Source of the DNA: Candidatus Acidulodesulfobacterium acidiphilum
Lineage (GTDB): Bacteria > SZUA-79 > Acidulodesulfobacterales > Acidulodesulfobacteraceae
Assembly (NCBI GenBank): GCA_008534395.1
Contig: SHMQ01000002.1
Location: 1,557 to 65,556 of the forward strand
Direction of reading: 5' to 3'
DNA length: 64,000 bases
This document shows, in pieces, positions 1 through 64,000 of the stretch. A program made the position numbers and the translations under genes. The notes beneath the pieces are model-generated. The model was given only the letters and a program-made list of their open reading frames with translations. It had not been told where the DNA came from and searched no databases. Numbering within the stretch: position 1 is the first letter of the stretch; each line of letters opens with the position of its first letter.

Positions 1-486
1 CGTTATAAAATCCAAAAATACTTTATAGTTAGGATTACCGACTTTAGCCTCCAGCGATTTATTATATGCAACGCTATCATTTTCACAGTCTATATAACTC
101 CGCCTCGTGCTTAAATCCGGATTTTGGTTGTAAAGACGTTTTCCTAATAAATAGGATATTTCGTCTATTTTAAACAGACTTTTCGTTTTGATATAGCCTG
201 CCCAGCAATATGTAACTTCAGCGGGAGACATATAGTGCAAAAACAGTTTATAATTAGGATTGCCGTTTCCTTCCGCAAGTTTTTTATTGTATTTAAGCAT
301 AAAAATCTTGCATACTTGATAACTCTGCGTGGTAGTTAAATCAGTTTTTTTCTTATAAATAGATTTACCGGCTATATAAGCGGCTTCGTCAAGTTTCTGT
401 AAATTAGAATATACGTCGGCATGAGCAAGCGAAATCATCGAAATAAAAGAAAGAACTAAAACCGTAAAAAAAAATATTTTTTTCAA
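1..486 (-). CDS. partial hypothetical secreted protein (3' end outside window)
   Basis: My own minus-strand translation. TTG at 486 follows a GGGGGG SD-like run. Signal-like N-terminus LKKIFFFTVLVLSFISMISLAHA. Internal repeat GNPNYK(L/V)FL. Frame stays open to the window edge, so it is absent from the ORF track. Confidence 0.45.
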   Translation of the reverse strand, partial: MKKIFFFTVLVLSFISMISLAHADVYSNLQKLDEAAYIAGKSIYKKKTDLTTTQSYQVCKIFMLKYNKKLAEGNGNPNYKLFLHYMSPAEVTYCWAGYIKTKSLFKIDEISYLLGKRLYNQNPDLSTRRSYIDCENDSVAYNKSLEAKVGNPNYKVFLDFIT

Positions 487-498
487 TTTTTGTCCCCC

Positions 499-1245
499 CT
501 AAATATTTATATTTAGCAATAAAGCAGCAATAGCATTAATTTCTTCTACCGAAAATATCTGAGACGTGTTATCGAACATACTTACTGCATTGCTGACAGC
601 ATCGTATCTTGACTTTGCGGGTTTATTCAAAGAACTCGTCATATGAGCATCATCGATGAACCTGTCGGCTATGCCGATAACATAAGCGCTTCTCGAAACT
701 CCCGTCATCTTTTTGTTGTAGCCTTTTGCTAAAGGCAATTCGTGGTGGTCTAAAATAGCCAACGTCGAAACGGGAGATATTGGTAATGCCGAATTAGCCG
801 ATAACTTAGTATGTTGTTTCATCATATCGTATTCGCCTCCAGTTAAATCTCCCTTATATAAAATATATTCGGGTATGCCGATAAGACCGCTATTAGCCAT
901 ATACGAAGCTACCACTAAATCTTCTTTTTCTAATCTGGCTTCTTCATTATTACCGCTTTTAATCAAGTCGAAATCCATTTTTAGAAGCTCAAATATCGAC
1001 ATCGCCACTGCGCCCGTCTTTACGCATTTGTCGAATATTATAGGCTTATTGACCGCTACGTACCCTAAAATCGTGTTTAAAGATTTTATTTTTTCGGATA
1101 CCGGCTGCACCTGATTATTTTCAGGATTTGGATTTTCTTGCGACGGTTCTTGAATATCCGCATTGTCTTGATTAACGGTTTCTTCCGTTTGAACGCCTGC
1201 CGTCTCAGTGGTTTGTTCTTGTAGTTCTTCTTGATTCTCCAGCAT
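499..1245 (-). CDS. hypothetical protein, possibly a degenerate HD-GYP-like domain
   Basis: 248-aa ORF with an acidic Q/E/N-rich N-terminus. DHHELPLAKGYN resembles a degraded HHE..GYP motif. No clear catalytic HD pair. Function is tentative. Confidence 0.4.
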   Translation of the reverse strand: MLENQEELQEQTTETAGVQTEETVNQDNADIQEPSQENPNPENNQVQPVSEKIKSLNTILGYVAVNKPIIFDKCVKTGAVAMSIFELLKMDFDLIKSGNNEEARLEKEDLVVASYMANSGLIGIPEYILYKGDLTGGEYDMMKQHTKLSANSALPISPVSTLAILDHHELPLAKGYNKKMTGVSRSAYVIGIADRFIDDAHMTSSLNKPAKSRYDAVSNAVSMFDNTSQIFSVEEINAIAALLLNINI

Positions 1246-1258
1246 AATATTAATCCTC

Positions 1259-2011
1259 CTATGATTTTTTTGACTTGCAAGTATATTTTATATACCAAGC
1301 TTTACATCCCACGGTAAACAAAGGAATAAATGCGCTTATTCCGTAAACCAAAGCGCTTTTTACCATAAGGTCGAAAAAAGACGGCCTTATTAATTTATAA
1401 AACAACAAAGAGTAATAAACCCTTTTCTGCGGCAAACTTCTGTCTATGAATTTTGCCCAAGAAAAAAAAGTAACGAAATAATGCCCTATCGAGACAAAGC
1501 CGGATAATTTATAAAGCAGATAAAAAACAACTATTGAAAAACCGCCTATAAGCCCTATCATAACCGTTCTTCCCGTTAGAAGGGATAATATAGCTATTTT
1601 GGTTATTCTTCCCGTATAAAGGCTTGCAAGGGTCAGGCAAAGCATTAAATAAGCTATAAGCGGAAGAAGCGCAACCGATATTAAAAGAACCTGCTTAAAT
1701 AACCCTATCGGATGTCCGGTAAAAAAATATACGTAATCAGGTATTATAAAGGCAAGCAGAGGAAATAAGAGTAAAGTAAAAAGCAGTTCAAAAGAACCGT
1801 GTTTCATTCCTACGTTCATATACTCAAGCCTGTCTTTATAAGTAAATCTGTCTGTTTGCAATTTAACGCCCTCTAATTCTATAGCTCTCCATTTTTGCAC
1901 TTGGTCTATAACTTCCATAAATGTTAGAACTTTTTTCTTTTTTTCGGGCATCATAACGCCCGGAGTGCCTGAGCCTTGATTAAACATACCATCGAAATCA
2001 TCATTATTCAT
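1259..2011 (-). CDS. polytopic membrane protein, unknown function
   Basis: ORF track gives 1259..2032. The ATG at 2011 (MNNDDFDG) has a GGGGG SD and overlaps the iscB stop as ATGA. Several long hydrophobic segments. Confidence 0.6.
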   Translation of the reverse strand: MNNDDFDGMFNQGSGTPGVMMPEKKKKVLTFMEVIDQVQKWRAIELEGVKLQTDRFTYKDRLEYMNVGMKHGSFELLFTLLLFPLLAFIIPDYVYFFTGHPIGLFKQVLLISVALLPLIAYLMLCLTLASLYTGRITKIAILSLLTGRTVMIGLIGGFSIVVFYLLYKLSGFVSIGHYFVTFFSWAKFIDRSLPQKRVYYSLLFYKLIRPSFFDLMVKSALVYGISAFIPLFTVGCKAWYIKYTCKSKKS

Positions 2012-3249
2012 AGCTCGGATACCCCCATACAAGGGAGGAGAGCTATCCTCCTTGTTTTAAAAGTTTCAATCAACCTTAATTTTATATATTTAACCGAAGC
2101 GTTGATTTTTTCTCCGGTCAAAAGCCTTAAATCAAAATAGCCTGAACTTCTTAAGCTGTAAATAAAGCACTCTATCTTGCCGTATAATACCTTATCAAAC
2201 CTGTGGAAACCAAAAGCCTGTTTAATGGTATTAACCTTTCTTTTACCGCCTTTAAGCAGGTTAGCCTTAAATAAAGAGCGGTTACACTTGCGGACGTATT
2301 TAATGAAATAGTTATTGTCCGTCCTTTCCTGTCCGCTCCCGCCTGCTATGCAAAAGGCGTCGTTAGCGTGGCTCTTTTCGAGTTTTAACGCTATCCTTGA
2401 GGACTTGGTAAGGTAGCCGTAAGTAATGCTAACGGCGTTGCCTAACTCCCGCAGCTTATTAACTATCTTCCAGCGCAGGATAGACATAATAGTTTCAGCT
2501 TTAAAGGCTTTATGTTTCTTGACTTTAAGCTCTATCTTGCCTTTATGATACGCCTTATGGCAACTTTCGCATAATGTTATAAGGTTATCCGGTCTATCCC
2601 CGCCTGTCTGACGGCTTTCGATGTGGTGAACGTTTAATACCTTATCCTTGCTCTTGCCGTTACAAGCTTGGCATTTATGACCGTCCCTGTAAAGAACGTA
2701 TTCCCTTACGTTCCAAAAGTCCTTTTGATCGCCGTTCTGATAGTCCGTTCCCGTTATATCCGGATTCTTAATTTTCTGGATATCGAAAACAGCGGCTTCG
2801 ACGGTAATCTCCGATACAGGCAATATAGACTTAACAAAATCTACCGCTTTAACATGCTCGTTAAGCCTGTGTTCTACGCTCGGAGCGAGCCAACCGGCTT
2901 TAATACCACGGTTTAAGAAACGAGCCTTGCGATACCATAACCTATTGCGTCTCGTCCTGCGGTATTGCCTTTTCTCCGATAAGAGCTTTTGTATGTCGGT
3001 TCGTAATTCTACTTCGGAGCGAAAAAGCTCTTTATCGCTTGATACCGCCGATAATCCGACGTGCTTATAGCCGGTATCGACGCCTAATTTGACGTCTTGA
3101 ACCTGATTTTCACAATCAAAGTTAAGCTGAATTGTAAAAGGCGTTCTTTTAACCACTTTAGCCCTGCCTTGCTTTAAAAGTTTTCTTGCTTTAGCCGCTT
3201 TGCACGGCATTAACGGTTTACCGTCAATACTTAAAACATAGACTAACAT
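2008..3249 (-). CDS. iscB: IscB RNA-guided nuclease (OMEGA system, Cas9-ancestor family), copy 1
   Basis: 413 aa. PLMP motif (DGKPLMPC). RuvC-I GVDTGYKHVG. Arg-rich bridge RQYRRTRRNRLWYRKARF. RuvC-II ITVEAAVFD. HNH insert CQAC..HHIESRQTGGDRPDNLITLCESCH. RuvC-III SHANDAF. Confidence 0.9.
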   Translation of the reverse strand: MLVYVLSIDGKPLMPCKAAKARKLLKQGRAKVVKRTPFTIQLNFDCENQVQDVKLGVDTGYKHVGLSAVSSDKELFRSEVELRTDIQKLLSEKRQYRRTRRNRLWYRKARFLNRGIKAGWLAPSVEHRLNEHVKAVDFVKSILPVSEITVEAAVFDIQKIKNPDITGTDYQNGDQKDFWNVREYVLYRDGHKCQACNGKSKDKVLNVHHIESRQTGGDRPDNLITLCESCHKAYHKGKIELKVKKHKAFKAETIMSILRWKIVNKLRELGNAVSITYGYLTKSSRIALKLEKSHANDAFCIAGGSGQERTDNNYFIKYVRKCNRSLFKANLLKGGKRKVNTIKQAFGFHRFDKVLYGKIECFIYSLRSSGYFDLRLLTGEKINASVKYIKLRLIETFKTRRIALLPCMGVSEL

Positions 3250-3521
3250 AATCGTTTTTAAAACCTCCTGTTAGTTGAAGTTAGATACGCATCGGGAATG
3301 TTATTCAAGGTTTTTAAGTCTGTCACACTATCCATTACCCTCTCAGGATTGTTTAATAACAGACCACAGTTGCTACGGACTTGCGTTTTACGGGTCAATT
3401 CCCGATATCCGTAGGTGTGTGCCTTATAGGTTCTCTTGAATAACTGCTGATTAAACATAATTTAATCTCCCTTATCAACCGGCTTTTGCAAGCCTGCGGA
3501 TTTATCCGCGGGTGGTTGACT
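3250..3521 (-). ncRNA. omega-RNA-like scaffold upstream of iscB copy 1 (left end of element at about 3521)
   Basis: Locally GC-richer region directly 5' of iscB. Shares nucleotide blocks with the region upstream of iscB copy 2: ACCACAGTTGCTACGGAC, ATCCGTAGGTGTGT, GGATTGTT, TCAACC...GGTTGACT closing stem, and an internal hairpin CCTGCGGATTTATCCGCGGG. The 66-aa ORF here is probably spurious. Confidence 0.7.
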
Positions 3522-3552
3522 GTTTTTTAGTTCCAAAATTGCCTCCAGAAAA

Positions 3553-4092
3553 CTACAAAAATTTTCGTATAAAATATTGATTGTGAGTTAATGCGTATAT
3601 ATCCGCCTTTGGCACAAAATTTAAAACAAGTACAATTAAAACCGCAAGCAACGGCAAAGTAACAAGTCCGTATTCCTGAATAGTCCCAACTCTGAATAAA
3701 TGCAGGCAAAATCCTTTTTTCGTAATAGGATACAAAAACGGAACGCCTTCCATAGTGAGGCTATCGAGGAATAGATGAGAAAGAAAGGCAAGCGTAAAAA
3801 CGGTTATTTCAGGTTTAAGGTTTATATCGTAATGAATATATCTTCCTTTTAAATAAATAATGCCGAAAATACAAACCGCAAGAAATAATAGCGTATGAGC
3901 AATGCCTCTGTGCTTCCATATCGTATTTTTTTTTCTTGAGTCTCCCAGTATTAAATCTATATCCGGCAAAACACCGCCTACCATTCCCGTTAATAAGAGA
4001 GGAACGGTATTTATAGGGGCGTGACTTCCGCTAACGCCGATATAGGCGGCGGTGACGGTTAAACCGGCTATAATATGAGTTATTCTCGTCAT
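3553..4092 (-). CDS. YdjM/DUF457-like membrane-bound metal-dependent hydrolase
   Basis: 179 aa. MTRITHIIAG..., PDIDLILG and HRGIAHTLLF motifs within hydrophobic helices. Confidence 0.65.
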   Translation of the reverse strand: MTRITHIIAGLTVTAAYIGVSGSHAPINTVPLLLTGMVGGVLPDIDLILGDSRKKNTIWKHRGIAHTLLFLAVCIFGIIYLKGRYIHYDINLKPEITVFTLAFLSHLFLDSLTMEGVPFLYPITKKGFCLHLFRVGTIQEYGLVTLPLLAVLIVLVLNFVPKADIYALTHNQYFIRKFL

Positions 4093-4169
4093 GAAAAAAA
4101 TTAAAAAAATAAAAGTTTACGTGAACTACCCGCCCTTACGGACGGGGACTTAAAGTTATAGATTAGTTA

Positions 4170-4207
4170 AAAAATATCACTTTAATAAATGTTTGTCAAT
4201 ACAAAAA
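4170..4207 (-). promoter_or_regulatory. conserved 38-bp promoter cassette, copy 1 (TTGACA, 14 nt, TGaTATTTT on minus strand)
   Basis: Near-identical sequence recurs at 22810..22848 and 23598..23636, each just upstream of a minus-strand gene. Confidence 0.5.
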
Positions 4208-4263
4208 TTAAACAAAAAGATATTATACGGAAAAAATTAGTTAGTGGTATATGCTATATATTG

Positions 4264-6780
4264 TTATATAGTATTATCTTCCTTTAGGAACGAAGACTCG
4301 TATTTTTTATTAGTGTAAATTATTACTTTTTCCTTCGCCCTTGTTAATGCTACATAATAAAGCCTTCTTTCTTCTGCAAAAGGATATTCGTTAACGGTAT
4401 CGGATACGAGATCAAGAATAGAATCGCTTGCGTTTTCGGAAGGAATATTTTTTTTATTCGCATAAATCAAAAAAACAATATCCGCTTCAAGTCCTTTAAC
4501 CCCGTGAATAGTATCGTTCAATACGGTTATATGCTGTTTTTTAAATTCATCTTTAAGCCTGTCGATTTCAAGAGCGTATAGTTCTTTTTTTAAATATGCG
4601 CCGTTTTTTCTGTTAAGAATATATACGGTTTTATTTTTTTCGTCCTTTAAATATTTTTCTATATCGGTAAATATATCCGATTCTTTTTCATAGTTTACTA
4701 TTACGACGGCATCATCTTCGGAATTTGTATTTGCGATTATGCTCTTTTTAATCTGGTTCGGATTTTTCTGAATAAACTCGGAAGAATAATCGACTATTCC
4801 CTTGTCACATCTGAAAGTTTTCGTTAAAAAATTAGTTTTTGTGCCGTAACCGCAGCTTTTGAAATATTTATCGAAGTCATAGATATATTTAATATTGGCT
4901 CCGGCAAAACCGTTAATAGCCTGATAATCGTCGCCAACCGCAAAAAGTTTCGCGTCTTTGTTTTTATTTAAAACTGCTTGAACCATATTAAACTTAGAAT
5001 CCGAAATATCCTGAAATTCATCTATCATGATAAGTTTATAATCTGGGGTAAAATCGCCGGAATTAATGCTTTCTGCGGCCTTTATTACCATATCGGTATA
5101 GTCTATCATGTTTTTGCTTTTAAGTTCGTTTGCGTAGGCGCTATAAACTTCTTCGAACATTTTTAAAAACAAAATATTTCTTTTCCTGCCGTATGAAAAC
5201 TTAATAGATTTGGCTTTTCGTTTTAATTCATCAAGGCTAATTTGCCTGTCCTTAAAATTATCAAGGAAACAGACGAGCAAGTCGTTCAGTTTATTCTCCC
5301 CTATTCTACCTAAATCCCTGTTGATTTCCGATACGGATTTAGGAACAAGTTTTAAACCTCTCTTAATGAGTTCTTTTTTAAGATAGCCAAATAGTTTGCC
5401 TGAAAAAAACATACCGCTCGTGGTTGCAATAAAATCTATTTTGTCTTTTTTGTAAAGTTTTATTTTTCTATCCATATTTTCTATATATTCTTCCCCGAAA
5501 ACCGATTTACCGCAGTTGTCAACGGCAAAATGCTCGTGATATAAATCTGCATCAGGGTAATAGAAATCAGGATTAGCGACAATCTGTTTTTTATTCTTTG
5601 AAAAATAAGGCTTTTCATATTGATAGTTGACGCCGTTTACGTATAGATAGTTTGCTATAACCGCTTCTTGATAAGACTTAACATATTCGCCTTTTATGGT
5701 CCTATAACGGATATCTTTGCCGGTTGCAGCTTTTTTATATCTGTCTCTTTCCAATAAATCATTGTATTCGGCGTAGGGTTCGGCAGTTTCTTTTAAATCA
5801 GATAAATAGCGGGTTACAAATTCAACATAATAACCGAAGAATTTTTTATTGACGGAAGCGTAATTTCTAATAAATCTGTTCGCAAAATTTTCGTCGGCTA
5901 CCGAAACCGTACCGTCTCCTGATTTATTTATAACCAAAAAACCAAAAGAATGAAAAGTATGAATATTTCCCCTTCCTAAATCAATGCCGATTAAACCTGC
6001 TCTTTTAATTAATTCTTCCCTGACTTTTTTATTAAAAGCCAATAGAAGTATCTGTTCTGGTTCATATAAACCTTTTTTCAGAATATAATTTAATTTATAA
6101 AGCATAGTTTCGGTTTTACCGGAACCTGCCGCTGCAATTAAAAGGTTTCTGTCTTCAAACGTTATAATTGCGTTTTTCTGCTCCTCGGTAAGCTCATTGC
6201 CTTTTGCGCTAAAGAAAAGGTTTTTATATTTATTTTTTTCCGATTTTATATATTCGGCGTTTCTTTTTTCTATTTCTTCCGTAAATCTAAATTCTGCTAT
6301 GTTTTTTATTTTTTGGGATAAATCGGCGTCGTCAAGCAATTTATACATAGAAGATTTTACAAGATAGGAACAGTAGTTTACTAAAGCGCCGTATTTTTCT
6401 TTAAGTAAAGATATATCGGAATATGCGACATATTTGTCCTGAGACATTAAATCTTTGTAATCGGAACGCAAGATTTCTATTCCTAAATCGTTTAACTTTA
6501 AAAGACAAAGAGATTTGAGTTTAGGGGATAATGAATGCAAAAAATTATCTATAGTTATATTCAGAACAAAAGACAGTTTAATGCTGGGGCGATTATTCAA
6601 AATAACGACTATTGTAGAAAAAATAAAAGAGCTGCCGTATTTTATATCGTAAATATCGTCGTATTTAATAGATGTTTTATTTTTGCCGTTTTTAAAAATA
6701 AATAAAGCAGGCGGGTCGTCTATTAAACTTAAAGATTTTCTTTCAAATATGTTTAATAAAGCAAACGGTTTTATCTGCAT
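4264..6780 (-). CDS. UvrD/Rep superfamily-1 helicase, helicase IV (HelD)-like
   Basis: 838 aa. Walker A AAAGSGKTET. IMIDEFQDIS. YVALTRAKEKV. Inserted module IANYLYVNGVNYQYE...PDFYYP...HEHFAVD. About 200-aa N-terminal extension of unknown function. Confidence 0.8.
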   Translation of the reverse strand: MQIKPFALLNIFERKSLSLIDDPPALFIFKNGKNKTSIKYDDIYDIKYGSSFIFSTIVVILNNRPSIKLSFVLNITIDNFLHSLSPKLKSLCLLKLNDLGIEILRSDYKDLMSQDKYVAYSDISLLKEKYGALVNYCSYLVKSSMYKLLDDADLSQKIKNIAEFRFTEEIEKRNAEYIKSEKNKYKNLFFSAKGNELTEEQKNAIITFEDRNLLIAAAGSGKTETMLYKLNYILKKGLYEPEQILLLAFNKKVREELIKRAGLIGIDLGRGNIHTFHSFGFLVINKSGDGTVSVADENFANRFIRNYASVNKKFFGYYVEFVTRYLSDLKETAEPYAEYNDLLERDRYKKAATGKDIRYRTIKGEYVKSYQEAVIANYLYVNGVNYQYEKPYFSKNKKQIVANPDFYYPDADLYHEHFAVDNCGKSVFGEEYIENMDRKIKLYKKDKIDFIATTSGMFFSGKLFGYLKKELIKRGLKLVPKSVSEINRDLGRIGENKLNDLLVCFLDNFKDRQISLDELKRKAKSIKFSYGRKRNILFLKMFEEVYSAYANELKSKNMIDYTDMVIKAAESINSGDFTPDYKLIMIDEFQDISDSKFNMVQAVLNKNKDAKLFAVGDDYQAINGFAGANIKYIYDFDKYFKSCGYGTKTNFLTKTFRCDKGIVDYSSEFIQKNPNQIKKSIIANTNSEDDAVVIVNYEKESDIFTDIEKYLKDEKNKTVYILNRKNGAYLKKELYALEIDRLKDEFKKQHITVLNDTIHGVKGLEADIVFLIYANKKNIPSENASDSILDLVSDTVNEYPFAEERRLYYVALTRAKEKVIIYTNKKYESSFLKEDNTI

Positions 6781-6822
6781 TTTTGCTGTGTCCGCAATGC
6801 GGAAATTAGTTTGAAAAAAAAA

Positions 6823-7188
6823 TTAATCTTTATCGTATTTATTAGCTTCTTTTGAAATATCCGAAACGATTTTTGCTATATGCTGTTTTTCCGTCATCTC
6901 AAAGTCCACGCCTAATATAGTTCCTAAAACTAAAGCTAAGATTAAAACTCCGCCGGCGGCGAAAAACATATCGCCTAAAAGTGGAATAAACCACTTAAAT
7001 ATAATTCCTAAAACAGTAAAAACAACGGCAAATATCGTATAATACGCCTTTTTGCTTAATTCAGGCTTATCGCCTGTTTTATGCGATGAATAAGTTTTGT
7101 TTGCCGCATTTTTGCTTCTTTTGTAAAGATAAACAAGCAAAACGACAATGCCGATAATAATTAATTCAGGATAACCGATTCCATACAT
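6823..7188 (-). CDS. small membrane protein
   Basis: 121 aa with three hydrophobic helices. Confidence 0.5.
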   Translation of the reverse strand: MYGIGYPELIIIGIVVLLVYLYKRSKNAANKTYSSHKTGDKPELSKKAYYTIFAVVFTVLGIIFKWFIPLLGDMFFAAGGVLILALVLGTILGVDFEMTEKQHIAKIVSDISKEANKYDKD

Positions 7189-7249
7189 AATTAGCCCCCT
7201 TTAAAAAAATGTTATTTTAATAAATTATATCATAAAAATATGAAATAGA

Positions 7250-10200
7250 TTAATGTTGACCTGGCGCCGTTAATCCAAAAGGATGAACCATTTGTCCTTT
7301 CGCAATATTAAATCCGGTATTAATACTATTATTGAAACTATTAAGATTAATATCACCATAACTCGTTAAGTTAAGTCCTTCGTTAAACGCTCCTGGGTTA
7401 GATAAATTTTTTCCGCCTTGTTTAAATTGATTATATAAATAACCAGCGCCCGACTGAGAAAAAACACCTACGGTTGAAACAGCGACTCCGTCAACTATTC
7501 CTAATCCCTGATCAACTCCTGTATTAATAAAATCTTTTTTGCCCCCGTTAAAACCTGGCGCAAACGGATCATTGTTTTGTAAAAACTGCATTGCCGCCGG
7601 ATTTGCTTCTTTATTAACCCAATGACTCGTAGCCCCCGTCGGTTCGCCTACTGAGCCTATACTTGGCAACGGAAGATTATAAGCATTACTCGCCGCATTA
7701 TTTAAATTAACATAATTGCCGCCGTTATTGTTAAAATTGCCGTTAATTACGCCTTGAGCATGTTTTACCTGACCAGATATATTTGTAGGAACCGAAGATG
7801 TCGCCGAATGAAGAACTTTTCCTCCTGCATTGATGCCAGCATTAACTCCAGGAATCATTGCGCTTTTATCTCCAAAATTTGCCATTTGCTGCAATACTGG
7901 AGCCATAGTCGATAAATGTTTAGAATCGGTAACAAAATTTGAAAACTGTCCGACAAAATTGGAGAGACCGCCTTTACCCGTATGTGTGGCGTTTAAAAAT
8001 GCCGGCGTTACGCCTCCCGTAACCCCCATCGTTCCAGTTTGCACTTCTCCAAGTTCCTGCTTTAAATCCTTAATTTTAGACTCCGTTTGTTCTAATCTAT
8101 TAACTTGGCTTAACTCATGTCTTGCATCGTTACTAATACCAGCAATATGTTTGCTTGCTATAGTCGCTAAATCTTGATGCAGCGTGCCTGTATTCCGAGC
8201 AACGCCGGAAGCCGTTGCCGTCGTATGAGCCGAATTAACGGAATGGCTGCTTCCAGTAGTTACAGCACCTCCTATGCCATCTATTTCTAATCCTACAGTA
8301 CCATTTTTTCCAGTAGTAGTATTATGCGCCGTCGTCGTATTTTGTCCGTTCTTCGTTGAATTAAAAACCTTAACGGTTTGAATATGTCCTGAAGTAGAGG
8401 TATTGCCTTGCGAAGCTTCATATTTATTATATCTGTTTATAATGCTGTCGGAAGCTTTAGTAACAGACTGAGATCTGCTGTTCAATTCTCTTTCTTCATG
8501 CGTTAAGTTGGTTTTAATATCTGTTTCTAATGCTTTTCTCTCGTTAGCGCTCATATTGCTAGAAACGTTTGTAAAGCCCCATCCGTCAGAACCTTTTTCC
8601 AATGTAGCAGTAGCACCACTTCCCGCCTGGACGGACGCATATTCATGTCCTCCGTTTTCATAGGTATTTACTTTCATACCGTCGATTATCTGCTCTCCTG
8701 TATTTGCGCCGTGCTCGTTTGTAAAATTTCTTGCCCTATATCCCGTATTTTGAACGTTCGTGACATTCGTCCCATTAGCAAGATAGATATTATCTTTAAT
8801 CTGCCCCGCCGTCATATTGCCTAATCCTGCTTCTGCTCCTTTAACCGAAGCGTTTTTAGATATGGCGCTGTCCATTCCGCCGACTACGCTTGCGACGGCG
8901 TAACTGGAACCTGAGGCTATCATATAGGCAACCATTGGAACCGACCATGAGAAATAACCCATCCAAGACAAGGATGTAGCAAGGAAAGAATTTACCGTTC
9001 CACTTCCGGAAACGGAATAGCCTAAACCTGCAATAGGTTGATACTGCGCTTGAATTATAAGCTGCGTTATATAATTAAATATTGCGGTCAAAGACGGCCA
9101 AATCGTAATCATAATCATAAGCTGAAATAAGAGCTTAAGGTATGACACGCCCATATGCGTTAAAATAAGAATAAAAATAATAACGGAAGCGCCGAGTAAA
9201 ATCGCTTCGAATATGCCGAAAACTATCGGCATATATTTGCCCGCAAGTATGCCGGACTCCATCATGCCCGTTTTAGTAGATGTTACCCCCGTTCCGGTTG
9301 CTACGGCCAAAGAAGAAGCGTTTGAATCGGACGCCTGAGCCATTTTTAAAATTGCGGGAGCATACATATTGACGCCTATCGCCTGCATAAGCTGAGCCTG
9401 ACCGCCCTGCTGCATATTAAATATATAAGGATTAACCGCGCCTATGGCATTTGACAGGTCGGAAAAGGAAGCCATTTGTAAACCGCCCGCTATAGCCGGA
9501 CCTGCGTTATTTGTTATATAATCCTGAACGGCAGTTTGAAGCCAAGTAGTTTCCTGAGAACAAGTGGTTGTCGTTCCGCCGGGATCGCTTTGACCCGAAG
9601 CCGTTTCGGTAACGGAAGTTGGGGAACTACCTGAATACCATTCCGTAAGCAGATTGCCGCCCCCGCCGGTTGCGGTATTAGACGTGTAAGTGCTCATAAC
9701 CGTCCAAATGCTGTTTGCGGCGTTAGAGTTATAAGTTTGGGACGCGGTATCGGTTGCGTCTCCGGCTCCCAAAAGTTCGGAAACGTCTAAATATCCGGCG
9801 GATATTCCCGGCGCTACGCAGTTTGAAATATACTGGTTATAATCCTGATAAAGATAGGAATTAGACGTCGAAATAGTGGCGCTGTCCGCCTGCTGAATTA
9901 TGGAAACGCCTAAACCTTCGGACAGCATATTATCTCCGGCAGGAACTGAAAAATCATTAGTAAAATCTTTGGCAAGCCCGTATTGAATAGTCGTAAAATC
10001 CGACCATAAAACCGCTATTCCCCAAGGAACGTTACTTATAGGTTGGGCGTTTGTAGGAGCCGCGGGATTTGAAACATCGTTAATAATTACGGTAGTCTGA
10101 TTATAAACGAGCCCCGTTAGTATTATACTGAAAACTATAACGTATTTAGCCGTAGAAAGTAGCGAATGCTGATGATAGATAGTAACCCTGATAGCATAAT

Positions 10201-10327
10201 AAATCGCCGCTATTAAAGCCAATATAGTAAACAGAACCCCGATATTATTATTTTTAAAAAACAAGGCTATCGCCTGAAACATTCCGTAAAGCAGATAGCC
10301 GTTTCCGAAAGCGTAAACCGTATACAT
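7250..10327 (-). CDS. traG: F-type conjugation protein TraG (mating-pair stabilisation)
   Basis: 1025 aa. TraG_N-like start MYTVYAFGNGYLLYGMFQAIALFF. Polytopic N-terminal half and a long G/S/T/N-rich periplasmic C-terminal half. Lies directly after traH, as in F. Confidence 0.75.
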   Translation of the reverse strand: MYTVYAFGNGYLLYGMFQAIALFFKNNNIGVLFTILALIAAIYYAIRVTIYHQHSLLSTAKYVIVFSIILTGLVYNQTTVIINDVSNPAAPTNAQPISNVPWGIAVLWSDFTTIQYGLAKDFTNDFSVPAGDNMLSEGLGVSIIQQADSATISTSNSYLYQDYNQYISNCVAPGISAGYLDVSELLGAGDATDTASQTYNSNAANSIWTVMSTYTSNTATGGGGNLLTEWYSGSSPTSVTETASGQSDPGGTTTTCSQETTWLQTAVQDYITNNAGPAIAGGLQMASFSDLSNAIGAVNPYIFNMQQGGQAQLMQAIGVNMYAPAILKMAQASDSNASSLAVATGTGVTSTKTGMMESGILAGKYMPIVFGIFEAILLGASVIIFILILTHMGVSYLKLLFQLMIMITIWPSLTAIFNYITQLIIQAQYQPIAGLGYSVSGSGTVNSFLATSLSWMGYFSWSVPMVAYMIASGSSYAVASVVGGMDSAISKNASVKGAEAGLGNMTAGQIKDNIYLANGTNVTNVQNTGYRARNFTNEHGANTGEQIIDGMKVNTYENGGHEYASVQAGSGATATLEKGSDGWGFTNVSSNMSANERKALETDIKTNLTHEERELNSRSQSVTKASDSIINRYNKYEASQGNTSTSGHIQTVKVFNSTKNGQNTTTAHNTTTGKNGTVGLEIDGIGGAVTTGSSHSVNSAHTTATASGVARNTGTLHQDLATIASKHIAGISNDARHELSQVNRLEQTESKIKDLKQELGEVQTGTMGVTGGVTPAFLNATHTGKGGLSNFVGQFSNFVTDSKHLSTMAPVLQQMANFGDKSAMIPGVNAGINAGGKVLHSATSSVPTNISGQVKHAQGVINGNFNNNGGNYVNLNNAASNAYNLPLPSIGSVGEPTGATSHWVNKEANPAAMQFLQNNDPFAPGFNGGKKDFINTGVDQGLGIVDGVAVSTVGVFSQSGAGYLYNQFKQGGKNLSNPGAFNEGLNLTSYGDINLNSFNNSINTGFNIAKGQMVHPFGLTAPGQH

Positions 10328-10341
10328 AAAAACTCCAAAAA

Positions 10342-11976
10342 TTATGGATTATAGTTGTAATTTCCAGCAAGCCCATATTGCGATAGCGAACTTACCCACG
10401 CCTTATTTAGATTAGCGTAATATTTTAAATTAGCCTGCTGAATATGAAGCGTAGATTCATAGGTATCATACATTTTATCGATAGCGCTCTGCACGTGTTT
10501 GACCTGATTTACATAAATATTCCATATGCGCGTTTTTTTCTTTCTGTCTAAATTTTTTGCCGCCATAACGTTGATCTCTACCGCCTTTAATATATCGCTA
10601 AAAAGACTTCTCGCGTAACCCGCAGCCATTAAATCGGCTGCTGTTTCTACTATGGCAGGATCGTTATTGACATATGCAAGTTTAAGAACTAACAGCACAG
10701 GGACGGAAGATTGCGTTATGAGATTATCCATTTGCGATTGAGACAATGTTGCCACATAAGTTCCACAAAGTCCGCTGCCGACGTTTAAAAAATTAGACTC
10801 GCCGAAGTAACTTTGCATAATTTGATTTAAATAACTCTTATAATAAAACGCAAAACCCTGAAAACACATATTAGGCGTTACTTCTTCAAGACTGGATAGA
10901 CTTGTAGCATTTGTAACGGAACCGGACGGAGGAAAAGGAATTACCATAGAAGTTACATTTTTACTTCCGAACATCAACATGCCAAATAAACTCGTTAATT
11001 GATTTCCTGTCGGGTTAGTAGTAACGACCTCGGCGGGAGAAAACATTCTAACAACAGGTTCTCCTTTTTTAGCCGCAGACGCATAACCGACGACATCCCC
11101 TATAAACTGCCCCCTTAAAACTCCTATCAAATCATTTGCGCCGCCTGTACCCGGTTTTGTTCCGTCTATTAAACCGATATGCGCCTGCAACAAAGAATTT
11201 CTTAAGAGAGACCCCTCTTGAAATTGACTTGCGGCCGCCTTCTGTCCGCAACTCGAAAATCCTGAGTTTACTAGCGCCTGCGCTCCTGCTTCAGTCGAAG
11301 CGCAGTTCATAGCGCCGTTGACGGTATTTACAAAGTTTCCAACAGCGTTAGAAACATTGCCTAAAGTATTACTAACTTGGTCGGCGAAAGCGTTTGTAGC
11401 ACCCGCTACGCCTGTTTTACCTATCATATTTCCTAATTCCGCTCCGGCAAGGTTGCCCATCGCTTCGGCCGTTTGACAGGAATTAAAATTTAGCCCGTTA
11501 AGCTTATTGGCAATAGCTTCTATCTGATTCATAATGGTCTGGCACTGCTTGCATAGGACGCCTAAAACCATATTGAAAGCAAATACCAATACTTCACCCG
11601 ATTGGATGATAGACTGTAGGACTTGCATTAAATGAGAACCGAGCATTGCAAACGCTCCCCATTCGGCGCTTATACCTGAACATCCTATCGAGAAATTAGG
11701 CGGGGTTATGGTAAATAACTGCAAGCTCTGACCCGCAGTATTAAATCTTACGTTACTATAACCTAAAGCATAGATATTTTCGCCTTGCGTATGAAATACC
11801 CCTGCTCCACCGCTATTAGATACGGAATTGGCACCGTTAAGACCTGCGGAAACGAATGAATTTATCCCTGCATATGCCGGCTGAACATAATAACTAACGG
11901 TCGCAAGCGTAGGCGTCGCAATCAAGAAAAAAGATAAGAGCAAAGACGCTATCTTAAATTTTAAATTTTTATACAT
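10342..11976 (-). CDS. traH: F-type conjugation protein TraH
   Basis: Signal peptide. PPNFSIGCSGISAEWGAFAML matches the TraH GC(G/S)GI..G.F motif. Start moved to the ATG at 11976, which has a GGAGGG SD. Confidence 0.75.
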   Translation of the reverse strand: MYKNLKFKIASLLLSFFLIATPTLATVSYYVQPAYAGINSFVSAGLNGANSVSNSGGAGVFHTQGENIYALGYSNVRFNTAGQSLQLFTITPPNFSIGCSGISAEWGAFAMLGSHLMQVLQSIIQSGEVLVFAFNMVLGVLCKQCQTIMNQIEAIANKLNGLNFNSCQTAEAMGNLAGAELGNMIGKTGVAGATNAFADQVSNTLGNVSNAVGNFVNTVNGAMNCASTEAGAQALVNSGFSSCGQKAAASQFQEGSLLRNSLLQAHIGLIDGTKPGTGGANDLIGVLRGQFIGDVVGYASAAKKGEPVVRMFSPAEVVTTNPTGNQLTSLFGMLMFGSKNVTSMVIPFPPSGSVTNATSLSSLEEVTPNMCFQGFAFYYKSYLNQIMQSYFGESNFLNVGSGLCGTYVATLSQSQMDNLITQSSVPVLLVLKLAYVNNDPAIVETAADLMAAGYARSLFSDILKAVEINVMAAKNLDRKKKTRIWNIYVNQVKHVQSAIDKMYDTYESTLHIQQANLKYYANLNKAWVSSLSQYGLAGNYNYNP

Positions 11977-11990
11977 AAACCCTCCTAAAA

Positions 11991-12641
11991 TCAAACAACT
12001 GCTATATCTTTCGTAATGTATATCCTATTCCTTCCATTTTCTTTTGCTAAATAGACGTTATTATCCGCTTCTTTTAGTATTTCCTCTTTTGATTTACCGC
12101 TGTCAAAAAAACCCACGCCCATTGAGCAGGTTATTTTCGGTAAATCCGGTATTCTTATCTTTTCTACGGCGTCTTTTAATTTCTTTGTTAAAAACCTTGC
12201 CTCCTGTAATGAGTTCCTTATATGATTAGACGACACCAAAACAAATTCTTCGCCACCATATCTGAAAAATACATCGCTGTTTTTCCTTATATTTTTATTT
12301 ATAGTCTGCGCAAATATTTTAAGCACTTTATCTCCCGCCTCATGTCCATATGTATCGTTAAATTTCTTGAAATGATCTATATCGAAAAAAACTACAAAAA
12401 AAGGCTCGTTGCTAACTTGAGATTCTTTATAAACTTCTTCTAAATATTTATCGAATGTTCTTCTGTTATTCGCTCCGGTCAAGTGGTCTTTTTCCGCCGT
12501 ATCTTTTAATCTTGCAATTTTTTTCTCAGTCTTACTGAATTCTTTTTTTATATTTATAGCGAAGTTATAAACATCATACGAGATAAAAAAATTAAAACCC
12601 GACAATAATACAAAAATTAAAGAATATACGCCGAAATCCAT
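11991..12641 (-). CDS. GGDEF diguanylate cyclase with N-terminal membrane anchor
   Basis: 216 aa. RYGGEEF active-site motif, FDIDHFKKFNDTYGH, GRNR. Confidence 0.85.
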   Translation of the reverse strand: MDFGVYSLIFVLLSGFNFFISYDVYNFAINIKKEFSKTEKKIARLKDTAEKDHLTGANNRRTFDKYLEEVYKESQVSNEPFFVVFFDIDHFKKFNDTYGHEAGDKVLKIFAQTINKNIRKNSDVFFRYGGEEFVLVSSNHIRNSLQEARFLTKKLKDAVEKIRIPDLPKITCSMGVGFFDSGKSKEEILKEADNNVYLAKENGRNRIYITKDIAVV

Positions 12642-12693
12642 GAATAAAAAAAAAATGAAAAAGCCAAAAGCAAAATACTTGAAAGTAACAGCA

Positions 12694-13281
12694 TCAGCGT
12701 ATCACCGACTTAGGAAAAAGCGGTATAGTATTATATTTAACAACGCTATCTTTAACTAATCCGAAGTATCTCGAATCTAATCCGTATTTATCCGGGGAAG
12801 CGGCAAAAAAATAACCGGCGGGTATTTTATAATTATGCCAGACCGGAAAACCTTTTATTTTCATATGAGGCATAGGTATTAAAACCGCATACTTTGGTAT
12901 CTCGGCTATAAATCTTCCGTTACAATAGTCTTTTCTGCCTACGGTATTTAATATCTGTCCATGCGTGCAAGCTACGTATTTAACCAGCAAATCCTTTTTA
13001 GGATAATGAAGTCCGTTGGCTTCATAATATTTTTTCCATAAAAAAAATCTTTTAGGCGCAGGAAAAACTACCGCCTTGCCGTCCTTTATTGCAGGACGCA
13101 AGGCGGTATATTTTTCGTTAATAAAAAAATAGGTATCCATGGACGGAGTGTTGGATATTCCGAAGGCGTAAAACTGGCTTATGATAAGATAGAAGAAAGC
13201 AAAAAATAGTATAAGCGCAGAAATACTATAAAACCTTTTGCTCTTTAAGCCTGCTTTCAATTTTTCCCGTAATGTCTTCAT
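12694..13281 (-). CDS. S26-family signal peptidase, conjugative TraF(P-type)-like
   Basis: 195 aa. N-terminal TM helix, SNTPSMDTYF serine box, SPDKYGLDSRYFGLV box. Confidence 0.65.
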   Translation of the reverse strand: MKTLREKLKAGLKSKRFYSISALILFFAFFYLIISQFYAFGISNTPSMDTYFFINEKYTALRPAIKDGKAVVFPAPKRFFLWKKYYEANGLHYPKKDLLVKYVACTHGQILNTVGRKDYCNGRFIAEIPKYAVLIPMPHMKIKGFPVWHNYKIPAGYFFAASPDKYGLDSRYFGLVKDSVVKYNTIPLFPKSVIR

Positions 13282-13636
13282 ATCCCTTGCCGCCTATTAC
13301 CGCTTGTTTTACTATTATGACGCCGTTAGACTCGTAAACTTTAGTATCCAAATCGATGTCCTTTACGAAATCAGTTATCTCTCCTTTTATCATTTTAGGA
13401 GTGGTAGATGTAGGATGTCTTAATATTTCTTTATGAATTTCCTGCCTTTTTAAATCCGTCAGTTTTTTTAAATTCAAGGCGTAAATTTTAGTTCCGCCCG
13501 CTCCCATATGTTTAATATATACAATATTAACAAATAATGTCAATACTAAAATTGCAAAAAAAGATATTGCATAAATCAAAACGCTTATCTTGCTAAAAGT
13601 TTTTTGTTTTTTTACCGATTTTTCCTGCTGTTCCAC
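13226..13636 (-). CDS. membrane-anchored hypothetical protein in the position of F trbI
   Basis: 136 aa with a single N-terminal TM helix. Immediately downstream of traC. Confidence 0.45.
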   Translation of the reverse strand: MEQQEKSVKKQKTFSKISVLIYAISFFAILVLTLFVNIVYIKHMGAGGTKIYALNLKKLTDLKRQEIHKEILRHPTSTTPKMIKGEITDFVKDIDLDTKVYESNGVIIVKQAVIGGKGYEDITGKIESRLKEQKVL

Positions 13637-13652
13637 AAATACCTCCTAAAAA

Positions 13653-16103
13653 TTAATTTTTATTTTTTTCTTTTGCATTGTCTTCGGCTATAACCGACTC
13701 TATCGCCTGAACCATGCTTAGCCCCTTATCGGTATATTTCTTAAGTCTTAACTTGTCTTCCATGAACGTAGTAAACAGATAATACATAAACCTATCAACC
13801 ATTATCCTTGCCACTACTTTTACGCCGAAAGGCGTATTAATAAAAACTTCGGAATGATAAGGCTTAAAATTAGAAACCGACCTTAAAACGTGATAATCCA
13901 TTTCGGAAAAACTTATTAATTGAGAAAGTTTTAAAGCGTTAATAGATTCTTCCGTCTGTTTTAAAAAGAATTTCCAAGAGCTTGAGTTTATAATAACCCT
14001 GCCGGCTCTTGATATAGATTTTTCGTTTACCGAATAAATATCGTCAAAGCCCTGAGTAGCTATAACTATAGAAGCTCCGTGCTTTCTGAAACGCCTGTAC
14101 GCCTGTTCTATAAAAATATCAATCTTATGAGACGTGCCTAAAAATTTATGCGCTTCGTCGATAAAGCATATTACTCTTGATTTAGAAATACCGCCGTGAT
14201 AAGTTTTATTCGTTAAATGAAATATCATAATCATAATAACGGCGTCTCTTAATTCCTGCATATTTTCGATAGTATCAAGTTCCATAACGACGTAAGGCTT
14301 AGTAAAATCTATAGAAGATTTTCCGGTAAAAAACTTGCCGTAAATTCCGGTAGCGGTATAAGGTTTAAGCTGCTGCCCAAAGTTCTTTAACTCCCTGTCT
14401 TCGCTGCCAAAAAACCATTCAGATATATGCGTTATTTCGAGTTTTTCTTTATACTCGTTCCAAAGCTCCGTCAATGCGCCGTCGATATATGACTTTATTA
14501 ATTTTTCCACTTGGTCGGAATAGTCTTTTGAGAGCGAAGCGCCTATAAAATAAATAAAATCCCTCAGATATTCCCAGTTCTCCTCAAAATCTTTCTGCGT
14601 TTTTATTTCGGAAAAGGGGTTTATCGATATAGGATTATTAAGGTTAAATTCTATCCACTGTCCGCCTATTGATTCGCAAAGCTTTTCGTAAGAACGCCCT
14701 ATATCGAACGTAAAAACCGTATCGCCCCTTGAAAGATACATAAGCGTTAAATAGTTTATAAATACGGATTTACCGGCGCCGGACGTAGCGACTATATATC
14801 CGTTGTAATTGTCAGGAGAATCGAATAAATCAAACTCCATTAACTGTCCCCTTCTCGATATTAAAGGGATCGTCGGCGTCTTAGTCCCCGCCCAGTCGGC
14901 TTCTGAAGGTATAAACTGCGCCGCTTCGTCGGTGAAAAGCGTTATGTAATTTTCCGTAATAGTATAATATTCGCTGTTCATTGCCATAGGCAATGACGAA
15001 AAGAAATTGACGGGGACTATTCTTGCGACGTGTCCGAGCTTAATTCTTTGCTGCGGCGCCCCGGAGTCCCAATAGGACTTTACCGTATCTACGCTTCTTT
15101 TTACCTCTTTTTCGTTTTTTCCCGAAACAAGCACGTTCAGTGAAAACTGAACGAGTTTTTGTTTCTCTTCTATTTTCTTTACAGTATGTAAAGCATCCGC
15201 TTTCTTCTTATTATGTCTTGGAAATAAATTTGCAGGCATATCCTGAGCCATTGTAGCAGACTGCCTGCCTTTAATACCCGCCGCTTTTTTATTTGAAATC
15301 ATGGCAAAAGAAGCAGTTATTATAAAAGGCGTATAAAATTGCTGCTTATCGACGTTCGGAGTCAAATAATCGCCCAACCTCGAAGAAAACATCCAGATGT
15401 TTGTTTCGTTAGGCAGATGCACCGGTTCTAAAGAAGCCCAGTAAACGCCGTCCGATATAACGTATTTTTTATTTCTCGTATCTATTAAAGTATCGGGGGC
15501 AAGCATTTGCCTTGCAAGAGGCACTCTGTCGTCGTATTCCGGTATATCCCTGAAGTCGTGGTTCATGTTCAAAATTTCATAAACTAAAGCTTGAAATTCG
15601 GAAGGTTTTACGTTTCTCGGATAATAGCCTTTAGTACTTAAAATATTTTCTATGGATTCGGTAATCATACTAAGCCTGTCGAGGCTTTTTTCCATAGTAA
15701 TAGAAATAAAAAGCCTGTGGTTTTTAAGCTTCGTTTCCATAAGATTGTTGATTTTATCCTTCGTCTTATTATCCAAAAAATCGACGTAGTTTTTTATAAG
15801 AGCGCCGTATAAAGGTTCTTCTTTTGCCCTTTCTTTTTGCGAGGCGAATATATCAAGTTCGTTTGTAATATTAGGGGAGCCGTATAACATAAACTGTATT
15901 ATGGCACCGGGGACGAGCATATCTAAAATGGATTCAAAAGCGGTAGTATCCGCCGCTACTATAGAGGGGGATAATTCAAGTATGCTTCCCGCTATTCCGT
16001 CATTATGAATATAAATACGCTCGTCTTCTTTATACCATGAATACGGCAATACTTCGGAAATATGCGTATATTTTGAAGCTGTATCTTTTAGCAACGGCTG
16101 CAT
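13653..16103 (-). CDS. traC: F-type T4SS ATPase TraC (VirB4 family)
   Basis: 816 aa. Walker A ATSGAGKS. Walker B-like VICFIDEAH. Size and position match F TraC. Confidence 0.9.
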   Translation of the reverse strand: MQPLLKDTASKYTHISEVLPYSWYKEDERIYIHNDGIAGSILELSPSIVAADTTAFESILDMLVPGAIIQFMLYGSPNITNELDIFASQKERAKEEPLYGALIKNYVDFLDNKTKDKINNLMETKLKNHRLFISITMEKSLDRLSMITESIENILSTKGYYPRNVKPSEFQALVYEILNMNHDFRDIPEYDDRVPLARQMLAPDTLIDTRNKKYVISDGVYWASLEPVHLPNETNIWMFSSRLGDYLTPNVDKQQFYTPFIITASFAMISNKKAAGIKGRQSATMAQDMPANLFPRHNKKKADALHTVKKIEEKQKLVQFSLNVLVSGKNEKEVKRSVDTVKSYWDSGAPQQRIKLGHVARIVPVNFFSSLPMAMNSEYYTITENYITLFTDEAAQFIPSEADWAGTKTPTIPLISRRGQLMEFDLFDSPDNYNGYIVATSGAGKSVFINYLTLMYLSRGDTVFTFDIGRSYEKLCESIGGQWIEFNLNNPISINPFSEIKTQKDFEENWEYLRDFIYFIGASLSKDYSDQVEKLIKSYIDGALTELWNEYKEKLEITHISEWFFGSEDRELKNFGQQLKPYTATGIYGKFFTGKSSIDFTKPYVVMELDTIENMQELRDAVIMIMIFHLTNKTYHGGISKSRVICFIDEAHKFLGTSHKIDIFIEQAYRRFRKHGASIVIATQGFDDIYSVNEKSISRAGRVIINSSSWKFFLKQTEESINALKLSQLISFSEMDYHVLRSVSNFKPYHSEVFINTPFGVKVVARIMVDRFMYYLFTTFMEDKLRLKKYTDKGLSMVQAIESVIAEDNAKEKNKN

Positions 16104-16117
16104 TGTTTTTTCTCCTG

Positions 16118-16669
16118 TTAGCGTCTGATTCTGAACATATTTAACTTGTCGTTTTTATATTTTTTAAACAAATAATTTCCGTAAAGCCATCTGCCCGAAC
16201 GAACGACTACGAATATATCCTGTCCGCTATGAAACGTTTTTTTAGAGGAATACGGAAGTATCCATATCTTTTTAATTACCGCAGGAATATATAAAGGCGG
16301 AGTGCTTGTTTTAAGCATATATTTTAGAAGATACTGCGATACTGATATAGATTTCTTAAAATTATATTTACCCGCCTTAACGGTTTTAACGCCGCTATTT
16401 CCCATTTCTTCGCAGGCTTTCGTATGTCTTAAGGATACGGGGCAATTAACTTTTGCCTTTTTTTGTTTTTCTAATTTAGCGTATAGAGCGGGATGTAGAG
16501 ACGCCTTGTAATTAGTTACCAAAGACGAACAGTTGCCCATATCGGATTTTGCCTCAGGACAAGAATAATTACTTGAATACGGAAGCATAGCGCAACCGGA
16601 AAAAGCAAGCATCACAAAACCTACGCCTGCTAATATTCCTGCTATTTTAAATTTTTTATTTTTAAGCAT
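16118..16669 (-). CDS. traV: T4SS lipoprotein TraV
   Basis: 183 aa. Lipobox LAFSGC, followed by conserved Cys spacing (YSCPEAKSDMGNCSS). Confidence 0.65.
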   Translation of the reverse strand: MLKNKKFKIAGILAGVGFVMLAFSGCAMLPYSSNYSCPEAKSDMGNCSSLVTNYKASLHPALYAKLEKQKKAKVNCPVSLRHTKACEEMGNSGVKTVKAGKYNFKKSISVSQYLLKYMLKTSTPPLYIPAVIKKIWILPYSSKKTFHSGQDIFVVVRSGRWLYGNYLFKKYKNDKLNMFRIRR

Positions 16670-16749
16670 TTTATTGACACCCCGCTTTAATTAATTTTTT
16701 CTTTTTAATTTTAACCGTCTTGATTTGTTTTTCTTTTTCTTTATCCATA

Positions 16750-17556
16750 TTATTTAAAATTTTTAAAGATATTGCTCTGAATTTTCTTGACGTTTACGGT
16801 TTTAATACCTAAAAGGCTGTAAATTTTACCTATATTAAGCCCTAAAACCGCCTGATTTTTTATTATGAAATACGGCACTCCGAAAATAGAGAATTTTTGC
16901 GCCAAAGCGGTATCATATTCAAGCCTTTTCATCGCATAGGTAGACTGCTTGAATTTAGGCGGTATATTGCCAGACTTGGTTAAATAAACTTGTTTTACCA
17001 TTATCTTGTTTAATAAGGCCACTCTTTGTTTATTATTTAAATGCTGCATTTTAGTAAAATAATAGAGTTCCATTTCTGTAGAATGCGGATGTATGGACGG
17101 CTGCGGTATTAAAAATAAATATCTCGTCATTTTATTTCTTAATCTTTTCGACTCTGTGGTAAGTCTTTCAAACGCCCTGCAATAAGGACAGTCTATATTT
17201 GCAAATTCTATTACTTTAACCGGACCGTGTCCTATCTTAATGGCTTTTGCCAAATCAACGTATTTTGCAATCTTTTCCGCTTTAGACGCCTGAATGCCCG
17301 CCATAGATTCGTTAGTTAAATTCTTGCCGGTATTAGTCCAAATCTGACCGAATACTAAGAGTTTTTTAGACGGATAGACGTAAACTATCTGTCCGTTAGG
17401 CATTAAAGCCCCGTAAAGTCCTTGAATAGGCGTAGTTAAAACTTTAGAAATTTTGGTATGCGGTAGTATTGCTTGAATAGTATTTAAAGATATAGCATAA
17501 ACATTAACCGTTAAAGAAAATACCGCCATTAAGGTTAAAATAAATAATTTTTTCAT
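16750..17556 (-). CDS. DsbC/TrbB-like periplasmic thiol:disulfide isomerase
   Basis: 268 aa. Signal peptide and CPYC redox motif. 4-bp overlap with the traB stop. Confidence 0.7.
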   Translation of the reverse strand: MKKLFILTLMAVFSLTVNVYAISLNTIQAILPHTKISKVLTTPIQGLYGALMPNGQIVYVYPSKKLLVFGQIWTNTGKNLTNESMAGIQASKAEKIAKYVDLAKAIKIGHGPVKVIEFANIDCPYCRAFERLTTESKRLRNKMTRYLFLIPQPSIHPHSTEMELYYFTKMQHLNNKQRVALLNKIMVKQVYLTKSGNIPPKFKQSTYAMKRLEYDTALAQKFSIFGVPYFIIKNQAVLGLNIGKIYSLLGIKTVNVKKIQSNIFKNFK

Positions 17557-18839
17557 TTTTTAGCCCCCTTTTTATTAGGTTTATTATTAGATTTATTGCT
17601 TTCGATATTATTTTTATAAGTCGCATAAAATCCATGCGTTAATACCAGCGTTAATTTTCTCCCTGCGCCTACGACTACCACAGGCATCATAGAATTCGCC
17701 ATTTTAGAATAAAATTTAGAGAGTTCTCCCGCAGCAGTACTTAAACCTTGACCTAATCCCGCTTCGCCTACGTTAGACGGATTAATAGTAGAAGTAGAAC
17801 CTAATGCCGAATAGCTCATAGTTTCCGACTGCATACTCACGACATTGGCAAACCCTTGCATAATTCCCGCCATAAACTCTCTTGCGAGTATTGCTCCCTG
17901 TTTCGTTACGACCTTGCCTCTTAATCCGACTTTGCCGTGTTCGCCTACGATATAGCCTTTAATAGGAGCGGATATATGTTTATTCCCGCCCTTGACTATA
18001 CAGGACAAATCGGTAGTCCTTAAATATACCCTTTCGCTTGAGAGCGACCCGTAACCCTCGGCTATAACGAAACACCCTTTCATAGATAAGCGGTATTGGT
18101 TAGGCAAAAACGATAAATTAGTAAGCCTTATAATCGTAGGATAAGGATTAGACTTGCCTTTCATACTCGCTGGGGCGTCTAAACCGTTAAGAAGGATCCC
18201 TTGAGTAAATGTTCCCGCCGGAACGTAAAAACCCCCGATACTTTTTTTTTTATTTTTTTTGGTATTCTTGGGCGAAGAATTTAAAATAGTATTAATAGGG
18301 TTTGTTATCGGCACTATTTGAACCTGCGGCTTTTTGCCGGGGACGGGCGGAGACGCAAATTTAGAATTATTATTGTTGTTGTTAAACGGAAGCGGCGGCG
18401 TAAAGACCCCTCTTGGCGGCTGATTAGGCGTTTTACTTACGCCTTTTGCGCCGTTCGTAGAATGAATTACCGCAACGTCATGAAGTTCTTTTTGATATAC
18501 TTTATTCTGTTTTTCTAAATTTTTTATTTCGGCGTTATTTTCCTGAAGCTGGTTTTCGCCTTTTGCCACCCAGCTTTGCTTAGATAATTTATTGACGTTT
18601 ATTATACTTGCTACCGGAGATTTTTTTGTCTTAAGCATAACAGGCCTGTTTCTCATAAATAAAAGAGCTATTACTATAACAACAACGGCTACGCCGCTAA
18701 ACATCGCTATTTTTACGAATAACTGCCACGACTTTTCGGTTTTAAACTTAGAGCGTAAATTAGCTATAAAAGCATTGCCTTTCTTTTCGCCGTCTTCGTC
18801 GTCGTTTAAGTCGTTATTTAAATTCAAATCGTCAGACAT
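17553..18839 (-). CDS. traB: T4SS TraB (VirB10-like)
   Basis: 428 aa. Acidic N-terminus, one TM helix, Pro/Asn-rich linker and a beta-rich C-terminal domain. Sits between traK and traV. Confidence 0.7.
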   Translation of the reverse strand: MSDDLNLNNDLNDDEDGEKKGNAFIANLRSKFKTEKSWQLFVKIAMFSGVAVVVIVIALLFMRNRPVMLKTKKSPVASIINVNKLSKQSWVAKGENQLQENNAEIKNLEKQNKVYQKELHDVAVIHSTNGAKGVSKTPNQPPRGVFTPPLPFNNNNNNSKFASPPVPGKKPQVQIVPITNPINTILNSSPKNTKKNKKKSIGGFYVPAGTFTQGILLNGLDAPASMKGKSNPYPTIIRLTNLSFLPNQYRLSMKGCFVIAEGYGSLSSERVYLRTTDLSCIVKGGNKHISAPIKGYIVGEHGKVGLRGKVVTKQGAILAREFMAGIMQGFANVVSMQSETMSYSALGSTSTINPSNVGEAGLGQGLSTAAGELSKFYSKMANSMMPVVVVGAGRKLTLVLTHGFYATYKNNIESNKSNNKPNKKGAKK

Positions 18840-18842
18840 ATT

Positions 18843-19766
18843 TTATTCCCCCATGATTAAAAGTCTTGTGAATGTATTTTTAAACAGATGTTCGTTGGAT
18901 AAAGAAATAGCAAGGATATTGCTCTTTAGATAAAGAAACTCTTTATTGGATAAAGAAATTTCGTTATTAGAGAGATTTTTAATTAAATATTCGTAAACGC
19001 TAAATTTACCTTTATATTTCTTTATAAGTTTTATCGCTATTTGCGGATAATTGGATTTATAAACTATATCCGTTTTTTTAGGCATATACCCTTTAGGAAT
19101 CCGTTTTGCGTAAATATCCCTGAATACTTTTGCCACGTATTTAGAAAAACCGCCGCTTGAATGAAAAGAGCGACTTTTTTGCCCTAAAACGCTGTTTACG
19201 TAAATAGTCTGGGGCGGAATATTCTTAGGAATAAGGAGCAGCGATACTACGGAATTTCCCGATTTAAATAAAACCGAACTCGGTATTTTAGGATATACGA
19301 CTTTTTTAACCGCTCCGGATTCTATCATATAGGGAGAAAAAACGACTACGGCGTCTTTGCCGTTTAACGTTATGGAAACGTCGCCGGTCTTTGACGTTCT
19401 GGCATAATCTATATAATGATTAAAGCTGATTCTGTTAATAAAAGCCCTCGACAGATAAATCGTCTTGGTCTGACCGGATTTTACGCTGATATGGACCGCA
19501 TTTACCGTAGCCGGTAGATTTAATAACTTTTTATTTTCGACAGGCAACGGCGGAAGCGCAACATTAGTTTTCTTTTGAACGGCATTGTCCGTTTTTTTAG
19601 GACGGCTACGCCTGCCCTTTATGCCTCCGCTTTTTACTTTGGGGGGCGCGGGATACAAAGGACGAGCGTAACCGCTCGGAGGTGCTGCGAGAAAAAAAAC
19701 GGCTAAAGAAAATAAAAATAAATAATGCTTAATATGCTTTCTTTTGATATGAAATAGACTGGACAT
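18843..19766 (-). CDS. traK: T4SS TraK (VirB9-like secretin-like)
   Basis: 307 aa. Signal peptide and Pro-rich linker. Call rests mainly on position between traE and traB. Confidence 0.6.
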   Translation of the reverse strand: MSSLFHIKRKHIKHYLFLFSLAVFFLAAPPSGYARPLYPAPPKVKSGGIKGRRSRPKKTDNAVQKKTNVALPPLPVENKKLLNLPATVNAVHISVKSGQTKTIYLSRAFINRISFNHYIDYARTSKTGDVSITLNGKDAVVVFSPYMIESGAVKKVVYPKIPSSVLFKSGNSVVSLLLIPKNIPPQTIYVNSVLGQKSRSFHSSGGFSKYVAKVFRDIYAKRIPKGYMPKKTDIVYKSNYPQIAIKLIKKYKGKFSVYEYLIKNLSNNEISLSNKEFLYLKSNILAISLSNEHLFKNTFTRLLIMGE

Positions 19767-20283
19767 AAAACTCTCCGTTTTTAATTAAATATTTTATTTT
19801 TAAGGTTTTTTGATAGCTTTTGCTCTTATCCGTTATTACCCTTATAAGAGTTCCTCCGACGTAAATAATATGATGTTTAACCTTTATAGTCTGAGGAAAG
19901 AACGCCTGAGAAACTGAAAGCGTAGCAAGCGCTTTCATCTGCACTAAAAGTTCCGTTTTTAAAGCATTATAGTTAGGCGGATAGGCAAATTGCAAAAAAA
20001 GGTTGAGTTGCGTTTTATAATTGTGAGGCGTTAAATCTAAAAGCGTCTGGGACAAATACTGCCCCATATCTATAGCGTACCCTTTAGAAACGTGAGAACC
20101 GCTCACGTAAAAAGCTTTTTTCACTTTAGGCGGCAATATTATAGTCTTTGAGTTGCTCGTCAAGCGGAATATCATAAACATCTGAACGATTATAACCAAA
20201 GACATAGCGATAACCGCTATCCTCATAGTCCAAGTCTGCAAAATCGCTCTGTCTAATTCACGTTTAAAATTTTTCCATTCCAT
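19729..20283 (-). CDS. traE: T4SS TraE (VirB8-like)
   Basis: About 184 aa counted from the ATG at 20283. Single N-terminal TM helix. Size and position match F TraE. Confidence 0.6.
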   Translation of the reverse strand: MEWKNFKRELDRAILQTWTMRIAVIAMSLVIIVQMFMIFRLTSNSKTIILPPKVKKAFYVSGSHVSKGYAIDMGQYLSQTLLDLTPHNYKTQLNLFLQFAYPPNYNALKTELLVQMKALATLSVSQAFFPQTIKVKHHIIYVGGTLIRVITDKSKSYQKTLKIKYLIKNGEFYVQSISYQKKAY

Positions 20284-20839
20284 AAATAACAACCCTTCTG
20301 TCTTTGAGATTGATTTTAGAGATATAGCAACATTTGCCGTATCCGAATATTTTTATATTTTTAAGACCCAAAAATCGTTCTGCGGTTTCGGCTCTTTCCA
20401 ATGCCAATTTATTGTTGTACGCTTTTGTTCCGAAGTGATCCGTATAGCCGGTTATAGATTTCACTTTTATTTTTTTTCCGGCTATAAGCTTTTTAATTTT
20501 ATTAAGTTTTTTTGAAAGCATTTTATTTATTACAAATGAATTAAATTTAAATCCGTAAACCGTTAATTTGACGGGTTTAAACTTAACAACATGTATGGCG
20601 CTTGCGTTTCCTTTAAGCAAATACGCCATCTTTTTTAAAGCTCCCGCTACCGAACCGTCCGCCGTCTTGCTAACCGGCTTTTGAAACTTCGTTAAGCTTT
20701 TATTTCTTTGAAATACGTAAGTTAATGACGGCACGTATGTTGCGCCGTAGTTATAAGCCCGCTGTCTTGTCTTCGCAAAAGCGTTTCCCGCAAAGACAAG
20801 ACAGACCGTTAAAGCTATTAATAAGATTTTTTTCTGCAT
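20264..20839 (-). CDS. OmpA-family peptidoglycan-binding protein
   Basis: 191 aa. Signal peptide. C-terminal ITGYTDHFGTKAYNNKLALERAETAERFL (OmpA_C-like). Confidence 0.7.
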   Translation of the reverse strand: MQKKILLIALTVCLVFAGNAFAKTRQRAYNYGATYVPSLTYVFQRNKSLTKFQKPVSKTADGSVAGALKKMAYLLKGNASAIHVVKFKPVKLTVYGFKFNSFVINKMLSKKLNKIKKLIAGKKIKVKSITGYTDHFGTKAYNNKLALERAETAERFLGLKNIKIFGYGKCCYISKINLKDRRVVIYGMEKF

Positions 20840-20845
20840 TCTTTT

Positions 20846-21124
20846 TTACCTGATGATAAATTTTTGATACGCTTTTATATTTTTTTTTACGTTTAAATAG
20901 CCGAACCAGTACGAAAAATGGGTAAAATACCCTTTGATATTTTCCTCTTTAAATTTTGCGTATTTAGCCGCTATTACGACTCCTATGAGAGCCCCGAAAA
21001 TAGCCTGATGAAAAATAATAATACTGCCGAAAGTAAGCAAAAGTATTATTATTCCTTCCTGCATTTCCCACCAGAGAAATTGGATAGGGGCGTCTATGTA
21101 TTTAGGTATTCTTTTAAATTCCAC
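20846..21124 (-). CDS. traL: T4SS TraL
   Basis: FKRIPKYIDAPIQFLWWEMQE matches the TraL P.Y(L/I)D..p....w motif. GTG at 21124 has an AAGGAGGT SD overlapping the traA stop, giving 92 aa (F TraL is about 91 aa). Confidence 0.65.
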   Translation of the reverse strand: MEFKRIPKYIDAPIQFLWWEMQEGIIILLLTFGSIIIFHQAIFGALIGVVIAAKYAKFKEENIKGYFTHFSYWFGYLNVKKNIKAYQKFIIR

Positions 21125-21134
21125 GCTTACCTCC

Positions 21135-21521
21135 TTAGATAACAGCTCCCGCCAAACTGGCGCCCATCGAAGCAAGACTCAATACGATTTCCGGTATAAG
21201 AAAGAAAACTATGATAGCAATGATAACGACTACGAAAACCGTCCAGTGCTTGGATATCATCATTACGACACCAAAAAGCCCCATTAATATCGCTACTATA
21301 ATACCAGGTCCGCCGTATATGAAACCCATTATCGTATTATAAAGGTCAGAAAAGCTGCCGCTTGTTACGTTTACGGTCGCAGCGGTAACATTTTTACCTA
21401 TTAAAGCAAACGCAAATAAAGCTAATACGGTAAACATCAATAAAATTCTTGCCTTTGTGTTTTGTTTTAAATTCAATTCAAAGTTTGAAATTGAATCGTT
21501 GATTTTTTTAACTGTCTGCAT
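21135..21521 (-). CDS. traA: F-type propilin TraA-like
   Basis: 128 aa. Leader of about 47 aa ending VTA/A, then two hydrophobic helices. First gene of the traA-L-E-K-B order. Confidence 0.6.
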   Translation of the reverse strand: MQTVKKINDSISNFELNLKQNTKARILLMFTVLALFAFALIGKNVTAATVNVTSGSFSDLYNTIMGFIYGGPGIIVAILMGLFGVVMMISKHWTVFVVVIIAIIVFFLIPEIVLSLASMGASLAGAVI

Positions 21522-21549
21522 TTTTTTAACTCCTTCAAAAAAGAATATT

Positions 21550-21595
21550 AATTAAAATAAAGCGGCTTTTCTATTTACGAAAAAGAAAAGCCGCT
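21550..21595 (-). terminator. intrinsic terminator between the OMP gene and traA
   Basis: 11-bp stem AGCGGCTTTTC/GAAAAGCCGCT, followed on the minus strand by TTATTTT. Confidence 0.6.
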
Positions 21596-21601
21596 GAAAG
21601 T

Positions 21602-22435
21602 TTAAAAATCGTAGTGAACGCCTATCTGAACGCCGTACTGATGAGTCATGGAAGACGGCTCGTAAAATACGTTGCTCGTGTTTGAATGTTTAAAAAACAA
21701 AGCTGAATAATAGATGTCTCCGACTAAAGAAAGATTATCGGTAAGTCTGTATCTTGCGCCTTCGGCTACCGTATAACCGTTCTCTCCGGATAAGTTAAAC
21801 TCAAGATTATTACCGATAAAATAATCGCCTATAAACCCATGCAATCCTTTAGTAGTGGCCGTTCCGTTAAAACCGTCAAGATATTCAAGTTTAAATACGT
21901 TAGAAACCTTAGGCGTAAAAGCGTAAATGTTTTTATACGTAAGACTTAAATATTTGACCTGATAGCTTTCGTCATAACCGGTTGCTCCTCCTGAAAAAGA
22001 CGAATTAGCCGCCATAAAGTCGTGATTCATATCGCCCAAAGACAAATATAATTCATTCTGCATAAGCCCATTCATAAGACGCGGATCAATACCTGCGCCA
22101 ACTGAAAAATTATTTAAAGCATAGTGAACATTACCCGTCGTGGCCGTTCCGCCCTGCGTGGCGCCAGTATAAGTTGCGGGAACATAACCAAACGAACCCC
22201 TTAAAGATAAGAGAAATAAATTATTGTGGTAGTTAAACCTCTGGACCAAAGAATAGTTAGTCCCCGAATCTGAATCTCCCGCCGTCTCGCCGTAAGCGAA
22301 ATGTCCTACGCCTACTTTAGTGTTAGACGTCCAATAGGTATAACCGTGGGCGTAGCTTGTAGCCGCAAAGGTTAAACTTAAAACCAAAGCCAAAGCGACC
22401 GATAAAAACTTTTTCTTAAACAATTTTTTTCTCAT
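21602..22435 (-). CDS. outer-membrane beta-barrel protein
   Basis: 277 aa. Signal peptide ending SYA. Alternating amphipathic pattern. C-terminal aromatic residue (HYDF). Confidence 0.55.
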   Translation of the reverse strand: MRKKLFKKKFLSVALALVLSLTFAATSYAHGYTYWTSNTKVGVGHFAYGETAGDSDSGTNYSLVQRFNYHNNLFLLSLRGSFGYVPATYTGATQGGTATTGNVHYALNNFSVGAGIDPRLMNGLMQNELYLSLGDMNHDFMAANSSFSGGATGYDESYQVKYLSLTYKNIYAFTPKVSNVFKLEYLDGFNGTATTKGLHGFIGDYFIGNNLEFNLSGENGYTVAEGARYRLTDNLSLVGDIYYSALFFKHSNTSNVFYEPSSMTHQYGVQIGVHYDF

Positions 22436-22466
22436 AATACCTCCGTTTAAAATTAATTTTTATTTT

Positions 22467-22781
22467 TTATACAACAACTGCCGTTCCGTAAACCGTGACC
22501 GCCGTTATGTAATCGTTACTGTTTGAAACGATATTCTGCACGTCGATTCTTATGCCTTCTACAGCGTTTGCCCCATTATCGCTGGCATTTGCCGTCATTT
22601 TTTCTATCGCTTCTTTGATAGTCTCATCCGTCGAATTTGCAAACACATCAAGAAACCCGCCTTTTTTGACTTCGTAGGAACTTTTAAATGAGTCAATAAA
22701 CTTTTCCGAATAAATTGCCGTTCCTCTGACAATGCCTTTTACTTCTTTTACGTTTTCTAATTTTGTGCTCGATAATTGCAT
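22467..22781 (-). CDS. YbjQ/UPF0145-family protein
   Basis: 104 aa. GANAVEGIRID....GTAVVV C-terminus is typical of the family. Confidence 0.7.
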   Translation of the reverse strand: MQLSSTKLENVKEVKGIVRGTAIYSEKFIDSFKSSYEVKKGGFLDVFANSTDETIKEAIEKMTANASDNGANAVEGIRIDVQNIVSNSNDYITAVTVYGTAVVV

Positions 22782-22809
22782 AAAGCCTCCTTTAAATTTA
22801 AATTAATTA

Positions 22810-22848
22810 AAAAATATCATTTTAATAAATCTATGTCAATACATAAAT
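22810..22848 (-). promoter_or_regulatory. conserved 38-bp promoter cassette, copy 2
   Basis: AAAAATATCATTTTAATAAATCTATGTCAATACA. Same cassette as at 4170 and 23598. Confidence 0.5.
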
Positions 22849-22859
22849 TAATAAAAAAG

Positions 22860-23570
22860 TTATTTTGCTTCAAAACGCAATATTTTCTGCACTACGGCGT
22901 TAAGCAAACCGCTTGTAAGCTGTCCCGTCCAATGAAAAACTATTTTATGGTGCATTATAAAAAACGATTGAGGAACTTCGTTTATTCCGCCGTAGTCTTG
23001 CAATTCCAAAATATTTGCGTGGACTATAGGATAAGTTAAGCCGTCGTCAAACTGTTCGACGAAGTTTTTGACTCCGTTTTTAAGGACGTTTACGTTTATG
23101 CCTATTATCAATACGTTCTTTTTATTTCTTTTATAAAATCTATTAAGCATAGGCAATTCCGCCCGGCAAGGCGGACACCAAGTAGCCCAAAAATTTAATA
23201 TAATTACTTTTTTATGGATTTTGTTTAAATCGATATATTTATATCCGGAAAGTTTAGGGTTAAACACGTTGCCTCTTATATTTGGAGCCTTTGGCGTATA
23301 AGCGTAGGATTTTTGAGATAAAGCAAAAAAGGCGAGAAATAAAACAATTAACGAAAGAGCAGTCTTAAAATAACTTCTTTGTATAGTATTTTTTTTACGG
23401 ACCAAATAAAAATTTTTATAATGTTGATATATATAATGTTCTTTCGTTAAGGAATCTACAATATCCGATAAAACCTCTTTAGAAAATTTTGACTTCGACT
23501 GTAATGCCGTAAAAGTAATACCCGGATTTTCCGATATAATCTTGCAAACTAATTTTTGATAACTATCCAC
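22860..23570 (-). CDS. TlpA/ResA-like thioredoxin with N-terminal winged-helix-like segment and a TM helix
   Basis: 236 aa. FWATWCPPCRAELP redox motif. The N-terminal 60 aa look like a wHTH (ENPGITFTALQSKSKFSKEVLSDIVDSL). Confidence 0.7.
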   Translation of the reverse strand: MDSYQKLVCKIISENPGITFTALQSKSKFSKEVLSDIVDSLTKEHYIYQHYKNFYLVRKKNTIQRSYFKTALSLIVLFLAFFALSQKSYAYTPKAPNIRGNVFNPKLSGYKYIDLNKIHKKVIILNFWATWCPPCRAELPMLNRFYKRNKKNVLIIGINVNVLKNGVKNFVEQFDDGLTYPIVHANILELQDYGGINEVPQSFFIMHHKIVFHWTGQLTSGLLNAVVQKILRFEAK

Positions 23571-23597
23571 GTGAGCCTCCTTTTATTAAGGTTATAA

Positions 23598-23636
23598 AAA
23601 AAATATCATTTTAATAAATGTTTGTCAATACAAAAA
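23598..23636 (-). promoter_or_regulatory. conserved 38-bp promoter cassette, copy 3
   Basis: AAAAAATATCATTTTAATAAATGTTTGTCAATACAAAAA. Confidence 0.5.
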
Positions 23637-23647
23637 AATAATATAAA

Positions 23648-24334
23648 TTAAATAACATTAGAAATTTGTCCAAATCCAAGTCCCATTTTATATCCTAAAA
23701 ATTCAGGCAAGCGATAATTTGATATAAAAGATAAATACATAACAGGCAAAATTTTGTCTTTATATTTAATATTTTTAAAAACGAATTGATTATTTTGATT
23801 TTGAAAATAAATTTCTATTTTATCTAACAAATCAAATGGCAATTCGCTATTTAAATATTCTTTTGCTTGAAAAATAACGCTGTCTATTATTCTGCGCTTA
23901 AGATATTTTATAAAATCGGTTTTATCGCTTTTTTGGGAAACGTTAAACAATATCTTATATTCGGTATTATTAACTCCCAGAACGAATGGCGTTCTGCTCT
24001 TATAAAATACCATTTCCTTTTTATCTGCAAACGATAGGTAATTGTCGTAACTTACATCTACCTTATTGATTTTTTCGCCGTAACAAACAAAATTTCCTGA
24101 ATTTAATTTATTGGCTAAATCGCCTATAACATCTATAGACTCTTTATCTGATTTTGCAAATGTGATTTCAAAAATATTTCGATAAGGTTTAGAATAAATA
24201 ACAGGCGATAGACCCTTACCATGATACATAACAAAATCTTTATCTTTTTCATCTGCGATAGAACCAATAAAATTTCTGATATCTCTTGAATCAAAACCGG
24301 ATAAATTATTTGATAACGTAACTTTAATTTTCAT
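23648..24334 (-). CDS. cas6: Cas6-family (Csf5-like) crRNA endoribonuclease
   Basis: 228 aa. C-terminal glycine-rich loop GYKMGLGFGQ. Starts 22 nt after the last CRISPR repeat and has an AGGAGG SD. Confidence 0.65.
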   Translation of the reverse strand: MKIKVTLSNNLSGFDSRDIRNFIGSIADEKDKDFVMYHGKGLSPVIYSKPYRNIFEITFAKSDKESIDVIGDLANKLNSGNFVCYGEKINKVDVSYDNYLSFADKKEMVFYKSRTPFVLGVNNTEYKILFNVSQKSDKTDFIKYLKRRIIDSVIFQAKEYLNSELPFDLLDKIEIYFQNQNNQFVFKNIKYKDKILPVMYLSFISNYRLPEFLGYKMGLGFGQISNVI

Positions 24335-24356
24335 AAAACCTCCTAAAATTAATTTT

Positions 24357-25247
24357 ATTTTAACCTCACATATGTTAAACTCATACTACGATACAAAATG
24401 GTATTCTAATCCAACCTATTACTTTTAACCCCACATATGTTAAACTTATACGCGCAAGGCACGCAGGGAACGCAGCTTGTAAATTCCCTCTTTTAACCTC
24501 ACATATATTAAACTCATACCTATTTAAATAATCCCTTATAGAACGTCTGATAGACTTTTAACCTCACATATATTAAACTCATACAGAGATGCATCCTTGT
24601 CTCATATAGTTGATGGAGAATTCTTTTAACCTCACATATGTTAAACTCATACGAGAATTTTCGTCTCAAATTATTCCTGAAGAACCCGACTTTTAACCTC
24701 ACATATATTAAACTCATACTCTCGAAAATCGACACGCTCTTTTAGTCGGTGTCAGCTTTTAACCCCACATATGTTAAACTTATACCGGTTCTTCTAATGT
24801 ATGAAACCGGCGCCCGTATCGCTTTTAACCCCACATATATTAAACTCATACTCCGCCCAAACCGATGCCGAAAAATTTTTTATGACCTTTTAACCTCACA
24901 TATATTAAACTCATACACAAGTCATCTTATAAATTGTAATTTCAGCTAATCCCTTTTAACCCCACATATGTTAAACTCATACGTTACAAGGACGATATTA
25001 AATTTCCGGCGATAACTACTTTTAACCTCACATATGTTAAACTTATAGTAAACGCTATCCGTTTCCATTATCAAGCCCTTACAAACCTTTTAACCCCACA
25101 TATGTTAAACTTATACCAAGATTTTTTATCGACTTTACTTTGAATATCTTAACTTTTAACCCCACATATGTTAAACTTATACTTGTAGTACCTGTAGCAA
25201 GTTCGGCGTTCGACATTCTTTTAACCCCACATATGTTAAACTTATAC
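24357..25247 (-). CRISPR. CRISPR array: 14 repeats of 30 nt, 13 spacers of 35-38 nt
   Basis: Plus-strand repeat is CTTTTAACC[T/C]CACATAT[G/A]TTAAACT[C/T]ATAC. Repeat starts: 24357, 24422, 24490, 24555, 24623, 24690, 24756, 24822, 24887, 24953, 25019, 25087, 25153, 25218. Strand inferred from three things: co-orientation with the cas genes, identical repeats at the 25.2-kb end, and the GT...AAAAG form of the minus-strand repeat. Confidence 0.95.
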
Positions 25248-25352
25248 CCAAATTTTACCAAATGAAATCAAATAACTGCCGACCAAATCATCTTTTTTCG
25301 TCTGTCGCACTTGAGTAATGCAAAAATATCAGAAGAGCGACAGACAATCAAA

Positions 25353-26411
25353 TTATTCCTGAGCATCATCATCGGCAGATGTTTTAAAATATTTTTCTAT
25401 ATTTATGTTTTCTGCGGATATATTATCAAGCCATTTGTCCGCCTCCGTAATAGCCTTCCGTTGTTCGCTTGTATATTGCGGTTTCACGTTTACGTTAAAC
25501 GTATATTCATCGTCAGACCGGGACTGAAGAAAAGGATTGCCGTAATCTCCGTCTATGAACATATCGTAATTGATTACTCCCCAGCTTTTTTGGGTAGAAC
25601 CTACCCTCGCCGCAGCAAAAATCTCAAGCGTTTTTAGAAGTAAACCATATTCATATTCTTCAATTAGGTATCTGTCAGGCAATTGCATAATCGAGCTATG
25701 CAAAGTTATGCCCGGGACGATGTACTCTTTGCTTATCAACATTTGTATGGAAGTCTTGTCATCTTCTTTATCTACTTTTATCTGTTCCTGATAGGCTTGT
25801 AATTCCTCTAATGTAAATACTTTCGTTGCAGTTACGGAAACATTTCTTAAATCGTCCATATGCGCTATGTTCATTTCTTGTATATACGACGGTTTTTTAA
25901 TATCAAAATTTATCGTCCTATGATCAACTTGTTTTTCAATTATATCAGTAGTAGGTATAAAGTTATTAATGGCTATTTTGCCAGAAATGATAAGTCCTGT
26001 TCCAAATACAGATATTACGGGATTCAACTTTCTTATTTCATTTAAATCTTTTGCATTTCTTTTCGTTTGCTTTTTATCTTTATTCTTATCGGCGTCGACG
26101 TCGTTGTCACTCTCGCTTTTATTGTCTTTATTTTTTTTCTTGTTTTTTTTCTGGTTTACGCCGCCTCCATTAGACATCAAAGAAAAATCGGCGGGCGTAA
26201 GCTTTATGCCCTTGGATAGGGCTTTCTCCAACAAAAGCTCAGTCATAATCCTGCGCAATTTTCCGTTTACTCCGTTTGCAGGCAGATAACCTACCTCGTA
26301 AAGAGTGTTCCCAATACACACAACTAATTTTTTGATGTAAATGTTGCCTTTGTCGGCACTATCGATAATGCCTACCGGTGTTTTAGTGACTGCCCTAATG
26401 TCAATTCTCAT
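25353..26411 (-). CDS. csf2: Csf2 (type IV Cas7-like RAMP) with a lysine/aspartate-rich insertion
   Basis: 352 aa. LPANGVNGKLRR and NPVISVFGTG RAMP-like motifs. Lies between dinG and the array. Confidence 0.65.
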   Translation of the reverse strand: MRIDIRAVTKTPVGIIDSADKGNIYIKKLVVCIGNTLYEVGYLPANGVNGKLRRIMTELLLEKALSKGIKLTPADFSLMSNGGGVNQKKNKKKNKDNKSESDNDVDADKNKDKKQTKRNAKDLNEIRKLNPVISVFGTGLIISGKIAINNFIPTTDIIEKQVDHRTINFDIKKPSYIQEMNIAHMDDLRNVSVTATKVFTLEELQAYQEQIKVDKEDDKTSIQMLISKEYIVPGITLHSSIMQLPDRYLIEEYEYGLLLKTLEIFAAARVGSTQKSWGVINYDMFIDGDYGNPFLQSRSDDEYTFNVNVKPQYTSEQRKAITEADKWLDNISAENINIEKYFKTSADDDAQE

Positions 26412-26442
26412 AATTTGATACCTCCATAAATTAAATTTAAAA

Positions 26443-28215
26443 TTAGATTAATTTGCCTATGTTTTTAAAAATTCTATTTAATCTGGCTTTGATTCTTTCG
26501 TCGTTTATTCTTGCGTCAAGTATGTATATATCGCCTTTATCGTCAGGTCTTCTCTGAAGCCTTCCGAGACTTTGGCGGGTTATAAACAGCATGTCGTTAT
26601 AAACGGTATTCCAGTAATATCCGTCATTGAAAGCTTTCTTGTCTTGCATGTCTTTGTCGTTGATCGGGGGAAATAAAAGTTTTGTTATATATAACTTTTC
26701 AAGTTCGTCTCCGGGCAAATCGATGCCCGTTGCATAAGTTCTCGTTCCTATCAATATTCCGCCCTCAAGTTTAAATTTATTAATAGTTTGGGCTTGCGTC
26801 ATCGTATAGTCAGCTTTAATGATGTTTGTATTTGGCAAAAGTTTTATTAATGCAGAATGTAGCGCCTTAACTTCCGCATAACTTCCGGCTATTACCAACG
26901 AATTTTTGTTTTCAAACGTTTTATTTATGTAACTGGCTATGCCGTCAACCCATTCCGCATCCGGCGTCCCGTCGTCAGACATATTTTTATTTTTCTTTAC
27001 AAGATAATCAGTGTGTATCTTGATATTATCCGTAGGAAATAGTCTTGGTTCGCTTTTAATTATTACTTTATCTTTTAGTCCGCTAAGACCAAGTTTTTTA
27101 ATTATATAATCGCCGTTATCCATTTCTATGCTTTGAGAAAATTCTTTTTTATCGGCAGGCGGCGGGACAGTAAAAAGAGTTCCCGATACGCCGACAAATC
27201 CAGATAAACTTTTAAAAAAATTATATAAACCCGATTGAACGCTTTGCGACTGAAAATGGACAGTCGGATAACCCTTAGCAGGCGAATAATACAAAGAAAT
27301 ATTTTCTTCGCTATTAACTATGGTGTTAAGTTCTGTATACTCCTGTAAAAAAATCTTTGCGTATCTGTCGGTTTTTAGTTCTTTAATTAATTTCGTTAAT
27401 TTTTTTCGAGACGACGCAAATTTAGTTAAATCGTCCAGATAATCTTTAAATAAGCGCTTGTCCGTTACATACGAGTCGATTTTATTTTCGTCCTTATATT
27501 TTTTAAGTAATACAGACGATTCTTTATAGATTTTACCGAGATATGTTTTTGCCGTTCTGTCAATTTTGCTTTTTCCTATTATTCTTTTTAGCGAAGTTGT
27601 AAATCGTGAAACAGAAAAACTCGAAGTAGAAATTAATTTCTGAGCTTCGTACATTTTATCCACTTCGTCGGACAATATGTAATATTCCGATAAATCGACG
27701 TTTTTATTGTATCTAAGCATTATAAGAAAAACATGATTGGTGATTGATACATCATATTCAGATACGCTGTCCAAATCTTGCCTGTTGTCTGCATGATAGA
27801 TATTTGATACTACTAATTTGTCGTCGTCGTTTAAAAGGCAATTCCTGTACAACTCTTCAAACGTTATATTTTTATTTAAAGTTTTAGCGTATTCAATTAC
27901 TTTATCCGGATACGTAAAATAAGAATAAAACTCGTCGTCTATTTTGTTTAAATCTAAATAATTTTCCGCTCCGATTACTATGCCTACTTTCAAATTAGGG
28001 AATCTTTCCTTGAAATCTAAAAATAGCTTGTCGGCTAAAGAATTGGTAAAAGTAGATATTATAACCTTCCTGTCTTTAAGAAGCTCCACTGCGATATGAG
28101 GCAATAAATAACTTGATTTGCCGAATCCGGTTGATAATTCATGCAAATGAATAAATTTTCTCCTTGCATTTTCTACTGCTATTTTTAAAATTTCCGTCTG
28201 CTTTTTGCTTAACAT
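26443..28215 (-). CDS. dinG: Csf4/DinG-family (XPD-like) helicase
   Basis: 590 aa. STGFGKSS Walker A, SDEVDKMY (DEAH-type box), ATGIDLPG, LGRLQRRPDDKGDIYILD (motif VI). Confidence 0.85.
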   Translation of the reverse strand: MLSKKQTEILKIAVENARRKFIHLHELSTGFGKSSYLLPHIAVELLKDRKVIISTFTNSLADKLFLDFKERFPNLKVGIVIGAENYLDLNKIDDEFYSYFTYPDKVIEYAKTLNKNITFEELYRNCLLNDDDKLVVSNIYHADNRQDLDSVSEYDVSITNHVFLIMLRYNKNVDLSEYYILSDEVDKMYEAQKLISTSSFSVSRFTTSLKRIIGKSKIDRTAKTYLGKIYKESSVLLKKYKDENKIDSYVTDKRLFKDYLDDLTKFASSRKKLTKLIKELKTDRYAKIFLQEYTELNTIVNSEENISLYYSPAKGYPTVHFQSQSVQSGLYNFFKSLSGFVGVSGTLFTVPPPADKKEFSQSIEMDNGDYIIKKLGLSGLKDKVIIKSEPRLFPTDNIKIHTDYLVKKNKNMSDDGTPDAEWVDGIASYINKTFENKNSLVIAGSYAEVKALHSALIKLLPNTNIIKADYTMTQAQTINKFKLEGGILIGTRTYATGIDLPGDELEKLYITKLLFPPINDKDMQDKKAFNDGYYWNTVYNDMLFITRQSLGRLQRRPDDKGDIYILDARINDERIKARLNRIFKNIGKLI

Positions 28216-28225
28216 TTCATCCCCC

Positions 28226-29668
28226 TTAATTGAATGGATAAATAATTTTTAGTAAATTAAGAATATCGTGCGTGTATTTAGCCTTAAAACCGATATATTT
28301 GTTTTTGGAATATAAATAATCCGTTTTGTCTTCAGAATTATCCAGTTCCTCTACCGCTTTTAGAAACATTTCGGTATCTATCGTCATAACGCCGTATTGC
28401 TTGTTTGCTATTTGAAACATTGCATTACTGACATTGACGCTTGACTTGAAAACAAGATGTGCGCCGTTGGAATCATTTTTTATAGTTATAAGAAACGGCG
28501 GCGTTTTATCTTTAATATTTTTGTAAAATTGAAGTTTTGTTTCCCTAATTTTATTTTTGATTAAGTTGTCGAATTTTTCTTTTGTCATACCTGCCGGACG
28601 CTGAGTATTTTCTTTCACCGCTTTATCTAAATTTCCGCCGCCTATATAGATTTTTTCATTGTTAGAAATAAACAAATTTGCCGTTTTATTATAATTTTCG
28701 CTGTGTTCGATTGCCTTGCAATAATCGCAGACATAATCTCCCGCTTCTACGAATCCAAAATCCGTAAAAGTCTTCGGAAATATTTTTTCTTTTTCTTTTG
28801 TATCTCTTTTAATTCCGTCACTCCCGCCGCACATTATACAAATATGTTTTTTTTCAGATGTTTCAGGAACAAACGGCTTTTTTTCGTACGTGAAAGAAAA
28901 CATATCCTTTGTGTTTTTGTACATAAATTCCGTTGAACTCATAAAATCCATTGTGGTAATACTTTTAAATCCTTTATCCCAAGAAACGTCTTTTTCTTCC
29001 GTGTAATACATAGGCGGCATATAACAAGCAACCTTATTTTCTTTTAGCCAATAAGGCGGATAAAATCTATAAAACATAACTCTATGGGTATTTACCGAAA
29101 ATTTAGAACATGGAAGAGGTTTAGAAACAGTAGTTGCATTTAATAAAATACCTTTGTTTTCATCGATTACTTCTACTTCAGGATCATCGTCCGCAAATCC
29201 AAAACCTATTTTTGCTTTTTTTCCAAGATATTTAACTTCTTTTAATAAATCCAATATTTTGTCTTTATGTCCCGTTACATAAAAATAAATTTTCGGCAAA
29301 ACCAATATTGGAAAAATTAAATTATAGGCCTTATACTGACCTTTATCGGTAATAAATTTTTTATCGGTAAAAAACCCATGCTTTTTATATTCTTCGTGTT
29401 TCATAGACTTAAACATCCTGTATTCACTTTTGTAGATAGGGCTATCTTTGTCTGCGTACCATATAGAACCTGATATAATTCCGTTTTTTATTTCGAGAAA
29501 CTTGCCTATCTCGTCCAAAAAATCTTCCGTTTTAATAAAATCCGTAATATTCTTTTCCTCTTTGTATTTTTTAAAAAAGACAGAAAGCAAAATAGAATCT
29601 ATCGTCGTAAATCTATTTTGAAATATTGCAGGACTTTCAAGATTAAAAGTTATTTTTAAATTTTCCAC
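28226..29668 (-). CDS. candidate Cas5(Csf3)-Csf1(Cas8-like) fusion protein
   Basis: 480 aa with a GTG start after an AAGGAGAA SD. N-terminus MENLKITFNLESPAIF...IDSILLS plus YLGKKAKIGFGF loop are RAMP/Cas5-like. Central CIMCGG...CDYC zinc ribbon as in Csf1. Confidence 0.55.
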   Translation of the reverse strand: MENLKITFNLESPAIFQNRFTTIDSILLSVFFKKYKEEKNITDFIKTEDFLDEIGKFLEIKNGIISGSIWYADKDSPIYKSEYRMFKSMKHEEYKKHGFFTDKKFITDKGQYKAYNLIFPILVLPKIYFYVTGHKDKILDLLKEVKYLGKKAKIGFGFADDDPEVEVIDENKGILLNATTVSKPLPCSKFSVNTHRVMFYRFYPPYWLKENKVACYMPPMYYTEEKDVSWDKGFKSITTMDFMSSTEFMYKNTKDMFSFTYEKKPFVPETSEKKHICIMCGGSDGIKRDTKEKEKIFPKTFTDFGFVEAGDYVCDYCKAIEHSENYNKTANLFISNNEKIYIGGGNLDKAVKENTQRPAGMTKEKFDNLIKNKIRETKLQFYKNIKDKTPPFLITIKNDSNGAHLVFKSSVNVSNAMFQIANKQYGVMTIDTEMFLKAVEELDNSEDKTDYLYSKNKYIGFKAKYTHDILNLLKIIYPFN

Positions 29669-29726
29669 TTCTTATTCTCCTTATTTTTATTTATATTGAA
29701 CTAGCGAAAGCCGGAATATCAAAAAT

Positions 29727-29897
29727 CTACGCCGCTTCCTTTTTCTTTCCATAAAATTCAATTCCTTTGTTAGTTAATTCGTGAATTAAGGTCTCAAAAC
29801 TTATTTCAATTCCTGAATTTTTTTTATAAAAGCTTTGAATTTTCTTTAATCTCTTGACGTCTTCTTTGCTTAAATCGATTTTTTCTTTTTTTATCAT
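29727..29897 (-). CDS. small ribbon-helix-helix-like protein upstream of the cas operon
   Basis: 56 aa counted from the ATG at 29897, with a GGGGG SD. Paralogous to the three RHH genes at 44568..45301 (GIEISFETLIHEL versus GITLMARDIILKG). Confidence 0.5.
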   Translation of the reverse strand: MIKKEKIDLSKEDVKRLKKIQSFYKKNSGIEISFETLIHELTNKGIEFYGKKKEAA

Positions 29898-29931
29898 TTT
29901 GCCCCCTAAAATATATAGCGAAGTTATTTTT

Positions 29932-30618
29932 TTATTTTTTAAAAAAACCAAAGAATCTGCAAAATTTTGACATATTGATATTTTCGAGAAATTCTTTGGC
30001 TTCGGTATTGTTATTTAAAAAAAAGTCCTTATTTTTCTTATAGTCCATAACTTTTAACTTATGATTATATTTTTCTAACATCCAGCCGCCGGAATCGTCC
30101 CTTGATGCCGTTTCGGAAACTATGTCTATATCTACGGATAGCCCTTTTTTTCTTATGGTCTTTTTAATATCGTCGAATATGCCTTTTAATTCGTTATTCA
30201 TGCGATAATCGGTTACCGTTACGCCGTGGAGCGTAGTTTCGCCGGTTAAATAGAAAAAAGCCTTGCATATAGCCGTCCGGTGATTGCCGTCTCCGCCTAT
30301 ATAAAGTTCTCCGCCGTCGATACTCTGATAATACATAGATGGGATTTTCTTTTTGGTCTGCCTGTAATAATCGGGATTAGTTTTAAAAAAATTAAGATTA
30401 AGCGCCATTCTTTTGCCTGTTTCCAGAAATTCCAACCATGTTAAACCCGCATAATCCGGATGTTGAGTTCCTTTAACCCTAAATATGTTAACCGAAGCAC
30501 TATCCTGCCAGAATGATTCCTTTACGAAACGCATATCTGGAGCAGTCCACTTGTCTATCTGGCGGTTTAGTATTTCAGGATTAACATCTTTAATTTCTTT
30601 TAATAAATCATTGACCAT
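29932..30618 (-). CDS. ParB/Srx-fold (ParB-like nuclease domain) protein
   Basis: 228 aa. YIGGDGNHRTAICKA resembles the DGxHR core of ParB-like nuclease domains. Confidence 0.45.
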   Translation of the reverse strand: MVNDLLKEIKDVNPEILNRQIDKWTAPDMRFVKESFWQDSASVNIFRVKGTQHPDYAGLTWLEFLETGKRMALNLNFFKTNPDYYRQTKKKIPSMYYQSIDGGELYIGGDGNHRTAICKAFFYLTGETTLHGVTVTDYRMNNELKGIFDDIKKTIRKKGLSVDIDIVSETASRDDSGGWMLEKYNHKLKVMDYKKNKDFFLNNNTEAKEFLENINMSKFCRFFGFFKK

Positions 30619-30633
30619 TTTTTTCTCCTCAAA

Positions 30634-31023
30634 TTAGGTTCTGCTTATTTGCAAAACCGTCTTTTTCTCCCCGCAACCGAGCTTTATTTGCACGGAACAA
30701 GAATTAATATACCTTTCATCATCGTCGATGATTAAAAATCCTTTTAGAGCGTCTATAATAGGTTTAGGAAAATAATTATCGACATCTCTATGTTTTTTAT
30801 CCGCAAAGCAAACCGTGACAAAAATATCTACTTTGCTTCTGCCGAACGGAAAGCATTTTTGCTTAAAGCCTTTCGATAATAGAAACCACTGGACATCGTT
30901 TTTTAGACGCTTAACAATGGAACTCCTAAAATACGGATTCGAATTTGCGTAGAACTCGTTTAGAGATGGCGCCACGAAAGGCAAATCAATGACTATTTGA
31001 TTTTTTTGATTTTCGCTATACAT
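30634..31023 (-). CDS. rusA: RusA-family Holliday junction resolvase
   Basis: 129 aa. HRDVDNYFPKPIIDALKGFLIIDDDERY matches the RusA D.DN..K...D.L...DD signature. Confidence 0.75.
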   Translation of the reverse strand: MYSENQKNQIVIDLPFVAPSLNEFYANSNPYFRSSIVKRLKNDVQWFLLSKGFKQKCFPFGRSKVDIFVTVCFADKKHRDVDNYFPKPIIDALKGFLIIDDDERYINSCSVQIKLGCGEKKTVLQISRT

Positions 31024-31660
31024 TAATTTTTACCCCCACTATTTTATTTTTTGATTTTTTATCGACAAGCGACAGTTTCGGTTTGTACCCGTCGATTATT
31101 TTTATGATATCTTCCTGTTCTACAAACTGCTTTAGTTCGGCAACGTATATTTTTCCCTTGAAATCTTCCCATCTTTCGTTATTGATTTCTATTATTCCTG
31201 AAAAATAATTTGGAGCGTCGTAATTACCGTTAGATTCCGCAAACACCTTATAGCTTTCGATAAAATCCCTTTTTTTCCAGTGGGTTTCCGTTCTGTTACA
31301 CCCACACAATTCTACGTCATAATCTATAAGCGAAATCGCCTTTCTAATAGCCTTATCCTTGAAAGTAAAGCTTTCATATATGCCGCATACGTCTATTACG
31401 TTTAAAACGTAACTCCAAGCTAATTCCGCCATAACATGAATATCAGTCTTGTTTTTAACTTTTTTCAATATATCGGCGATAGTAGGCATATATGATATTT
31501 CCTGCGTGCAGGATTTTAAAGCGTGAAGGACATTATCGATAGGATATTCTTTAAGGGAACTGATATAAATCTCAAGAACGCCTTCGGATAAATTCCTGTT
31601 AAAGAGTTCGGCGCACACCATTAATGCGTTTTTAATCCTTAATTTTTCATCATTATTCAT
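31016..31660 (-). CDS. hypothetical protein of the replication module
   Basis: 214 aa. Translationally coupled (4-bp overlap) to the replisome organiser gene. Confidence 0.5.
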   Translation of the reverse strand: MNNDEKLRIKNALMVCAELFNRNLSEGVLEIYISSLKEYPIDNVLHALKSCTQEISYMPTIADILKKVKNKTDIHVMAELAWSYVLNVIDVCGIYESFTFKDKAIRKAISLIDYDVELCGCNRTETHWKKRDFIESYKVFAESNGNYDAPNYFSGIIEINNERWEDFKGKIYVAELKQFVEQEDIIKIIDGYKPKLSLVDKKSKNKIVGVKINV

Positions 31661-33201
31661 AATAACCCCGCTTTAATCTTTTCTTCGAGCCTTTTTGAAA
31701 TTTCGTTATTTTTTTCGGTTCTTATTTCATCCCAAGTTCTTTTCGAATAATTAATAGACGATTTTAAGGATTTATTATCCTGCGCCCTTGTAAGCCAGTT
31801 ATTTATAAAACGCATATAATCGCTCGCCGGTCGTTTTGAAGGATTGTTTAATAACCAAGACTCCATTTTTTTAATTTCTAAATAAATATCAAGATATGGA
31901 AATTTCGATTTTAAAATATTTAGGTAGTCCTCAGTTAAACCGGTAAAGCTTGCTATTTCAGAATCAAAAGAAATATTGTATTTTGTTGCTTTTTTAGTTT
32001 TAGCATTAGCTTTGGTTTTAGTTTTTTCGTTAAAAAGCCATTTCACGGCAAATCTCATAAAATTGCCTGCATTGTTTTTTTGTATATCCAATACTGTTTC
32101 CGGATTGCTCATAAGCCATAAAGACATTTCTTTAAACTTTAATTCTAAATCAACATCCGGATATGCTGATTGTAAAATTTTTATGAGTGCTTCGGGGATT
32201 TCCATTTTATTATTTTCAGGATTGAAAGATATTATATTTTCCGGTATTACAACGCAACGGCGTTTTTCGTCGTTGCGTAAATCTTCTTCTTCTGTATTTT
32301 CTTTTTCTAAATCTATATCTTTATTCTTATTCTTATTCTTATAGGCGTTACGTAACGTTACAGAGACATTACTTGTAACGTTACAGCAATTATCCTTACT
32401 CTCACTTGCATTTGCATTGTCCCTTGGGACAAAATTTGGGACAGTTTTTGGGGTAATTTTTGTCCCGTCGTGGGACAACATAGGGACAACATAGGGACAA
32501 TCTTGGGACAGATATGGGACAGTTGTGGGACAGATATGGGACAGTTGCGTCTCGCCGGTTTTATTATCAGAATCATATTCGCTATCTTCTTGCTTGTCGA
32601 TATTAGAATTATTTTGGAATATTTCATTATCGTATTGATCAGGCATATTATTATTTTCTTTTAATAAATTTTCAATTTTCTTAATAATTCTCGACACTGT
32701 ATTTTTTGACATATTAAATTTTTTTCCAATATCCCTAAGTGTATATCCCTTTTTATATAATTCATAAATTTCGGATTCTGCATGTTTTGAACTTAACGAT
32801 AAAAGTTTTTGTTTTTCTCTATAATTTTCAACTCTTTGCCTATTAAGTTCTTTCACTCTTTCCATACCGTCAATATTTTGATATTTACTCCAGTTTTTCA
32901 AACAATAAATTTTCTGCTCATCCTTATTTAATAATTCTATTATTTCGTATTGAACAAGCACCGATAAGGCTAATCTTACTGAATTTAGCGGTCTGTCAAA
33001 TATAGTGGACAACATTTCATCTGTATAGGGAATTTTATTTGAAAAAAGCAATTCGCCTGAATTATTGCTTTTTCCGGCGAGAACAAATATTTTAAATAAT
33101 ACAACTAAAATAGTATCTCGCTCCGGCATTCCATCTATTAATTTTATTTTTTCGTCGTCAAAAATATTAGTAGATATTTTTATCCATTTAATCATAGACA
33201 T
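31657..33201 (-). CDS. phage-type replisome organiser / replication initiator with internal HTH
   Basis: 514 aa. N-terminus MIKWIKISTNIFDDEKIKLIDGMPERDTILVVLFKIFVLAGK is typical of the phage replisome organiser N-terminal domain. HTH YTLRDIGKKFNMSKNTVSRIIKKI. Iteron array lies inside the ORF. Confidence 0.65.
   Translation of the reverse strand: MSMIKWIKISTNIFDDEKIKLIDGMPERDTILVVLFKIFVLAGKSNNSGELLFSNKIPYTDEMLSTIFDRPLNSVRLALSVLVQYEIIELLNKDEQKIYCLKNWSKYQNIDGMERVKELNRQRVENYREKQKLLSLSSKHAESEIYELYKKGYTLRDIGKKFNMSKNTVSRIIKKIENLLKENNNMPDQYDNEIFQNNSNIDKQEDSEYDSDNKTGETQLSHICPTTVPYLSQDCPYVVPMLSHDGTKITPKTVPNFVPRDNANASESKDNCCNVTSNVSVTLRNAYKNKNKNKDIDLEKENTEEEDLRNDEKRRCVVIPENIISFNPENNKMEIPEALIKILQSAYPDVDLELKFKEMSLWLMSNPETVLDIQKNNAGNFMRFAVKWLFNEKTKTKANAKTKKATKYNISFDSEIASFTGLTEDYLNILKSKFPYLDIYLEIKKMESWLLNNPSKRPASDYMRFINNWLTRAQDNKSLKSSINYSKRTWDEIRTEKNNEISKRLEEKIKAGLL
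32418..32543. repeat. iteron array (putative replication origin) inside the initiator gene
   Basis: GGGACA at 32426, 32438, 32472, 32483, 32494, 32505, 32516, 32527 and 32538; the last seven are exactly 11 bp apart. Inverted TGTCCC at 32418 and 32461. An AT-rich tract follows at about 32560-32690. Confidence 0.7.
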
Positions 33202-33216
33202 ATTAATACTCCTCGA

Positions 33217-33297
33217 TTTTATCTAAAACCAGCAAGAAGACCCCGTCTTTACAAGGCGAGGATAAATTGCAATCCCTTGCCGTATTTAATTAAAATT
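33217..33297 (-). mobile_element. solo right-end relic of an IscB element
   Basis: About 80 nt nearly identical to 58056..58135, which is the last ~16 codons of iscB copy 2 plus 32 nt downstream, including hairpin CCCGCC-TTGTAAA-GACGGGG. Confidence 0.7.
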
Positions 33298-33298
33298 A

Positions 33299-33715
33299 TT
33301 ATTCAAAAACTTTTTCGGCAAATCCCGCCTTGATATATTCTTCCTGAAAGGTGAACGTTTGTTTCCTGTATCGGTTATCCCATTCCTTAAGACGTTCTAC
33401 TATTTCAATTTCTTGATAATTGTCGTTTCTTTCGTCTATCAAAGCGTCTATAATTTCTTGATTGAATTGAATACCGCAACCAAACAATTTTTCTATCAAT
33501 GCCGTTAAAACGTACGGCGATTTAATTTCTAACCACTTAATGCCATACCAAACAGTCGGATAATCTTCGTCTTTATCCAATTGCATAAAATAAGTTTCAA
33601 GCGGGTCATCATAGCCAATCCAGCCGTATTTTTGCCAATCCAATAAGGTATTGCCGAAAATATCTTTTTCGGCTTTAATTTCTTTTGCAAAATCTGAAAA
33701 TCGATACCTGCTCAT
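33299..33715 (-). CDS. hypothetical protein
   Basis: 138-aa ORF with no recognisable motif. Confidence 0.5.
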   Translation of the reverse strand: MSRYRFSDFAKEIKAEKDIFGNTLLDWQKYGWIGYDDPLETYFMQLDKDEDYPTVWYGIKWLEIKSPYVLTALIEKLFGCGIQFNQEIIDALIDERNDNYQEIEIVERLKEWDNRYRKQTFTFQEEYIKAGFAEKVFE

Positions 33716-33723
33716 AAAAACTC

Positions 33724-34044
33724 CTATTTATATTTATTGATTTGTTCTAATATTTTTTCTTTAGAATATCTTTTTAGCACTGCCTTTGCGTGATTGACGG
33801 CTTCCTGCTTAGTTTGACCGCTTCCTATTAGCATCCCCGTCGTTTCCTCGGCAACCCGCCAACTGTTCCCCAAAATACAGGTTTTTCCGCCAACGGAAAT
33901 AAACGGAAGTCTATATATAAAAAGTTTTACAAAATTATTGCTTCCTAAAATTAGTGATTCTCCTTTGACTTCTACGATAACTTTTTGGAAACCCGCCAAA
34001 ACTATTTTTGCTTTGTATTTTTTGCTATTTTCTATAGTATCCAT
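33724..34044 (-). CDS. hypothetical protein, paralogue of 36195..36560
   Basis: 106 aa. WRVAEETTGMLIGSGQTKQEAVNHAKAVLKRYSKE aligns with WRVVEEKTGLTVGHGKSRSGAIRHAYKTLQNYSKE. Confidence 0.55.
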   Translation of the reverse strand: MDTIENSKKYKAKIVLAGFQKVIVEVKGESLILGSNNFVKLFIYRLPFISVGGKTCILGNSWRVAEETTGMLIGSGQTKQEAVNHAKAVLKRYSKEKILEQINKYK

Positions 34045-34466
34045 CTGATTTTCTCCTTTTTATAAATATTTTGCGTCTCTCTTTTTCTTTTTTCTCTCGA
34101 CCACTCTTGAGGCTTAACTAAACCGTCTTTTTGAGCTCCTACCGCCCTTAAAGACGAGCCGCTTTCTTCCGCAAGCGTGTAAGTGAGAACCTTTTTATAA
34201 CCCATTACTTGCGCAATTTTCTTAACTCTACCGTAAAGCATAGAATTTGCGTTTCTCGTCCCGTCCGTGCAGACCCTTAAAATTTCCAAAGTTAATCCAT
34301 CGTCCGCCATACGCGCTACCGGACGTCCGCAAATTGCGACGCCGATTAGCCTTTCGTCGTCAAACAAGCCTATCGAAAATTTATGACCGGCGACGGGCTT
34401 GTTATGGCGGTGATTAGCCAAAACAAATTCGTTAGCGAGTTTTAGGCTTATAGGTTGAAAATTCAT
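34032..34466 (-). CDS. XF1762-like (GNAT-fold) protein
   Basis: 144 aa. ANHRHNKPVAGHKFSIG...GVAICGRPVARMADDGLTLEILRVCTDGTRNANSMLYG matches my recollection of the XF1762 family signature. Confidence 0.6.
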   Translation of the reverse strand: MNFQPISLKLANEFVLANHRHNKPVAGHKFSIGLFDDERLIGVAICGRPVARMADDGLTLEILRVCTDGTRNANSMLYGRVKKIAQVMGYKKVLTYTLAEESGSSLRAVGAQKDGLVKPQEWSREKRKRETQNIYKKEKIRWIL

Positions 34467-34473
34467 AATTTTT

Positions 34474-35304
34474 TTAAAACAAATTTAACTGTTCTCCTTT
34501 ATTTTTTATTCTTCTTTTAACTGTTTTTTGCTTATTTTTCTTAAAATTACAGTTACTTGCACTTCTTAAAGCGCCGCCGACGCCCGCGGTTAAAGCAAGC
34601 GATTTCTTAAGTGCATCCGTAACGCCAAATCCGCCGTCTTCTAAAATTCTGCAAAACTCGTCCATTATAGGAATTCCGTCAGGGGTAACCATATTTACGA
34701 TATTAGGAACGTTTTCCATAGCCAAAGCTTTAGGCTTCATCTCGGATATAAACCTTGCATATTCAAAAACCAAACTATTTCTGGGATCCAATACGTTGCG
34801 TTTTCCAAGAGTCGAAAATCCTTGACACGGTGGAGAGCCGACCATTAAATCCAACTCGCCGGGTTTAATTCCTAATTCGCTCATAATCCTATCCGACGAC
34901 AATTTCCTTACGTCTCCGACGAATATATATTTAACCCCTTCAAACCACGCGGGGCATACTTTATGACGATTATTGCCGGAAACTTCCATATGAACGATGC
35001 CGTCTTCCGTTTTAGTCATCATTTTTTGAAAATACTTTTCGGCGCGTTCCCTGTCGGATTCTTCGACAAATATCATTTTAAGCGGATACGCCCCTAAATT
35101 TATAGAATATGTATGAACGGCCGCTATGTCCCATTCTGCCGCCGCTATTACGTTAATACCCGCATTGATTAAACCTAAGCTAAATCCGCCAATGCCCGAA
35201 AAGAAATCCATCGCTATCAAACGTTTTTCGGGTAAACAAGTTTTTGGAATAATTAAACCTGACGAATTTCTATAAAAATTATCTTCGTTAAAAAGTAAAT
35301 TCAT
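34474..35304 (-). CDS. DNA cytosine-5 methyltransferase, N-terminal catalytic part only (motifs I-VII)
   Basis: 276 aa. Motif I DFFSGIGGFSLG, motif IV GSPPCQGFS, motif VI MENVPNI. I could not find motif VIII (QxRxR), a TRD, or motifs IX/X. Confidence 0.7.
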   Translation of the reverse strand: MNLLFNEDNFYRNSSGLIIPKTCLPEKRLIAMDFFSGIGGFSLGLINAGINVIAAAEWDIAAVHTYSINLGAYPLKMIFVEESDRERAEKYFQKMMTKTEDGIVHMEVSGNNRHKVCPAWFEGVKYIFVGDVRKLSSDRIMSELGIKPGELDLMVGSPPCQGFSTLGKRNVLDPRNSLVFEYARFISEMKPKALAMENVPNIVNMVTPDGIPIMDEFCRILEDGGFGVTDALKKSLALTAGVGGALRSASNCNFKKNKQKTVKRRIKNKGEQLNLF

Positions 35305-35343
35305 ATTAATTTACGCCTCCGCAAAGAGCGGTATCTGCCCCTG

Positions 35344-36159
35344 CTAGTTTAAATCGTAATTAGCCCAGACGGTTTCCGTCCGTTCAGGACAGTTATTTTT
35401 ATTCCTATACCTCAAGCTATTAGCAAGACAATTAAAATCCTGCCTGTAAAAGCCTGAAAGCCTTTTGTTATAAATATCGTTATCGTAGCCGCTTAAAAGC
35501 CATTTACCTTTAATACTTAAAAGAATATCGATAAGGTCGTTGTGGTCTTTATCCGTCATCTCGAACATATAACCGCCGCTCTTGCGGGAACTTGCCACGT
35601 AAGGCGGGTCGAGATAGAAAAACGTATCGGGGCGGTCCCAGTTAGCGATTAATTTTCTGAAATCCAAATTATCAATATAAACATCCGAAAGTCTTTTGTG
35701 TATTAAATTTAATTTATCAATGCTATTTCTAATGTATTTTGGTATATTCACGTCTATCGAAAACCGCCAACCGGCTCCTTTCTTGGCGTTAGGATGTTCG
35801 CCGTTTATCGTTGATTTAATCAGATAATAAAACCTTACCGCCCGCTCTGCTTTGTTAAGCTTATCCGTCCGCATATCACGATATTCGTAATAGCATTCGC
35901 GGGAATACGGCAATAAACTTATTTTCTCTTGAAATTTCTTAAACAGCTTTCCGTCCGCTATAACCTTAAAAAAATTATAAAGTTCGCCGTCTATATCGTT
36001 ATAAACTTCGATTTCGGACGGCTCTTTATTTATCAGTATCGCGCCGGACCCGCCGAAAACTTCGACGTAAGTTTTATGTTTCGGAAATAAAGGCATTAAC
36101 TTATCCGCCATAAAAAATTTGCCGCCGAAGTAGCCGAATGGAGTTAATTTTGTTTTCAT
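35344..36159 (-). CDS. dam: Dam-family (D12 class) N6-adenine DNA methyltransferase
   Basis: 271 aa. FGYFGGK...VEVFGGSGA and FYLDPPY motifs. Confidence 0.8.
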   Translation of the reverse strand: MKTKLTPFGYFGGKFFMADKLMPLFPKHKTYVEVFGGSGAILINKEPSEIEVYNDIDGELYNFFKVIADGKLFKKFQEKISLLPYSRECYYEYRDMRTDKLNKAERAVRFYYLIKSTINGEHPNAKKGAGWRFSIDVNIPKYIRNSIDKLNLIHKRLSDVYIDNLDFRKLIANWDRPDTFFYLDPPYVASSRKSGGYMFEMTDKDHNDLIDILLSIKGKWLLSGYDNDIYNKRLSGFYRQDFNCLANSLRYRNKNNCPERTETVWANYDLN

Positions 36160-36194
36160 AATTTATTTAAATCTCCATTCGATAACCTGTAAAT

Positions 36195-36560
36195 TTAGAT
36201 ATCTGTCATCGGCTCTGATAAACATTTTCTGTTCTCATTTTTTTTTATAAATTCTTCTAACTGTTCTTTTGAGTAATTCTGTAATGTTTTATAAGCGTGT
36301 CTTATTGCACCGGACCTGCTTTTCCCGTGTCCGACCGTTAGTCCTGTCTTTTCTTCTACAACGCGCCAACCTGTAAATATATTGTTATGAACTTTAATTT
36401 GACCGGCGGAAGAAAAACTTATTTCCGGCATTCTGCAAACAAATAAACTTAAATATTCTCTTTCCGGTAATTTTACAGGTTCGCCTTCGACTTTAATTTT
36501 CGTCAATGGAATGCCAATTCCTATTACGCCTATTCCCATTACTTTAATAAAATATTCCAT
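36195..36560 (-). CDS. hypothetical protein, paralogue of 33724..34044
   Basis: ORF track gives 36195..36608. The ATG at 36560 (MEYFIKV) is the likely start. Confidence 0.5.
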   Translation of the reverse strand: MEYFIKVMGIGVIGIGIPLTKIKVEGEPVKLPEREYLSLFVCRMPEISFSSAGQIKVHNNIFTGWRVVEEKTGLTVGHGKSRSGAIRHAYKTLQNYSKEQLEEFIKKNENRKCLSEPMTDI

Positions 36561-36576
36561 AATGCCCCTTTTTTTT

Positions 36577-36837
36577 CTAAAAATAAATGTGGTGTTCCTC
36601 AAAAACATTGTCCTTAATGTAAGTATTTTTCTTGAAACTTTCTTTAATAGGAATTTTTTTATAGACTATGAAATAAAACCCTTCGATTTTTTGCGGATAA
36701 ACATTAACTACTTTATATCTTTTTCCTTTCTCAATTATGCACTCCGCCTGAAATTCCCTCATTGCGAATGCATAATCATTTTTGGAATAATGTTCTCTAA
36801 ACCATCTTACGAATTCTAAAACGCCCCCCGTTTTCAT
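36577..36837 (-). CDS. hypothetical protein
   Basis: 86-aa ORF. Confidence 0.45.
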   Translation of the reverse strand: MKTGGVLEFVRWFREHYSKNDYAFAMREFQAECIIEKGKRYKVVNVYPQKIEGFYFIVYKKIPIKESFKKNTYIKDNVFEEHHIYF

Positions 36838-36846
36838 AATGCCCCC

Positions 36847-37233
36847 TTATTTTTTATTTTTTATATATTTTTTTCCTCTTAATTCCCCCACGTTTATTTG
36901 AAACGAAAACTTTTCTTTTTTCTTTTCCTGAATGAATTTTTCAATATCTTCTCTGTCGAATTTTATAGAACCGTCAATTCTTACGCTTGGTATTTCCTGT
37001 TTGGCTACCATGTCATATAATTTAGACCGTCCGATACCCAATATGAGCATTACCTCTTTGAAAGGTATTAGTCTTTTCTTTTCTTCCTCTACTTTTTGAT
37101 TTTTAAGTTCGTTAATTTCAGAAATAATAACTTTAAACATCTGGCGAAGTTCTTCGACTTCAGGATTAAAGTTTTCCTTATTTAAATTATTTAAATCTAA
37201 AGACTGCGGTTGTATATTAGTTTCCATTTTCAA
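36847..37233 (-). CDS. excisionase/MerR-type HTH DNA-binding protein
   Basis: 128 aa. IPFKEVMLILGIGRSKLYDMVAKQEIPSVRIDGSIKFDREDIEKFI. Confidence 0.6.
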   Translation of the reverse strand: MKMETNIQPQSLDLNNLNKENFNPEVEELRQMFKVIISEINELKNQKVEEEKKRLIPFKEVMLILGIGRSKLYDMVAKQEIPSVRIDGSIKFDREDIEKFIQEKKKEKFSFQINVGELRGKKYIKNKK

Positions 37234-37408
37234 TAAAATCCTTTAAAATTAAAGACTTAATAATATATTTCAAAAAACTAACTTGAATTTGTGAAATCTT
37301 GTCATCTGGATTGTTTTTGGATATTTTTACTGCTTCTATATATTTAAAAAGCGTCGCATTAATTTCTGGATTAATTATTTTTTTGGCTTGCATTTTCAAC
37401 CTCATCAT
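37217..37408 (-). CDS. hypothetical small protein
   Basis: 63-aa ORF located between the cro-like and xis-like genes. Confidence 0.35.
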   Translation of the reverse strand: MMRLKMQAKKIINPEINATLFKYIEAVKISKNNPDDKISQIQVSFLKYIIKSLILKDFIENGN

Positions 37409-37610
37409 TTTTAATATTTTCAGGGTATAGCAAATCTATTACTGTTATTTTGTTGTTAGTTATAATTTCAATTTTTTTTGCAAGCGTTCTTCGGGGATAA
37501 AATTTGTAGTTAATAATGTTATGCAAACTTTGCCTTGAAATACCTAATAACTTACAGAAATTTCCAATATTAATACGATTTTCTTTGATATATATTTTTA
37601 ATGGATGCAT
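37371..37610 (-). CDS. Cro-like HTH regulator
   Basis: 79 aa. INIGNFCKLLGISRQSLHNIINY. Divergent from the CI-like repressor gene. Confidence 0.6.
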   Translation of the reverse strand: MHPLKIYIKENRINIGNFCKLLGISRQSLHNIINYKFYPRRTLAKKIEIITNNKITVIDLLYPENIKNDEVENASQKNN

Positions 37611-37643
37611 AATTTTAATTTTGACCTCTTAGTATGAATGAAC

Positions 37644-37722
37644 ACAACTTAAAGTTTAATTTAACAACTTAATATTTAAAATAATACAACTTAATATTTA
37701 ATATGTCAAGCTTAAATTTAAA
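37644..37722. promoter_or_regulatory. four direct 17-bp operator-like repeats in the cro/cI intergenic region
   Basis: ACAACTTAAAGTTTAAT (37644), ACAACTTAATATTTAAA (37664), ACAACTTAATATTTAAT (37686), TCAAGCTTAAATTTAAA (37706). Spacing is 20-22 bp. Confidence 0.55.
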
Positions 37723-37860
37723 AAAAAATACAATATCAATATAATTTAAACCCTATATGTAATATAGCGAAGTTGATAAACTAAATATAGGGTTTATTTA
37801 CTATGCAATATTTTTATGATATATATTTAAAATCACAAAATATAAAAGGTTAATTGTTCT

Positions 37861-38556
37861 ATGAAATCAATTAATACGGAATTGTATAAACAAATAGCAG
37901 AAAAAATTAAATCTGCTATTAAAGAAAAGAATGTAACGCAAGAACAAATCGCAAGTAAGTTAAATATATCGGCTCAACAATTTCAAGCTTATATTAATAA
38001 ATTTGATAAAAATAAAATTCCACTTGATTATTTGATAGAAATAGCTAATTTTTTAAATATTAGCCCTGAATATTTTTACAAAAAAAATCAAAATATAATT
38101 CCTTCCGCTTCCTGTATTTCAGAATCTCAAGCCGACGACTTAAGTCTCGACAAATCCAAATATCAAACCATTCCCGTTTATTCTTTTGCCGGCGCCGGAA
38201 AATTTGTAAATTTAACCGAAATCGAGCCTATTGATACGCTTTTAGTCCCGAAAGAATTTATTAAGAAAAAATTAGCCGTAGTAAAAGTAATCGGTCCAAG
38301 CATGGAGCCTTATATAAAAGACGGCTCTTATGTAGGAATTGACTTAAATTACAAAGAACTCGTATCGGGATATATTTATTGCGTTAATTTAGACTATGAA
38401 GGCGCTCTTATCAAATACGTCATTAAAGACAGGAACGGCATAACTCTTAAATCGGAAAATCCTAAATTTCACGATATATTTATTAAAAAAGAAGAGATTG
38501 CCGACGGGGATCACTTTGTAATAGGACGAGTTGTCTGGGTGTGGCAGAACATATGA
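37861..38556 (+). CDS. CI/LexA-type repressor (XRE HTH plus S24 peptidase domain)
   Basis: 231 aa. N-terminal HTH VTQEQIASKLNISAQQFQAYI. C-terminal VIGPSMEPYIKDGSYVGID (S24 Ser box). Confidence 0.8.
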   Translation: MKSINTELYKQIAEKIKSAIKEKNVTQEQIASKLNISAQQFQAYINKFDKNKIPLDYLIEIANFLNISPEYFYKKNQNIIPSASCISESQADDLSLDKSKYQTIPVYSFAGAGKFVNLTEIEPIDTLLVPKEFIKKKLAVVKVIGPSMEPYIKDGSYVGIDLNYKELVSGYIYCVNLDYEGALIKYVIKDRNGITLKSENPKFHDIFIKKEEIADGDHFVIGRVVWVWQNI

Positions 38557-38729
38557 AAATTAATCTTTTATATTTTTATATTATTTTTTGCAAGATAATC
38601 TTTATTTTTGCATAATTATTTCCGATTATTAAATAGAGAGATTTTATATCGCTTTCCTTTGATTTTTGCTTGACAATAAAGGCTATAAAAAATACAATAA
38701 ATATCAATGATTTCACGGGGGAAATAAAT

Positions 38730-39635
38730 ATGGAAGAAGTCGGTTTAATAGAACCGGTCGTATCGGTATCGTCGGTATCTGGTCCTTATTCTTTTAATAT
38801 ATTACCCGAATCAATTTCCGAACAGCCATGCGAAATTATTCCTTATAAGCGCAAACCTAATCTAAACGAGCTATTAAATAAAATTATTAACGAAGATGCG
38901 TTAATCGGATTAAAAAATATTCCGGACGAATCAGTCGATGTCGTTATTACCGATCCGCCTTACGGCATTGCCAAAAAAAATTCGTTTAAAGATAAAAGCC
39001 ACGGGACATTCAAGGCTTTAGATTCCGAATGGGATATTTTTCCTTCGAAAAATCATTATATCAAGTTTACCGAAAACTGGATTAAAGAATGTTGTAGAAT
39101 ATTAAAGCCGACAGGCTCTATCGCGGTTTGGGGAAGCAGGATAAGCATTTTCGACGTTCAACCCGTTCTCTCGCAATTTTTCCCGAAATTTCTGGATATG
39201 CTTACGTGGATAAAAAGGGATTCTCCGCCGAATATGACCCGAAGAGGAATGGCTCCGTCCACGGAATTTTGCCTTATATTTACCAAAGCAGAAAAAGGCT
39301 GGACTTTTAATCACGACGATATTAAAAGGTATAACGACGGCAAACAAATGAGAAATTACGTAGATATTCAAAGGACGATGCCTGCCGAGGAAAGAACCGG
39401 ACACCCTACTCAAAAGAAAATCGAAACGCAACTTCTTTTAGTAGAAATGTTAAGCAATAAAAACGAGATAGTATTAGATCCATTTACGGGAAGCGGAACG
39501 TTGCCTGTTGCCTGTCTTAAAACCGACAGAAATTTTATCGGATTTGAATTAAACAAGGAATATTATGCCGTCGCTAAAAATAGAATAAAAAAACTTATAA
39601 ATGTTAACGATAAACACAAAAGAAACCGATATTGA
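38730..39635 (+). CDS. beta-class N6A/N4C DNA methyltransferase (type II R-M)
   Basis: VITDPPYGI (motif IV) precedes VLDPFTGSGT (motif I). Start set at the ATG at 38730 after a GGGGGA SD. TTGACA-17-TACAAT promoter at 38670..38698. Confidence 0.8.
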   Translation: MEEVGLIEPVVSVSSVSGPYSFNILPESISEQPCEIIPYKRKPNLNELLNKIINEDALIGLKNIPDESVDVVITDPPYGIAKKNSFKDKSHGTFKALDSEWDIFPSKNHYIKFTENWIKECCRILKPTGSIAVWGSRISIFDVQPVLSQFFPKFLDMLTWIKRDSPPNMTRRGMAPSTEFCLIFTKAEKGWTFNHDDIKRYNDGKQMRNYVDIQRTMPAEERTGHPTQKKIETQLLLVEMLSNKNEIVLDPFTGSGTLPVACLKTDRNFIGFELNKEYYAVAKNRIKKLINVNDKHKRNRY

Positions 39636-40320
39636 TTGTCAATCTCCTAATGAGAAAAGGAATATCGGCAGAAAATTTAGGGTTGTGGAATGTCTTTTCG
39701 ATAATACGGGACAAAATAAATCCGCCCTTTACGACGCATCTTCACAACTTGCAAATAAAGTTAATCCGGGACAGGCAAATAAATCTTCGAATATACGAGA
39801 TTCAAACACATTAATTAGGGATGCCGGAGGCGGCATTTTGGCGGAGTCAGGTTGTCTGACGTTTATAAATAAAACCTTTGGAAATATAGCCCATCCTACG
39901 AAATTTACTTCGTCTATCGGACAAATAGATATAGAACTTAACAAAGAACACACGATAGAGGTCAGGTCTTCTTTCCCCCGCAATGGCGTAAAATTTGCCA
40001 TTTGTAACGATAAATATAATTTTAAAAATATCGGAAGGTATTCAAATCTCTATAAACCGGACGAGAAAGCAAAGGACTTCTTTGCCATGATCCTGTTTGA
40101 AACGCGAAAAGACGTTTTGTTCGAAAGCGACACGATAAAATTTTATCTTATAGGCGGTTCTACGAAAGAGATGCTTAAAGACGACAAAATAACCTATACC
40201 GGCGATTTAATAGCGGAAGGCGATTCGACCCAAACCAAGACTAAATATCGGATTATAAAATTAAAAGACGCGCTTGATATAGACGGGTTTAAAAATTATA
40301 TGCATATCATAGGCTATTAG
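39601..40320 (+). CDS. putative type II restriction endonuclease
   Basis: 239 aa. Overlaps the methyltransferase 3' end. QIDIEL...IEVRSS is compatible with a PD-(D/E)xK core. No further support. Confidence 0.45.
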   Translation: MLTINTKETDIDCQSPNEKRNIGRKFRVVECLFDNTGQNKSALYDASSQLANKVNPGQANKSSNIRDSNTLIRDAGGGILAESGCLTFINKTFGNIAHPTKFTSSIGQIDIELNKEHTIEVRSSFPRNGVKFAICNDKYNFKNIGRYSNLYKPDEKAKDFFAMILFETRKDVLFESDTIKFYLIGGSTKEMLKDDKITYTGDLIAEGDSTQTKTKYRIIKLKDALDIDGFKNYMHIIGY

Positions 40321-40376
40321 CTAATGTTTATAGAATAAACGCATTGCGGACAATAAAAATTAAAGGGGGCAAAAAA

Positions 40377-40610
40377 ATGAAAAGTATTATTAAAACAATC
40401 AGAGAAATAGACTTAAAACTTTGCGAGAAGTATCTTTTCTACGAAAGAATAGTTAATTTGTGTGGGCTTGAACAGAAATTCGACGTTGCGTTAATTAAAA
40501 AATTTCCGTCGCTTTCAAGGCATTTTACGGACGAGATAACTATCAAAAGGTTTTCTGATTTGCAAAGAGCGGAGATTGAAAAATTAAATTTAAAAAATTT
40601 AAAAAGTTGA
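40377..40610 (+). CDS. hypothetical protein
   Basis: ATG at 40377 after an AAGGGGG SD. 77 aa. Confidence 0.45.
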   Translation: MKSIIKTIREIDLKLCEKYLFYERIVNLCGLEQKFDVALIKKFPSLSRHFTDEITIKRFSDLQRAEIEKLNLKNLKS

Positions 40611-40618
40611 GGCTGCTT

Positions 40619-40963
40619 ATGAACAAAATTATTACAGGATTATTTATTTTTATTATTTGTTTTTCTTTTGTGCATCCATCTTTTGCCATGAGTCACAAAA
40701 AAATTAATCAAAATCATAGCAATTTAATAGAATTGGGCGCAAAAGCCTACGTAATCGGATACAAAATTGAACAAAAAGTTTTAATCCAAAAAGCTGAAGG
40801 AGAAATTTCGAGTAATACTATGACAAACAGATGCAGCATAGCTGTAAAAAAAATCGGCAATCATTCTTCTATGTTGTTTTTGGAAGCAAAATGTTTGCAA
40901 GGAGCAGAAGCTCAAGCTATGATATCAATGGCGACTCAAGAAGCATTAAAATTAGCTTCTTAA
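40619..40963 (+). CDS. small secreted protein
   Basis: Signal peptide MNKIITGLFIFIICFSFVHPSFA. Confidence 0.5.
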   Translation: MNKIITGLFIFIICFSFVHPSFAMSHKKINQNHSNLIELGAKAYVIGYKIEQKVLIQKAEGEISSNTMTNRCSIAVKKIGNHSSMLFLEAKCLQGAEAQAMISMATQEALKLAS

Positions 40964-40979
40964 ATATTCGCTATCAAAT

Positions 40980-41186
40980 TTACCCCGCCCTTACGGACGG
41001 GGTATCTTTTTTTCTGTATATTATTTTCCCCGCATTAGTATCTATTATTTCTTTTATATCTTCTTTAAAAACTCTATACACCGCCCTTGCTATTTCGAGC
41101 CTTTCCTCTTCTGACAACTCTATCCTGTCCGCAAAGCGATTTTCTTCTTTTTCTTCTTCTATTTCCCCGAACAGATTGTATTGCAT
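40980..41186 (-). CDS. small acidic hypothetical protein downstream of the primase
   Basis: 68-aa ORF. Its 3' end runs through the terminator hairpin, so its extent is uncertain. Confidence 0.35.
   Translation of the reverse strand: MQYNLFGEIEEEKEENRFADRIELSEEERLEIARAVYRVFKEDIKEIIDTNAGKIIYRKKDTPSVRAG
40983..41013 (+). terminator. intrinsic (probably bidirectional) terminator
   Basis: CCCCGCCC-TTAC-GGACGGGG hairpin followed by TATCTTTTTTT. Confidence 0.65.
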
Positions 41187-41188
41187 AA

Positions 41189-42796
41189 CTATTTTCCTGC
41201 TTTAGAAAATATAGAACTTATCAAAGACTTGCCCTCTTTGCTTTCCGTCTTCGTTATCCTTATCTCTTCAGTTCCCCTTAAATTTTCTACCTTAAAAACT
41301 TTTTTCCAAAACTTATCGTAAACTTCCCCGTTTTTAAAATAATAATCCGGAAGCCATCGTTCGCTTTGCGGACAAACTATAGTAAAACCCTTTTTTTCAA
41401 TAAAAACGGTCGAGATTATTATATCAGCTTCGTTAATTTCCGCCGCAGCATTCCCTACGGATATATCTTTAATATTAACCCTGTCGTTTTTTGCCATTCT
41501 TTTGGCGACGTTTGCAAAATACGGGAATAAAGACTCAGTTTGATAATTTGACAAAAAAACCATATTAAATTTTTTCGATAATAATAAAGTTAAATAAATC
41601 AAAAATTCAAGCGTAGCGCCGGAAACGGTATTAATATCCTCTTTTTTCAGCGGCATAAAATCGGAAAGCATATATTGCGTTTTATCGACGAACATCTTCA
41701 TTTCAAAAGCGTTAAATACCGTTAATTCCGTTTTGTCCGCCGTGCGATTTTCTTCCTCTATTTTTTCTAATAGTTCCTCTAATCTGAATTTTTCAAGATA
41801 ATCGCTTACGTCTCCGTGTTCTTCTAACTCCTCGAATTTAACTACTTTAAAGCTTTTTGCGATTTTGCTTAACGCCGCCGTAAGCTTTTCCGTCCGTTTT
41901 CTTCCCGCCTCGTCGTTATCTTCGAATACCACGACGTTTTTACCTTTTAAATACATATTATAGGATTCTTCCCAGCTCTCGGCGCCGGTAGCGTTAGTCG
42001 TGAAAGCGGCGTTTTTATCCGGCCATACAGTTTTTAAATTATTGCAATCTTTTTCCCCTTCGCATATAAAAATGTTTTCCGCCAAAAGCACGTCTTTTAA
42101 GTTGTAAAGTATAAGTTTTGCGTTTCCTTTGCCGGTTAACCTTTTAGCGCCTTCGTAGTGGTAAAACAAGAACTTCTTAGATATCCTTTCTTCGCCTTTA
42201 AAACGCTCCCAGCGTTCTTTTTCGTATAATATTTTGCCGCTTTCGTCGTCGTAGATGTACGTGGCCGTTTTTTTATCTACCTCTTTATCTTTTACCTGCA
42301 CAGGTTTTTTAACCGGCTGCTTAACCGGTTTGTCCGCATTGCGAACGGGGACAGGGGGCGGCGGTTCTTCGATATTATTTATTTCGGGATTATAGTCTTC
42401 CGCTTCAGGATTTTTGAACTCCGGTTCTTTTTCGTTTTCGTTTTCCATAACATTTACCTCGTTATCCGCATTAAAAGCGGTTTTATTTTCTTTGTCCGCA
42501 AAACGGACTTGTCCGTCTTTGTTTTTAAAAGCGGATTTTTCCTTAAAATTATCGGGCGGATCTATTCCGTATCCTCTGGCTATTTCTACCGCTTCCGGAA
42601 ACTTAACCGACTCCATTCTTTCGATTAAGTGATAAATGTTGCCTTTTTCTCCGCAACCCCAGCAAAACCAGACTCCGTTATCCGGATTTACAGAAAAAGA
42701 AGGCGTTTTTTCCTCGTGAAACGGACATAAACCGAAATAATTGCGCCCCTGTTTCTTTAATTTTATATATCTTTCCGCAACGTCTATGTAGGACAT
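41189..42796 (-). CDS. DNA primase (CHC2 zinc finger plus Toprim)
   Basis: 535 aa. CPFHEEKTPSFSV....WFCWGCGEKGN zinc finger. Toprim motifs ICEGEKD and VFEDNDEAGRK. Confidence 0.85.
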   Translation of the reverse strand: MSYIDVAERYIKLKKQGRNYFGLCPFHEEKTPSFSVNPDNGVWFCWGCGEKGNIYHLIERMESVKFPEAVEIARGYGIDPPDNFKEKSAFKNKDGQVRFADKENKTAFNADNEVNVMENENEKEPEFKNPEAEDYNPEINNIEEPPPPVPVRNADKPVKQPVKKPVQVKDKEVDKKTATYIYDDESGKILYEKERWERFKGEERISKKFLFYHYEGAKRLTGKGNAKLILYNLKDVLLAENIFICEGEKDCNNLKTVWPDKNAAFTTNATGAESWEESYNMYLKGKNVVVFEDNDEAGRKRTEKLTAALSKIAKSFKVVKFEELEEHGDVSDYLEKFRLEELLEKIEEENRTADKTELTVFNAFEMKMFVDKTQYMLSDFMPLKKEDINTVSGATLEFLIYLTLLLSKKFNMVFLSNYQTESLFPYFANVAKRMAKNDRVNIKDISVGNAAAEINEADIIISTVFIEKKGFTIVCPQSERWLPDYYFKNGEVYDKFWKKVFKVENLRGTEEIRITKTESKEGKSLISSIFSKAGK

Positions 42797-42799
42797 AAC

Positions 42800-44440
42800 T
42801 TAGTATATTCCTTCGAGTTTTTTTCTTTTGTTTTTCTCTTTAATGCTTTTTAAAATAATAGAACTCATATCCTTTTTATGCCTTAACCCCCAATACATCG
42901 AATATTCTATCGTATCTTTTGCGTGCATAAAAACTTCAAGGGACTTATGCTTTAATCCTATCCTCTGCACCCTTTTTCTCGCCTGGTCAAAAATTTCGTA
43001 ATCCCAAACGGGCGAAAACCAGATAATACCTTTAGAGACAGAAAGATTTAACCCCGTTCCCACGCTGACGGGATTAGCCAAAAGGATCTGAACGGCGCCC
43101 GACTTAAAATCGGCGATAGATTTGCCTGAATTCTGTCCTCCGTAAGCGGCCGCTATTGAAAAATGCCCCTTAAGAGCTTTAATTATTTCATCTATATGGC
43201 TTTTGAAGTAAGCAAAAACAATAACCCGCTCTCTGCCGAATTCCTCTTCGATGATTTCTCTTAATGCTTCTATCTTTTTATTGTTTTTAGTCAACGAGAC
43301 AGAGCGCCCTATATCGTCATAAACGTAACCGCTCGCCGCCTGCCAGAGTTTTGAAGCCTTAGCGGACGATTCTGTATTAATGTTGCTATTTTCTATTAAA
43401 GCCGAAGCTTCATTTTCGATTTTGTCGTAGTTTCTTAAATGTTCCGAGTCTAATTCAACCTCTCTCCATAGCGTTATGTTTTCCGGCAAATCTACGCAGT
43501 CTTCTAACTCAAACCTTATGGATTTAGCTACTACTTTTTCTTTAATGGCGGCTGCGCCGTCTTTGGTAATAAACCAGTCGAACTTAGTTTTATAGGCATG
43601 CTTACTTAAGAATTGCCAATAGTTTACGCCTAAAGTTTTTCCGCCGTCCATTAAATAAAACTGGCTCCAGTATTCAAGCGGGGTATTAGGCGCCGGAAGC
43701 CCGGACAAAATAAAAGTGTATTCTACGGGCAAATAACGCTTCAGTATTTCAAATCTTTTGGTCCGGACGTTTCTTGCTTTTGCCGATTCGTCCAATAATA
43801 CGCAATCGAAATCAAAATTAAAAGTTTTAGTTATTCTTTTTATCTTTTTGCCGGTTTTTTCGTCTTCTTCTATAACGTAATCAAAAAGGATTTTAATCAT
43901 ATCCCAGTTAATTATCCAAATGCCTTCTCCCGCCTCGTTTTGATTTTTGCTTAACTTTTGAATATTTAAATGCGGGAAATAAGTATTGCAGTCCGAAATC
44001 CAAGCGTCGTTCATAACTAAAAGAGGGGTTATAATCAAAGCTTTTTTGATTAGCCCGTTCTGAAAAAGGTAATCTAAAGCCATTAAAGACGTTATAGTTT
44101 TACCCGTTCCCATGGTATTGAAAACCGCCGCCTGTTTTTGTTGAAGCATAAATTTTAAGGTTTCTATCTGATGTTTATACGGGGTAAGACCGGAAGGCGG
44201 AACATAGTTTAAAAGAGGGTTGTTTTGTCTGTTAAAATCGAAATTCCTGACGGATTTGTCTATTTCGGCGTTAGGAAAAGCTTTTCTGAATACGTAAAAA
44301 CTTTCCAAATTCAAAGGTAATATCCAGTTTTTAGTCTGTGGATCGAAAGACCTGTTAGGCAAGGTTTTGACTTTTTCTACCAAAGCAGGGTCGTAATAAA
44401 AACTGATAATCAATTTTTTGCCGTCGGTATATAGTTCCAT
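42800..44440 (-). CDS. SNF2-family helicase
   Basis: NTMGTGKTITS, VLLDESAKARN, ANPVSVGTGLNLS, QARKRVQRIG. The ATG at 44440 is preferred over 44500 because the TTGACA-17-TATAAA promoter lies between them. Confidence 0.85.
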   Translation of the reverse strand: MELYTDGKKLIISFYYDPALVEKVKTLPNRSFDPQTKNWILPLNLESFYVFRKAFPNAEIDKSVRNFDFNRQNNPLLNYVPPSGLTPYKHQIETLKFMLQQKQAAVFNTMGTGKTITSLMALDYLFQNGLIKKALIITPLLVMNDAWISDCNTYFPHLNIQKLSKNQNEAGEGIWIINWDMIKILFDYVIEEDEKTGKKIKRITKTFNFDFDCVLLDESAKARNVRTKRFEILKRYLPVEYTFILSGLPAPNTPLEYWSQFYLMDGGKTLGVNYWQFLSKHAYKTKFDWFITKDGAAAIKEKVVAKSIRFELEDCVDLPENITLWREVELDSEHLRNYDKIENEASALIENSNINTESSAKASKLWQAASGYVYDDIGRSVSLTKNNKKIEALREIIEEEFGRERVIVFAYFKSHIDEIIKALKGHFSIAAAYGGQNSGKSIADFKSGAVQILLANPVSVGTGLNLSVSKGIIWFSPVWDYEIFDQARKRVQRIGLKHKSLEVFMHAKDTIEYSMYWGLRHKKDMSSIILKSIKEKNKRKKLEGIY

Positions 44441-44470
44441 GCTATATTTTATATTAATAAATAGAATTTT

Positions 44471-44559
44471 TGTCAATACAAAATTTAATAAAAACGTCAT
44501 TTTAAATCAAAAATATATAAATTCTGTATTGACAAAAATTAACGAAATATGATTATAAT
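44471..44559. promoter_or_regulatory. divergent promoter pair built on inverted GTATTGACAAAA boxes
   Basis: Minus strand: TTGACA (44476-44471), 17 nt, TATAAA, 7 nt, ATG. Plus strand: TTGACA (44529-44534), about 19 nt, TATAAT (44554-44559). Confidence 0.55.
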
Positions 44560-44567
44560 ATAACGTC

Positions 44568-44891
44568 ATGCCGATATTAAAAGAGAAAAAAGAAAGAATG
44601 GTGAGGGCTTACATCGATAAGTCCTTATATAAAAAAATAGAAGAGGTCATAAAAGAAGCCGAAAAAAACGGCATAACTTTAATGGCAAGGGATATTATAC
44701 TTAAAGGATTAGAATTAAAAGAAGAAGAAATAGCAAAAGTTAAAATATCGGTCGCCTTAAAAAAAGAAAATTACGAAAAATTTTTAAAGTTAAAGGAAAA
44801 ACGCAAAGAGACGCTAATTGAAGATCTCGTGCGGGCTGGAATAAACGAGACTATCGATGAATATAAAAAAACAATAAAAAACTTTGTATAG
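44568..44891 (+). CDS. ribbon-helix-helix protein, paralogue 1
   Basis: 107 aa. RMVRAYIDKSLYKKIEEVIKEAEKNGITLMARDIILKGL shows a beta-alpha-alpha RHH pattern. Confidence 0.6.
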   Translation: MPILKEKKERMVRAYIDKSLYKKIEEVIKEAEKNGITLMARDIILKGLELKEEEIAKVKISVALKKENYEKFLKLKEKRKETLIEDLVRAGINETIDEYKKTIKNFV

Positions 44892-44892
44892 C

Positions 44893-45135
44893 ATGCCTCC
44901 AAAAAAAGAAGACAAAAAAGAAAATAAAGATAAAAACACCGTTTATGCGTCTATAAAACTCACGAAAGACGAGTACGGCAAACTGGAAGAGATGCGGAAA
45001 GAAGCTGAAAAAAAAGGCATACGGCTTACGTTTAAAGATATTATAAACAAAGCCTTTCAGAAAGGAATTGATTTAGCGGAGAAAGAAATTGAAGAAATTA
45101 AAAAAGAGCGAAAAAAGTCCGGCAAAAAAAACTAA
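44893..45135 (+). CDS. ribbon-helix-helix protein, paralogue 2
   Basis: ATG at 44893. VYASIKLTKDEYGKLEEMRKEAEKKGIRLTFKDIINKAF. Confidence 0.55.
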   Translation: MPPKKEDKKENKDKNTVYASIKLTKDEYGKLEEMRKEAEKKGIRLTFKDIINKAFQKGIDLAEKEIEEIKKERKKSGKKN

Positions 45136-45301
45136 AAACGTATCGGTTAGGATTCCGATAGATTTATACGAAAAATATCAAGAAGCTAAAGAAAAAGCTA
45201 AAGAGTTTAATTTAAACGTTTCTTTAAGCGCTATAATAAGAAACAGCGTTCAGGAATATATAGAAAAAATTAAAAACTTTAAAAACCGCGGGAAAAAGTA
45301 A
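45089..45301 (+). CDS. ribbon-helix-helix protein, paralogue 3
   Basis: VSVRIPIDLYEKYQEAKEKAKEFNLNVSLSAIIRNSV. The only available start is the TTG at 45089, which overlaps paralogue 2 by 47 nt. Confidence 0.45.
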   Translation: MKKLKKSEKSPAKKTKNVSVRIPIDLYEKYQEAKEKAKEFNLNVSLSAIIRNSVQEYIEKIKNFKNRGKK

Positions 45302-45887
45302 ATAATAAGCAAGATACCAAAAACAAAACCGGCACGAAAGCGAAATGAAACGCTTTTACCCTGCTCTTATCGAACAAGCCGTCTAGTCTTGCGCTGAAAT
45401 AAGTTATCACCTTTCCTAATATTATAGCGCAAATCGAAATAATAATTATATTGTCTATCCCGACGAACGCCCCTATAGCTCCCGCCGTCAATATATCTCC
45501 AAAAGCGTAAGAACCGAGCCTTGTTATATCGATTAGGATAAATATGCCTAAACCTATGCCTAACGCCTCAAAAGCGTCAATAAGGGGCTTATTTGCCATA
45601 TAAGCGAATAACACGCCCGCAAGCATTAAAAATATGGGAATAAACCTGTGTATTCTTTCAAAAAGCATATCGGTCAAAGACATAAAAATTAATCCGGAGA
45701 AAAGAACGAGATATTTTAAATTAAAACTGACAGGGATAATTAATTTATGAGTTGAAAAAGCGGTTTTAATTGCAAAATAAATATCGGCAAAATTGCTGGA
45801 GAAAAAGGGATATAGAATTAGTATCCCTAAAAGGACGGCAAGGACGGGGAGAATAAATATGCGCTTAGATACGGCGAAATTAAACAT
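45279..45887 (-). CDS. A24-family prepilin peptidase-like membrane protein
   Basis: 202 aa, polytopic. SLTDMLFERI and YAFGDILTAGAIGAFVG resemble the two Asp boxes. Confidence 0.55.
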   Translation of the reverse strand: MFNFAVSKRIFILPVLAVLLGILILYPFFSSNFADIYFAIKTAFSTHKLIIPVSFNLKYLVLFSGLIFMSLTDMLFERIHRFIPIFLMLAGVLFAYMANKPLIDAFEALGIGLGIFILIDITRLGSYAFGDILTAGAIGAFVGIDNIIIISICAIILGKVITYFSARLDGLFDKSRVKAFHFAFVPVLFLVSCLLFTFSRGF

Positions 45888-45948
45888 TAAATTATCTTTT
45901 TAATTTCATTAATTTTTGTAGAGTATCAATAACTTTTTGAAACTTGCA
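45827..45948. repeat. direct repeat A flanking the R-M cassette
   Basis: Aligns with 48703..48811 at roughly 85% identity judged by eye, with a 12-bp gap in copy B that removes the peptidase start codon. Confidence 0.7.
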
Positions 45949-46014
45949 ATAATTTAATCTCCGCTTATCAACCTGCTTTTACAAGCCTGCTCCTTTAAGC
46001 GTAGGTGGTTGACT
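45949..46014 (-). mobile_element. solo IscB left-end / omega-RNA 5' fragment
   Basis: ATAATTTAATCTCCGCTTATCAACCTGCTTTTACAAGCCTGC...GGTGGTTGACT aligns with 3457..3521. Similarity stops at the same GACT boundary as in both full copies. Confidence 0.7.
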
Positions 46015-46055
46015 ATCAAAATAGAATTTCAAGAACAAAATATTATTCTTTCTTT

Positions 46056-48614
46056 TTATGAAAATTCAACAAAGGTATCTATAACTTTATCTAAATCTTT
46101 TTTAAGTTCATTTTTAATCTGTTCAATTAAATTATATTTTTTTGCCAACTCTCTTTGCCTACTTAAATCAAATTCCCCTTTCTTATCAACTGGTATTTTA
46201 ATACTTATTTTTTCAATATGGGTTTTTTTAAGTCTCTTATTTCCTTCTCCGACAGAATAATTAGGGAGTTCATTATCTAATAAATATTTTAGGAATTCAT
46301 AATCTAATTTATCTTTAAACTGTTCTTTAATGGTTAATAATCCACAATGGGTAGTTAAACTAAATTTTCCATTTCTATAAAATACTCTACCTGCATATCC
46401 GTCAATAGTCCAAGTTAAACCTTCTTTATCGTAATCATAACTGTCTATTTTTGCTATTTCTCCATTATTTTTAGTCTGACCTGAATAAACCGGATATTTT
46501 CCTTGATGTGTTGAAAAGTATTTATGGTTATATTTTGAAATACCAAGATTTATATTAAATACATCTGTTATAGCTACTTTTTTTAATTTAGTTTCTTTTC
46601 TTTCTTCAAGTAAGTTTATTTCTTGTTTGAATTCTTTTAAATTATCTGAGGTTTCATCAAGCATAGAAGAAAAATCAAGGATATTTACTTTATTTTCTTT
46701 TTCAACAATACCTAATTTTATCTTTTCTTTTTTAGACCAAAATCTATCAATTACCCAATTATCTTCGGGTTTGAAATTTTTAATTGGTAGTGTTTTACAT
46801 CTTAAAGAATTTGTTTTAAAGGCATTTTTAGCTCCTTTAAATTGATTAAATAAATCAACTGCTTCGTTCAAATCATTTTTCTCTGGATTTTCAAATCTGT
46901 AAATATCTAAACTTTCTCCAATATTACTCACTAAATATAAAAACACAGGAGTGTCTTGAATATCTGAAGAACTATTTTTTTTTGTAATTGCTAATATATA
47001 AGTTTTTTTAATGTTTGTAAAAAAAGTTTTTGTCGGCAAAGAGATAATGGCATCAATAACACATTCATCGGTAATAAATTTTCTTAAATTCTTATCGTTT
47101 ATTCTATTTAAAATCCCATCAGGGATAATAACAAATGCTTTTCCATTTTTTTTTAATGCCCTTATTATCCACTCTATAAATAGTCCTTCTACACCCATAG
47201 CATTTATTTTATAATAGCTCTCTAATTTGCTTTTTACTATTTCTTCTTTTAGGTTGCTACTACCAGTAGTTACATATGGAGGATTTGTTAAAATCCAATC
47301 ATATTTTTCTTTAACATCATCAGCTAATGTTCCAAGTATAGAATTAGTCTTCAAAATAAAACTTTTATTGAATAAATCTGAAAATTCTTTAGTTAAATTA
47401 GGATGTTTTTTAATTAAATCGGAAAAATAAATAAGCATATTTGCTTTTGCCAAGATAATTGTTTTTTGTTCTTCTGTGTCAAACCCCTTGTCGAAGCCAT
47501 AAATTTCTATTTTTGCTTCTATTTTATTATTTATAACTTTATAAAATCTATCAATATTATTAGCAATGATTTCCAATGGAAATTTTCCAACGCCGCAAGC
47601 AGGATCGCATATTTTATCACCTTCTTTTACATCTGTCATTCTAACTATTGCCTTAACAACTTTAAGAGGTGTAAAAAATTGCCCCCAATTTTTTTTACTT
47701 ATGCTCTGCTTCATAAAACTTTCAAATAATCTGCTTTTAAATTCATAATCAATATTCTCTAATTTCTTATAATCCCTAAATCTATATAGAACTTTTTTAA
47801 AAACAGTGCTATATCCTTCGACTGCTTTTTGGTCTTTACTTACAAATATTGTTCCGTTAATTATTGTCGTATGATCTATAGGATTTTCCTTAAATAATTC
47901 TTTTATTTTTGGTCTTATTATCTTCGCATATTGCTCTAAAACTTCTTCATCTGTATTTTTTTTGTACATATCAATTAAATCATAAAAACCAAACATGCCC
48001 TGTAACACACCTAAATCACTTAAATATTTAAAAATAAATAATTCAATAAAGGTATATAAACAGTTTTCAGGAGTAGCACCACTAACCATCCAAATATCTT
48101 GCCAGATTTGTTTTGCTAATTCAGTAGGATTAATAAGCTCAATTGATTTTAGAGTAGAATTGGTTTCGCTTATAGAGTTATTTATTTTATTAATTAACTC
48201 TATAATATCTTTATCTTTAGGGTTAAAAATATAATTTAAATCGTTATGATTTTCATCTTTAATAATCTCGCCATTTAAAGCATTAACCCATATAGTTTCT
48301 GTTGTATCTGTAATAATTAGAATTTTTGTTAATTTTTGTGCTACTTCTATTTCTTGTTTTAGTGCTTTTTGTTTTTGATTAATTGTTTTAAATTTAGAAG
48401 GTCTTTTGTTTTCAATTATTGCTATAACATTATCTCCTTCTGTAATAAGTCCATCAACTTTTTTCTTTTCAATTTTTTCCCCATAATCAATATTTTTGAT
48501 TATGCCGTTTTCTTTAAGCGATTTTATTGTGGTCGAACCGATATTATAAAAATTCCACCCCCCAATTTTTTCAGGGTTTTTAATTAGATCTCTTTGTAAT
48601 AATTCTTCGCTCAT
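46056..48614 (-). CDS. type IIG-like single-chain restriction-modification enzyme (nuclease + N6A methylase + TRD)
   Basis: 852 aa. N-terminal VDGLITEGDNVIAIIENKRP (PD-ExK-like). FFTPLKVV...DPACGVGKF (motif I). LTNPPY (motif IV). HsdS-like C-terminal TRD. Confidence 0.75.
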   Translation of the reverse strand: MSEELLQRDLIKNPEKIGGWNFYNIGSTTIKSLKENGIIKNIDYGEKIEKKKVDGLITEGDNVIAIIENKRPSKFKTINQKQKALKQEIEVAQKLTKILIITDTTETIWVNALNGEIIKDENHNDLNYIFNPKDKDIIELINKINNSISETNSTLKSIELINPTELAKQIWQDIWMVSGATPENCLYTFIELFIFKYLSDLGVLQGMFGFYDLIDMYKKNTDEEVLEQYAKIIRPKIKELFKENPIDHTTIINGTIFVSKDQKAVEGYSTVFKKVLYRFRDYKKLENIDYEFKSRLFESFMKQSISKKNWGQFFTPLKVVKAIVRMTDVKEGDKICDPACGVGKFPLEIIANNIDRFYKVINNKIEAKIEIYGFDKGFDTEEQKTIILAKANMLIYFSDLIKKHPNLTKEFSDLFNKSFILKTNSILGTLADDVKEKYDWILTNPPYVTTGSSNLKEEIVKSKLESYYKINAMGVEGLFIEWIIRALKKNGKAFVIIPDGILNRINDKNLRKFITDECVIDAIISLPTKTFFTNIKKTYILAITKKNSSSDIQDTPVFLYLVSNIGESLDIYRFENPEKNDLNEAVDLFNQFKGAKNAFKTNSLRCKTLPIKNFKPEDNWVIDRFWSKKEKIKLGIVEKENKVNILDFSSMLDETSDNLKEFKQEINLLEERKETKLKKVAITDVFNINLGISKYNHKYFSTHQGKYPVYSGQTKNNGEIAKIDSYDYDKEGLTWTIDGYAGRVFYRNGKFSLTTHCGLLTIKEQFKDKLDYEFLKYLLDNELPNYSVGEGNKRLKKTHIEKISIKIPVDKKGEFDLSRQRELAKKYNLIEQIKNELKKDLDKVIDTFVEFS

Positions 48615-48702
48615 AATTTATATTGTTAAAATATATATAGTTAATGAAATTTAAAAATATTTGTTATTTATATCGTATTATATTTTTACACCTTTAAAAC
48701 AC

Positions 48703-48811
48703 ACTAAAAAGAAGGCAAGAATAGGAAAAATAAAAATGCGCTTAGACACGGCGAGAATTATCTTTTTAGTTTCATTATCTTTTGTAGAGATCAATAACTT
48801 TTAAAACTTAC
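48703..48811. repeat. direct repeat B (dead copy of the peptidase 5' end and its upstream region)
   Basis: See repeat A. Confidence 0.7.
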
Positions 48812-48936
48812 ACCAAAATCAAGATTTTCCTTTCTTTTTTTAAATCTAAATTTGCCATTGTTAGTAGTCAGAAACTTTAATAAAATCAACCGTTTTTCAT
48901 AATTTATACCATAAAAAAAATATTAACTTTTTATAA

Positions 48937-49485
48937 TTAATCGTTTAATTTACTTCTATGCTGCTCTGTCTCGCTGTTAGATTTCATTAAAGCATTTCCA
49001 ATAAATTCTGATAATTTGCTTATCAACTCATTAATGGTAATGTTATTCAATTTATAACTCTCTATTACCTCTGGAGGTATATAAGACGTGTTTTTAATAT
49101 CATCTTCATTAAATTCATAATTTAAGTCCTTTGCCATTTTCTTTAATAAATTATAAAAATGCTCCTTCTTTTCAGTGTTCCATTTTAAGTCTTCGTTATT
49201 AGAAATTATTTTATCCTTTTCAGGATTGCTGGCTATATAATTTCTAAATTCTTTCCAAGCATGAATTACGTCTTTATTATTATAGAATGCCACATTAATA
49301 CTATTTAAAGCTATATAAAATTGTGAAGAAAAAGGGAATTCCCTATTTTGCATAAGGGTATAAAAAATATTTATTTTTATTTGTTGGTCAGAATTTTTTT
49401 TTAAATAATATTGATTTAATTTTATAGAAATTATTACAGCAATAAGAGGACCTAAAAAAATGGCAATTATAGAAATAATTTGCAT
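48937..49485 (-). CDS. hypothetical protein with N-terminal TM helix
   Basis: 182-aa ORF. Confidence 0.5.
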   Translation of the reverse strand: MQIISIIAIFLGPLIAVIISIKLNQYYLKKNSDQQIKINIFYTLMQNREFPFSSQFYIALNSINVAFYNNKDVIHAWKEFRNYIASNPEKDKIISNNEDLKWNTEKKEHFYNLLKKMAKDLNYEFNEDDIKNTSYIPPEVIESYKLNNITINELISKLSEFIGNALMKSNSETEQHRSKLND

Positions 49486-49547
49486 ATAATTGTTGTAAAT
49501 TAATATTAATATGGCTTTTTATTTATCGTATCATATTTTTTAAATTT

Positions 49548-50072
49548 TTAAAACCTCATCATCGCTTCCAACTTTATCCCGTTCATCACATAAACGAATA
49601 CCGTCCCAACGTAAACTCCGGTCTTTGCTATTATCCTGTATCCGTAATAATTAGCCGTCGCTTTGCCGTATTGCCTTGCTTCTTGAATAGTATTATTTAT
49701 AACGGGTTTTATTCCTTTTGGCAAATTATCCCACCCCGCCATATTGGTATTTTTAACCTCTGCAATATTTCCGTTGCATATCTTATAATTTTCTATTGCC
49801 CAGTATGCCGGTTTCGGAAAGCCCTGCGTGCGCCTTATAATGCTTATCAGTTTGCACCCTGACATAGTTGTTGTTATAGGAATAGCGTTATAGGTATAAG
49901 CTCCGTATGCGTAAGCATAAGGACTGCCGGAATTATAAACTCTCATTGCAAGTTTATTAAAGTTAGTGTCAGACTGGTTGTAAGGAATATTGAAAATGCC
50001 GAAAGCAAAAACTTTATTTGCAGAAAATAAAATAAATGCAAATATAAATATTTTAAAAATTATTTTAATCAT
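49548..50072 (-). CDS. hypothetical secreted protein
   Basis: 174 aa with a signal peptide ending VFA. Confidence 0.5.
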   Translation of the reverse strand: MIKIIFKIFIFAFILFSANKVFAFGIFNIPYNQSDTNFNKLAMRVYNSGSPYAYAYGAYTYNAIPITTTMSGCKLISIIRRTQGFPKPAYWAIENYKICNGNIAEVKNTNMAGWDNLPKGIKPVINNTIQEARQYGKATANYYGYRIIAKTGVYVGTVFVYVMNGIKLEAMMRF

Positions 50073-50073
50073 T

Positions 50074-50397
50074 TTAAAATTTTTTATAAGATTTTGATTT
50101 ACCGTTTCCCCAATCTGTATCTCTGATATATAAAGTTCCGTTTTCTATTTTTATAAAATAATTAAATAATTTAGTATGCGCTTTCCCTTGTTGTTGATAT
50201 TTTTTGATTAATGACACTAAAGCATTTTTAACGGAGTTATCTATACTTTTAATATCTCCGAGATAATTATCAATTCTTGTTAATAACGGATTATCATTAA
50301 AAAAATCGTTAATAACCAAGCATTGAATATTATTTATTATATATCTAAAATAATTATTTTGAACCGATTTAATCTTATTAATATTTTTATTTTTCAT
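50074..50397 (-). CDS. hypothetical protein
   Basis: 107-aa ORF abutting the downstream gene. Confidence 0.45.
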   Translation of the reverse strand: MKNKNINKIKSVQNNYFRYIINNIQCLVINDFFNDNPLLTRIDNYLGDIKSIDNSVKNALVSLIKKYQQQGKAHTKLFNYFIKIENGTLYIRDTDWGNGKSKSYKKF

Positions 50398-50408
50398 AAC
50401 AAAATAAA

Positions 50409-50948
50409 TTAATAATTTTTTTTAAAGAACTCCGTCAAACTATTTATCTTATTCTCCGGTTCCGTCAGGCTAAAATCTCCATAACCTCTATTGAGCCAAT
50501 AAGCGTTGCACTCAGGACAGTTTAATTCTATATGGTGAATTGCCAAATTATAATCGTCTATGAAATATTTTATTCCAAGTTCGGAAATAATTCTATGCTT
50601 TTCTTTCGTGTCGGCGTGATATACGGGAATGTCTTTGCCTAATACTTTAGATACGTTTAATTTCCTTAAATGCAAAGCTTCTTTCGGGCTTGCCGTTATA
50701 AAGCATTTGATATCCTTAATATGATGTTTTAGATTTATAACCTCGTCAAAAACTTCCATATCGGAAAAGTCAATTTTTGAATTGATTAAGGATACCTGCT
50801 CCGCGGTAATCTCGTATCTATCCGCCATATTGTATATTTCGGGACGTTTGATTGAAATATTTAGACCAAGTTCGGCGGCTTTCTTCCGGAAAGTTTTCTC
50901 GTAGTCGAATATAACGCCGTCTAAGTCTAATGCGATTTTATTGAGCAT
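50409..50948 (-). CDS. HAD-superfamily hydrolase, 5'(3')-deoxyribonucleotidase-like
   Basis: 179 aa. ALDLDGVIFD (HAD motif I) and FIDD (motif IV-like). Confidence 0.55.
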   Translation of the reverse strand: MLNKIALDLDGVIFDYEKTFRKKAAELGLNISIKRPEIYNMADRYEITAEQVSLINSKIDFSDMEVFDEVINLKHHIKDIKCFITASPKEALHLRKLNVSKVLGKDIPVYHADTKEKHRIISELGIKYFIDDYNLAIHHIELNCPECNAYWLNRGYGDFSLTEPENKINSLTEFFKKNY

Positions 50949-50979
50949 TAAATTTCTCCGTTAGCTCTGTCTATCGTAT

Positions 50980-51387
50980 TTAATTTATACTGTCATATAT
51001 TACATAAGCCAATATGCCTGCAAATAGAACTGCGAAAAAACAACATCCGCCATACATAATTAATGACTGCCATGTCGATAAATGAGCTGTGTCGGTAAAT
51101 TGAACTCCTAAGGAACTTGTAACCGCAATAAAAATTAAATATGCAAACCCTAAAATAAGTAAGGTTTCAATTATTGCAACGGTTAATTTATACGCTACAG
51201 ACTTTTTTTCTCGTTCTATTAATCCAGCTTTTTCTTTTAAGTTTTCTATTTCAATATTGCGCTCCCACAGAGGCATTCTATCCCAGCGTTCTTTTTCTTT
51301 TTGTGCCTCAATTTCATTGAGTTATTTATTTATAGATTCAAGTTCAAGTTTAGCCTTTGCTTTTTTGAGTTTATAAGATTCAAACAT
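50980..51387 (-). pseudogene. membrane protein gene interrupted by an in-frame TAA (51322..51324)
   Basis: The ATG at 51387 with a strong AGGAGGAG SD opens a frame that hits TAA after 21 codons. The same frame continues into the 98-aa ORF 50980..51276, whose own ATG lacks an SD. Confidence 0.45.
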
Positions 51388-51455
51388 TTTGAGACTCCTC
51401 CTGCTGTCCTCGAATTTTTTGTTTTTTCTAAATTCTAAGCGTGCCTTTATCGCTT

Positions 51456-51644
51456 CTAACTTTTAACGGAGTACCTTTCTTGTAACTGCTTATCTAAATT
51501 TGGCATTAATTTATCAAATAGTCTTTGATCTTCGATATTCGACAAAATTGCGATCTCTGCGCTGTCGGGATTTCTATTTTCTCTTTTACAACTTTTAAAA
51601 ATTTCTTCCTCCAATCTCTTTCTTGTTTCTTCTTTTTGGTTCAT
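51456..51644 (-). CDS. hypothetical small protein
   Basis: 62-aa ORF. Confidence 0.4.
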   Translation of the reverse strand: MNQKEETRKRLEEEIFKSCKRENRNPDSAEIAILSNIEDQRLFDKLMPNLDKQLQERYSVKS

Positions 51645-51848
51645 TTTAGTCCTCCAATAATTATTATTTTTGAATTAGTAGTGCGTATATATTTCTAATA
51701 TAATCATCGTCGCCGAAAATATTATAAACGACAAATAAATATAGAAATATAAATTTTTAAAATTATCCTTCATTAGAGTCTTCCTCTTGTATTTTCCATT
51801 CATTTTCGGCTATTCTATCCTCCTTTTCTTTAATATTTTATATATATT

Positions 51849-52244
51849 TTATACGGAGATTTGCTTTCCTTCCGTTAAAGAATAAACCTTTTCTTTTAAC
51901 TTTTCTTTTTTGTATTCTTTTTCCAAATCAAATAACTCTGCTTTCAAACTTTTAATTATTTCAGGTATTCTTTTCAAATCTTCTTCTAAATAGTAAATCT
52001 TTGCGCTTCTGTTTAAAGAAGCGTCTATTATTTTATTGCTGAAATCATCATGACCGTTATCGTTAATATATTCCTGCGTTCTTTCGTCCGTTATCTTAAG
52101 TATTTTTTTTAAGGATTCTATATTTTCAGGTATTTCCGATAACTTTTTTTCCATTCTAATTATCTCTTTTTGATTAGATACAATTTGTGCTTCAATTTCA
52201 GTAATCTTTTTATTTACAGATTTTAATTTAAAATTTTCAAACAT
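51849..52244 (-). CDS. coiled-coil hypothetical protein
   Basis: 131 aa. N-terminus MFENFKLKS resembles MFESYKLKK of the interrupted gene at 51387. Confidence 0.5.
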   Translation of the reverse strand: MFENFKLKSVNKKITEIEAQIVSNQKEIIRMEKKLSEIPENIESLKKILKITDERTQEYINDNGHDDFSNKIIDASLNRSAKIYYLEEDLKRIPEIIKSLKAELFDLEKEYKKEKLKEKVYSLTEGKQISV

Positions 52245-52258
52245 TTCAACACCTCTTT

Positions 52259-52531
52259 CTAATAGTTTTTATTTGCCCTTAAACTAACAAACAAAGCTCT
52301 ATTTTTAGCAATATTTTCTTTTTTCATAACGTTGCACCAATCTACCAGTTCATCAATGTTTACAATTACTTTTTTAACATTATACCCTTCTTTCCTTAAA
52401 TTTTGCATTGTAGCAGTCGCAATTTCAAGCCAAACTTCATAAACACTAGGCATAGAATCCTTATCATCAATGACTCTTAATAATTTGTCGTATTCGTCTT
52501 TTTTATACCAAGCAATAACAATATCGTCCAT
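52259..52531 (-). CDS. hypothetical protein
   Basis: 90-aa ORF. Confidence 0.5.
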   Translation of the reverse strand: MDDIVIAWYKKDEYDKLLRVIDDKDSMPSVYEVWLEIATATMQNLRKEGYNVKKVIVNIDELVDWCNVMKKENIAKNRALFVSLRANKNY

Positions 52532-52567
52532 AAAACACCGTTTTTATATATGAATTTAAAAATTAGA

Positions 52568-52780
52568 TTATGAAGTTCTTTTTTTAGCCCGGGGAATATA
52601 TTCTTGTATGTGAACATTCCATCCCCTTTTACTTTTGCTGGCCTCGAATTTTTTGTTTTTTCTAAATTCTAAGCGTGCCTTTATCGCTTCATCTCTTGTC
52701 GCAAAACCTTTCGCAACTATAAAAAGGTTATACCCGCATGGTTTAAGCATGTTCGGATTTGTTTTGATTAGTCTAAACAT
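52568..52780 (-). CDS. hypothetical basic small protein
   Basis: 70-aa ORF. Contains one copy of the 54-bp repeat. Confidence 0.45.
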   Translation of the reverse strand: MFRLIKTNPNMLKPCGYNLFIVAKGFATRDEAIKARLEFRKNKKFEASKSKRGWNVHIQEYIPRAKKRTS

Positions 52781-52806
52781 TTTTAGCCTCCTATATAAAT
52801 ATTTTA

Positions 52807-53595
52807 CTATATTTTTATAGCGAAGTTCTCCGGAAAAAGAACTTCCAATATAGACCTATCAACGCTTTTCCTGAAATATATCGACCTTATAAAAATTTTA
52901 ACCTTGTCCCTGCCGAATTTTTCCAGTAAAACATTTAAAGCGTTTCTTAATTCCTCTATGTCATCTTTTCCGTATTTTTCTTTTTTACCTTTCAATTCTT
53001 CAAAATCTTCGTAAATCGCCTGCGCTATCAAATCTTCCTGAATTTCTGTTTCTTCGGCTTCCCGCTTCGACAATTCTCTTTTTTCTTCTATCCTGTCCGC
53101 ACTGCGTTCGTATTTAAGAATAGTTTCTCTAAACGGCGCCGGCTTTACGATTTTTTCTATAATATTTTCGCTCGTAAGTCCTTCCTCTTTTAATCTATCG
53201 TAAACCGCCTGCCTTAAACACGTAAAATCGTAGTCGTCGAGATTTAAGCCCGCTATATCTAAATTAACGATACTACTTATATCGTTATCGATTTTGAATT
53301 TAAGGGATTCGTTTAAGTTTTCTACCTCGTCTATATTTGATAAACCCGCGTAGCCCGGATAGTCGTTTATAAAATCTTCTACGGTTTCGTAATCGTCTAT
53401 ATTATATCCGTTTTCTATAACTTCCGTAAGTTCCCTGAAAGCTCCGTTCTGTTTAGAAAAATAAGTCTTATATCTTATGCCGTTATAGAATTTGTCCGCA
53501 ATGAAAACGAAAATTTTGTTATATAAAAGCCCGTTTTCTGATAGCTGGGATTTAATAGAATATGTTATTTTATCGATTAAGGAATTTTTATCCAT
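52807..53595 (-). CDS. hypothetical acidic protein
   Basis: 262-aa ORF. Confidence 0.5.
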   Translation of the reverse strand: MDKNSLIDKITYSIKSQLSENGLLYNKIFVFIADKFYNGIRYKTYFSKQNGAFRELTEVIENGYNIDDYETVEDFINDYPGYAGLSNIDEVENLNESLKFKIDNDISSIVNLDIAGLNLDDYDFTCLRQAVYDRLKEEGLTSENIIEKIVKPAPFRETILKYERSADRIEEKRELSKREAEETEIQEDLIAQAIYEDFEELKGKKEKYGKDDIEELRNALNVLLEKFGRDKVKIFIRSIYFRKSVDRSILEVLFPENFAIKI

Positions 53596-53637
53596 AAGAT
53601 TTATAGTTTTATCATGTCCGGTTGTCGGACAAAATTA

Positions 53638-54168
53638 TTAATTTATACAATTTTTATTTATCCCGACAATCTTACTGTTCACCTTGAAATAATCCATATA
53701 ATTGCCTTTATAAATTAAGAACGCTTTATCGGGCAAATTAATTCCGCTGCAATCCTTTTTAATTCTATACGAAACCGTTTTTCCGCCTTTATTATACAGA
53801 TTTAATATGTATCTTTGCGGCGAATAGCGCCATTTCGCAAAGAGACCTAAAAGCATAATAATTACGGTTATTCCGGCTATCAAACTTAAAATAAATTTGA
53901 ATAAATTTTCCGGACCGACGGAAAACATAACGCCTATGCCGAATAGTATCAAAAACAATTTAGCAAAATCGGTTAATAGATTGTTGTCCACCGGAAATGG
54001 CGCTCCGTATTCCGTCGCGTAAAGAAAAAGCAAAATGAATCCGACGAGGTATGACAAAAATATAGCTATAACCAACAGCTTTACATATTCTAATAACGAT
54101 ACAAAACCTATTTTCATATCATTCCTTAACGATGCTAAAAAACTGTTTTCGATTGTTTTGTTCTGCAT
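53638..54168 (-). CDS. membrane protein
   Basis: ORF track gives 53638..54207. The upstream part overlaps the tnpB 3' end and right end, so an internal ATG (54168 or 54117) is more likely. Confidence 0.45.
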   Translation of the reverse strand: MQNKTIENSFLASLRNDMKIGFVSLLEYVKLLVIAIFLSYLVGFILLFLYATEYGAPFPVDNNLLTDFAKLFLILFGIGVMFSVGPENLFKFILSLIAGITVIIMLLGLFAKWRYSPQRYILNLYNKGGKTVSYRIKKDCSGINLPDKAFLIYKGNYMDYFKVNSKIVGINKNCIN

Positions 54169-54196
54169 ATTATTTATCCCCTCTAAGAATTGTGAA

Positions 54197-55480
54197 CTAC
54201 CTATCAATAAATTGATAGGCTTCCTGCCTCATCGTATGGTTACTATATCCGATACTCTGAATACCCGTAAGAGCATACTCCAGAGGCGTTAATTCCGCCG
54301 TTCCCGGCGTATTTTTTAAGATTGTTAATCCTTCAAGGAAAAGGTTAATACTTGCATTTACATCTCTGTCGTGGACGGCTCCGCATTGCGGGCATATCCA
54401 GAACCTTTCGGATAACTTAAGGTCTTTATGGATATATCCGCAGTCCGGAGTAGAACAAGTTTTAGACGACGGATAAAACCTGTTAACCTTAAATACCTGT
54501 CTGCCGTACCAAGACGCTTTATATTCAAGCATATCGTTAAATTTACTCCACGATACGTCGGATATAGGCTTCGATAAATTACCGTTCTTAACCATTCCTT
54601 TGATATTTAAGTCCTCGAGAACGATAACTTGGCTATCGTTTACCGTTCTTGAAGACAATTTATGCAAAAAATCGTTGCGCTGATTAAATATATGTTCGTG
54701 CAATTTTGAAAGTTTATTTTTAAATTTAATATAATTCTTTGACGGAGTAGTCTTATCCTGTTTACTGCGTTTATGAACCTTTCTATCAAGTTGTCTTGAA
54801 AGCTTAATAAGGCGTTTTTGGGACTTAAGCAAATATTTCGGGTTAGGTATCTTAAAACTCTCTTTATTATCAAAGCTTGTGCCTGTAGTTATAATGGCAA
54901 AATCTTTTAAGCCTAAGTCTATGCCTGTTGATATACCTACCACTTTTTTAGGTATATACGGAGTAAAAGCAAACTTTTCTACCAGCATATTGACGTAATA
55001 CTTGCCGGACGTAGTTTTAGAAATACTAATAGACTTTACCGCTTCGTAAACTTTCCTATGAAATTTAACCTTTATAGCGGTTTTGAGTTTCGGTATATTG
55101 ATAAAACTGTCCTTTATCTCAAAGCTTTGCGGTATTACGATACTGCTATATACGCCTTTCTTTTTGAAATTGGGATAACCTGCCTGTTTCTTAAAGAATT
55201 TCTGAAAGGCATCGTCCAAATCCTTAAGGCTTGCTTGCAAGGATTGGGAGTTAGCTTCTTTAAGAAAAGAAAAGCCTTTTTTAAGCAAAGGCAATATTTT
55301 TTTAAATTCATAGTAGTTAAATTTAATATTATGAGTTTTATATAAATGCGTAGCTCTTTCAAGAAAGAAATTATATACGAACCGGTTATAGCTCATCTGC
55401 TCGTCGAGATAAGCTACCTGCTCGGCGTTAGGATATAACCGAAATCTATATACGTAAAATTTATTGTCTCTATCTTTCAT
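54197..55480 (-). CDS. tnpB: TnpB (IS200/IS605-family OrfB, RNA-guided nuclease)
   Basis: 427 aa. FRLYPNAEQ start. RuvC triad candidates GIDLGLKDF, VIVLEDLNIKGM, HDRDVNASINL. Zinc ribbon CSTPDCG...CPQCG. Confidence 0.85.
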   Translation of the reverse strand: MKDRDNKFYVYRFRLYPNAEQVAYLDEQMSYNRFVYNFFLERATHLYKTHNIKFNYYEFKKILPLLKKGFSFLKEANSQSLQASLKDLDDAFQKFFKKQAGYPNFKKKGVYSSIVIPQSFEIKDSFINIPKLKTAIKVKFHRKVYEAVKSISISKTTSGKYYVNMLVEKFAFTPYIPKKVVGISTGIDLGLKDFAIITTGTSFDNKESFKIPNPKYLLKSQKRLIKLSRQLDRKVHKRSKQDKTTPSKNYIKFKNKLSKLHEHIFNQRNDFLHKLSSRTVNDSQVIVLEDLNIKGMVKNGNLSKPISDVSWSKFNDMLEYKASWYGRQVFKVNRFYPSSKTCSTPDCGYIHKDLKLSERFWICPQCGAVHDRDVNASINLFLEGLTILKNTPGTAELTPLEYALTGIQSIGYSNHTMRQEAYQFIDR

Positions 55481-55518
55481 ATTATTATAGCTAACTTGCT
55501 TTTTGAGATACCGAAAAA

Positions 55519-56013
55519 TTAATTTAAATTTTTTATATTTTTATCCAACTGTTTTAATTTTAAAATTTTTTCTTTTTCTTTTCTATCTTTTTCTTTTAAT
55601 TCTCTTTCTTTTTCTAACTGCTCATTAATAACATCTTTATGTTGCCATACGAATGCTCTTGTGGGAATATTTATTCTATTGTGCATATTAAACCAATAAT
55701 TGTCTCCTATATACGTTTTATATACCCCTGTGATTATATCTATTATTTTATAACCATATCTATCACTAACATCGTATATTTTAGTATATGTTTTAGTATT
55801 TACTATCACGTATTTATATATATTGCCATCGTTATCTTTATCCTGAAAGGATATAATGTCTTCATTAATTATAAAATCGTTTACGTCTTTAAACGTTTCG
55901 ATTTTACCTGAAAACGAATTTCTCTTTTTATTTATATGACGATATATTTTTGGAATATATTCTATTAATAGAACTCCAAATATTAGAATTGCTACGCCGT
56001 ATATTGGTGCCAT
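55519..56013 (-). CDS. membrane-anchored hypothetical protein, paralogue of 60364..60762
   Basis: RAFVWQHKDVINEQLEKERELKEK aligns with RAYIWVNRDDINKALLLQKERNEY. Confidence 0.5.
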   Translation of the reverse strand: MAPIYGVAILIFGVLLIEYIPKIYRHINKKRNSFSGKIETFKDVNDFIINEDIISFQDKDNDGNIYKYVIVNTKTYTKIYDVSDRYGYKIIDIITGVYKTYIGDNYWFNMHNRINIPTRAFVWQHKDVINEQLEKERELKEKDRKEKEKILKLKQLDKNIKNLN

Positions 56014-56066
56014 TTATACCTCCAGCTTTTTTGTAAAATTAATTTTAGGCATGTTTCAGTCTGTCC

Positions 56067-57152
56067 TCATCCTTTGATGTTAATTATGGGTATAAATTTA
56101 TCTACTACTTCTATATTTTTGCCATTCTGCGCATTTATAACATCTTCCAAATTTTTATAAGCGAATGGCGATTCGTCAAGCGTTTCTCTATCTACTTTAG
56201 CAAAAATTCCGCTCATTACGGATTTAAAATCATTTATATCTATCGTCTTTTTAGCCTTACCTCTGCTCATAACCCTGCCTGCTCCGTGAGATGCGGAATT
56301 AAGATAGTCGTTATTGCCGAGTCCTTTGACTATATAAACCCCGTCTCTCATATTTCCGGGGATTATCCCCATTTCGTCTTTTTCGGCGGATATCGCTCCT
56401 TTGCGATGCAATATGCCGTCCTGCGTAATAACAGCATGATTATGATTTTTATTAATAAAATCATACATAAAAACGCTGATATCGAGTTTTAATATATTTA
56501 ATACTATCTGCATTATTTTCTTTCTATTCTCCAAGGCAAACTCAAGGCAGTAGTTCATATCCTCTAAGTATGCCTGTCCTAATTCTGAATTTATATCGAA
56601 CATCCGCCCTTTTTTCATATAAAATTCGGCGACGGTATGCCCTGCGTTTCTGGACCCGGAGTGGACGGTTATTCCTATTTCGTTTTTATCATTAATGCCT
56701 ATTTCGATAAAATGGTTACCTCCGCCCAATGTCGCATATTGCATGTTTATCTTATTCCTTACCGTTTTAGTTAATTGCTTATCGCCGGATACGGACGTAA
56801 ACTCCTGTTTAATATAGCATGCCGGCTTGGACAGAGAATTAAATCCTACGGGAATTTGTTTATATATTTCGTTAAATACGTAATCCCTAAACTCATCATA
56901 ATCTTTATCTGTCTTATCTAATAAGACCTTAGTATTTATATTAGATACGCCGCAGCCTATATCGTAACCGACGAATGACGGCGATATTTGATTATCCAGC
57001 AAAGCAACCCCGCCGATAGGCATATCGTAACCGGCATGAACGTCTGGCATTATAGCAAACGATTTTAAACAGTCTAAACTTTCGATATTTTTTATTTGAT
57101 TATGCGCTTCCGACTCGATACTTTCTTTTGGAATACCGTAAAATGTCTGCAT
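56067..57152 (-). CDS. rtcB: RtcB-family RNA ligase (short form)
   Basis: 361 aa. DVHAGYDMPIGG, GGGNHFIE, HSGSRNAGH, SASHGAGR. Confidence 0.85.
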   Translation of the reverse strand: MQTFYGIPKESIESEAHNQIKNIESLDCLKSFAIMPDVHAGYDMPIGGVALLDNQISPSFVGYDIGCGVSNINTKVLLDKTDKDYDEFRDYVFNEIYKQIPVGFNSLSKPACYIKQEFTSVSGDKQLTKTVRNKINMQYATLGGGNHFIEIGINDKNEIGITVHSGSRNAGHTVAEFYMKKGRMFDINSELGQAYLEDMNYCLEFALENRKKIMQIVLNILKLDISVFMYDFINKNHNHAVITQDGILHRKGAISAEKDEMGIIPGNMRDGVYIVKGLGNNDYLNSASHGAGRVMSRGKAKKTIDINDFKSVMSGIFAKVDRETLDESPFAYKNLEDVINAQNGKNIEVVDKFIPIINIKG

Positions 57153-57215
57153 TTTTTATTCTCCATATTTAGTTATATAAAAATCTTTACTACATATATA
57201 GCGAAGTTAATCTTT

Positions 57216-57773
57216 CTACAACCTAACCAACGACTCTTTAGCTTTATTTATTAATCGAAAAAGTTTCGTAAAATTTTCTACAATAAAATCGTATATATTA
57301 TTAATTAACTTTCGTTCTTCTATCAAACACAAGATATTTTCAATTCCTGACGGATTTTCACAGTTAAGAACTATATATTCTCTGTCATCGAGAAAGTATA
57401 GCAACTCTGACAATAGATATTCTATTGCAAACAATATAAGCGATAATAAAGCGATAAGTATAGGCAATATCACAAACTCTGCTATTGCTCCGACAAATAT
57501 CATAATGATTATTTCTGACATTAATAAAATTCCATTGTTTACATAATGCAAATGCACAACATGAGGAGCAATATATCTAAGAAAAAAGAAAAAAATCTTG
57601 CCAATCGCAAAAGTAATCAATAAATACGGCGTTAATAAAATGGCAAAAATAATAGTTTTTAAAAAAAATTTTAAACTATCTTTCAAAATTTTAGAATAAT
57701 TAATAATCATAAATCCCCCGCTATTATCCTGCATATCTATCATAATATCCATTAAAACATTTCCCAAATACAC
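57216..57773 (-). CDS. membrane protein
   Basis: 185 aa with about 4 TM helices. Confidence 0.5.
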   Translation of the reverse strand: MYLGNVLMDIMIDMQDNSGGFMIINYSKILKDSLKFFLKTIIFAILLTPYLLITFAIGKIFFFFLRYIAPHVVHLHYVNNGILLMSEIIIMIFVGAIAEFVILPILIALLSLILFAIEYLLSELLYFLDDREYIVLNCENPSGIENILCLIEERKLINNIYDFIVENFTKLFRLINKAKESLVRL

Positions 57774-58035
57774 GATTCATGCGCTTAAAAATTTTTTCGT
57801 CGTAAAACATCGAATAACCTTTTAAGTTAGCGACAGCACAATCTTCGGCATCCTCGCGAGACGGTATTTTATATTTCGACATCATCCAATCGACATAATC
57901 ATTGAAATATCTCTCGGCATCCGCCTTATTGTCTATTTCCATTGCAGGACCTAATACGGAACGGTTTGTCATATCTCCGGGATTAAAAACTATCTTTCTC
58001 TTCTTACTCCAGAATCTGTCAAAATTTTTAAACAT
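57724..58035 (-). CDS. hypothetical protein
   Basis: 103-aa ORF. Confidence 0.5.
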   Translation of the reverse strand: MFKNFDRFWSKKRKIVFNPGDMTNRSVLGPAMEIDNKADAERYFNDYVDWMMSKYKIPSREDAEDCAVANLKGYSMFYDEKIFKRMNRVFGKCFNGYYDRYAG

Positions 58036-58087
58036 CTAAAACCTCCATTATTTAGTTTTATCTAAAATCAGCAATAAGACCCCGTCT

Positions 58088-59269
58088 TTACAAGGCGGGA
58101 ATAAATTGCAACCCCTTGCCGTATTTAATTAAATTGACTAATTCTGTTTTAACGGGCTTTTTTAAACCCGCAAGTTTGATATACTTACCTAAATTCTGCA
58201 TACCTTTAACGAGAAAGGCTTTACCGTTAAATCTTACCAAGTCGTTCGGTTGCAGTTTATACCTTACTTTCCTGATAGACGGTTTAAAGCCCTTGCGGTT
58301 AAGCTGCGTGCATCTATTCTGCCTGCGGGTAAAAGAACCGTTAATAACGTCCGTCCTTTCTTGCCCGCTCCCGCCGGCTATGCAAAAGGCGTCGTTAGCG
58401 TGGCTCTTTTCGAGTTTCAGGGCTATCCTTGCGGACTTGGTAAGGTAGCCGTAAGTAATACTGACGGTATAGCCAAGTTCTTTTAACTTATTAACTATTT
58501 TCCACCGCAGGATAGACATAATAGTTTCCGCCTTAAAGGTCTTATGCTTCTTGATTTTAAGTTCGAGCTTGCCCTTGTGATAAGCCTTATGACAACTTTC
58601 GCATAATGTTATCAGGTTATCCGGTCTATCCGTCCCGCCGTCAGCTCTCGGAGTAACGTGGTGAACGTTAAGTATTTTATCTTTACTCTTGCCGTTGCAA
58701 GCTTGGCATATATGGTTATCACGGTATAAGACGTATTCCCTGACATTCCAAAATCCCGCTTGTTCTCCATTCTGATATTCAACGCCGGATATATCCGGAT
58801 CCTTAATTTTTTGAATATCGAAAGCGGCGGCTTCGACGGTAATCTCCATAACCGGTAAAATAGACTTAATAAATTCTACCGCTTTGATATGCTCGTTAAG
58901 CCTGTGTTCTACCGACGGAGCGAGCCAGCCGGCTTTCTTGCTCTTAACTCTGTTTAAGAAACGAGCCTTACGATACCAGAGGCGGTTTCTCCGAGTCCTG
59001 CGGTATTGCCTTTTTTCGGATAACAGCTTCGGTATATCCGTTCTTAACTCTACTTCGGAGCGAAAAAGTTCTTTAGCACTTGATACCGCCGATAATCCGA
59101 TGTGCTTGTATCCGGTATCGACGCCTAAGGATACAGGTTGCTTTGTTTCTCCCGTCGCATAAGTAAGCTGAATCGTAAAGGGAGTTCTCATAATTACTTT
59201 GGCTAATCCTTTTCTTAAAAGTTTTCTTGCTTTGCCTGCCGTTGTCGGCATTAAAGGCTTACCGCGCAT
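58088..59269 (-). CDS. iscB: IscB RNA-guided nuclease, copy 2
   Basis: ORF track extends to 59470, but those 67 codons overlie the conserved omega-RNA blocks. ATG at 59269 gives MRGKPLMP. GVDTGYKHIG, ITVEAAAFD, CQAC..HHVTPRADGGTDRPDNLITLCESCH and SHANDAF are all intact. Confidence 0.85.
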   Translation of the reverse strand: MRGKPLMPTTAGKARKLLRKGLAKVIMRTPFTIQLTYATGETKQPVSLGVDTGYKHIGLSAVSSAKELFRSEVELRTDIPKLLSEKRQYRRTRRNRLWYRKARFLNRVKSKKAGWLAPSVEHRLNEHIKAVEFIKSILPVMEITVEAAAFDIQKIKDPDISGVEYQNGEQAGFWNVREYVLYRDNHICQACNGKSKDKILNVHHVTPRADGGTDRPDNLITLCESCHKAYHKGKLELKIKKHKTFKAETIMSILRWKIVNKLKELGYTVSITYGYLTKSARIALKLEKSHANDAFCIAGGSGQERTDVINGSFTRRQNRCTQLNRKGFKPSIRKVRYKLQPNDLVRFNGKAFLVKGMQNLGKYIKLAGLKKPVKTELVNLIKYGKGLQFIPAL

Positions 59270-59548
59270 GTTTAAGACGAATACCCGCGGGTTTCGTCCT
59301 CTCCTGCCGGAGAGTAGGTTCTCTTCGGGATTGTTATTAACCGTTTTTAAGCCTGCCGCACTAAGAGTTTCCTCTTTGTTTAACGACAAACCACAGTTGC
59401 TACGGACTAAAGAAGTATCCGTAGGTGTGTCGGTTATCCGTCTTGTTAATAACTTCTGCATTTTTTTCATAATTAATGCCCCCTAATCAACCAGTTGCCC
59501 TTGTGCCTCACGACTCAAGCCCCGTCCGAAAGGGCGGGGTGATTGACT
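59270..59548 (-). ncRNA. omega-RNA-like scaffold of iscB copy 2
   Basis: Same conserved blocks as 3250..3521. The internal hairpin is replaced by CCCCGTCC-GAAA-GGGCGGGG, so the sequence differs but a hairpin is retained. Confidence 0.7.
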
Positions 59549-59554
59549 CGTATT

Positions 59555-59914
59555 CTAATCAAAAGGACGCCAAGCATACCTTAATATTTTTTCAAAAAAA
59601 CCATATTTTTTATTATTATCTGTAAATTCTATAATATTTCTTTTCCATAAAAAGTTTACTATTAAAGATAAAATAATCATGGCAATTATATATGATAGGA
59701 GTCCAAATATAAGTAATGCTATAAGTAATGTAGCCCCTAATAACGGTGTATTGAAATATGAATGTAGCGAAGCATGAAAATGGCTAAAAACATGAATATT
59801 TCTAACTGTATATCCTATTCCAAATAAGATAAGATAAATTAATATAGAACGTAAAGTAAATATAAATAATTTATTAATTAACTTACGCAAATTTTCAATA
59901 TTTAAAGAAACCAT
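59555..59914 (-). CDS. small membrane protein
   Basis: 119 aa with 3 TM helices. Confidence 0.5.
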   Translation of the reverse strand: MVSLNIENLRKLINKLFIFTLRSILIYLILFGIGYTVRNIHVFSHFHASLHSYFNTPLLGATLLIALLIFGLLSYIIAMIILSLIVNFLWKRNIIEFTDNNKKYGFFEKILRYAWRPFD

Positions 59915-59958
59915 AAAACCTCCAATAAATAAAATTATATAACTATAGAAATTTAGTT

Positions 59959-60327
59959 TTATTTATCTTTCTTCCAATCTATAGAACCTTTTAACTTTTT
60001 TTCGATAAAAGACTCCTTGCCTTTTTCCGTAAAACTAAAAGCTCCTTTGTTATATAAATATTGCAATAAAGCATAAAACGTTGCAAGTATTAACACTACC
60101 AACATTATTACATCAAAAATAATCAATACACCAATAACAATATAGGCAAAATCCATGCCGATATTACTTGACAAACGCAATAAGTTATTTATATTGCGAT
60201 ATAAAAACAACACAAAAACCAACCTGCCCGCCAAATAAAAAAGAATGATGGCAGAAAAGTATAATGCTATCTTAAAAACTAAACGCAATATCGCGGTAAA
60301 AAAGTTTTTAGCGTTAAAAACTACCAT
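59959..60327 (-). CDS. small membrane protein
   Basis: 122 aa with similar topology to 59555..59914. Confidence 0.5.
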   Translation of the reverse strand: MVVFNAKNFFTAILRLVFKIALYFSAIILFYLAGRLVFVLFLYRNINNLLRLSSNIGMDFAYIVIGVLIIFDVIMLVVLILATFYALLQYLYNKGAFSFTEKGKESFIEKKLKGSIDWKKDK

Positions 60328-60363
60328 AAAACCTCCTAATAACTGCTTTTTTTGGTAAAAAAA

Positions 60364-60762
60364 CTATAAGCCGTTTTTTTTAATTTGATTTTCAAGCTCT
60401 CTTTGCCTCTGCAATTTTCTTTCTTCGTACTCGTTTCTTTCCTTTTGGAGCAAAAGCGCTTTGTTAATATCGTCTCTATTAACCCAAATATAAGCCCTAA
60501 TATTCGGCTCAACTTTTTCGTCTATTAAACCTGTTGCTATTTCCTCTATAACAATATATTTATGCCATACTTTTCTTATTTTTCTTTCTCGTGACCTGTC
60601 ATTACAAAAAGTAAAAAACCAATATGCGCCATTCCCAAACGAAGTTTTTGAGAAATAATGTTTATATCCATCTAAAAATAAATTGACGTCTTCATATGTC
60701 TTAATGACTTCTATTTTTGGCACATCTTTAATATTTAAAAGCTTTTTAATTTTTTTTAACAT
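60364..60762 (-). CDS. hypothetical protein, paralogue of 55519..56013
   Basis: 132 aa. Confidence 0.5.
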   Translation of the reverse strand: MLKKIKKLLNIKDVPKIEVIKTYEDVNLFLDGYKHYFSKTSFGNGAYWFFTFCNDRSRERKIRKVWHKYIVIEEIATGLIDEKVEPNIRAYIWVNRDDINKALLLQKERNEYEERKLQRQRELENQIKKNGL

Positions 60763-60781
60763 TTTACATCCTATGTTAAGG

Positions 60782-60955
60782 TTACATTAATTTTATTTGA
60801 TAAGCCACAAATCCAAGAAAAATAATAGTAAAACCAATCACAAATATAAGGAAAACTATGGTAAATGTTTCTCCACTGAAATAATCGAGAAAATATATGA
60901 AAAACTCCGCAAAATTTGAATTTTTAAATATTTTCTGATTATCGAATACTATCAT
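60782..60955 (-). CDS. 57-aa membrane peptide (below the ORF-track cutoff)
   Basis: My own translation: GGAGG SD, ATG at 60955, MIVFDNQKIFKNSNFAEFFIYFLDYFSGETFTIVFLIFVIGFTIIFLGFVAYQIKLM. Confidence 0.4.
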   Translation of the reverse strand: MIVFDNQKIFKNSNFAEFFIYFLDYFSGETFTIVFLIFVIGFTIIFLGFVAYQIKLM

Positions 60956-60998
60956 TTTATTTGCCTCCTATTATAGCCGTTTTTTTTATTTACCATAA

Positions 60999-61244
60999 CT
61001 AACGCTTTATATTAAAAAGAACATTAAATAATGTCGGATCGGCTAAGAAAATTGCAGCGAAAACGCTAAACAAAATAACCACCATTCCAGCCCACATAAC
61101 CATTCCAAACATTTTGCCGGCTTCATATTTAACGCCGTCATCACCTTTTAAATGAGCAATTATAAAAAGTATAGTACCTACAATTATTGCAACTGCAAGA
61201 CCATCTACTATAGATCTAATCATTTCAGAACCGCCGAAATTCAT
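60999..61244 (-). CDS. small membrane protein
   Basis: ATG at 61244 after an AAGGAGG SD. Two TM helices. Confidence 0.5.
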   Translation of the reverse strand: MNFGGSEMIRSIVDGLAVAIIVGTILFIIAHLKGDDGVKYEAGKMFGMVMWAGMVVILFSVFAAIFLADPTLFNVLFNIKR

Positions 61245-61306
61245 AATAACCTCCTTTAGACTTGTCCGACAACCGGACAAAATTATTTTTTTTTATTACT
61301 AACAAT

Positions 61307-61355
61307 CCCCGTCCTTACGGACGGGGTAGCCCTGCTTTTTCTTTAAACAGGGCTA
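61307..61355 (-). terminator. tandem hairpins at the ssb 3' end
   Basis: TAGCCCTG...CAGGGCTA spans the stop codon. It is followed on the minus strand by CCCCGTCC-GTAA-GGACGGGG and an A/T-rich run. Confidence 0.5.
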
Positions 61356-61846
61356 TTATCAAAAGGGATGTCGTCCTCATCGCCAGTGCTTGGCGGCGGC
61401 GCTTGATATTTTTGTCCGCCTTGCGTCCTCTGTGCTGTTCCTGACATTTGTCTTTGTGTTTGCGCCTGAGGCGGTTTTTCATCATAATAATCGTCTTGTC
61501 CGCCCTGCGAATCTTCTTTTCTGCCTATCAAAACAATATTATTTGCTATTATTTCAGAGATGTATTTCTTATTGCCCTCAGCGTCGTCATAAGAGCGGTT
61601 GTTAATCCTGCCTTCTACAAAAACCTGCTTGCCCTTACTAAGATAATTTGCCATAGTGCTTGCTAACTTATCAAAAAGCACTATATTATGCCAAATCGCC
61701 TTTTCCGTTTTATTGCCTGATTTATCATTAAAATACTCAGTCGTGGCCATCGAAAATTTTAAAATTGCCAGACCATCCGGCGTGTATCTTAATTCCGGAT
61801 CTTTCCCTAAATTACCTATAAGCATTACTTTGTTTAAACTTCCCAT
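61343..61846 (-). CDS. ssb: single-stranded DNA-binding protein
   Basis: 167 aa. OB-fold start LNKVMLIGNLGKDPELRYTPDG. Gly/Gln/Pro-rich linker. Acidic tail DEDDIPF followed by five extra residues. Confidence 0.9.
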   Translation of the reverse strand: MGSLNKVMLIGNLGKDPELRYTPDGLAILKFSMATTEYFNDKSGNKTEKAIWHNIVLFDKLASTMANYLSKGKQVFVEGRINNRSYDDAEGNKKYISEIIANNIVLIGRKEDSQGGQDDYYDEKPPQAQTQRQMSGTAQRTQGGQKYQAPPPSTGDEDDIPFDNSPV

Positions 61847-61922
61847 GATTTCCTCCTTAAATTAAATATTATTATATTTTTAAATTTTTAAAAATAACTA
61901 AGTTTGTCCGTTTTGCGGACAA

Positions 61923-62435
61923 TTAGCTTAACGCTTTAAAACCCTCACTTTTCAATCTAATAAATTTATTTTTTTTGACTACAACGCCGGGGATATCCAA
62001 TAAGTCCCCCATTGCTTTAATCTGTTTTTTAAGTTCAGCCTCATTTACAGCAATAAGGCTTTCCGGCGTGTTGCCGTTCTTTATACCCTCAATAAAATCC
62101 GCCATATCTATCTGAAAATCTACGCCCTCCGTGCGAACGAAATCTCCGTCTTTCAAATCGTTTTCGTCGAGATATTCGATTATGTTTTGCTTCAAAACGG
62201 ATTCTTTCTCCTCAATACTTGCTACAATTACATTGCGTCGATCACGAATACTTTTGTAAGACTCATAGGCTTTTTTAACAGGTTCGTCGAACAAATTTTG
62301 AAATATCTTTTTGAACGCCCCTGTTTTTTTTAAATTTTGTTTTGCTAATTGCAGATCACTCTGGTTTTTAACTTCGAATTTCATTTTAGATAAAACAGCA
62401 TCTTTAGTAACTATTAGCTTATCTTCTTTGAACAT
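61923..62435 (-). CDS. hypothetical protein
   Basis: 170-aa ORF. Confidence 0.5.
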   Translation of the reverse strand: MFKEDKLIVTKDAVLSKMKFEVKNQSDLQLAKQNLKKTGAFKKIFQNLFDEPVKKAYESYKSIRDRRNVIVASIEEKESVLKQNIIEYLDENDLKDGDFVRTEGVDFQIDMADFIEGIKNGNTPESLIAVNEAELKKQIKAMGDLLDIPGVVVKKNKFIRLKSEGFKALS

Positions 62436-62460
62436 AAAACCTCCTTTTTTTTAAAATTAT

Positions 62461-62700
62461 TTAATTGTTAATTTTTATTAAACAAAGATTATTCTCTTTA
62501 AAAGTCCATTTATAGCAGTCAAATAACCTGCCGGACGAATCCGAAAAAAACTTCTTGATAATAGCTAAATTTGAAAAAGTCCATTTAGCAATACATGTGT
62601 TTTCTGTGCATTTAACGATAGGCAAACTTAATATTTTTTTAGTATCTTCATATCTGAATATTTCTATTAAATTATCTTTAAATATTATTAATATATCCAC
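62461..62700 (-). CDS. hypothetical small protein
   Basis: 79 aa. GTG start after an AGAGGTGA SD. Confidence 0.4.
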   Translation of the reverse strand: MDILIIFKDNLIEIFRYEDTKKILSLPIVKCTENTCIAKWTFSNLAIIKKFFSDSSGRLFDCYKWTFKENNLCLIKINN

Positions 62701-62772
62701 TTTGAAATCACCTCTTTTTTTCTTTCTTATCTACATAGCGAAGTTATGCCGTCCGTTTTGCGGACAATAAAA

Positions 62773-64000
62773 TTAATTGTTATTTCTTAAATCTATTTCT
62801 TTAACAAATCTTGATATATCGTTATGTTTGTATCCCTTTTCGGTTTTTCTGTTCTCCGCGCACGTCATATACAATAATTCCTTTGCTCTTGTTATCCCGA
62901 CGTAACAGAGCCTTCTTTCTTCCTCTACTGATAATCCGTCCCCTAACGACTTTGCATGCGGAAAAATATTTTCTTCCATACCGACCATGAATACGACCGC
63001 AAATTCAAGCCCTTTTGCCGCATGTATCGTGGCGAGAGTTACTTTATCGGTTTCTTCTTTTTCTATCCCTATCTCGGCGTCCATTGCGCTTGCGTCTAAA
63101 AATTCTTGAATATTTAAATAATTAGACGCCGCTTTTATAAGCTCTTTGATATTGTCAATTCTGTTGTTTTGCAATTCGTCTTTTTCCGCTTTTTCTATTA
63201 ATAAATTTTCGTATCCGGATTCTTTGAAAACAGTTTCTATAATCTCGTCTGCTTTTGCCGTCCCGGCCGTTTCTTTTATTTTTAAAATCAACTGAAAATA
63301 ATTTAATAATTTCGACTTGTCCGCCGTGCGTTTGGTTTCAAAAAGGTCGCCTTGTTTTACTTTTAATCCTTTTATCTCGTCTAATAATCCCTTGTGAAAA
63401 GCCGTTAAAATATCCGTATCGCTTTCGTCCGCAATGCGTTTTATCTTTTCTATCGCAACCTCTCCGGCTCCGGTCGGAATGCATTGAACGCTTCTTTTAA
63501 AACTCAAAAAGTCAAAAGGATTAACGGCAAATCTAACAAAAGACAAAATATCTTTAATTTCTTTTCTCTGGTAAAACTTTAGTCCGCCGTAAATCTGATA
63601 ATCGATATCGTTATTTAATAGTCCTGCCTCGATACCTCTCGATAAGGAATTTATCCTATATAAAATAGCCATATCTTTATATGAATATCCGGACCGCGTC
63701 AATAATTTAATTTCTCTTGCAATATACCCCGCTTCCTGTTCATCCGTTTCAAACTTATAAACCTTAACGGGCTTTCCGCCTTTTTTAATCGCCCTTATTT
63801 CTTTATCAGCCCTTTTTTGATTTATCTTTATGACGTTAGAGGCGGCATTTAAGATAGTTTCGTGGGACCTGTAGTTTTTTCCGAGATGTATTTCTTTGCA
63901 ATCCTTAAAGCTGTTTTTAAATTTCAAAATGTTATCTACCAAAGCTCCTCTAAAACCGTAAATCGACTGGTCGTCGTCTCCGACTACGCATATATTTTTA
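62773..64000 (-). CDS. UvrD/PcrA-family helicase, C-terminal part (5' end outside window)
   Basis: The frame is open to the window edge: my translation of 63943..64000 gives NICVVGDDDQSIYGFRGA. Also GKNYRS, TIHAAKGLEF, YVGITRAKE. Confidence 0.85.
   Translation of the reverse strand, partial: KNICVVGDDDQSIYGFRGALVDNILKFKNSFKDCKEIHLGKNYRSHETILNAASNVIKINQKRADKEIRAIKKGGKPVKVYKFETDEQEAGYIAREIKLLTRSGYSYKDMAILYRINSLSRGIEAGLLNNDIDYQIYGGLKFYQRKEIKDILSFVRFAVNPFDFLSFKRSVQCIPTGAGEVAIEKIKRIADESDTDILTAFHKGLLDEIKGLKVKQGDLFETKRTADKSKLLNYFQLILKIKETAGTAKADEIIETVFKESGYENLLIEKAEKDELQNNRIDNIKELIKAASNYLNIQEFLDASAMDAEIGIEKEETDKVTLATIHAAKGLEFAVVFMVGMEENIFPHAKSLGDGLSVEEERRLCYVGITRAKELLYMTCAENRKTEKGYKHNDISRFVKEIDLRNNN

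Follow-up and report, generated by a model that had tools for sequence, protein, structure and literature searches.

IscB nucleases and their omega-RNAs are the systems from which Cas9 descends, and they serve as compact tools for genome editing; in elements of the IS200/IS605 type the TAM position is normally target-derived, and the TAM reported for OgeuIscB is NWRRNA. OgeuIscB and the other IscBs of solved structure (PDB 7utn, 7xht, 8csz, 11hr) have in common with the protein described here a layout of PLMP/RRXRR domain, split RuvC and HNH insert. GstIscB, encoded by ISGst5 of Geobacillus stearothermophilus, belongs to a non-autonomous IS200/IS605-type element whose left end is abutted by its experimentally determined TAM, TTCAT (Meers et al., bioRxiv 10.1101/2023.03.14.532601). 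The same study found about 98.5% of iscB loci to be non-autonomous, reported a bias of iscB elements for co-orientation with the upstream gene, and described in Geobacillus elements a difference between a TTGAC-type motif and the TAM.

The window, by which we mean the whole 64,000-nt stretch analysed, contains an ordinary, intact IscB/omega-RNA mobile element inside a conjugative-plasmid operon. More specifically, positions 2012..3520 (minus strand) very probably constitute a 1.5-kb non-autonomous element of the IS200/IS605 type, comprising an omega-RNA (HEARO) and an intact iscB, within a ydjM-membrane gene-HD operon of an F-like conjugative element (Table 1). Like ISGst5, it is non-autonomous, has TTCAT abutting its left end and matches its upstream gene in orientation, with ydjM and the operon as a whole running in the direction of iscB; the catalytic numbering is also near-identical (D58 and H208/H209, against D58 and H209/H210 in GstIscB). 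Unlike ISGst5, it resides on an AT-rich (34.5% GC) conjugative element of uncultured bacteria, interrupts a gene within its first codons and shows a stop/start overlap, has a truncated left-end hairpin, and has an activity that is so far a prediction.

Table 1. Features of the IscB element, its surroundings and related copies in the window
Feature	Position	Strand	Basis or remark
Membrane gene, 250 aa from ATG	1259..2011	-	Native N-terminus MELKN replaced
TAM position, TTCAT (ATGAA on the iscB strand)	2007..2011	+	Abuts conserved terminus
iscB	2008..3249	-	413 aa, intact
Left end (TnpA convention), iscB 3' end; terminus AGCTCGGATA, subterminal hairpins	2012..2055	+	Six insertions
Omega-RNA scaffold (HEARO)	3280..3520	-	Rfam RF02033, 113.8 bits (gathering 83), E 1e-22, model 1-211
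Transposon-encoded motif TTGAC, right end (TnpA convention)	3516..3520	+	Divergence point of copy 1, copy 2 and L018
Predicted guide position, TTGGAACTAAAAAACA	3521..3536	-	16 nt that directly precede HEARO model position 1
Orphaned Shine-Dalgarno GGAGG of membrane gene	3542..3546	-	Cut from gene body by the element
ydjM-family membrane hydrolase gene	3553..4092	-	Pfam YdjM 9.8e-26; upstream neighbour in relatives with and without the element
Promoter-like site TTGACA-17-TATTTT with TG	4171..4199	-	Consensus scan; upstream of ydjM
Solo fragment: copy-2-type iscB 3' end (last 13 codons, hairpin), then ATAAA	33223..33301	-	91% identical to 58056..58140 (family D8)
Copy 2 element	58062..59547	-	iscB about 58088..59284; iscB-side boundary by analogy and from the solo fragment only

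The intact IscB with PLMP domain, split RuvC and HNH insert that had been proposed in the sequence-only reading was borne out by Pfam, NCBIfam and structure alignments. The RRXRR domain (PF14239, 4.7e-63) covers residues 3-173, with GKPLMP at residues 10-15, and the HNH insert (PF01844, 2.7e-09) covers residues 193-236, while the curated equivalog NF040563 (guided_IscB) scored 369.8 bits against a cut-off of 175. Solved structures (11hr, 7xht/7utn) align to the protein with E values of 1e-41 to 5e-40; the aligned part spans residues 2-332 (E 1e-40 or better). At 413 aa the protein is shorter than OgeuIscB and the other solved IscBs (about 495 aa), and its C-terminal ~80 aa, presumably the TAM-interaction region, do not align to them. 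In these alignments D58 (GVDTG), the E of TVEAAVF and the H..D of SHANDAF pair with their equivalents in 11hr, and H208/H209 (NVHHIE) pair with the HYHHV motif of solved IscB. We take these motifs to hold the catalytic residues, an assignment also supported by the GstIscB mutant D58A/H209A/H210A (Meers et al., bioRxiv 10.1101/2023.03.14.532601).

In the alignments the catalytic residues of RuvC and HNH are all intact, and cleavage activity is predicted. Comparison with the allele at the same site in the related locus L006 yielded 85 synonymous and 53 nonsynonymous differences (pN/pS 0.164), a pattern that indicates purifying selection on iscB. Separately, homologues of about 161 aa matching the IscB C-terminus were rejected as a family of their own; they begin at an internal iscB Met and derive from truncated contigs or broken copies.

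The upstream omega-RNA, likewise anticipated earlier, was recovered by a covariance-model search as a full-length HEARO hit that exceeds the gathering score. The HNH-containing ORF follows immediately on the same strand: the match ends 30 nt ahead of the iscB ATG at 3249, and the RNA probably continues past 3280 to about 3250. Relative to the Rfam model it has a 25-nt insertion in one hairpin loop and is otherwise unremarkable. Across copy 1, copy 2 and the independent relative L018, 18 of the 63 predicted pairs are retained through double-sided changes; this covariation supports the expected structure modestly, because only three sequences were compared. The TCAACC...GGTTGA stem is real, but it belongs to the 5' domain, as its first stem, and does not close the whole RNA, as had been supposed. 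A 66-aa ORF that public assemblies annotate as a gene (3258..3458, minus strand, in a frame other than that of iscB) is almost certainly spurious, because it falls within the structured RNA.

Copy 2 carries an omega-RNA of its own (HEARO at 59314..59547, minus strand, 123 bits) and a putative TAM, TTTAT, at 58057..58061 (plus strand). The third copy suggested earlier proved to be an 85-nt fragment of an iscB 3' end (33217..33301) lacking an omega-RNA, and the Rfam scan gave no HEARO near it.

The omega-RNA-side boundary falls after 3520, since the sequences of copy 1, copy 2 and L018 part directly beyond GTCAAC. The end had been placed at 3521, where L018 has a different base; comparison with empty sites in related plasmids nonetheless put this end within 1 nt of the predicted place. 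The TTGAC motif here differs from TTCAT at positions 3 and 5, the same kind of difference as in the Geobacillus elements. Hairpins at the right end are strong in DNA folding (-13.7 kcal/mol, z -4.5).

At the iscB side, six independent insertions share ...CCGAGCT and then diverge, which gives a terminus of AGCTCGG reading from 2012 on the plus strand. The pentamers that abut this terminus are TTCAT, ATCAT, TTTAT, CTCAT, AATAT and TTCAT; TTCAT is also the TAM established by experiment for GstIscB (Meers et al., bioRxiv 10.1101/2023.03.14.532601). The conserved terminus contains no iscB stop, and the ORF terminates at a TGA within the TAM-position ATGAA. An element end exactly after this TGA, with a non-conserved TAM, was considered and rejected, as the pentamer is conserved in the six insertions. 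The hairpin CCC-TTGTAT-GGG that had been noted is present (2024..2035) as a shortened form of a stronger hairpin in relatives: the inner hairpin at 2022..2037 is about 9 nt shorter and folds weakly (z -1.4), whereas relatives have 8-bp hairpins (e.g., L021, z -3.3). Correspondingly, the C-terminal peptide ALLPCMGVSEL stands where relatives have ALLPPALTDGVSEL or ALLPFINTEVSEL.

The insertion site can be read from related plasmids in which it is unoccupied and the membrane gene has its own TTG or ATG start. At the empty sites L007-L015 about 15-22 nt separate the ydjM stop from the TTG that begins a 252-aa gene; GGAGG, GGGAG or GGGGG precedes the TTG/ATG start by 4-5 nt in L007, L008, L009, L010 and L016. 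The window flank TTG GAA CTA AAA AAC A matches the first codons of these genes, and the former Shine-Dalgarno, TTG start and first codons (3521..3546) now lie upstream of the omega-RNA. The element therefore split the membrane gene after about codon 5. No direct repeat indicative of a target-site duplication was found flanking the element, with empty sites recovered in L007-L015, the nearest of which share only about 87% protein identity. Samples ERZ27237159, ERZ27237189 and ERZ27237279 contain occupied, empty and TnpB-occupied variants.

Since the insertion lies in the first codons, the membrane gene appears to restart at the ATG that overlaps the iscB stop. The TTCAT pentamer holds both codons on the minus strand (ATG 2011..2009, TGA 2010..2008), and the resulting ATGA overlap, pointed out previously, is also used by public gene calls. 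The severing of the native Shine-Dalgarno and TTG supports the element-end ATG as the present start, in line with the earlier proposal that the element end supplies or overlaps it. Homologues of the membrane protein are 248-253 aa long with N-termini such as MELNNNDFDGM or MALSNNDYDGM; an exact-protein look-up of the 250-aa product found none on record. The gene has a pN/pS of about 0.07 among occupied plasmids. In a variant (L003) the old Shine-Dalgarno and TTG are missing through loss of 3521..3568, and the membrane ORF is open over 220 nt up to the contig end.

Joining the flanks at the canonical boundaries 2012 and 3520 places the reconstructed ancestral gene out of frame, so that either the junction departs from the canonical position by 1, 4, 7 or 10 nt or a later change took place; on the iscB side it is ambiguous over a 10-nt run of overlapping TAM-like pentamers. 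One solution is that the ATG pre-existed in the target gene as an internal Met within the TTCAT motif, so that the element spans 2012..3521, supplies nothing, and the overlap is simply the TAM. TTCAT does abut the conserved terminus exactly, as a canonical TAM would, a 1-nt shift at the omega-RNA side restores the frame (TTG GAA CTA AAA AAC ATG AAT AAT GAT GAT TTC), and copy 2 likewise has A at the equivalent of 3521. Yet this solution demands three extra codons (MNN) that occur in 0 of 18 homologues, and L018 has G, not A, outside GTCAAC; the reconstruction without indels, in which the flank picks up again at 2001 to give MELKNNDFDGM, agrees better with the relatives than the MNN version does and has a TAM-like ATCAT, as in L017. 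We regard a pre-existing internal ATG as a possible but rather unlikely origin of the overlap.

The guide had been expected just outside the element end, at about 3522..3537; its location stands, and its coordinates shift to 3521..3536. Taking the 16-nt length of known IscB systems, it consists of the membrane gene's former TTG start, codons 2-5 and one base. It matches the empty sites of relatives with 1-2 mismatches and none of them perfectly, and no second target was found within the window, where the best other match has 3 mismatches, the level expected by chance. Transcription into the guide and omega-RNA likely starts from the putative promoter at 4171..4199, which lies inside a 77-nt repeat (family D5) present in four copies in the window, upstream of operons.

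From these features we infer the following course of events. Read-through from the ydjM promoter would produce an omega-RNA whose 5' guide is the former start region of the membrane gene, and this guide would be exactly the sequence of the unoccupied site. Because of that identity, IscB-omega-RNA could cut empty copies beside a TTCAT-type TAM, and the cut site would then receive a copy of the element by recombination (homing), as extrapolated from the Geobacillus work. With its Shine-Dalgarno and TTG lost, the membrane gene would most likely be translated by termination-reinitiation at the AUGA overlap.

A Y1 transposase was sought in two ways: none of the 35 window ORFs compared with Pfam matched Y1_Tnp, and tblastn of the window with an IS200 TnpA query gave nothing better than E 0.076. 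The element is therefore classed as non-autonomous. Together with the truncated iscB-side hairpin, the missing TnpA makes present-day spread by recombination or homing more likely than TnpA transposition. A comparison with the plasmid L001 points to recent spread: an exact run of 1583 bp (3529..1947) includes the whole element, which is 100% identical, whereas the flanks are diverged (ydjM 92.0%, membrane gene 96.1%, TraG_N region 81.6%). Beyond the element, exact identity continues for 9 bp to the left, or for about 59 bp if one mismatch at 3530 is allowed, and for 65 bp to the right.

Ordinary homologous recombination, or mosaicism, of co-resident plasmids would also place an identical element in diverged backbones, and we rate it at slightly under an even chance. 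The exact tract extends beyond the element on both sides, as any conversion tract does; the backbones are mosaic (helicases of 838 versus 931 aa, TraG_N region 82%); and L006 displays the reverse pattern, with flanks closer than iscB. On the other hand, the 12-kb comparison contains a single long tract of identity, and the element lies at its centre (1583 bp, the second-longest exact run being 195 bp). Homing, too, works by recombination, and only the trigger of the event distinguishes the two explanations.

The most far-reaching version of homing holds that TnpA-type mobility has been lost, that the element spreads among diverged plasmids purely by RNA-guided homing to one fixed site, and that the TAM-encoded AUGA couples membrane-gene translation to iscB; we consider this combination unlikely as a whole. 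A 100%-identical element, bordered by short co-converted stretches in a backbone of 82-96% identity, is consistent with it. If it were true, the coupling of the membrane gene to iscB translation would make the fitness of the plasmid depend on keeping the element.

Conversely, the element could be an immobilised relic, kept for the translation of the membrane gene, whose IscB no longer acts on DNA. Its truncated, weakly folding left-end hairpin, the failure to find TnpA in the window and an insertion that is the same in all six occupied contigs would all suit a relic, but iscB is under purifying selection, every catalytic residue is intact and the omega-RNA scores as a full-length HEARO, which leaves this explanation improbable.

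Further searches were negative. Megablast of positions 1..8000 against PLSDB plasmids and GenBank phages returned no match, nor did metagenome contigs scanned with the membrane protein and with a conserved 29-mer, viral contigs scanned with the 29-mer and with the left-end hairpin, or the window's CRISPR spacers compared with the related loci.

The element, which very probably is a non-autonomous IS200/IS605-type unit, extends the set of compact IscBs by a 413-aa member whose inferred TAM, of the TTCAT type, differs from the NWRRNA of OgeuIscB. It is a clean example of how placement in an operon would let the guide be read from flanking DNA, and of how a TAM can supply both the stop codon of the nuclease and a codon at which the interrupted host gene may restart. 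An identical element at one site in diverged plasmids is the pattern expected for homing. The anatomy of the insertion is neat but modest, and leaves the current understanding of IscB unchanged.

Comparison with public contigs placed the IscB element inside a host gene. Five contigs encode an identical IscB protein and a sixth (L006) a 413-aa variant, and on all six IscB lies at the same place, between ydjM and the 250-aa membrane gene where the contig extends that far. On the empty contigs (L007-L015), which carry relatives of the membrane gene (78-87% amino acid identity) without IscB, the ydjM stop is followed ~15-22 nt on by an SD and a TTG opening a 252-aa ORF, with N-terminus MALSNNDYDGM, MELNNNDFDGM or MELKNNDLDGM. 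Just outside the omega-RNA, the window reads GGAGGCAATT TTG GAA CTA AAA AAC A before GTCAACC. Because this flank retains the SD, TTG start and MELKN codons of the empty relatives, the element must have split the membrane gene after about codon 5. This empty-site comparison, proposed in the sequence-only reading, thus puts the omega-RNA-side junction at the gene's former start region. The ydjM-membrane gene junction is a repeated landing zone, since in a related plasmid (contig L016) a TnpB (IS605 OrfB) element sits in the last ydjM codons, with the IscB site ~35 nt further downstream; its TnpB is 39% identical to that of the window.

The encoded protein proved to be the intact IscB that had been proposed. 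Residues 3-173 match Pfam RRXRR (PF14239, 4.7e-63), HNH (PF01844) matches at 2.7e-09, the NCBIfam equivalog guided_IscB scores 369.8 bits (cut-off 175), and the solved IscB structures 11hr and 7xht/7utn/8csz align at E ~1e-40. In the alignment, D58 (GVDTG), Glu (TVEAAVF), H208/H209 (NVHHIE) and H..D (SHANDAF) pair with the matching motifs of solved IscB, which hold its catalytic residues. The dead mutant of GstIscB, D58A/H209A/H210A (Meers et al., bioRxiv 10.1101/2023.03.14.532601), supports this assignment. The window and L006 alleles, at the same site, differ at 11% of bases (85 synonymous, 53 nonsynonymous changes), and the resulting pN/pS of 0.164 indicates purifying selection on iscB.

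The upstream omega-RNA was likewise borne out, by a full-length match to HEARO (RF02033; model 1 to 211, 113.8 bits, gathering 83, E 1e-22) and by 18 predicted pairs that keep pairing despite changes on both sides in a three-sequence alignment of this element (copy 1), the second HEARO locus of the window (copy 2, 123 bits) and an independent relative, L018 (111.6 bits). The guide position, TTGGAACTAAAAAACA, has 1-2 mismatches to the relatives' empty sites, and the guide would be the membrane gene's own start region. A 66-aa protein in public gene calls, present also in L002-L005, lies wholly within the omega-RNA and is almost certainly an annotation artefact.

In iscB elements the HEARO side forms the right end of the transposon, the TAM adjoins its left end (iscB 3' side), positions 3 and 5 distinguish TAM from TEM, and the GstIscB TAM is TTCAT (Meers et al.). 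Similarity among copy 1, copy 2 and L018 stops directly outside GTCAAC, which sets the right end as ...GGTTGAC at 3520 with TTGAC as TEM. Five more independent insertions with the same iscB 3' end (L017-L021) share ...(C)CGAGCT with the window and are unrelated past the next pentamer, which reads ATGAA (window), ATGAT, ATAAA, ATGAG, ATATT and ATGAA (TTCAT, ATCAT, TTTAT, CTCAT, AATAT and TTCAT on the other strand). These six insertions place the conserved terminus at 2012 and the TAM position at 2007..2011, whose sequence in the window is exactly the TAM of the Geobacillus IscB, GstIscB. The iscB stop (TGA or TAA) falls within this pentamer, and in L020 (ATATT) the ORF continues to a TAA six bases on; in this clade the conserved terminus itself contains no stop for the nuclease gene.

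For the membrane ORF, the first ATG in frame (2011..2009) consists of the first three bases of the same pentamer and overlaps the iscB TGA as ATGA. The native start is now 1.5 kb distant, though at 2032, 7 codons before this ATG, there is a TTG in frame. With canonical boundaries (2012, 3520) the flanks rejoin as TTG GAA CTA AAA AAC AAT GAA TAA, out of frame, so some part of this scheme must be non-canonical. Four solutions restore the frame (Table). For the host gene, solution d is the most parsimonious; if true, the element carried along 10 nt (ATGAATAATG), made up of an old TAM and some flank. Experiments have shown such capture of extra flank at the right end, and it has been suggested to occur at both (Meers et al.). 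The sequence-only reading suggested that the element end supplies or overlaps the gene's start: the overlap stands, and supply of the ATG by the element is somewhat favoured. Derivation from the target, as TAM, needs a right end one base longer and leaves three extra codons relative to the relatives (solution a); we rate it a serious but lesser possibility.

Table. Positions of features and junction solutions (window coordinates unless a contig is named)
Feature	Position	Strand	Remark
Membrane gene	1259..2011	minus	250 aa from ATG
iscB ORF, copy 1	2008..3249	minus	413 aa
HEARO match, copy 1	3280..3520	minus	
66-aa gene call	3258..3458	minus	
Guide position	3521..3536		16 nt adjoining scaffold
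Solution a	3521		right end one base longer; N-terminus MELKNMNNDDFDGM; three extra codons vs relatives; ATG target-derived (TAM)
Solution b	2007		flank resumes here; two extra codons; ATG travelled with element
Solution c	2004		flank resumes here; one extra codon; ATG travelled with element
Solution d	2001		flank resumes here; MELKNNDFDGM, no extra codon, one synonymous change; ATCAT, a TAM-like pentamer shared with L017; ATG travelled with element
Promoter-like TTGACA-17-TATTTT	4199..4171	minus	upstream of ydjM, within four-copy repeat
77-nt repeat	4159..4235, 22799..22875, 23588..23664, 44436..44512		TTGACA on minus strand
iscB with omega-RNA, copy 2	58088..59547	minus	
HEARO match, copy 2	59314..59547	minus	
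Solo fragment	33217..33301		85 nt
Type IV-like CRISPR-Cas locus	23648..29668		
CRISPR array	24354..25256		~14 repeats of 30 nt, 35-38-nt spacers
TnpB	54197..55480	minus	427 aa
55-nt direct repeat	51402..51456, 52636..52690		98% identical, 1234 bp apart
Decayed IscB relative	L018 2233..3491		
TnpB element	L016 1729..2984		

The interrupted gene seems to remain in use. Its synonymous/nonsynonymous counts are 23/6 (window vs L001) and 20/5 (window vs L006), with pN/pS ~0.07. In the occupied contig L003, 48 bp that exactly abut the right end (window equivalent 3521..3568) are deleted, and with them the ydjM stop, old SD, TTG and guide; the membrane ORF downstream of iscB stays open for 220 nt up to the contig end. 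Both observations fit translation from the AUGA overlap, which would proceed by termination-reinitiation. The guide position of L003 now consists of ydjM codons; the last five bases of the deleted piece, on the TnpA strand, are TTCGT and differ from the TAM TTCAT at a single position, and the deletion may reflect aberrant TnpA-type cleavage and rejoining.

The window and L001 share a 1583-bp exact run (3529..1947) spanning the whole element, amid flanks of 92.0% (ydjM), 96.1% (membrane gene) and 81.6% (TraG_N region) identity and helicase genes of unequal length; no other exact run exceeds 195 bp. It follows that backbones which had already diverged have recently shared the element, at one and the same site and with short co-converted flanks. 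RNA-guided homing would predict such a pattern, and plain recombination could also produce it. Neither a Pfam scan of 35 window ORFs nor a tblastn of the window revealed a Y1 transposase. The inner left-end hairpin of copy 1 is ~9 nt shorter than its relatives' (C-terminal peptide ALLPCMGVSEL vs ALLPPALTDGVSEL) and folds weakly (z -1.4), against 8-bp stems in relatives and a strong right end (z -4.5). The missing transposase and the shortened, weak hairpin are evidence against TnpA mobility.

Other iscB-related sequences were also observed. Copy 2 iscB has CCG CGG GTA, and no start codon, where copy 1 has ATG; its only in-frame ATGs are one that lies six codons inside (MRGKPLMP...) and one at 59470, which is 61 codons upstream, falls within the omega-RNA and gives a 460-aa ORF. 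The N-terminus of copy 2 may be altered, or its translation poor. DNA identity between the copies is 74-82% over the first ~310 codons and ~43% over the last ~100 codons plus element end (2008..2316 vs 58088..58348), a pattern that resembles mosaicism or exchange of the C-terminal part, presumably the TAM-interaction domain, together with the left end. The solo fragment, 91% identical to the copy 2 iscB 3' end (last codons, hairpin, ATAAA), lies without omega-RNA or iscB in intergenic sequence, upstream of a replisome-organiser-like gene. Decayed relatives of this IscB include that of L018, which combines a frameshift with an in-frame stop inside the HNH region and keeps a full HEARO, and protein P0023, an internally deleted 183-aa form joining the PLMP domain to the C-terminal domain.

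The window (34.5% GC) carries F-type conjugation genes (TraG_N, TraH, TraC/P-loop TraG, TrbI) and so belongs to an uncultured bacterium's conjugative plasmid or ICE; it also encodes a primase, an SNF2 helicase, a type I restriction-modification methylase-specificity fusion, SSB and TnpB. Megablast of window positions 1..8000 found no close DNA match in PLSDB or the GenBank phage collection. The genes ydjM, iscB and the membrane gene share one orientation, and read-through from the predicted promoter upstream of ydjM would take in the guide; iscB elements show the same orientation bias (Meers et al.). One copy of the 77-nt repeat lies upstream of ydjM and the rest, by coordinates only, apparently upstream of other minus-strand genes; it is probably a shared plasmid promoter or operator. 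Matches of the CRISPR-Cas locus to Csf2, Csf3/Csf1 and Csf4/DinG helicase are weak and below cut-off, as is one to Cas6b_C in a further ORF; its spacers matched none of the relatives' loci compared here. The window TnpB has HTH_OrfB_IS605, OrfB_IS605 and Cas12f1-like TNB matches and no adjacent TnpA.

Collectively, the element is a non-autonomous IS200/IS605 element of the IscB/HEARO class, nearest to GstIscB/ISGst5 in organisation and TAM. Particular to this locus are the insertion into a conserved gene of the conjugation operon, within its first codons, the guide drawn from that gene's start region, the stop/start overlap at the TAM position, the truncated left-end hairpin and the identical element in diverged backbones. 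These features neatly exemplify principles already published and do not amount to a new kind of system.

What the first reader, a model, noticed from the sequence alone, without database searches (positions are those of the whole stretch)
23648..29897. Compact DinG-type (type IV) CRISPR-Cas locus on a conjugative backbone, with the array placed between cas7 and cas6
Four co-directional minus-strand genes and a 14-repeat array make up the locus. The genes are a 480-aa RAMP-plus-zinc-ribbon protein, a 590-aa XPD/DinG helicase, a 352-aa Cas7-like protein and a 228-aa Cas6-like protein. I found no cas1, cas2, cas3, cas10 or HD nuclease anywhere in the 64 kb. That absence, together with DinG and a plasmid/T4SS context, is the established signature of type IV systems. 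The gene order and content differ from the classical IV-A layout as I recall it (dinG, cas6, csf1, csf2, csf3, then array). Here there is no separate cas5. The array sits 105 nt after the cas7 stop, and cas6 starts only 22 nt after the last repeat with its own AGGAGG SD. Pre-crRNA and cas6 mRNA would therefore be one transcript that Cas6 itself has to cut. A small RHH gene lies directly upstream.
Basis: partly seen in the sequence, partly recalled or inferred. Interest (0 to 1): 0.85.

Follow-up and report, generated by a model that had tools for sequence, protein, structure and literature searches.

The report
Type IV-E CRISPR locus, conjugative element
This is a real, intact, nuclease-free CRISPR system of the rare, already proposed subtype IV-E (Cas5-Cas8 fusion, DinG helicase, Cas7, Cas6), carried on a conjugative element; it has an unusual gene order, and relatives carry spacers against this same family of elements.

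Summary
Four co-directional minus-strand genes and a 14-repeat array lie at 23648-29668, and every stated distance is exact. The interpretation (type IV, DinG-type, on a conjugative backbone) is supported but can be made more precise. The locus belongs to the putative subtype IV-E of Pinilla-Redondo et al. 2020.

The "missing cas5" is the N-terminal half of the 480-aa protein, a Csf3(Cas5)-Csf1(Cas8) fusion. This is shown by subtype-specific HMMs, a PDB profile search and a confident structure model. The DinG helicase motifs are intact. No cas1, cas2, cas3, cas4 or cas10 is present in the 64 kb.

The order fusion, dinG, cas7, array, cas6 is conserved in four further loci (55-96% identical proteins). 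More distant IV-E loci do not have it, so it is a clade-specific permutation. Array polarity, a conserved leader hairpin and a candidate 5'-CCN PAM were recovered.

A relative's oldest spacer matches the window's own thioredoxin-like gene at 33/36 positions. This points to competition between sibling conjugative elements.

Whether cas6 is co-transcribed with the array is plausible but untested. The RHH-like gene upstream is not part of the cassette. Verdict: new member of a known, uncharacterised kind; moderate interest.

The parts
28226..29668 (-). csf3-csf1 (cas5-cas8) fusion gene, 480 aa. Cas5-like RAMP domain about residues 1-220. Csf1 domain about residues 240-480 with a CxxC...CxxC zinc ribbon (C277, C280, C314, C317).
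   Evidence: PADLOC Csf3-Csf1_0_IVE 5e-62 over residues 1-446, Csf3_0_IV 2.7e-29 (1-219), Csf1_0_IV 2.6e-14 (268-443). Family profile against PDB: Csf1 8rc3_G 6.6e-7 and Csf3 7xfz_B 6.6e-6. AF2 model pLDDT 88.6. Foldseek: IV-A Csf3 8rc3_F 6.5e-11 and Csf1 7xg1_A 1.9e-4. Standalone Csf3 and Csf1 proteins match profile positions 1-215 and 259-483 separately.
26443..28215 (-). csf4 / CasDinG-type SF2 helicase, 590 aa. It has Walker A (TGFGKS), motif II (DEVD) and motif VI (RQslGRLqR). It has only one Cys, so no Fe-S cluster.
   Evidence: PADLOC Csf4_3_IVE 4.8e-59 over residues 1-572. Pfam Helicase_C_2 4.6e-20. PDB DinG/XPD hits. Motif conservation across 9 IV-E DinGs. Cys count.
25353..26411 (-). 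csf2 (cas7) backbone subunit, 352 aa, with a K/N/D-rich insertion at about residues 85-122.
   Evidence: PADLOC Csf2_0_IV 2e-27, full length. TIGR03115 4e-10, below cut-off. Family profile A3 against PDB: IV-A Csf2 8rc2_A 9e-16, 7xfz_C 3.4e-15, 8rc3_A 3.2e-13; IV-B Csf2 7jhy_e 2.2e-7. The AF2 model failed (pLDDT 30).
25248..25352 (-). Leader, 105 nt. It contains a conserved hairpin (about 25303-25347) followed by a T-rich tract with TTGATT.
   Evidence: Alignment of five loci, including one whose proteins are only 38% identical, shows invariant GTCG...TTTTT...GACAGA. RNAalifold gives 12 pairs, 3 of them with compensatory changes. L004 has a second copy of the leader start after cas6, in front of a second array.
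24357..25247 (-). CRISPR array: 14 repeats of 30 nt (GTATAAGTTTAACATATGTGGGGTTAAAAG in gene sense) and 13 spacers of 35-38 nt. The leader end is next to cas7. The terminal repeat next to cas6 is degenerate (...AAAAT).
   Evidence: Polarity comes from L002 against L003: they share 17 of the cas6-proximal spacers, with one extra internal spacer in L003, and differ at the cas7-proximal end. The repeats are essentially unstructured.
23648..24334 (-). cas6 (IV-E type, Cas6b-like), 228 aa, with AGGAGG 6 nt upstream of the ATG. It has a C-terminal glycine-rich loop GYKMGLGFG and a single His (H38).
   Evidence: PADLOC Cas6_1_IVE 2.7e-33, full length. Pfam Cas6b_C 4.5e-5, below cut-off. Family alignment A4. 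No PDB sequence match.
23077..23112 (+). Protospacer inside the neighbouring thioredoxin-like gene (22860-23570, minus strand). It is matched by the oldest spacer of the sibling arrays L002/L003. The 5' flank is CCG.
   Evidence: 33/36 identity, with mismatches at positions 9, 23 and 36. The same site in L005 also has a CCG flank. A second protospacer about 40 nt away (23114-23150, minus strand) is matched 31/37 by L004 spacer 7 and has CCT and CCA flanks.

Best explanation
The locus is a complete, probably functional CRISPR-Cas system of the putative subtype IV-E, carried by an F-type conjugative element (plasmid or ICE) of an AT-rich Gram-negative host that may belong to the Campylobacterota. 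Shown here: the gene content (Cas5-Cas8 fusion, CasDinG-type helicase, Csf2/Cas7, Cas6b-like Cas6), the array and its polarity, the absence of adaptation and nuclease genes, intact helicase motifs, and targeting of sibling elements by related arrays. Inferred by homology with type IV-A: the array is transcribed from the cas7-side leader in the same direction as the cas genes. Cas6 cuts each unstructured repeat and leaves a short repeat-derived 5' handle (...GTTAAAAG). About six Csf2 subunits coat the 35-38-nt spacer. The Cas5-Cas8 fusion caps the 5' handle and reads a 5'-CCN-like PAM. The complex forms an R-loop on double-stranded DNA of a rival element and recruits the DinG helicase. DinG translocates 5'-3' and silences transcription or replication without cutting DNA. 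New spacers are supplied in trans by a host adaptation module, probably I-B-like. Because cas6 lies 22 nt after the last repeat with no terminator in between, it is probably expressed at least partly from the pre-crRNA transcript.
For: Subtype-specific HMMs for all four proteins: 5e-62, 4.8e-59, 2e-27 and 2.7e-33. The fusion is confirmed three independent ways. The Cas7 family profile hits solved IV-A and IV-B Csf2 at 9e-16 to 2e-7. DinG motifs I, Ia, II and VI are conserved across nine family members. There is no Cas1/2/3/4/10 in the window. The T4SS context is established, and the closest TraC proteins are on Campylobacter and Nitrosophilus plasmids at 39% identity. Array polarity and ongoing spacer turnover: L002 and L003 encode near-identical Cas proteins (identical phmmer scores for fusion and Cas7) but differ by 6 versus 2 leader-end spacers. 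Two window spacers (S03, S12) have same-register counterparts in other lineages with mismatches at every third base, 5/5 and 6/8, which indicates independent acquisitions from coding genes. The L002/L003 oldest spacer matches the window's thioredoxin-like gene 33/36. The four protospacer copies carry 5' CCG, CCG, CCT and CCA, and both DNA strands are targeted. There is no terminator-like site between the fusion gene and the end of cas6. IV-A mechanism: CasDinG is a 5'-3' helicase with a vestigial Fe-S domain (PMC10450177), IV-A interference is nuclease-independent (PMC11519345), and spacers are acquired in trans (bioRxiv 10.1101/2023.06.23.546257); these are abstracts seen. The IV-E definition is from PMC7038947.
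Against: There are no expression data and no biochemical data for any IV-E system. None of the window's 13 spacers has a protospacer in 72,556 plasmids, 50,697 phages, or the viral and metagenome collections, so its own targets are unknown. NCBIfam Csf models match only below their curated cut-offs. The Cas7 structure model failed, and Cas6 has no solved relative by sequence. Motif II is DEVD rather than DEVH. The PAM rests on only two independent protospacers. The 2025 reference classification lists only three type IV subtypes and does not mention IV-E.
Confidence: 0.85

Rival explanations
1. The position of cas6 after the array is a neutral rearrangement. Cas6 is made from its own promoter overlapping the terminal repeat, and no functional coupling exists between pre-crRNA processing and cas6 expression.
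For: Gene order in the fusion family is highly shuffled: cas6 first in L007, between the fusion and cas7 in pICON, after cas7 in L008-L010, and the array between the fusion and cas7 in L011. In the window and in L005 the terminal repeat ends in ...TAAAAT, a -10-like hexamer about 22-27 nt before the cas6 start. In L004 cas6 is followed by a second leader and array, which suggests recombination between repeats.
Against: The order is kept in five distinct loci down to about 63% protein identity. The gaps are only 22-77 nt. No -35 element was recognisable and the promoter scan listed no site at the terminal repeat or in the repeat-cas6 gap (the only cas6-start hit is a weak 9/12 match whose first hexamer is the ATG itself); promoter-like sites in the region were not above chance overall. 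No terminator separates the array from cas6.
Confidence: 0.45
2. The locus is better filed as a divergent type IV-A variant than as a separate subtype IV-E. This is a matter of nomenclature, because the official classification recognises only IV-A, IV-B and IV-C.
For: The 2025 classification counts three type IV subtypes. The gene content (DinG, Cas6, Cas7, Cas5, Csf1, array) equals that of IV-A. The DinG also matches a IV-A model at 1.2e-43. PMC7038947 calls IV-E an outgroup clade related to IV-A.
Against: For the fusion, DinG and Cas6 the best model is the IV-E-specific one. Separate csf1 and csf3 genes, as found in IV-A, are absent. Cas6 is Cas6b-like and not Csf5, I-E or I-F type.
Confidence: 0.12
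3. The system serves mainly as a programmable repressor of genes of its own element or host (natural CRISPRi) and not as a weapon against rival elements.
For: A IV-A1 system naturally represses a chromosomal gene (PMC11551745 abstract). Window spacer S09 has 15+8 nt of collinear identity to the window's own cas7-leader junction. No external targets were found for the window's spacers.
Against: No window spacer has a full match anywhere in the 64 kb. The S09 match is interrupted by the 45-nt hairpin. The only full protospacers found are cross-element ones: a sibling array against the window's thioredoxin-like gene. L004's own copy of its target has 9 mismatches, including seed positions.
Confidence: 0.12
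4. The locus is an inactive relic that is merely carried along by the element.
For: It has no adaptation genes. The repeats are a mosaic of two sequence variants. No targets are known.
Against: All four ORFs are intact with conserved catalytic and structural motifs. Gene spacing is tight (10, 31, 105 and 22 nt). The cassette is 96.7% identical to a sibling on a different backbone. There is leader-end spacer turnover between near-identical loci.
Confidence: 0.05

Closest known systems
Putative subtype IV-E CRISPR-Cas (Pinilla-Redondo et al. 2020, PMC7038947); exemplar found here: Campylobacter concisus plasmid pICON, NZ_CP021643 (locus L001)
   Same: Csf3-Csf1 fusion, diverged DinG, Csf2, a homologous Cas6 (phmmer 3e-28), an associated array of 30-nt repeats, and a plasmid with a T4SS coupling protein and a UvrD-like helicase nearby.
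   Different: Only 29% identity in the fusion protein. In pICON dinG is divergent and the order is fusion, cas6, cas7, array. In the window all genes are co-directional and cas6 follows the array. The pICON repeat folds into a 9-bp hairpin (-5.1 kcal/mol), whereas the window repeat is unstructured.
Type IV-A1 (Pseudomonas oleovorans) and IV-A3 (Klebsiella pneumoniae) Csf complexes with CasDinG (PDB 8rc3, 8rc2, 7xg1; PMC11519345, PMC10450177)
   Same: Homologous Csf2, Csf3, Csf1 and DinG by profile and by fold. No nuclease and no adaptation module. Located on conjugative elements. Plasmid-directed spacers. The probable mechanism is R-loop formation plus helicase-dependent silencing.
   Different: Csf1 and Csf3 are one polypeptide here. 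Cas6 is Cas6b-like rather than Csf5, Cas6e or Cas6f type. The repeat is unstructured with a I-B-like 3' end. The candidate PAM is CCN. The array is embedded before cas6. The NCBIfam IV-A equivalog models score far below their cut-offs.
Type I-B adaptation and processing modules (Cas6b; Cas4-Cas1-Cas2)
   Same: The Cas6 C-terminal domain resembles Cas6b. The unit is a 30-nt repeat plus a spacer of about 36 nt. From my own knowledge, CCN-type PAMs occur in I-B systems. Distant IV-E-like loci (L008) carry their own cas4-cas2-cas1.
   Different: No Cas3, Cas8b or Cas5/Cas7 of type I is present, and no adaptation genes are in this window. A link to a I-B helper is an inference.

Membership tests
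Type IV CRISPR-Cas (class 1) | Csf2-family Cas7 backbone protein | tested here: met
   PADLOC Csf2_0_IV 2e-27. Family profile against solved Csf2: 9e-16.
Type IV CRISPR-Cas (class 1) | Csf3 (Cas5) and Csf1 (small Cas8-like) subunits | tested here: met
   Both are present as domains of one protein.
Type IV CRISPR-Cas (class 1) | No Cas3 or Cas10 effector nuclease and, typically, no cas1/cas2 | tested here: met
   Pfam scan of all window ORFs of 60 aa or more. This covers the 64-kb window only; the rest of the element and the host genome are unseen.
Putative subtype IV-E (PMC7038947) | Csf1 fused to Csf3 | tested here: met
   Csf3-Csf1_0_IVE 5e-62, full length. Fold matches to Csf3 and Csf1 in the two halves.
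Putative subtype IV-E (PMC7038947) | DinG helicase diverged from the IV-A DinG | tested here: met
   The best model is Csf4_3_IVE at 4.8e-59, against IV-A models at 1.2e-43 to 3.7e-8. No phylogeny was made.
Putative subtype IV-E (PMC7038947) | Associated CRISPR array and a Cas6 | tested here: met
   14-repeat array. Cas6_1_IVE 2.7e-33.
Subtype IV-A (A1/A2/A3) | Separate csf1 (or cas8-like) and csf3 genes, and a Csf5, Cas6e or Cas6f-type Cas6 | tested here: not met
   There is a single fused gene. Cas6 matches the IV-E and Cas6b models only. TIGR Csf equivalogs score 33-89 bits against cut-offs of 130-400.
Subtype IV-D | RecD-family helicase in place of DinG | tested here: not met
   The helicase is DinG/XPD type.
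Active CasDinG-type helicase | Intact SF2 motifs I, II and VI, and a vestigial (Cys-less) Fe-S domain | tested here: met
   TGFGKS, DEVD and RQxxGRLxR are conserved. One Cys only. ATPase and helicase activity are not testable with these tools.
Functional CRISPR-Cas system | Cas6-dependent production of mature crRNAs and target interference | not testable with these tools
   The evidence is indirect only: leader-end spacer turnover between siblings and PAM-flanked protospacers in sibling elements.

The most novel reading that the evidence does not exclude
In this clade the operon has been circularly permuted so that cas6 is the 3' cistron of the pre-crRNA. Cas6 would then have to cleave the terminal repeat to release its own mRNA, which would form a feedback loop tying Cas6 dosage to array transcription. 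In addition, these IV-E systems would be aimed chiefly at sibling conjugative elements, including a rival's own cas7-leader junction (spacer S09). That would make them a kin-exclusion device and not a general defence.
Probability: 0.2. Interest if true: 0.55.

Novelty: new member of a known kind. Interest (0 to 1): 0.4.

Why it matters
IV-E is a rare branch of type IV: about 35 clusters at 50% identity among 1.84 billion representative proteins. It was proposed in 2020 from "a few examples" and is absent from the 2025 reference classification. I found no experimental work on it. This window supplies a complete, compact IV-E cassette of about 6 kb with a clear leader, known array polarity, a candidate PAM and identifiable natural targets in sibling elements. 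Those are the items needed to reconstitute the system. The single-chain Cas5-Cas8 reduces the effector to three proteins plus DinG, which is attractive for nuclease-free CRISPRi tools. The cross-targeting between sibling conjugative elements is direct sequence evidence, outside the Enterobacteriaceae, for the idea that type IV systems serve plasmid competition.

Tried and rejected
- Megablast of the locus against plasmids: no match.
- All 13 spacers against plasmids and phages with blastn word 11: no match.
- Degenerate codon-aware patterns for the two "hot" spacers S03 and S12 in metagenome and viral contigs: 0 hits.
- The repeat core in viral contigs: 0 hits.
- AF2 model of Cas7 from a 6-sequence alignment: pLDDT 30, discarded. 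It was replaced by a family profile against PDB.
- Cas6 single sequence and family profile against PDB: nothing.
- RHH assignment for the 74-aa ORF: no Pfam, NCBIfam or PADLOC support. Its homologue in L002 is 2.6 kb away from the cassette.
- The idea that the 94-aa ORF upstream of the fusion gene in L012 is a cas6 remnant: rejected, no similarity.
- L007 spacer 4 against window 20771-20806: only 21/36, rejected as chance.
- Spacers of the distant loci L001 and L008-L011 against all held DNA: only 14-18-nt chance matches.
- The hairpin after cas7 as an intrinsic terminator: rejected, because it is followed by an A-run and not a U-run.
- The promoter scan was uninformative: 37 sites against 32 expected.
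- Host taxonomy could not be established. The relatives are unclassified "MAG: bacterium" records and cluster look-ups gave no names.

Full report
OBSERVATION

- 29668..28226, 480 aa, GTG start
- 28215..26443, 590 aa
- 26411..25353, 352 aa
- 24334..23648, 228 aa

Between the third and fourth ORF lies an array of 14 repeats of 30 nt with 13 spacers of 35-38 nt. Allowing three mismatches, the repeat occurs 14 times in the window against 0 in 100 shuffles.

The gaps along the coding strand are 10, 31, 105 and 22 nt. The last gap contains AGGAGG 6 nt upstream of the cas6 ATG. The window has 34.5% G+C.

WHAT THE PROTEINS ARE

PADLOC holds subtype-specific CRISPRCasTyper models, and it gave full-length matches for all four proteins:
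- 480 aa: Csf3-Csf1_0_IVE, 5e-62
- 590 aa: Csf4_3_IVE (DinG), 4.8e-59
- 352 aa: Csf2_0_IV, 2e-27
- 228 aa: Cas6_1_IVE, 2.7e-33

The NCBIfam Csf equivalogs matched the right proteins but far below their curated cut-offs. Pfam saw only Helicase_C_2 and a sub-threshold Cas6b_C. The family is therefore remote from the well-studied IV-A proteins.

I tested the fusion in three further ways.
- A profile of 34 family members hit solved Csf1 (8rc3_G, 6.6e-7, profile positions 273-448) and solved Csf3 (7xfz_B, 6.6e-6, positions 104-166).
- An AlphaFold2 model (pLDDT 88.6, pTM 0.88) matched IV-A Csf3 chains (8rc3_F 6.5e-11, 8rc2_F, 7xg1_B; target TM 0.65-0.72) and IV-A Csf1 chains (7xg1_A 1.9e-4, 8rc3_G 5.6e-4).
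- An exhaustive profile search of 1.84 billion representatives found about 35 full-length fusion clusters. Below them, standalone proteins of about 210-250 aa matched only positions 1-215, and proteins of about 260-310 aa matched only positions 259-483.

The Cas7 structure model failed (pLDDT 30). A 12-member family profile nevertheless hit solved IV-A Csf2 at 9e-16, 3.4e-15 and 3.2e-13, and IV-B Csf2 at 2.2e-7.

Cas6 has no solved relative by sequence. It does carry the Cas6 glycine-rich C-terminal loop (GYKMGLGFG) and a single, largely conserved histidine, H38.

The helicase keeps motif I (TGFGKS), motif Ia, motif II (DEVD here, DEVH in several relatives, with D183 and E184 invariant) and motif VI (RQxxGRLxR). 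It has one cysteine, so it has no Fe-S cluster. This agrees with the vestigial Fe-S domain of CasDinG (PMC10450177 abstract).

ABSENCES AND CONTEXT

I scanned every remaining ORF of 60 aa or more against Pfam, as concatenated packs. No Cas1, Cas2, Cas3, Cas4 or Cas10 family appeared. Two weak signals need mention:
- a sub-threshold HD_5 hit in ORF 499-1245
- a true GGDEF cyclase at 11991-12641, which weakly echoes the Cas10 palm domain

Downstream on the same strand is an F-type transfer region: TraL, TraE, TraK, TraB/TrbI, TraV, TraC, TraH and TraG_N, plus DsbC-like and S26 peptidase genes. Upstream are RusA, DUF6475 and a phage-type replisome organiser. Further along are three DNA methyltransferases and a fused methylase-specificity gene, a LexA/CI-like repressor, a DnaG-type primase, an SNF2 helicase, SSB and RtcB.

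The window has no tRNA. The closest TraC proteins in PLSDB are on Campylobacter upsaliensis, C. iguaniorum and Nitrosophilus plasmids at 39% identity. This is only a weak hint to the host.

COMPARISON WITH WHAT IS KNOWN

Pinilla-Redondo et al. (PMC7038947) proposed subtype IV-E from "a few examples". They described an outgroup related to IV-A whose DinG has diverged and whose Csf1 is fused to Csf3. It was found in Campylobacter and Bacteroides, sometimes on plasmid-like elements, and is array-associated.

A 2024 review lists IV-A to IV-E. The 2025 reference classification counts only three type IV subtypes and does not mention IV-E. I found no experimental study of IV-E.

The only plasmid in PLSDB that encodes a relative of the fusion protein is C. 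concisus pICON, at 29% identity.

GENE ORDER

Using the window proteins as queries against all fetched loci and repeat searches, I found these orders:
- Window, L002, L003, L004 and L005: fusion, dinG, cas7, array, cas6. The fusion is 63-73% identical in these four loci, and their gaps from the last repeat to cas6 are 27-77 nt (22 nt in the window). L012, the 96% sibling, shares fusion, dinG, cas7 but its contig ends before the array. Another 55% homologue (P0005) exists but I did not examine its context.
- L007 (38% identity, also next to TraL, TraE, TraK and TraB): cas6, fusion, dinG, cas7, array. This is a circular permutation of the window's order.
- pICON: dinG divergent, then fusion, cas6, cas7, array.
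- L008-L010 (about 30% identity): cas7, cas6, fusion, array, with dinG divergent or distal.
- L011: cas6, fusion, array, cas7.

The array-before-cas6 layout is therefore real and conserved within one clade. It is not a property of IV-E as a whole, and gene order in this family is unusually fluid.

In L004 cas6 is followed by a second copy of the leader start, 100 masked bases and a second array.

ARRAY POLARITY, LEADER AND REPEATS

Read in the gene-sense direction, the repeat ends ...GGTTAAAAG, and all relatives end ...TTAAAAG...TTTAAAG or ...TTTAGAAC. The repeat next to cas6 is degenerate.

L002 and L003 encode near-identical Cas proteins. They share 17 of the cas6-proximal spacers, with one extra internal spacer in L003. 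At the cas7-proximal end they have six and two private spacers respectively. New spacers therefore enter at the cas7 side, and acquisition is recent.

The 105-nt leader contains a hairpin (about 25303-25347) that is conserved in five loci, including L007. It has 12 predicted pairs, three of them with compensatory changes. It is followed by an A-run, so it is not an intrinsic terminator.

The repeats themselves are essentially unstructured: -1.5 kcal/mol, z-score -0.16. This is consistent with a Cas6b-like enzyme. No terminator-like site lies between the fusion gene and the end of cas6.

TARGETS

None of the window's 13 spacers matches the window itself, the plasmid or phage collections, or, for the two tested, the metagenome and viral collections.

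Comparison between arrays was informative. Two window spacers align in the same register with spacers in other lineages:
- Window S12 against L004 spacer 13: 31/36, with all five mismatches at positions divisible by three.
- Window S03 against L002 spacer 7: 28/36, with six of eight mismatches at third positions.

This is the signature of independent acquisitions from diverged alleles of the same protein-coding sites.

The oldest spacer of L002 and L003 matches the window's plus strand at 23077-23112 at 33/36. This site lies inside the thioredoxin/ResA-like gene that follows cas6 in the window, L002, L004 and L005. The same site in L005 also matches. L004 spacer 7 matches the opposite strand about 40 nt away.

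The four protospacer copies are preceded by CCG, CCG, CCT and CCA. L004's own copy of its target differs at nine positions, including the PAM-proximal ones.

This suggests a 5'-CCN PAM on the side expected for class 1 systems, DNA rather than RNA targeting because both strands are hit, and rivalry between sibling conjugative elements. It agrees with the plasmid-targeting bias reported for type IV (PMC7038947).

CASSETTE BOUNDARY

L012 is 96.7% identical to the window from 29667 to 25280, but it has unrelated genes upstream. The cassette therefore begins at the fusion gene. The 74-aa "RHH" ORF is not part of it, and no profile supports an RHH fold for it.

MECHANISM

Shown:
- gene content
- intact motifs
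- array polarity
- spacer turnover
- PAM-flanked protospacers in sibling elements

Inferred from IV-A (PMC11519345, PMC10450177, bioRxiv 10.1101/2023.06.23.546257):
- Cas6 processing of the pre-crRNA
- a Csf2 filament capped by the fusion protein
- R-loop formation and DinG recruitment
- nuclease-free silencing of the target
- spacer acquisition in trans

Expression of cas6 from the pre-crRNA transcript is plausible, given the 22-nt gap and the absence of a terminator. It is untested, and the terminal repeat's ...TAAAAT could serve as a -10 element.

VERDICT

This is a genuine, intact type IV-E CRISPR-Cas cassette on a conjugative element. It is a new and divergent member of a kind that has been described but never characterised, with a clade-specific gene order. 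Interest is moderate.

Noticed in passing
window 2008-3520 (-) and 58088-59547 (-): There are two IscB-like genes (Pfam RRXRR + HNH; 413 and 460 aa). Each is preceded by an Rfam HEARO RNA (3280-3520 at 113.8 bits; 59314-59547 at 123 bits). From my own knowledge this is the arrangement of IscB-omegaRNA (OMEGA) systems. A TnpB (IS605 OrfB) gene lies at 54197-55480.
   Followed up: partly
window 25303-25347 (-), leader between cas7 and the array: A 45-nt hairpin is conserved in the leaders of five loci, including one whose proteins are only 38% identical. It has 12 pairs, 3 with compensatory changes, and a T5 loop motif. It is not a terminator. L004 repeats it after cas6, in front of a second array. 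Its function is unknown; it could be a promoter or regulator site, or an integration signal.
   Followed up: partly
window spacer S09, 24653-24689 (-), against 25348-25362 and 25295-25302: Spacer S09 equals 15 nt at the window's own cas7 stop codon region followed directly by the 8 nt that lie just after the 45-nt leader hairpin. The protospacer therefore looks like the cas7-leader junction of a sibling IV-E locus that lacks the hairpin. That would be a CRISPR locus aimed at a rival's CRISPR locus.
   Followed up: partly
window 23077-23150, inside the thioredoxin-like gene 22860-23570 (-): The window's own element carries near-matching protospacers for spacers in sibling arrays (L002/L003 oldest spacer 33/36; L004 spacer 7 31/37). 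The 5' flanks are CCG and CCT. The gene encodes a weak N-terminal wHTH match (sub-threshold HTH_24/MarR) plus a ResA/TlpA-like thioredoxin domain. It is a conserved neighbour of cas6 in this family.
   Followed up: yes
L008 9557-17554 (ENA ERZ17990834 NODE_241) and L009 9565-10020: Distant IV-E-like loci (fusion about 32% identical) carry cas4-cas2-cas1 immediately after the fusion gene. Next comes an array of 55+ repeat copies (tool count, possibly spanning more than one tract) and a 760-aa DinG-like gene. L009 keeps cas4 only. A type IV system with its own adaptation module is unusual.
   Followed up: no
L004 5450-7421 and L011 9465-10268: There are other embedded-array layouts in the family. 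L004 has leader-array-cas6-leader-array, and after array 2 a decayed copy (24/31) of the L002 oldest spacer. L011 has the array between the fusion gene and cas7.
   Followed up: partly
window 24357-25247: The repeats are a mosaic of two variants (GTATAAGTTTAACATATGTGGGG... and GTATGAGTTTAATATATGTGAGG...) interleaved along the array. This suggests recombination between arrays in addition to leader-end acquisition. L002 also carries one spacer twice (positions 4 and 19).
   Followed up: no
window 11991-12641 (-) and 499-1245 (-); L010 836-2798: A GGDEF diguanylate cyclase (7e-41) sits inside the tra operon, and an ORF with a weak HD_5 (HD-GYP-like) match lies at the window's end. L010, another IV-E locus, also has HD/HD_5 and GGDEF genes nearby. 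This may indicate c-di-GMP signalling linked to these elements.
   Followed up: no
window 34474-36159 (-), 38670-39635 (+), 46056-48614 (-): The element carries several DNA methyltransferases: C5, Dam-like D12, N6_N4, and a fused N6_Mtase + specificity-domain protein of 852 aa. No obvious cognate endonuclease was identified. They may be anti-restriction functions or type IIG-like functions.
   Followed up: no
window 26050-26160 (-), Cas7 residues about 85-122: The Csf2 protein has a lysine/asparagine/aspartate-rich low-complexity insertion. It is variable among relatives and appears as short tandem repeats in the DNA.
   Followed up: no
L007 9377-11120: In the 38%-identity relative the dinG gene is called as two ORFs (56 aa and 536 aa) that both match the window's DinG. 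This may be a frameshift, a pseudogene or an assembly error.
   Followed up: no

Follow-up and report, generated by a model that had tools for sequence, protein, structure and literature searches.

Csf3 and Csf1 (Cas5 and Cas8) joined in one chain in a type IV-E CRISPR-Cas locus of an F-type conjugative plasmid-like element

A single open reading frame of 480 codons in a 64-kb window (the whole stretch of DNA that was analysed) raises the question whether one polypeptide combines two subunits of a type IV CRISPR-Cas complex, Csf3 (Cas5) and the Cas8-like large subunit Csf1, and, if so, whether the fusion belongs to a known subtype or arose independently. The preliminary description, made from the sequence of the window, had proposed such a fusion and had mentioned, with reservation, that a csf1/csf3 fusion was described for subtype IV-E. 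This is borne out by Pinilla-Redondo et al. (NAR 2020, PMC7038947), who proposed IV-E as a putative subtype that forms an outgroup to IV-A, with a strongly diverged DinG and with Csf1 fused to Csf3; their examples came from Campylobacter and Bacteroides, and some of them were located on plasmid-like elements. The evidence given below identifies the product of 28226-29668 as the Csf3-Csf1 fusion subunit of a type IV-E system on an F-type conjugative plasmid-like element; the probability of its identity as a IV-E Csf3-Csf1 fusion is put at about 90%.

A single chain with a Csf3 and a Csf1 domain

The gene and the relevant parts of its product are located as follows, in window coordinates and in residues of the protein.

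28226..29668, minus strand: csf3-csf1 fusion gene; 480 aa, GTG start, TAA stop; residues 1-446 match Csf3-Csf1_0_IVE (E=5e-62)
29012..29668, minus strand: Csf3/Cas5 (RAMP) domain; residues 1-219, from Csf3_0_IV and Foldseek matches; stand-alone Csf3 at profile positions 1-215
29324..29407, minus strand: predicted Cas5 'thumb' loop; residues ~88-115, including K113; low pLDDT, putative function
29195..29230, minus strand: glycine-rich loop YLGKKAKIGFGF; residues 147-158; aligns with the IGGKRGVGFG loop of solved Csf3
28868..29011, minus strand: segment connecting Csf3 and Csf1; residues 220-267 (48 residues), outside the generic Csf3 and Csf1 profiles
28229..28867, minus strand: Csf1 (Cas8-like large subunit) domain; residues 268-480, from matches to Csf1_0_IV, 8rc3_G and 7xg1_A; stand-alone Csf1 at profile positions 259-483
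28718..28840, minus strand: CxxC...CxxC zinc ribbon; C277, C280, C314 and C317; aligns with CSHC...CWRC of solved IV-A1 Csf1

The frame lies on the minus strand, and the plus-strand translation of the same segment is full of stops. An AAGGAG ribosome-binding site is located 7-8 nt 5' of the GTG start codon, and the TAA stop codon precedes the ATG of dinG by 10 nt, a gap that indicates tight coupling of the two genes. The motifs from which the fusion had been proposed are all in place: MENLKITFNLESPAIF comprises residues 1-16, IDSILLS residues 23-29, the glycine-rich loop residues 147-158, CIMCGG residues 277-282 and CDYC residues 314-317.

The best PADLOC match of the protein was the IV-E fusion profile (Csf3-Csf1_0_IVE, typeIV_Cas58), and residues 1-446 were collinear with positions 1-423 of its 479. 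The generic type IV profiles of PADLOC covered one half each, that is, Csf3_0_IV matched residues 1-219 (E=2.7e-29) and Csf1_0_IV residues 268-443 (E=2.6e-14). The NCBIfam models TIGR03116 (cas5_csf3) and TIGR03114 (cas8u_csf1) matched residues 99-217 and 389-443, respectively, both weakly and under their equivalog cutoffs, and a sub-threshold hit to a primase zinc-ribbon was the sole match in a Pfam scan. Csf3 (PF27782) and Csf1 (PF27781) are newer Pfam families, which are present as precomputed labels on the homologues. A profile made from 34 homologues and run against all PDB sequences recovered the Csf1 chain 8rc3_G (E=6.6e-7, positions 273-448) and the Csf3 chains 7xfz_B (E=6.6e-6) and 8rc3_F (E=4.5e-4). 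As judged from sequence, the likeness of the protein to both Csf3 and Csf1 is far above chance.

The predicted fold agrees with this division. An AlphaFold2 model based on the alignment of the 34 homologues has a mean pLDDT of 88.6 and a pTM of 0.88, and its sole low-confidence or disordered part is the predicted thumb region, residues ~88-115, with pLDDT values of 48-69. A Foldseek search against the PDB placed three Csf3 chains first (8rc3_F, 8rc2_F and 7xg1_B; E 6.5e-11 to 1.1e-9, target-normalised TM 0.65-0.72) and two Csf1 chains next (7xg1_A and 8rc3_G; E ~2-6e-4, target-normalised TM 0.51-0.55); the matches under rank 5 were weak and of generic RAMP type, gRAMP chains among them. The structural alignments of IV-A Csf3 and Csf1 with the fusion have 10-19% identity. 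Taken together, the profile and fold matches independently confirm both halves by sequence and by fold, and thus the proposal of a 480-aa fusion is upheld.

In two respects the domain boundaries had to be redrawn. The Cas5/RAMP domain had been assigned to residues 1 to about 165; its identity as RAMP/Csf3 stands, but it extends to about residue 219. The stretch of roughly 160 residues after the ribbon is indeed present, and it belongs to Csf1 as its C-terminal domain, given that Csf1 proteins that stand alone cover profile positions 259-483. The ribbon itself had been taken for the Csf1 type, and its alignment with solved Csf1 bears this out; an N-terminal four-cysteine zinc finger is a feature of the Csf1 family. 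The connector between the halves is confidently modelled (pLDDT 91-96 over residues 220-267, with a helix at 245-253), and residues on either side of the junction, namely C215, M217, P218, E224 and C277, are invariant across the 34 homologues.

K113 is invariant in 34 sequences and aligns with K117 of the Csf3 proteins of P. oleovorans and P. aeruginosa; in the IV-A1 Cas5, K117 is the lysine that clamps the target-strand phosphate beside the PAM (PMC11519345). In the glycine-rich loop, G149 is invariant throughout the family, and K151, G155 and G157 are conserved in at least 90% of it. In the Csf1 half, the most conserved motif is P391...H404, which encloses the site that corresponds to the wedge residues S119-M121 of IV-A1. 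The first ribbon cysteine, C277, is kept in 34/34 family members and all four cysteines in 24/34; three of the four are lost in the other ten (10/34), so that not every member of the fusion family can read the PAM in a zinc-dependent manner.

The surrounding operon and its affiliation to subtype IV-E

The remaining components of the locus follow the fusion gene on the same strand, in the order fusion-dinG-csf2-array-cas6.

26443..28215, minus strand: dinG (csf4) helicase; 590 aa; Csf4_3_IVE E=4.8e-59, Helicase_C_2 E=4.6e-20
25353..26411, minus strand: csf2 (cas7) backbone subunit; 352 aa; Csf2_0_IV E=2e-27, TIGR03115 E=4e-10
25248..25352, minus strand: putative AT-rich CRISPR leader between the csf2 stop and the first repeat
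24357..25247, minus strand: CRISPR array; 14 repeats of 30 nt (GTATAAGTTTAACATATGTGGGGTTAAAAG) and 13 spacers of 35-38 nt
23648..24334, minus strand: cas6 of the IV-E type; 228 aa; Cas6_1_IVE E=2.7e-33

The leader was assigned to the csf2 side because the degenerate terminal repeat lies at the cas6 end of the array. By prediction, a hairpin in the repeat is almost absent (-1.5 kcal/mol, z = -0.16). Of seven DinG profiles, Csf4_3_IVE gave the best score on dinG, 198.8 bits versus 147.6 and 106.7 for the best IV-A DinG profiles. A single-sequence phmmer search of solved structures with the dinG product found E. coli DinG and XPD and did not find CasDinG, which fits the published divergence of the IV-E DinG (PMC7038947). 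The Walker A motif of the dinG product, GFGKS, is situated in its N-terminal region. The cas6 product also matched Cas6b_C (E=4.5e-5), under the curated cutoff. A scan of the CRISPR locus for promoters and terminators did no better than on shuffled sequence.

The preliminary description had noted that the locus lacks a separate cas5 gene. This holds for the whole window: half-profile and phmmer searches of the ORFs of 40 aa or more in all six frames did not reveal a second Csf3- or Csf1-like ORF. Likewise, when all ORFs of the window with 230 aa or more were scanned with Pfam, no Cas1, no Cas3 and no other effector nuclease emerged. A 228-aa ORF upstream of the fusion gene (29932-30618) was considered as a conserved partner and rejected, since it is unlike the gene upstream of the fusion in a related locus (L004) and has no family matches. 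The L004 gene itself looks Cas6-like.

The window as a whole is an F-type conjugative element. Genes for TraG_N, TraH, TraC, TraV, TrbI, TraK, TraE and DsbC are present, the F-type transfer genes flank the CRISPR locus, and a replisome organiser, a primase, methyltransferases and an S24 repressor are also encoded. The nearest relatives of TraC, at 39% identity, are found on Campylobacterota plasmids.

A fusion relative was found on only one plasmid of PLSDB, pICON of Campylobacter concisus P2CDO4 (NZ_CP021643). It is annotated as 'hypothetical' (WP_107917359, 477 aa) and is 29% identical to the fusion described here; the identities are 28% for DinG (E=2e-41), 30% for Cas6 (E=9e-31) and 25% for the Csf2/RAMP protein (E=2e-23). 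The two loci share a chain of about 480 aa with Csf3 N-terminal to Csf1, a divergent DinG, Csf2 and a IV-E-type Cas6, together with repeats of about 30 nt at a period of 65-67 bp and a location on a plasmid without adaptation genes. They differ in arrangement: in pICON, which has an array of 22 repeats, dinG is divergently transcribed from the opposite strand and is followed by fusion-cas6-csf2-array, whereas here all genes lie on one strand and the array is situated between csf2 and cas6.

Because the fusion, DinG and Cas6 each score best on IV-E profiles and the identity to the pICON counterpart is 25-30% for each of the four proteins, the locus belongs to IV-E. The features given for this subtype are all found: Csf1 is fused to Csf3 (by profiles and predicted fold), the DinG is of the IV-E lineage and diverged from CasDinG, as judged by profile scores and identity to pICON, the backbone subunit is Csf2, the type IV Cas7, and the locus has its own Cas6 and CRISPR array. 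[quoted passage not shown] The separate csf1 and csf3 genes of type IV-A are replaced by a single 480-aa ORF. Thus, the domain identity, the order Csf3 then Csf1 and the IV-E affiliation of the whole operon are demonstrated.

Relatives, spacers and alternative explanations

The fusion is not an isolated case. There are 34 full-length homologues of 454-523 aa that carry the Csf3 and Csf1 Pfam labels, and, when 1.84 billion cluster representatives were searched exhaustively with a profile, 32 fused full-length representatives were retrieved; this number refers to clusters at 50% identity. Ranked under them were hundreds of stand-alone Csf3 proteins (~205-260 aa, positions 1-215) and stand-alone Csf1 proteins (~270-310 aa, positions 259-483). 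In three related loci (L003, L004 and L007) the gene set is the same, the repeats are related, and the neighbouring genes include Rep and Tra genes. A comparison of the cas locus with plasmids at the DNA level gave no match, and neither did a protein search of phages. An interpretation of half-length homologues as unfused close relatives was rejected, as the sole one checked (P0006) is cut by the end of its contig.

The latter observation also bears on the possibility that the single ORF is an artefact, in which adjacent csf3 and csf1 genes were merged through the loss of a stop codon or through a mistake in sequencing or assembly. The separation of the two genes in IV-A operons and the presence of half-length relatives in databases (P0006, P0054-P0056) would be compatible with such an error, but full-length fused proteins form 32 independent clusters from many samples, the connector of 48 residues is conserved and confidently modelled, and the only half-length relative that was checked is truncated for a trivial reason; the artefact is hardly conceivable and effectively refuted. 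A second alternative is an independent, convergent fusion of Csf3 and Csf1 in a locus outside IV-E, for example in a derivative of IV-A, which the preliminary description had kept as a conditional alternative. An identity of 29% only to the Campylobacter concisus fusion and a gene order unlike that of the Campylobacter locus could be read in this way. Nevertheless, relatives at 30-39% identity bridge the clades and gene order varies within the family itself (cas6 is upstream in L004). In addition, the IV-E fusion profile is collinear over both halves and the junction, DinG and Cas6 rank IV-E profiles first, and the alignment of 34/34 homologues runs from one terminus to the other, linker included, with invariant positions in either half. 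An origin outside IV-E is therefore very improbable, and the fusion is best regarded as a member of the IV-E family.

A further alternative accepts a genuine IV-E system and concerns its role, which might be gene regulation, plasmid maintenance in the manner of a natural CRISPRi, or that of inactive cargo, instead of plasmid exclusion. It has some points in its favour, as targets were not found for any spacer: the 13 spacers have no self-targets in the window at up to seven mismatches and no protospacers in PLSDB, and the conserved 26-mer and 20-mer core of spacer 12 had no match in metagenome contigs or viral contigs. Moreover, the motif II position of the DinG reads DEVD, not DEAH, and a type IV-A1 system is reported to regulate a chromosomal gene (PMC11551745). 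Against this stand the intact state and tight coupling of all genes, the 13 different spacers of the array, and the general bias of type IV spacers towards plasmids (PMC7038947). Furthermore, spacer 12 is identical at 31/36 positions, in the same register, to an array spacer on a related plasmid, the sole meaningful match among the related loci, which suggests that the array is still shaped by targeting. A role other than exclusion is thus considered unlikely, and a IV-E system directed against competing plasmids remains the preferred reading.

Proposed mechanism and significance

The literature searched contained no experimental or structural study of IV-E, including a solved complex, and the mechanism proposed for the preferred reading is carried over as a whole from the solved IV-A complexes; by this analogy, it is probably correct. 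In the IV-A1 and IV-A3 complexes, Cas5 caps the 5' end of the crRNA. It also makes up one part of the PAM interface, the other part being the zinc-finger N-terminal domain of Cas8, which is the PAM reader in IV-A; one Cas5 and one Cas8 are combined with five to six Cas7 and one Cas6, and Cas8 and Cas7 guide the displaced strand to DinG (PMC11519345). The system described here shares with these complexes (PDB 8RC3, 8RC2 and 7XG1) both folds, the zinc ribbon, the glycine-rich loop, the lysine K113/K117 and DinG as an accessory helicase. The difference is that Csf3 and Csf1 are separate polypeptides in IV-A1 and IV-A3, whereas here they form one chain with a connector of 48 residues.

By analogy, the pre-crRNA would be cut by Cas6, the 5' handle, derived from the 3' end of the repeat, would be capped by the Csf3 half, and the spacer would be lined by several copies of Csf2. 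A two-part clamp would be built from the Csf1 half, by means of its zinc-ribbon N-terminal domain and the wedge region near P391...H404, and from the Csf3 thumb with K113; this clamp would read the PAM and start R-loop formation. The displaced strand would then be passed to DinG, resulting in nuclease-free interference with competing plasmids by transcriptional or replication blockade. One fusion protein per crRNA would combine capping of the 5' handle, PAM recognition and strand separation, and the fusion would covalently fix the 1:1 pair of Cas5 and Cas8 that underlies the two-part PAM interface of IV-A.

It should be noted that the Csf3-Csf1 fusion has already been published as the mark of the rare subtype IV-E, and the present gene is a well-supported further example. 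The current understanding is unchanged by the finding, and its remaining novelty is modest, comprising a divergent clade, another gene order, and an insertion and a deletion in the Csf1 half. Compared with most relatives, the clade of this fusion has about 20 extra residues around positions 345-385 and lacks about 25-30 near the C terminus. It is conceivable, although on balance doubtful, that this locus and its close relatives (L001-L003 and L007, with fusions 55-96% identical) represent a distinct, undescribed IV-E variant, which would be characterized by a rearranged operon with all genes on one strand (fusion-dinG-csf2-array-cas6) and in some cases another array, by the clade-specific helical insertion in the Csf1 half and the shortened C terminus, by nearly unstructured repeats, and by a location on F-type conjugative plasmids whose uncultured hosts may be related to Campylobacterota.

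Subunit fusions are known from other class 1 systems, for example, the type III-E gRAMP, which consists of fused Cas7 repeats, and the Cas5-Cas6 of type I-G. The covalent joining of neighbouring subunits of the crRNA complex is a trend common to these and to the fusion described here, but the subunits and the types are different, and the homology link is limited to the RAMP fold.

A complete and intact IV-E locus is added from a conjugative element of uncultured bacteria, and with about 32 clusters the family of fused Cas5-Cas8 proteins is larger than the 'few examples' first reported. A Cas5-Cas8 module that is fused by nature has modest practical interest, both in the construction of compact type IV CRISPRi tools and in the study of how a PAM interface made of two parts copes with their covalent joining. 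The linked Cas5 thumb and Cas8 zinc finger might confer a mode of PAM reading or of DinG recruitment that is unlike that of IV-A.

Zinc ribbon of the fused family

The zinc ribbon of the Csf3-Csf1 fusion (window 28718-28840, residues 277-317) is not universal among the fused proteins. In the alignment of 34 full-length fused homologues, C277 is invariant; C280, C314 and C317 are substituted in 10 of the 34 members, mostly by S, T or A.

Genes accompanying the type IV-E locus on the conjugative element

Several further genes lie on the element, one of them directly upstream of the cas operon:
2008-3520 (-), IscB-like OMEGA system, ORF of 413 aa with RRXRR and HNH domains
11991-12641 (-), stand-alone GGDEF diguanylate-cyclase-like protein (E=7.5e-42)
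29932-30618 (-), ORF of 228 aa, directly upstream of the cas operon
46056-48614 (-), 34474-36159 (-), 38670-39635 (+) and 56067-57152 (-), further genes, named below in this order
54197-55480 (-), TnpB/Cas12f1-like protein with OrfB_IS605 and TNB domains
58088-59547 (-), IscB-like OMEGA system, ORF of 460 aa with RRXRR and HNH domains

The 228-aa ORF is without a family match in Pfam, NCBIfam or PADLOC, and the related locus L004 has no conserved counterpart of it upstream of the fusion. It contains a GGDGNHRT motif that may recall those of ParB/Srx-like nucleases.

Both of the window's IscB-like OMEGA systems have a HEARO/omega-RNA ahead of the ORF, scoring 113.8 bits (413-aa ORF) and 123 bits (460-aa ORF) with Rfam RF02033, the gathering score of which is 83. 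TnpB-like genes also adjoin the IV-E loci L004 and L007 on other contigs. The GGDEF protein is encoded inside the conjugative transfer operon, flanked by TraH on one side and a signal peptidase on the other, and its weak likeness to the Cas10 palm domain is expected of GGDEF folds. The further genes specify an N6-methylase fused with a specificity protein (type IIG or type I-like), methyltransferases of the C5 and Dam-like kinds, an N4/N6 methylase and the RNA ligase RtcB.

CRISPR arrays and gene order across the IV-E family

The repeat of the window array (24357-25247) is 30 nt long, and its copies are polymorphic at three sites. Essentially no hairpin is predicted for it (-1.5 kcal/mol, z = -0.16), in contrast to the IV-E repeat of Campylobacter concisus, for which the values are -5.1 kcal/mol and z = -2.15. 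Spacer 12 (24452-24489) is identical at 31 of 36 positions to a spacer (7149-7184) of L003, a related plasmid contig from a metagenome-assembled genome, and the match is in the same register, each spacer directly following a repeat. Their target had no match in any collection searched, including metagenome_contigs and viral_contigs. The likeness reflects either acquisition of the same protospacer site from variant targets or an old shared spacer.

Whereas the window has one array, L003 has two (5455-6031 and 6922-7432), one on each side of cas6. In L004, cas6 apparently lies upstream of the fusion, and in the C. concisus plasmid pICON dinG is inverted; the gene order of the IV-E family is fluid.
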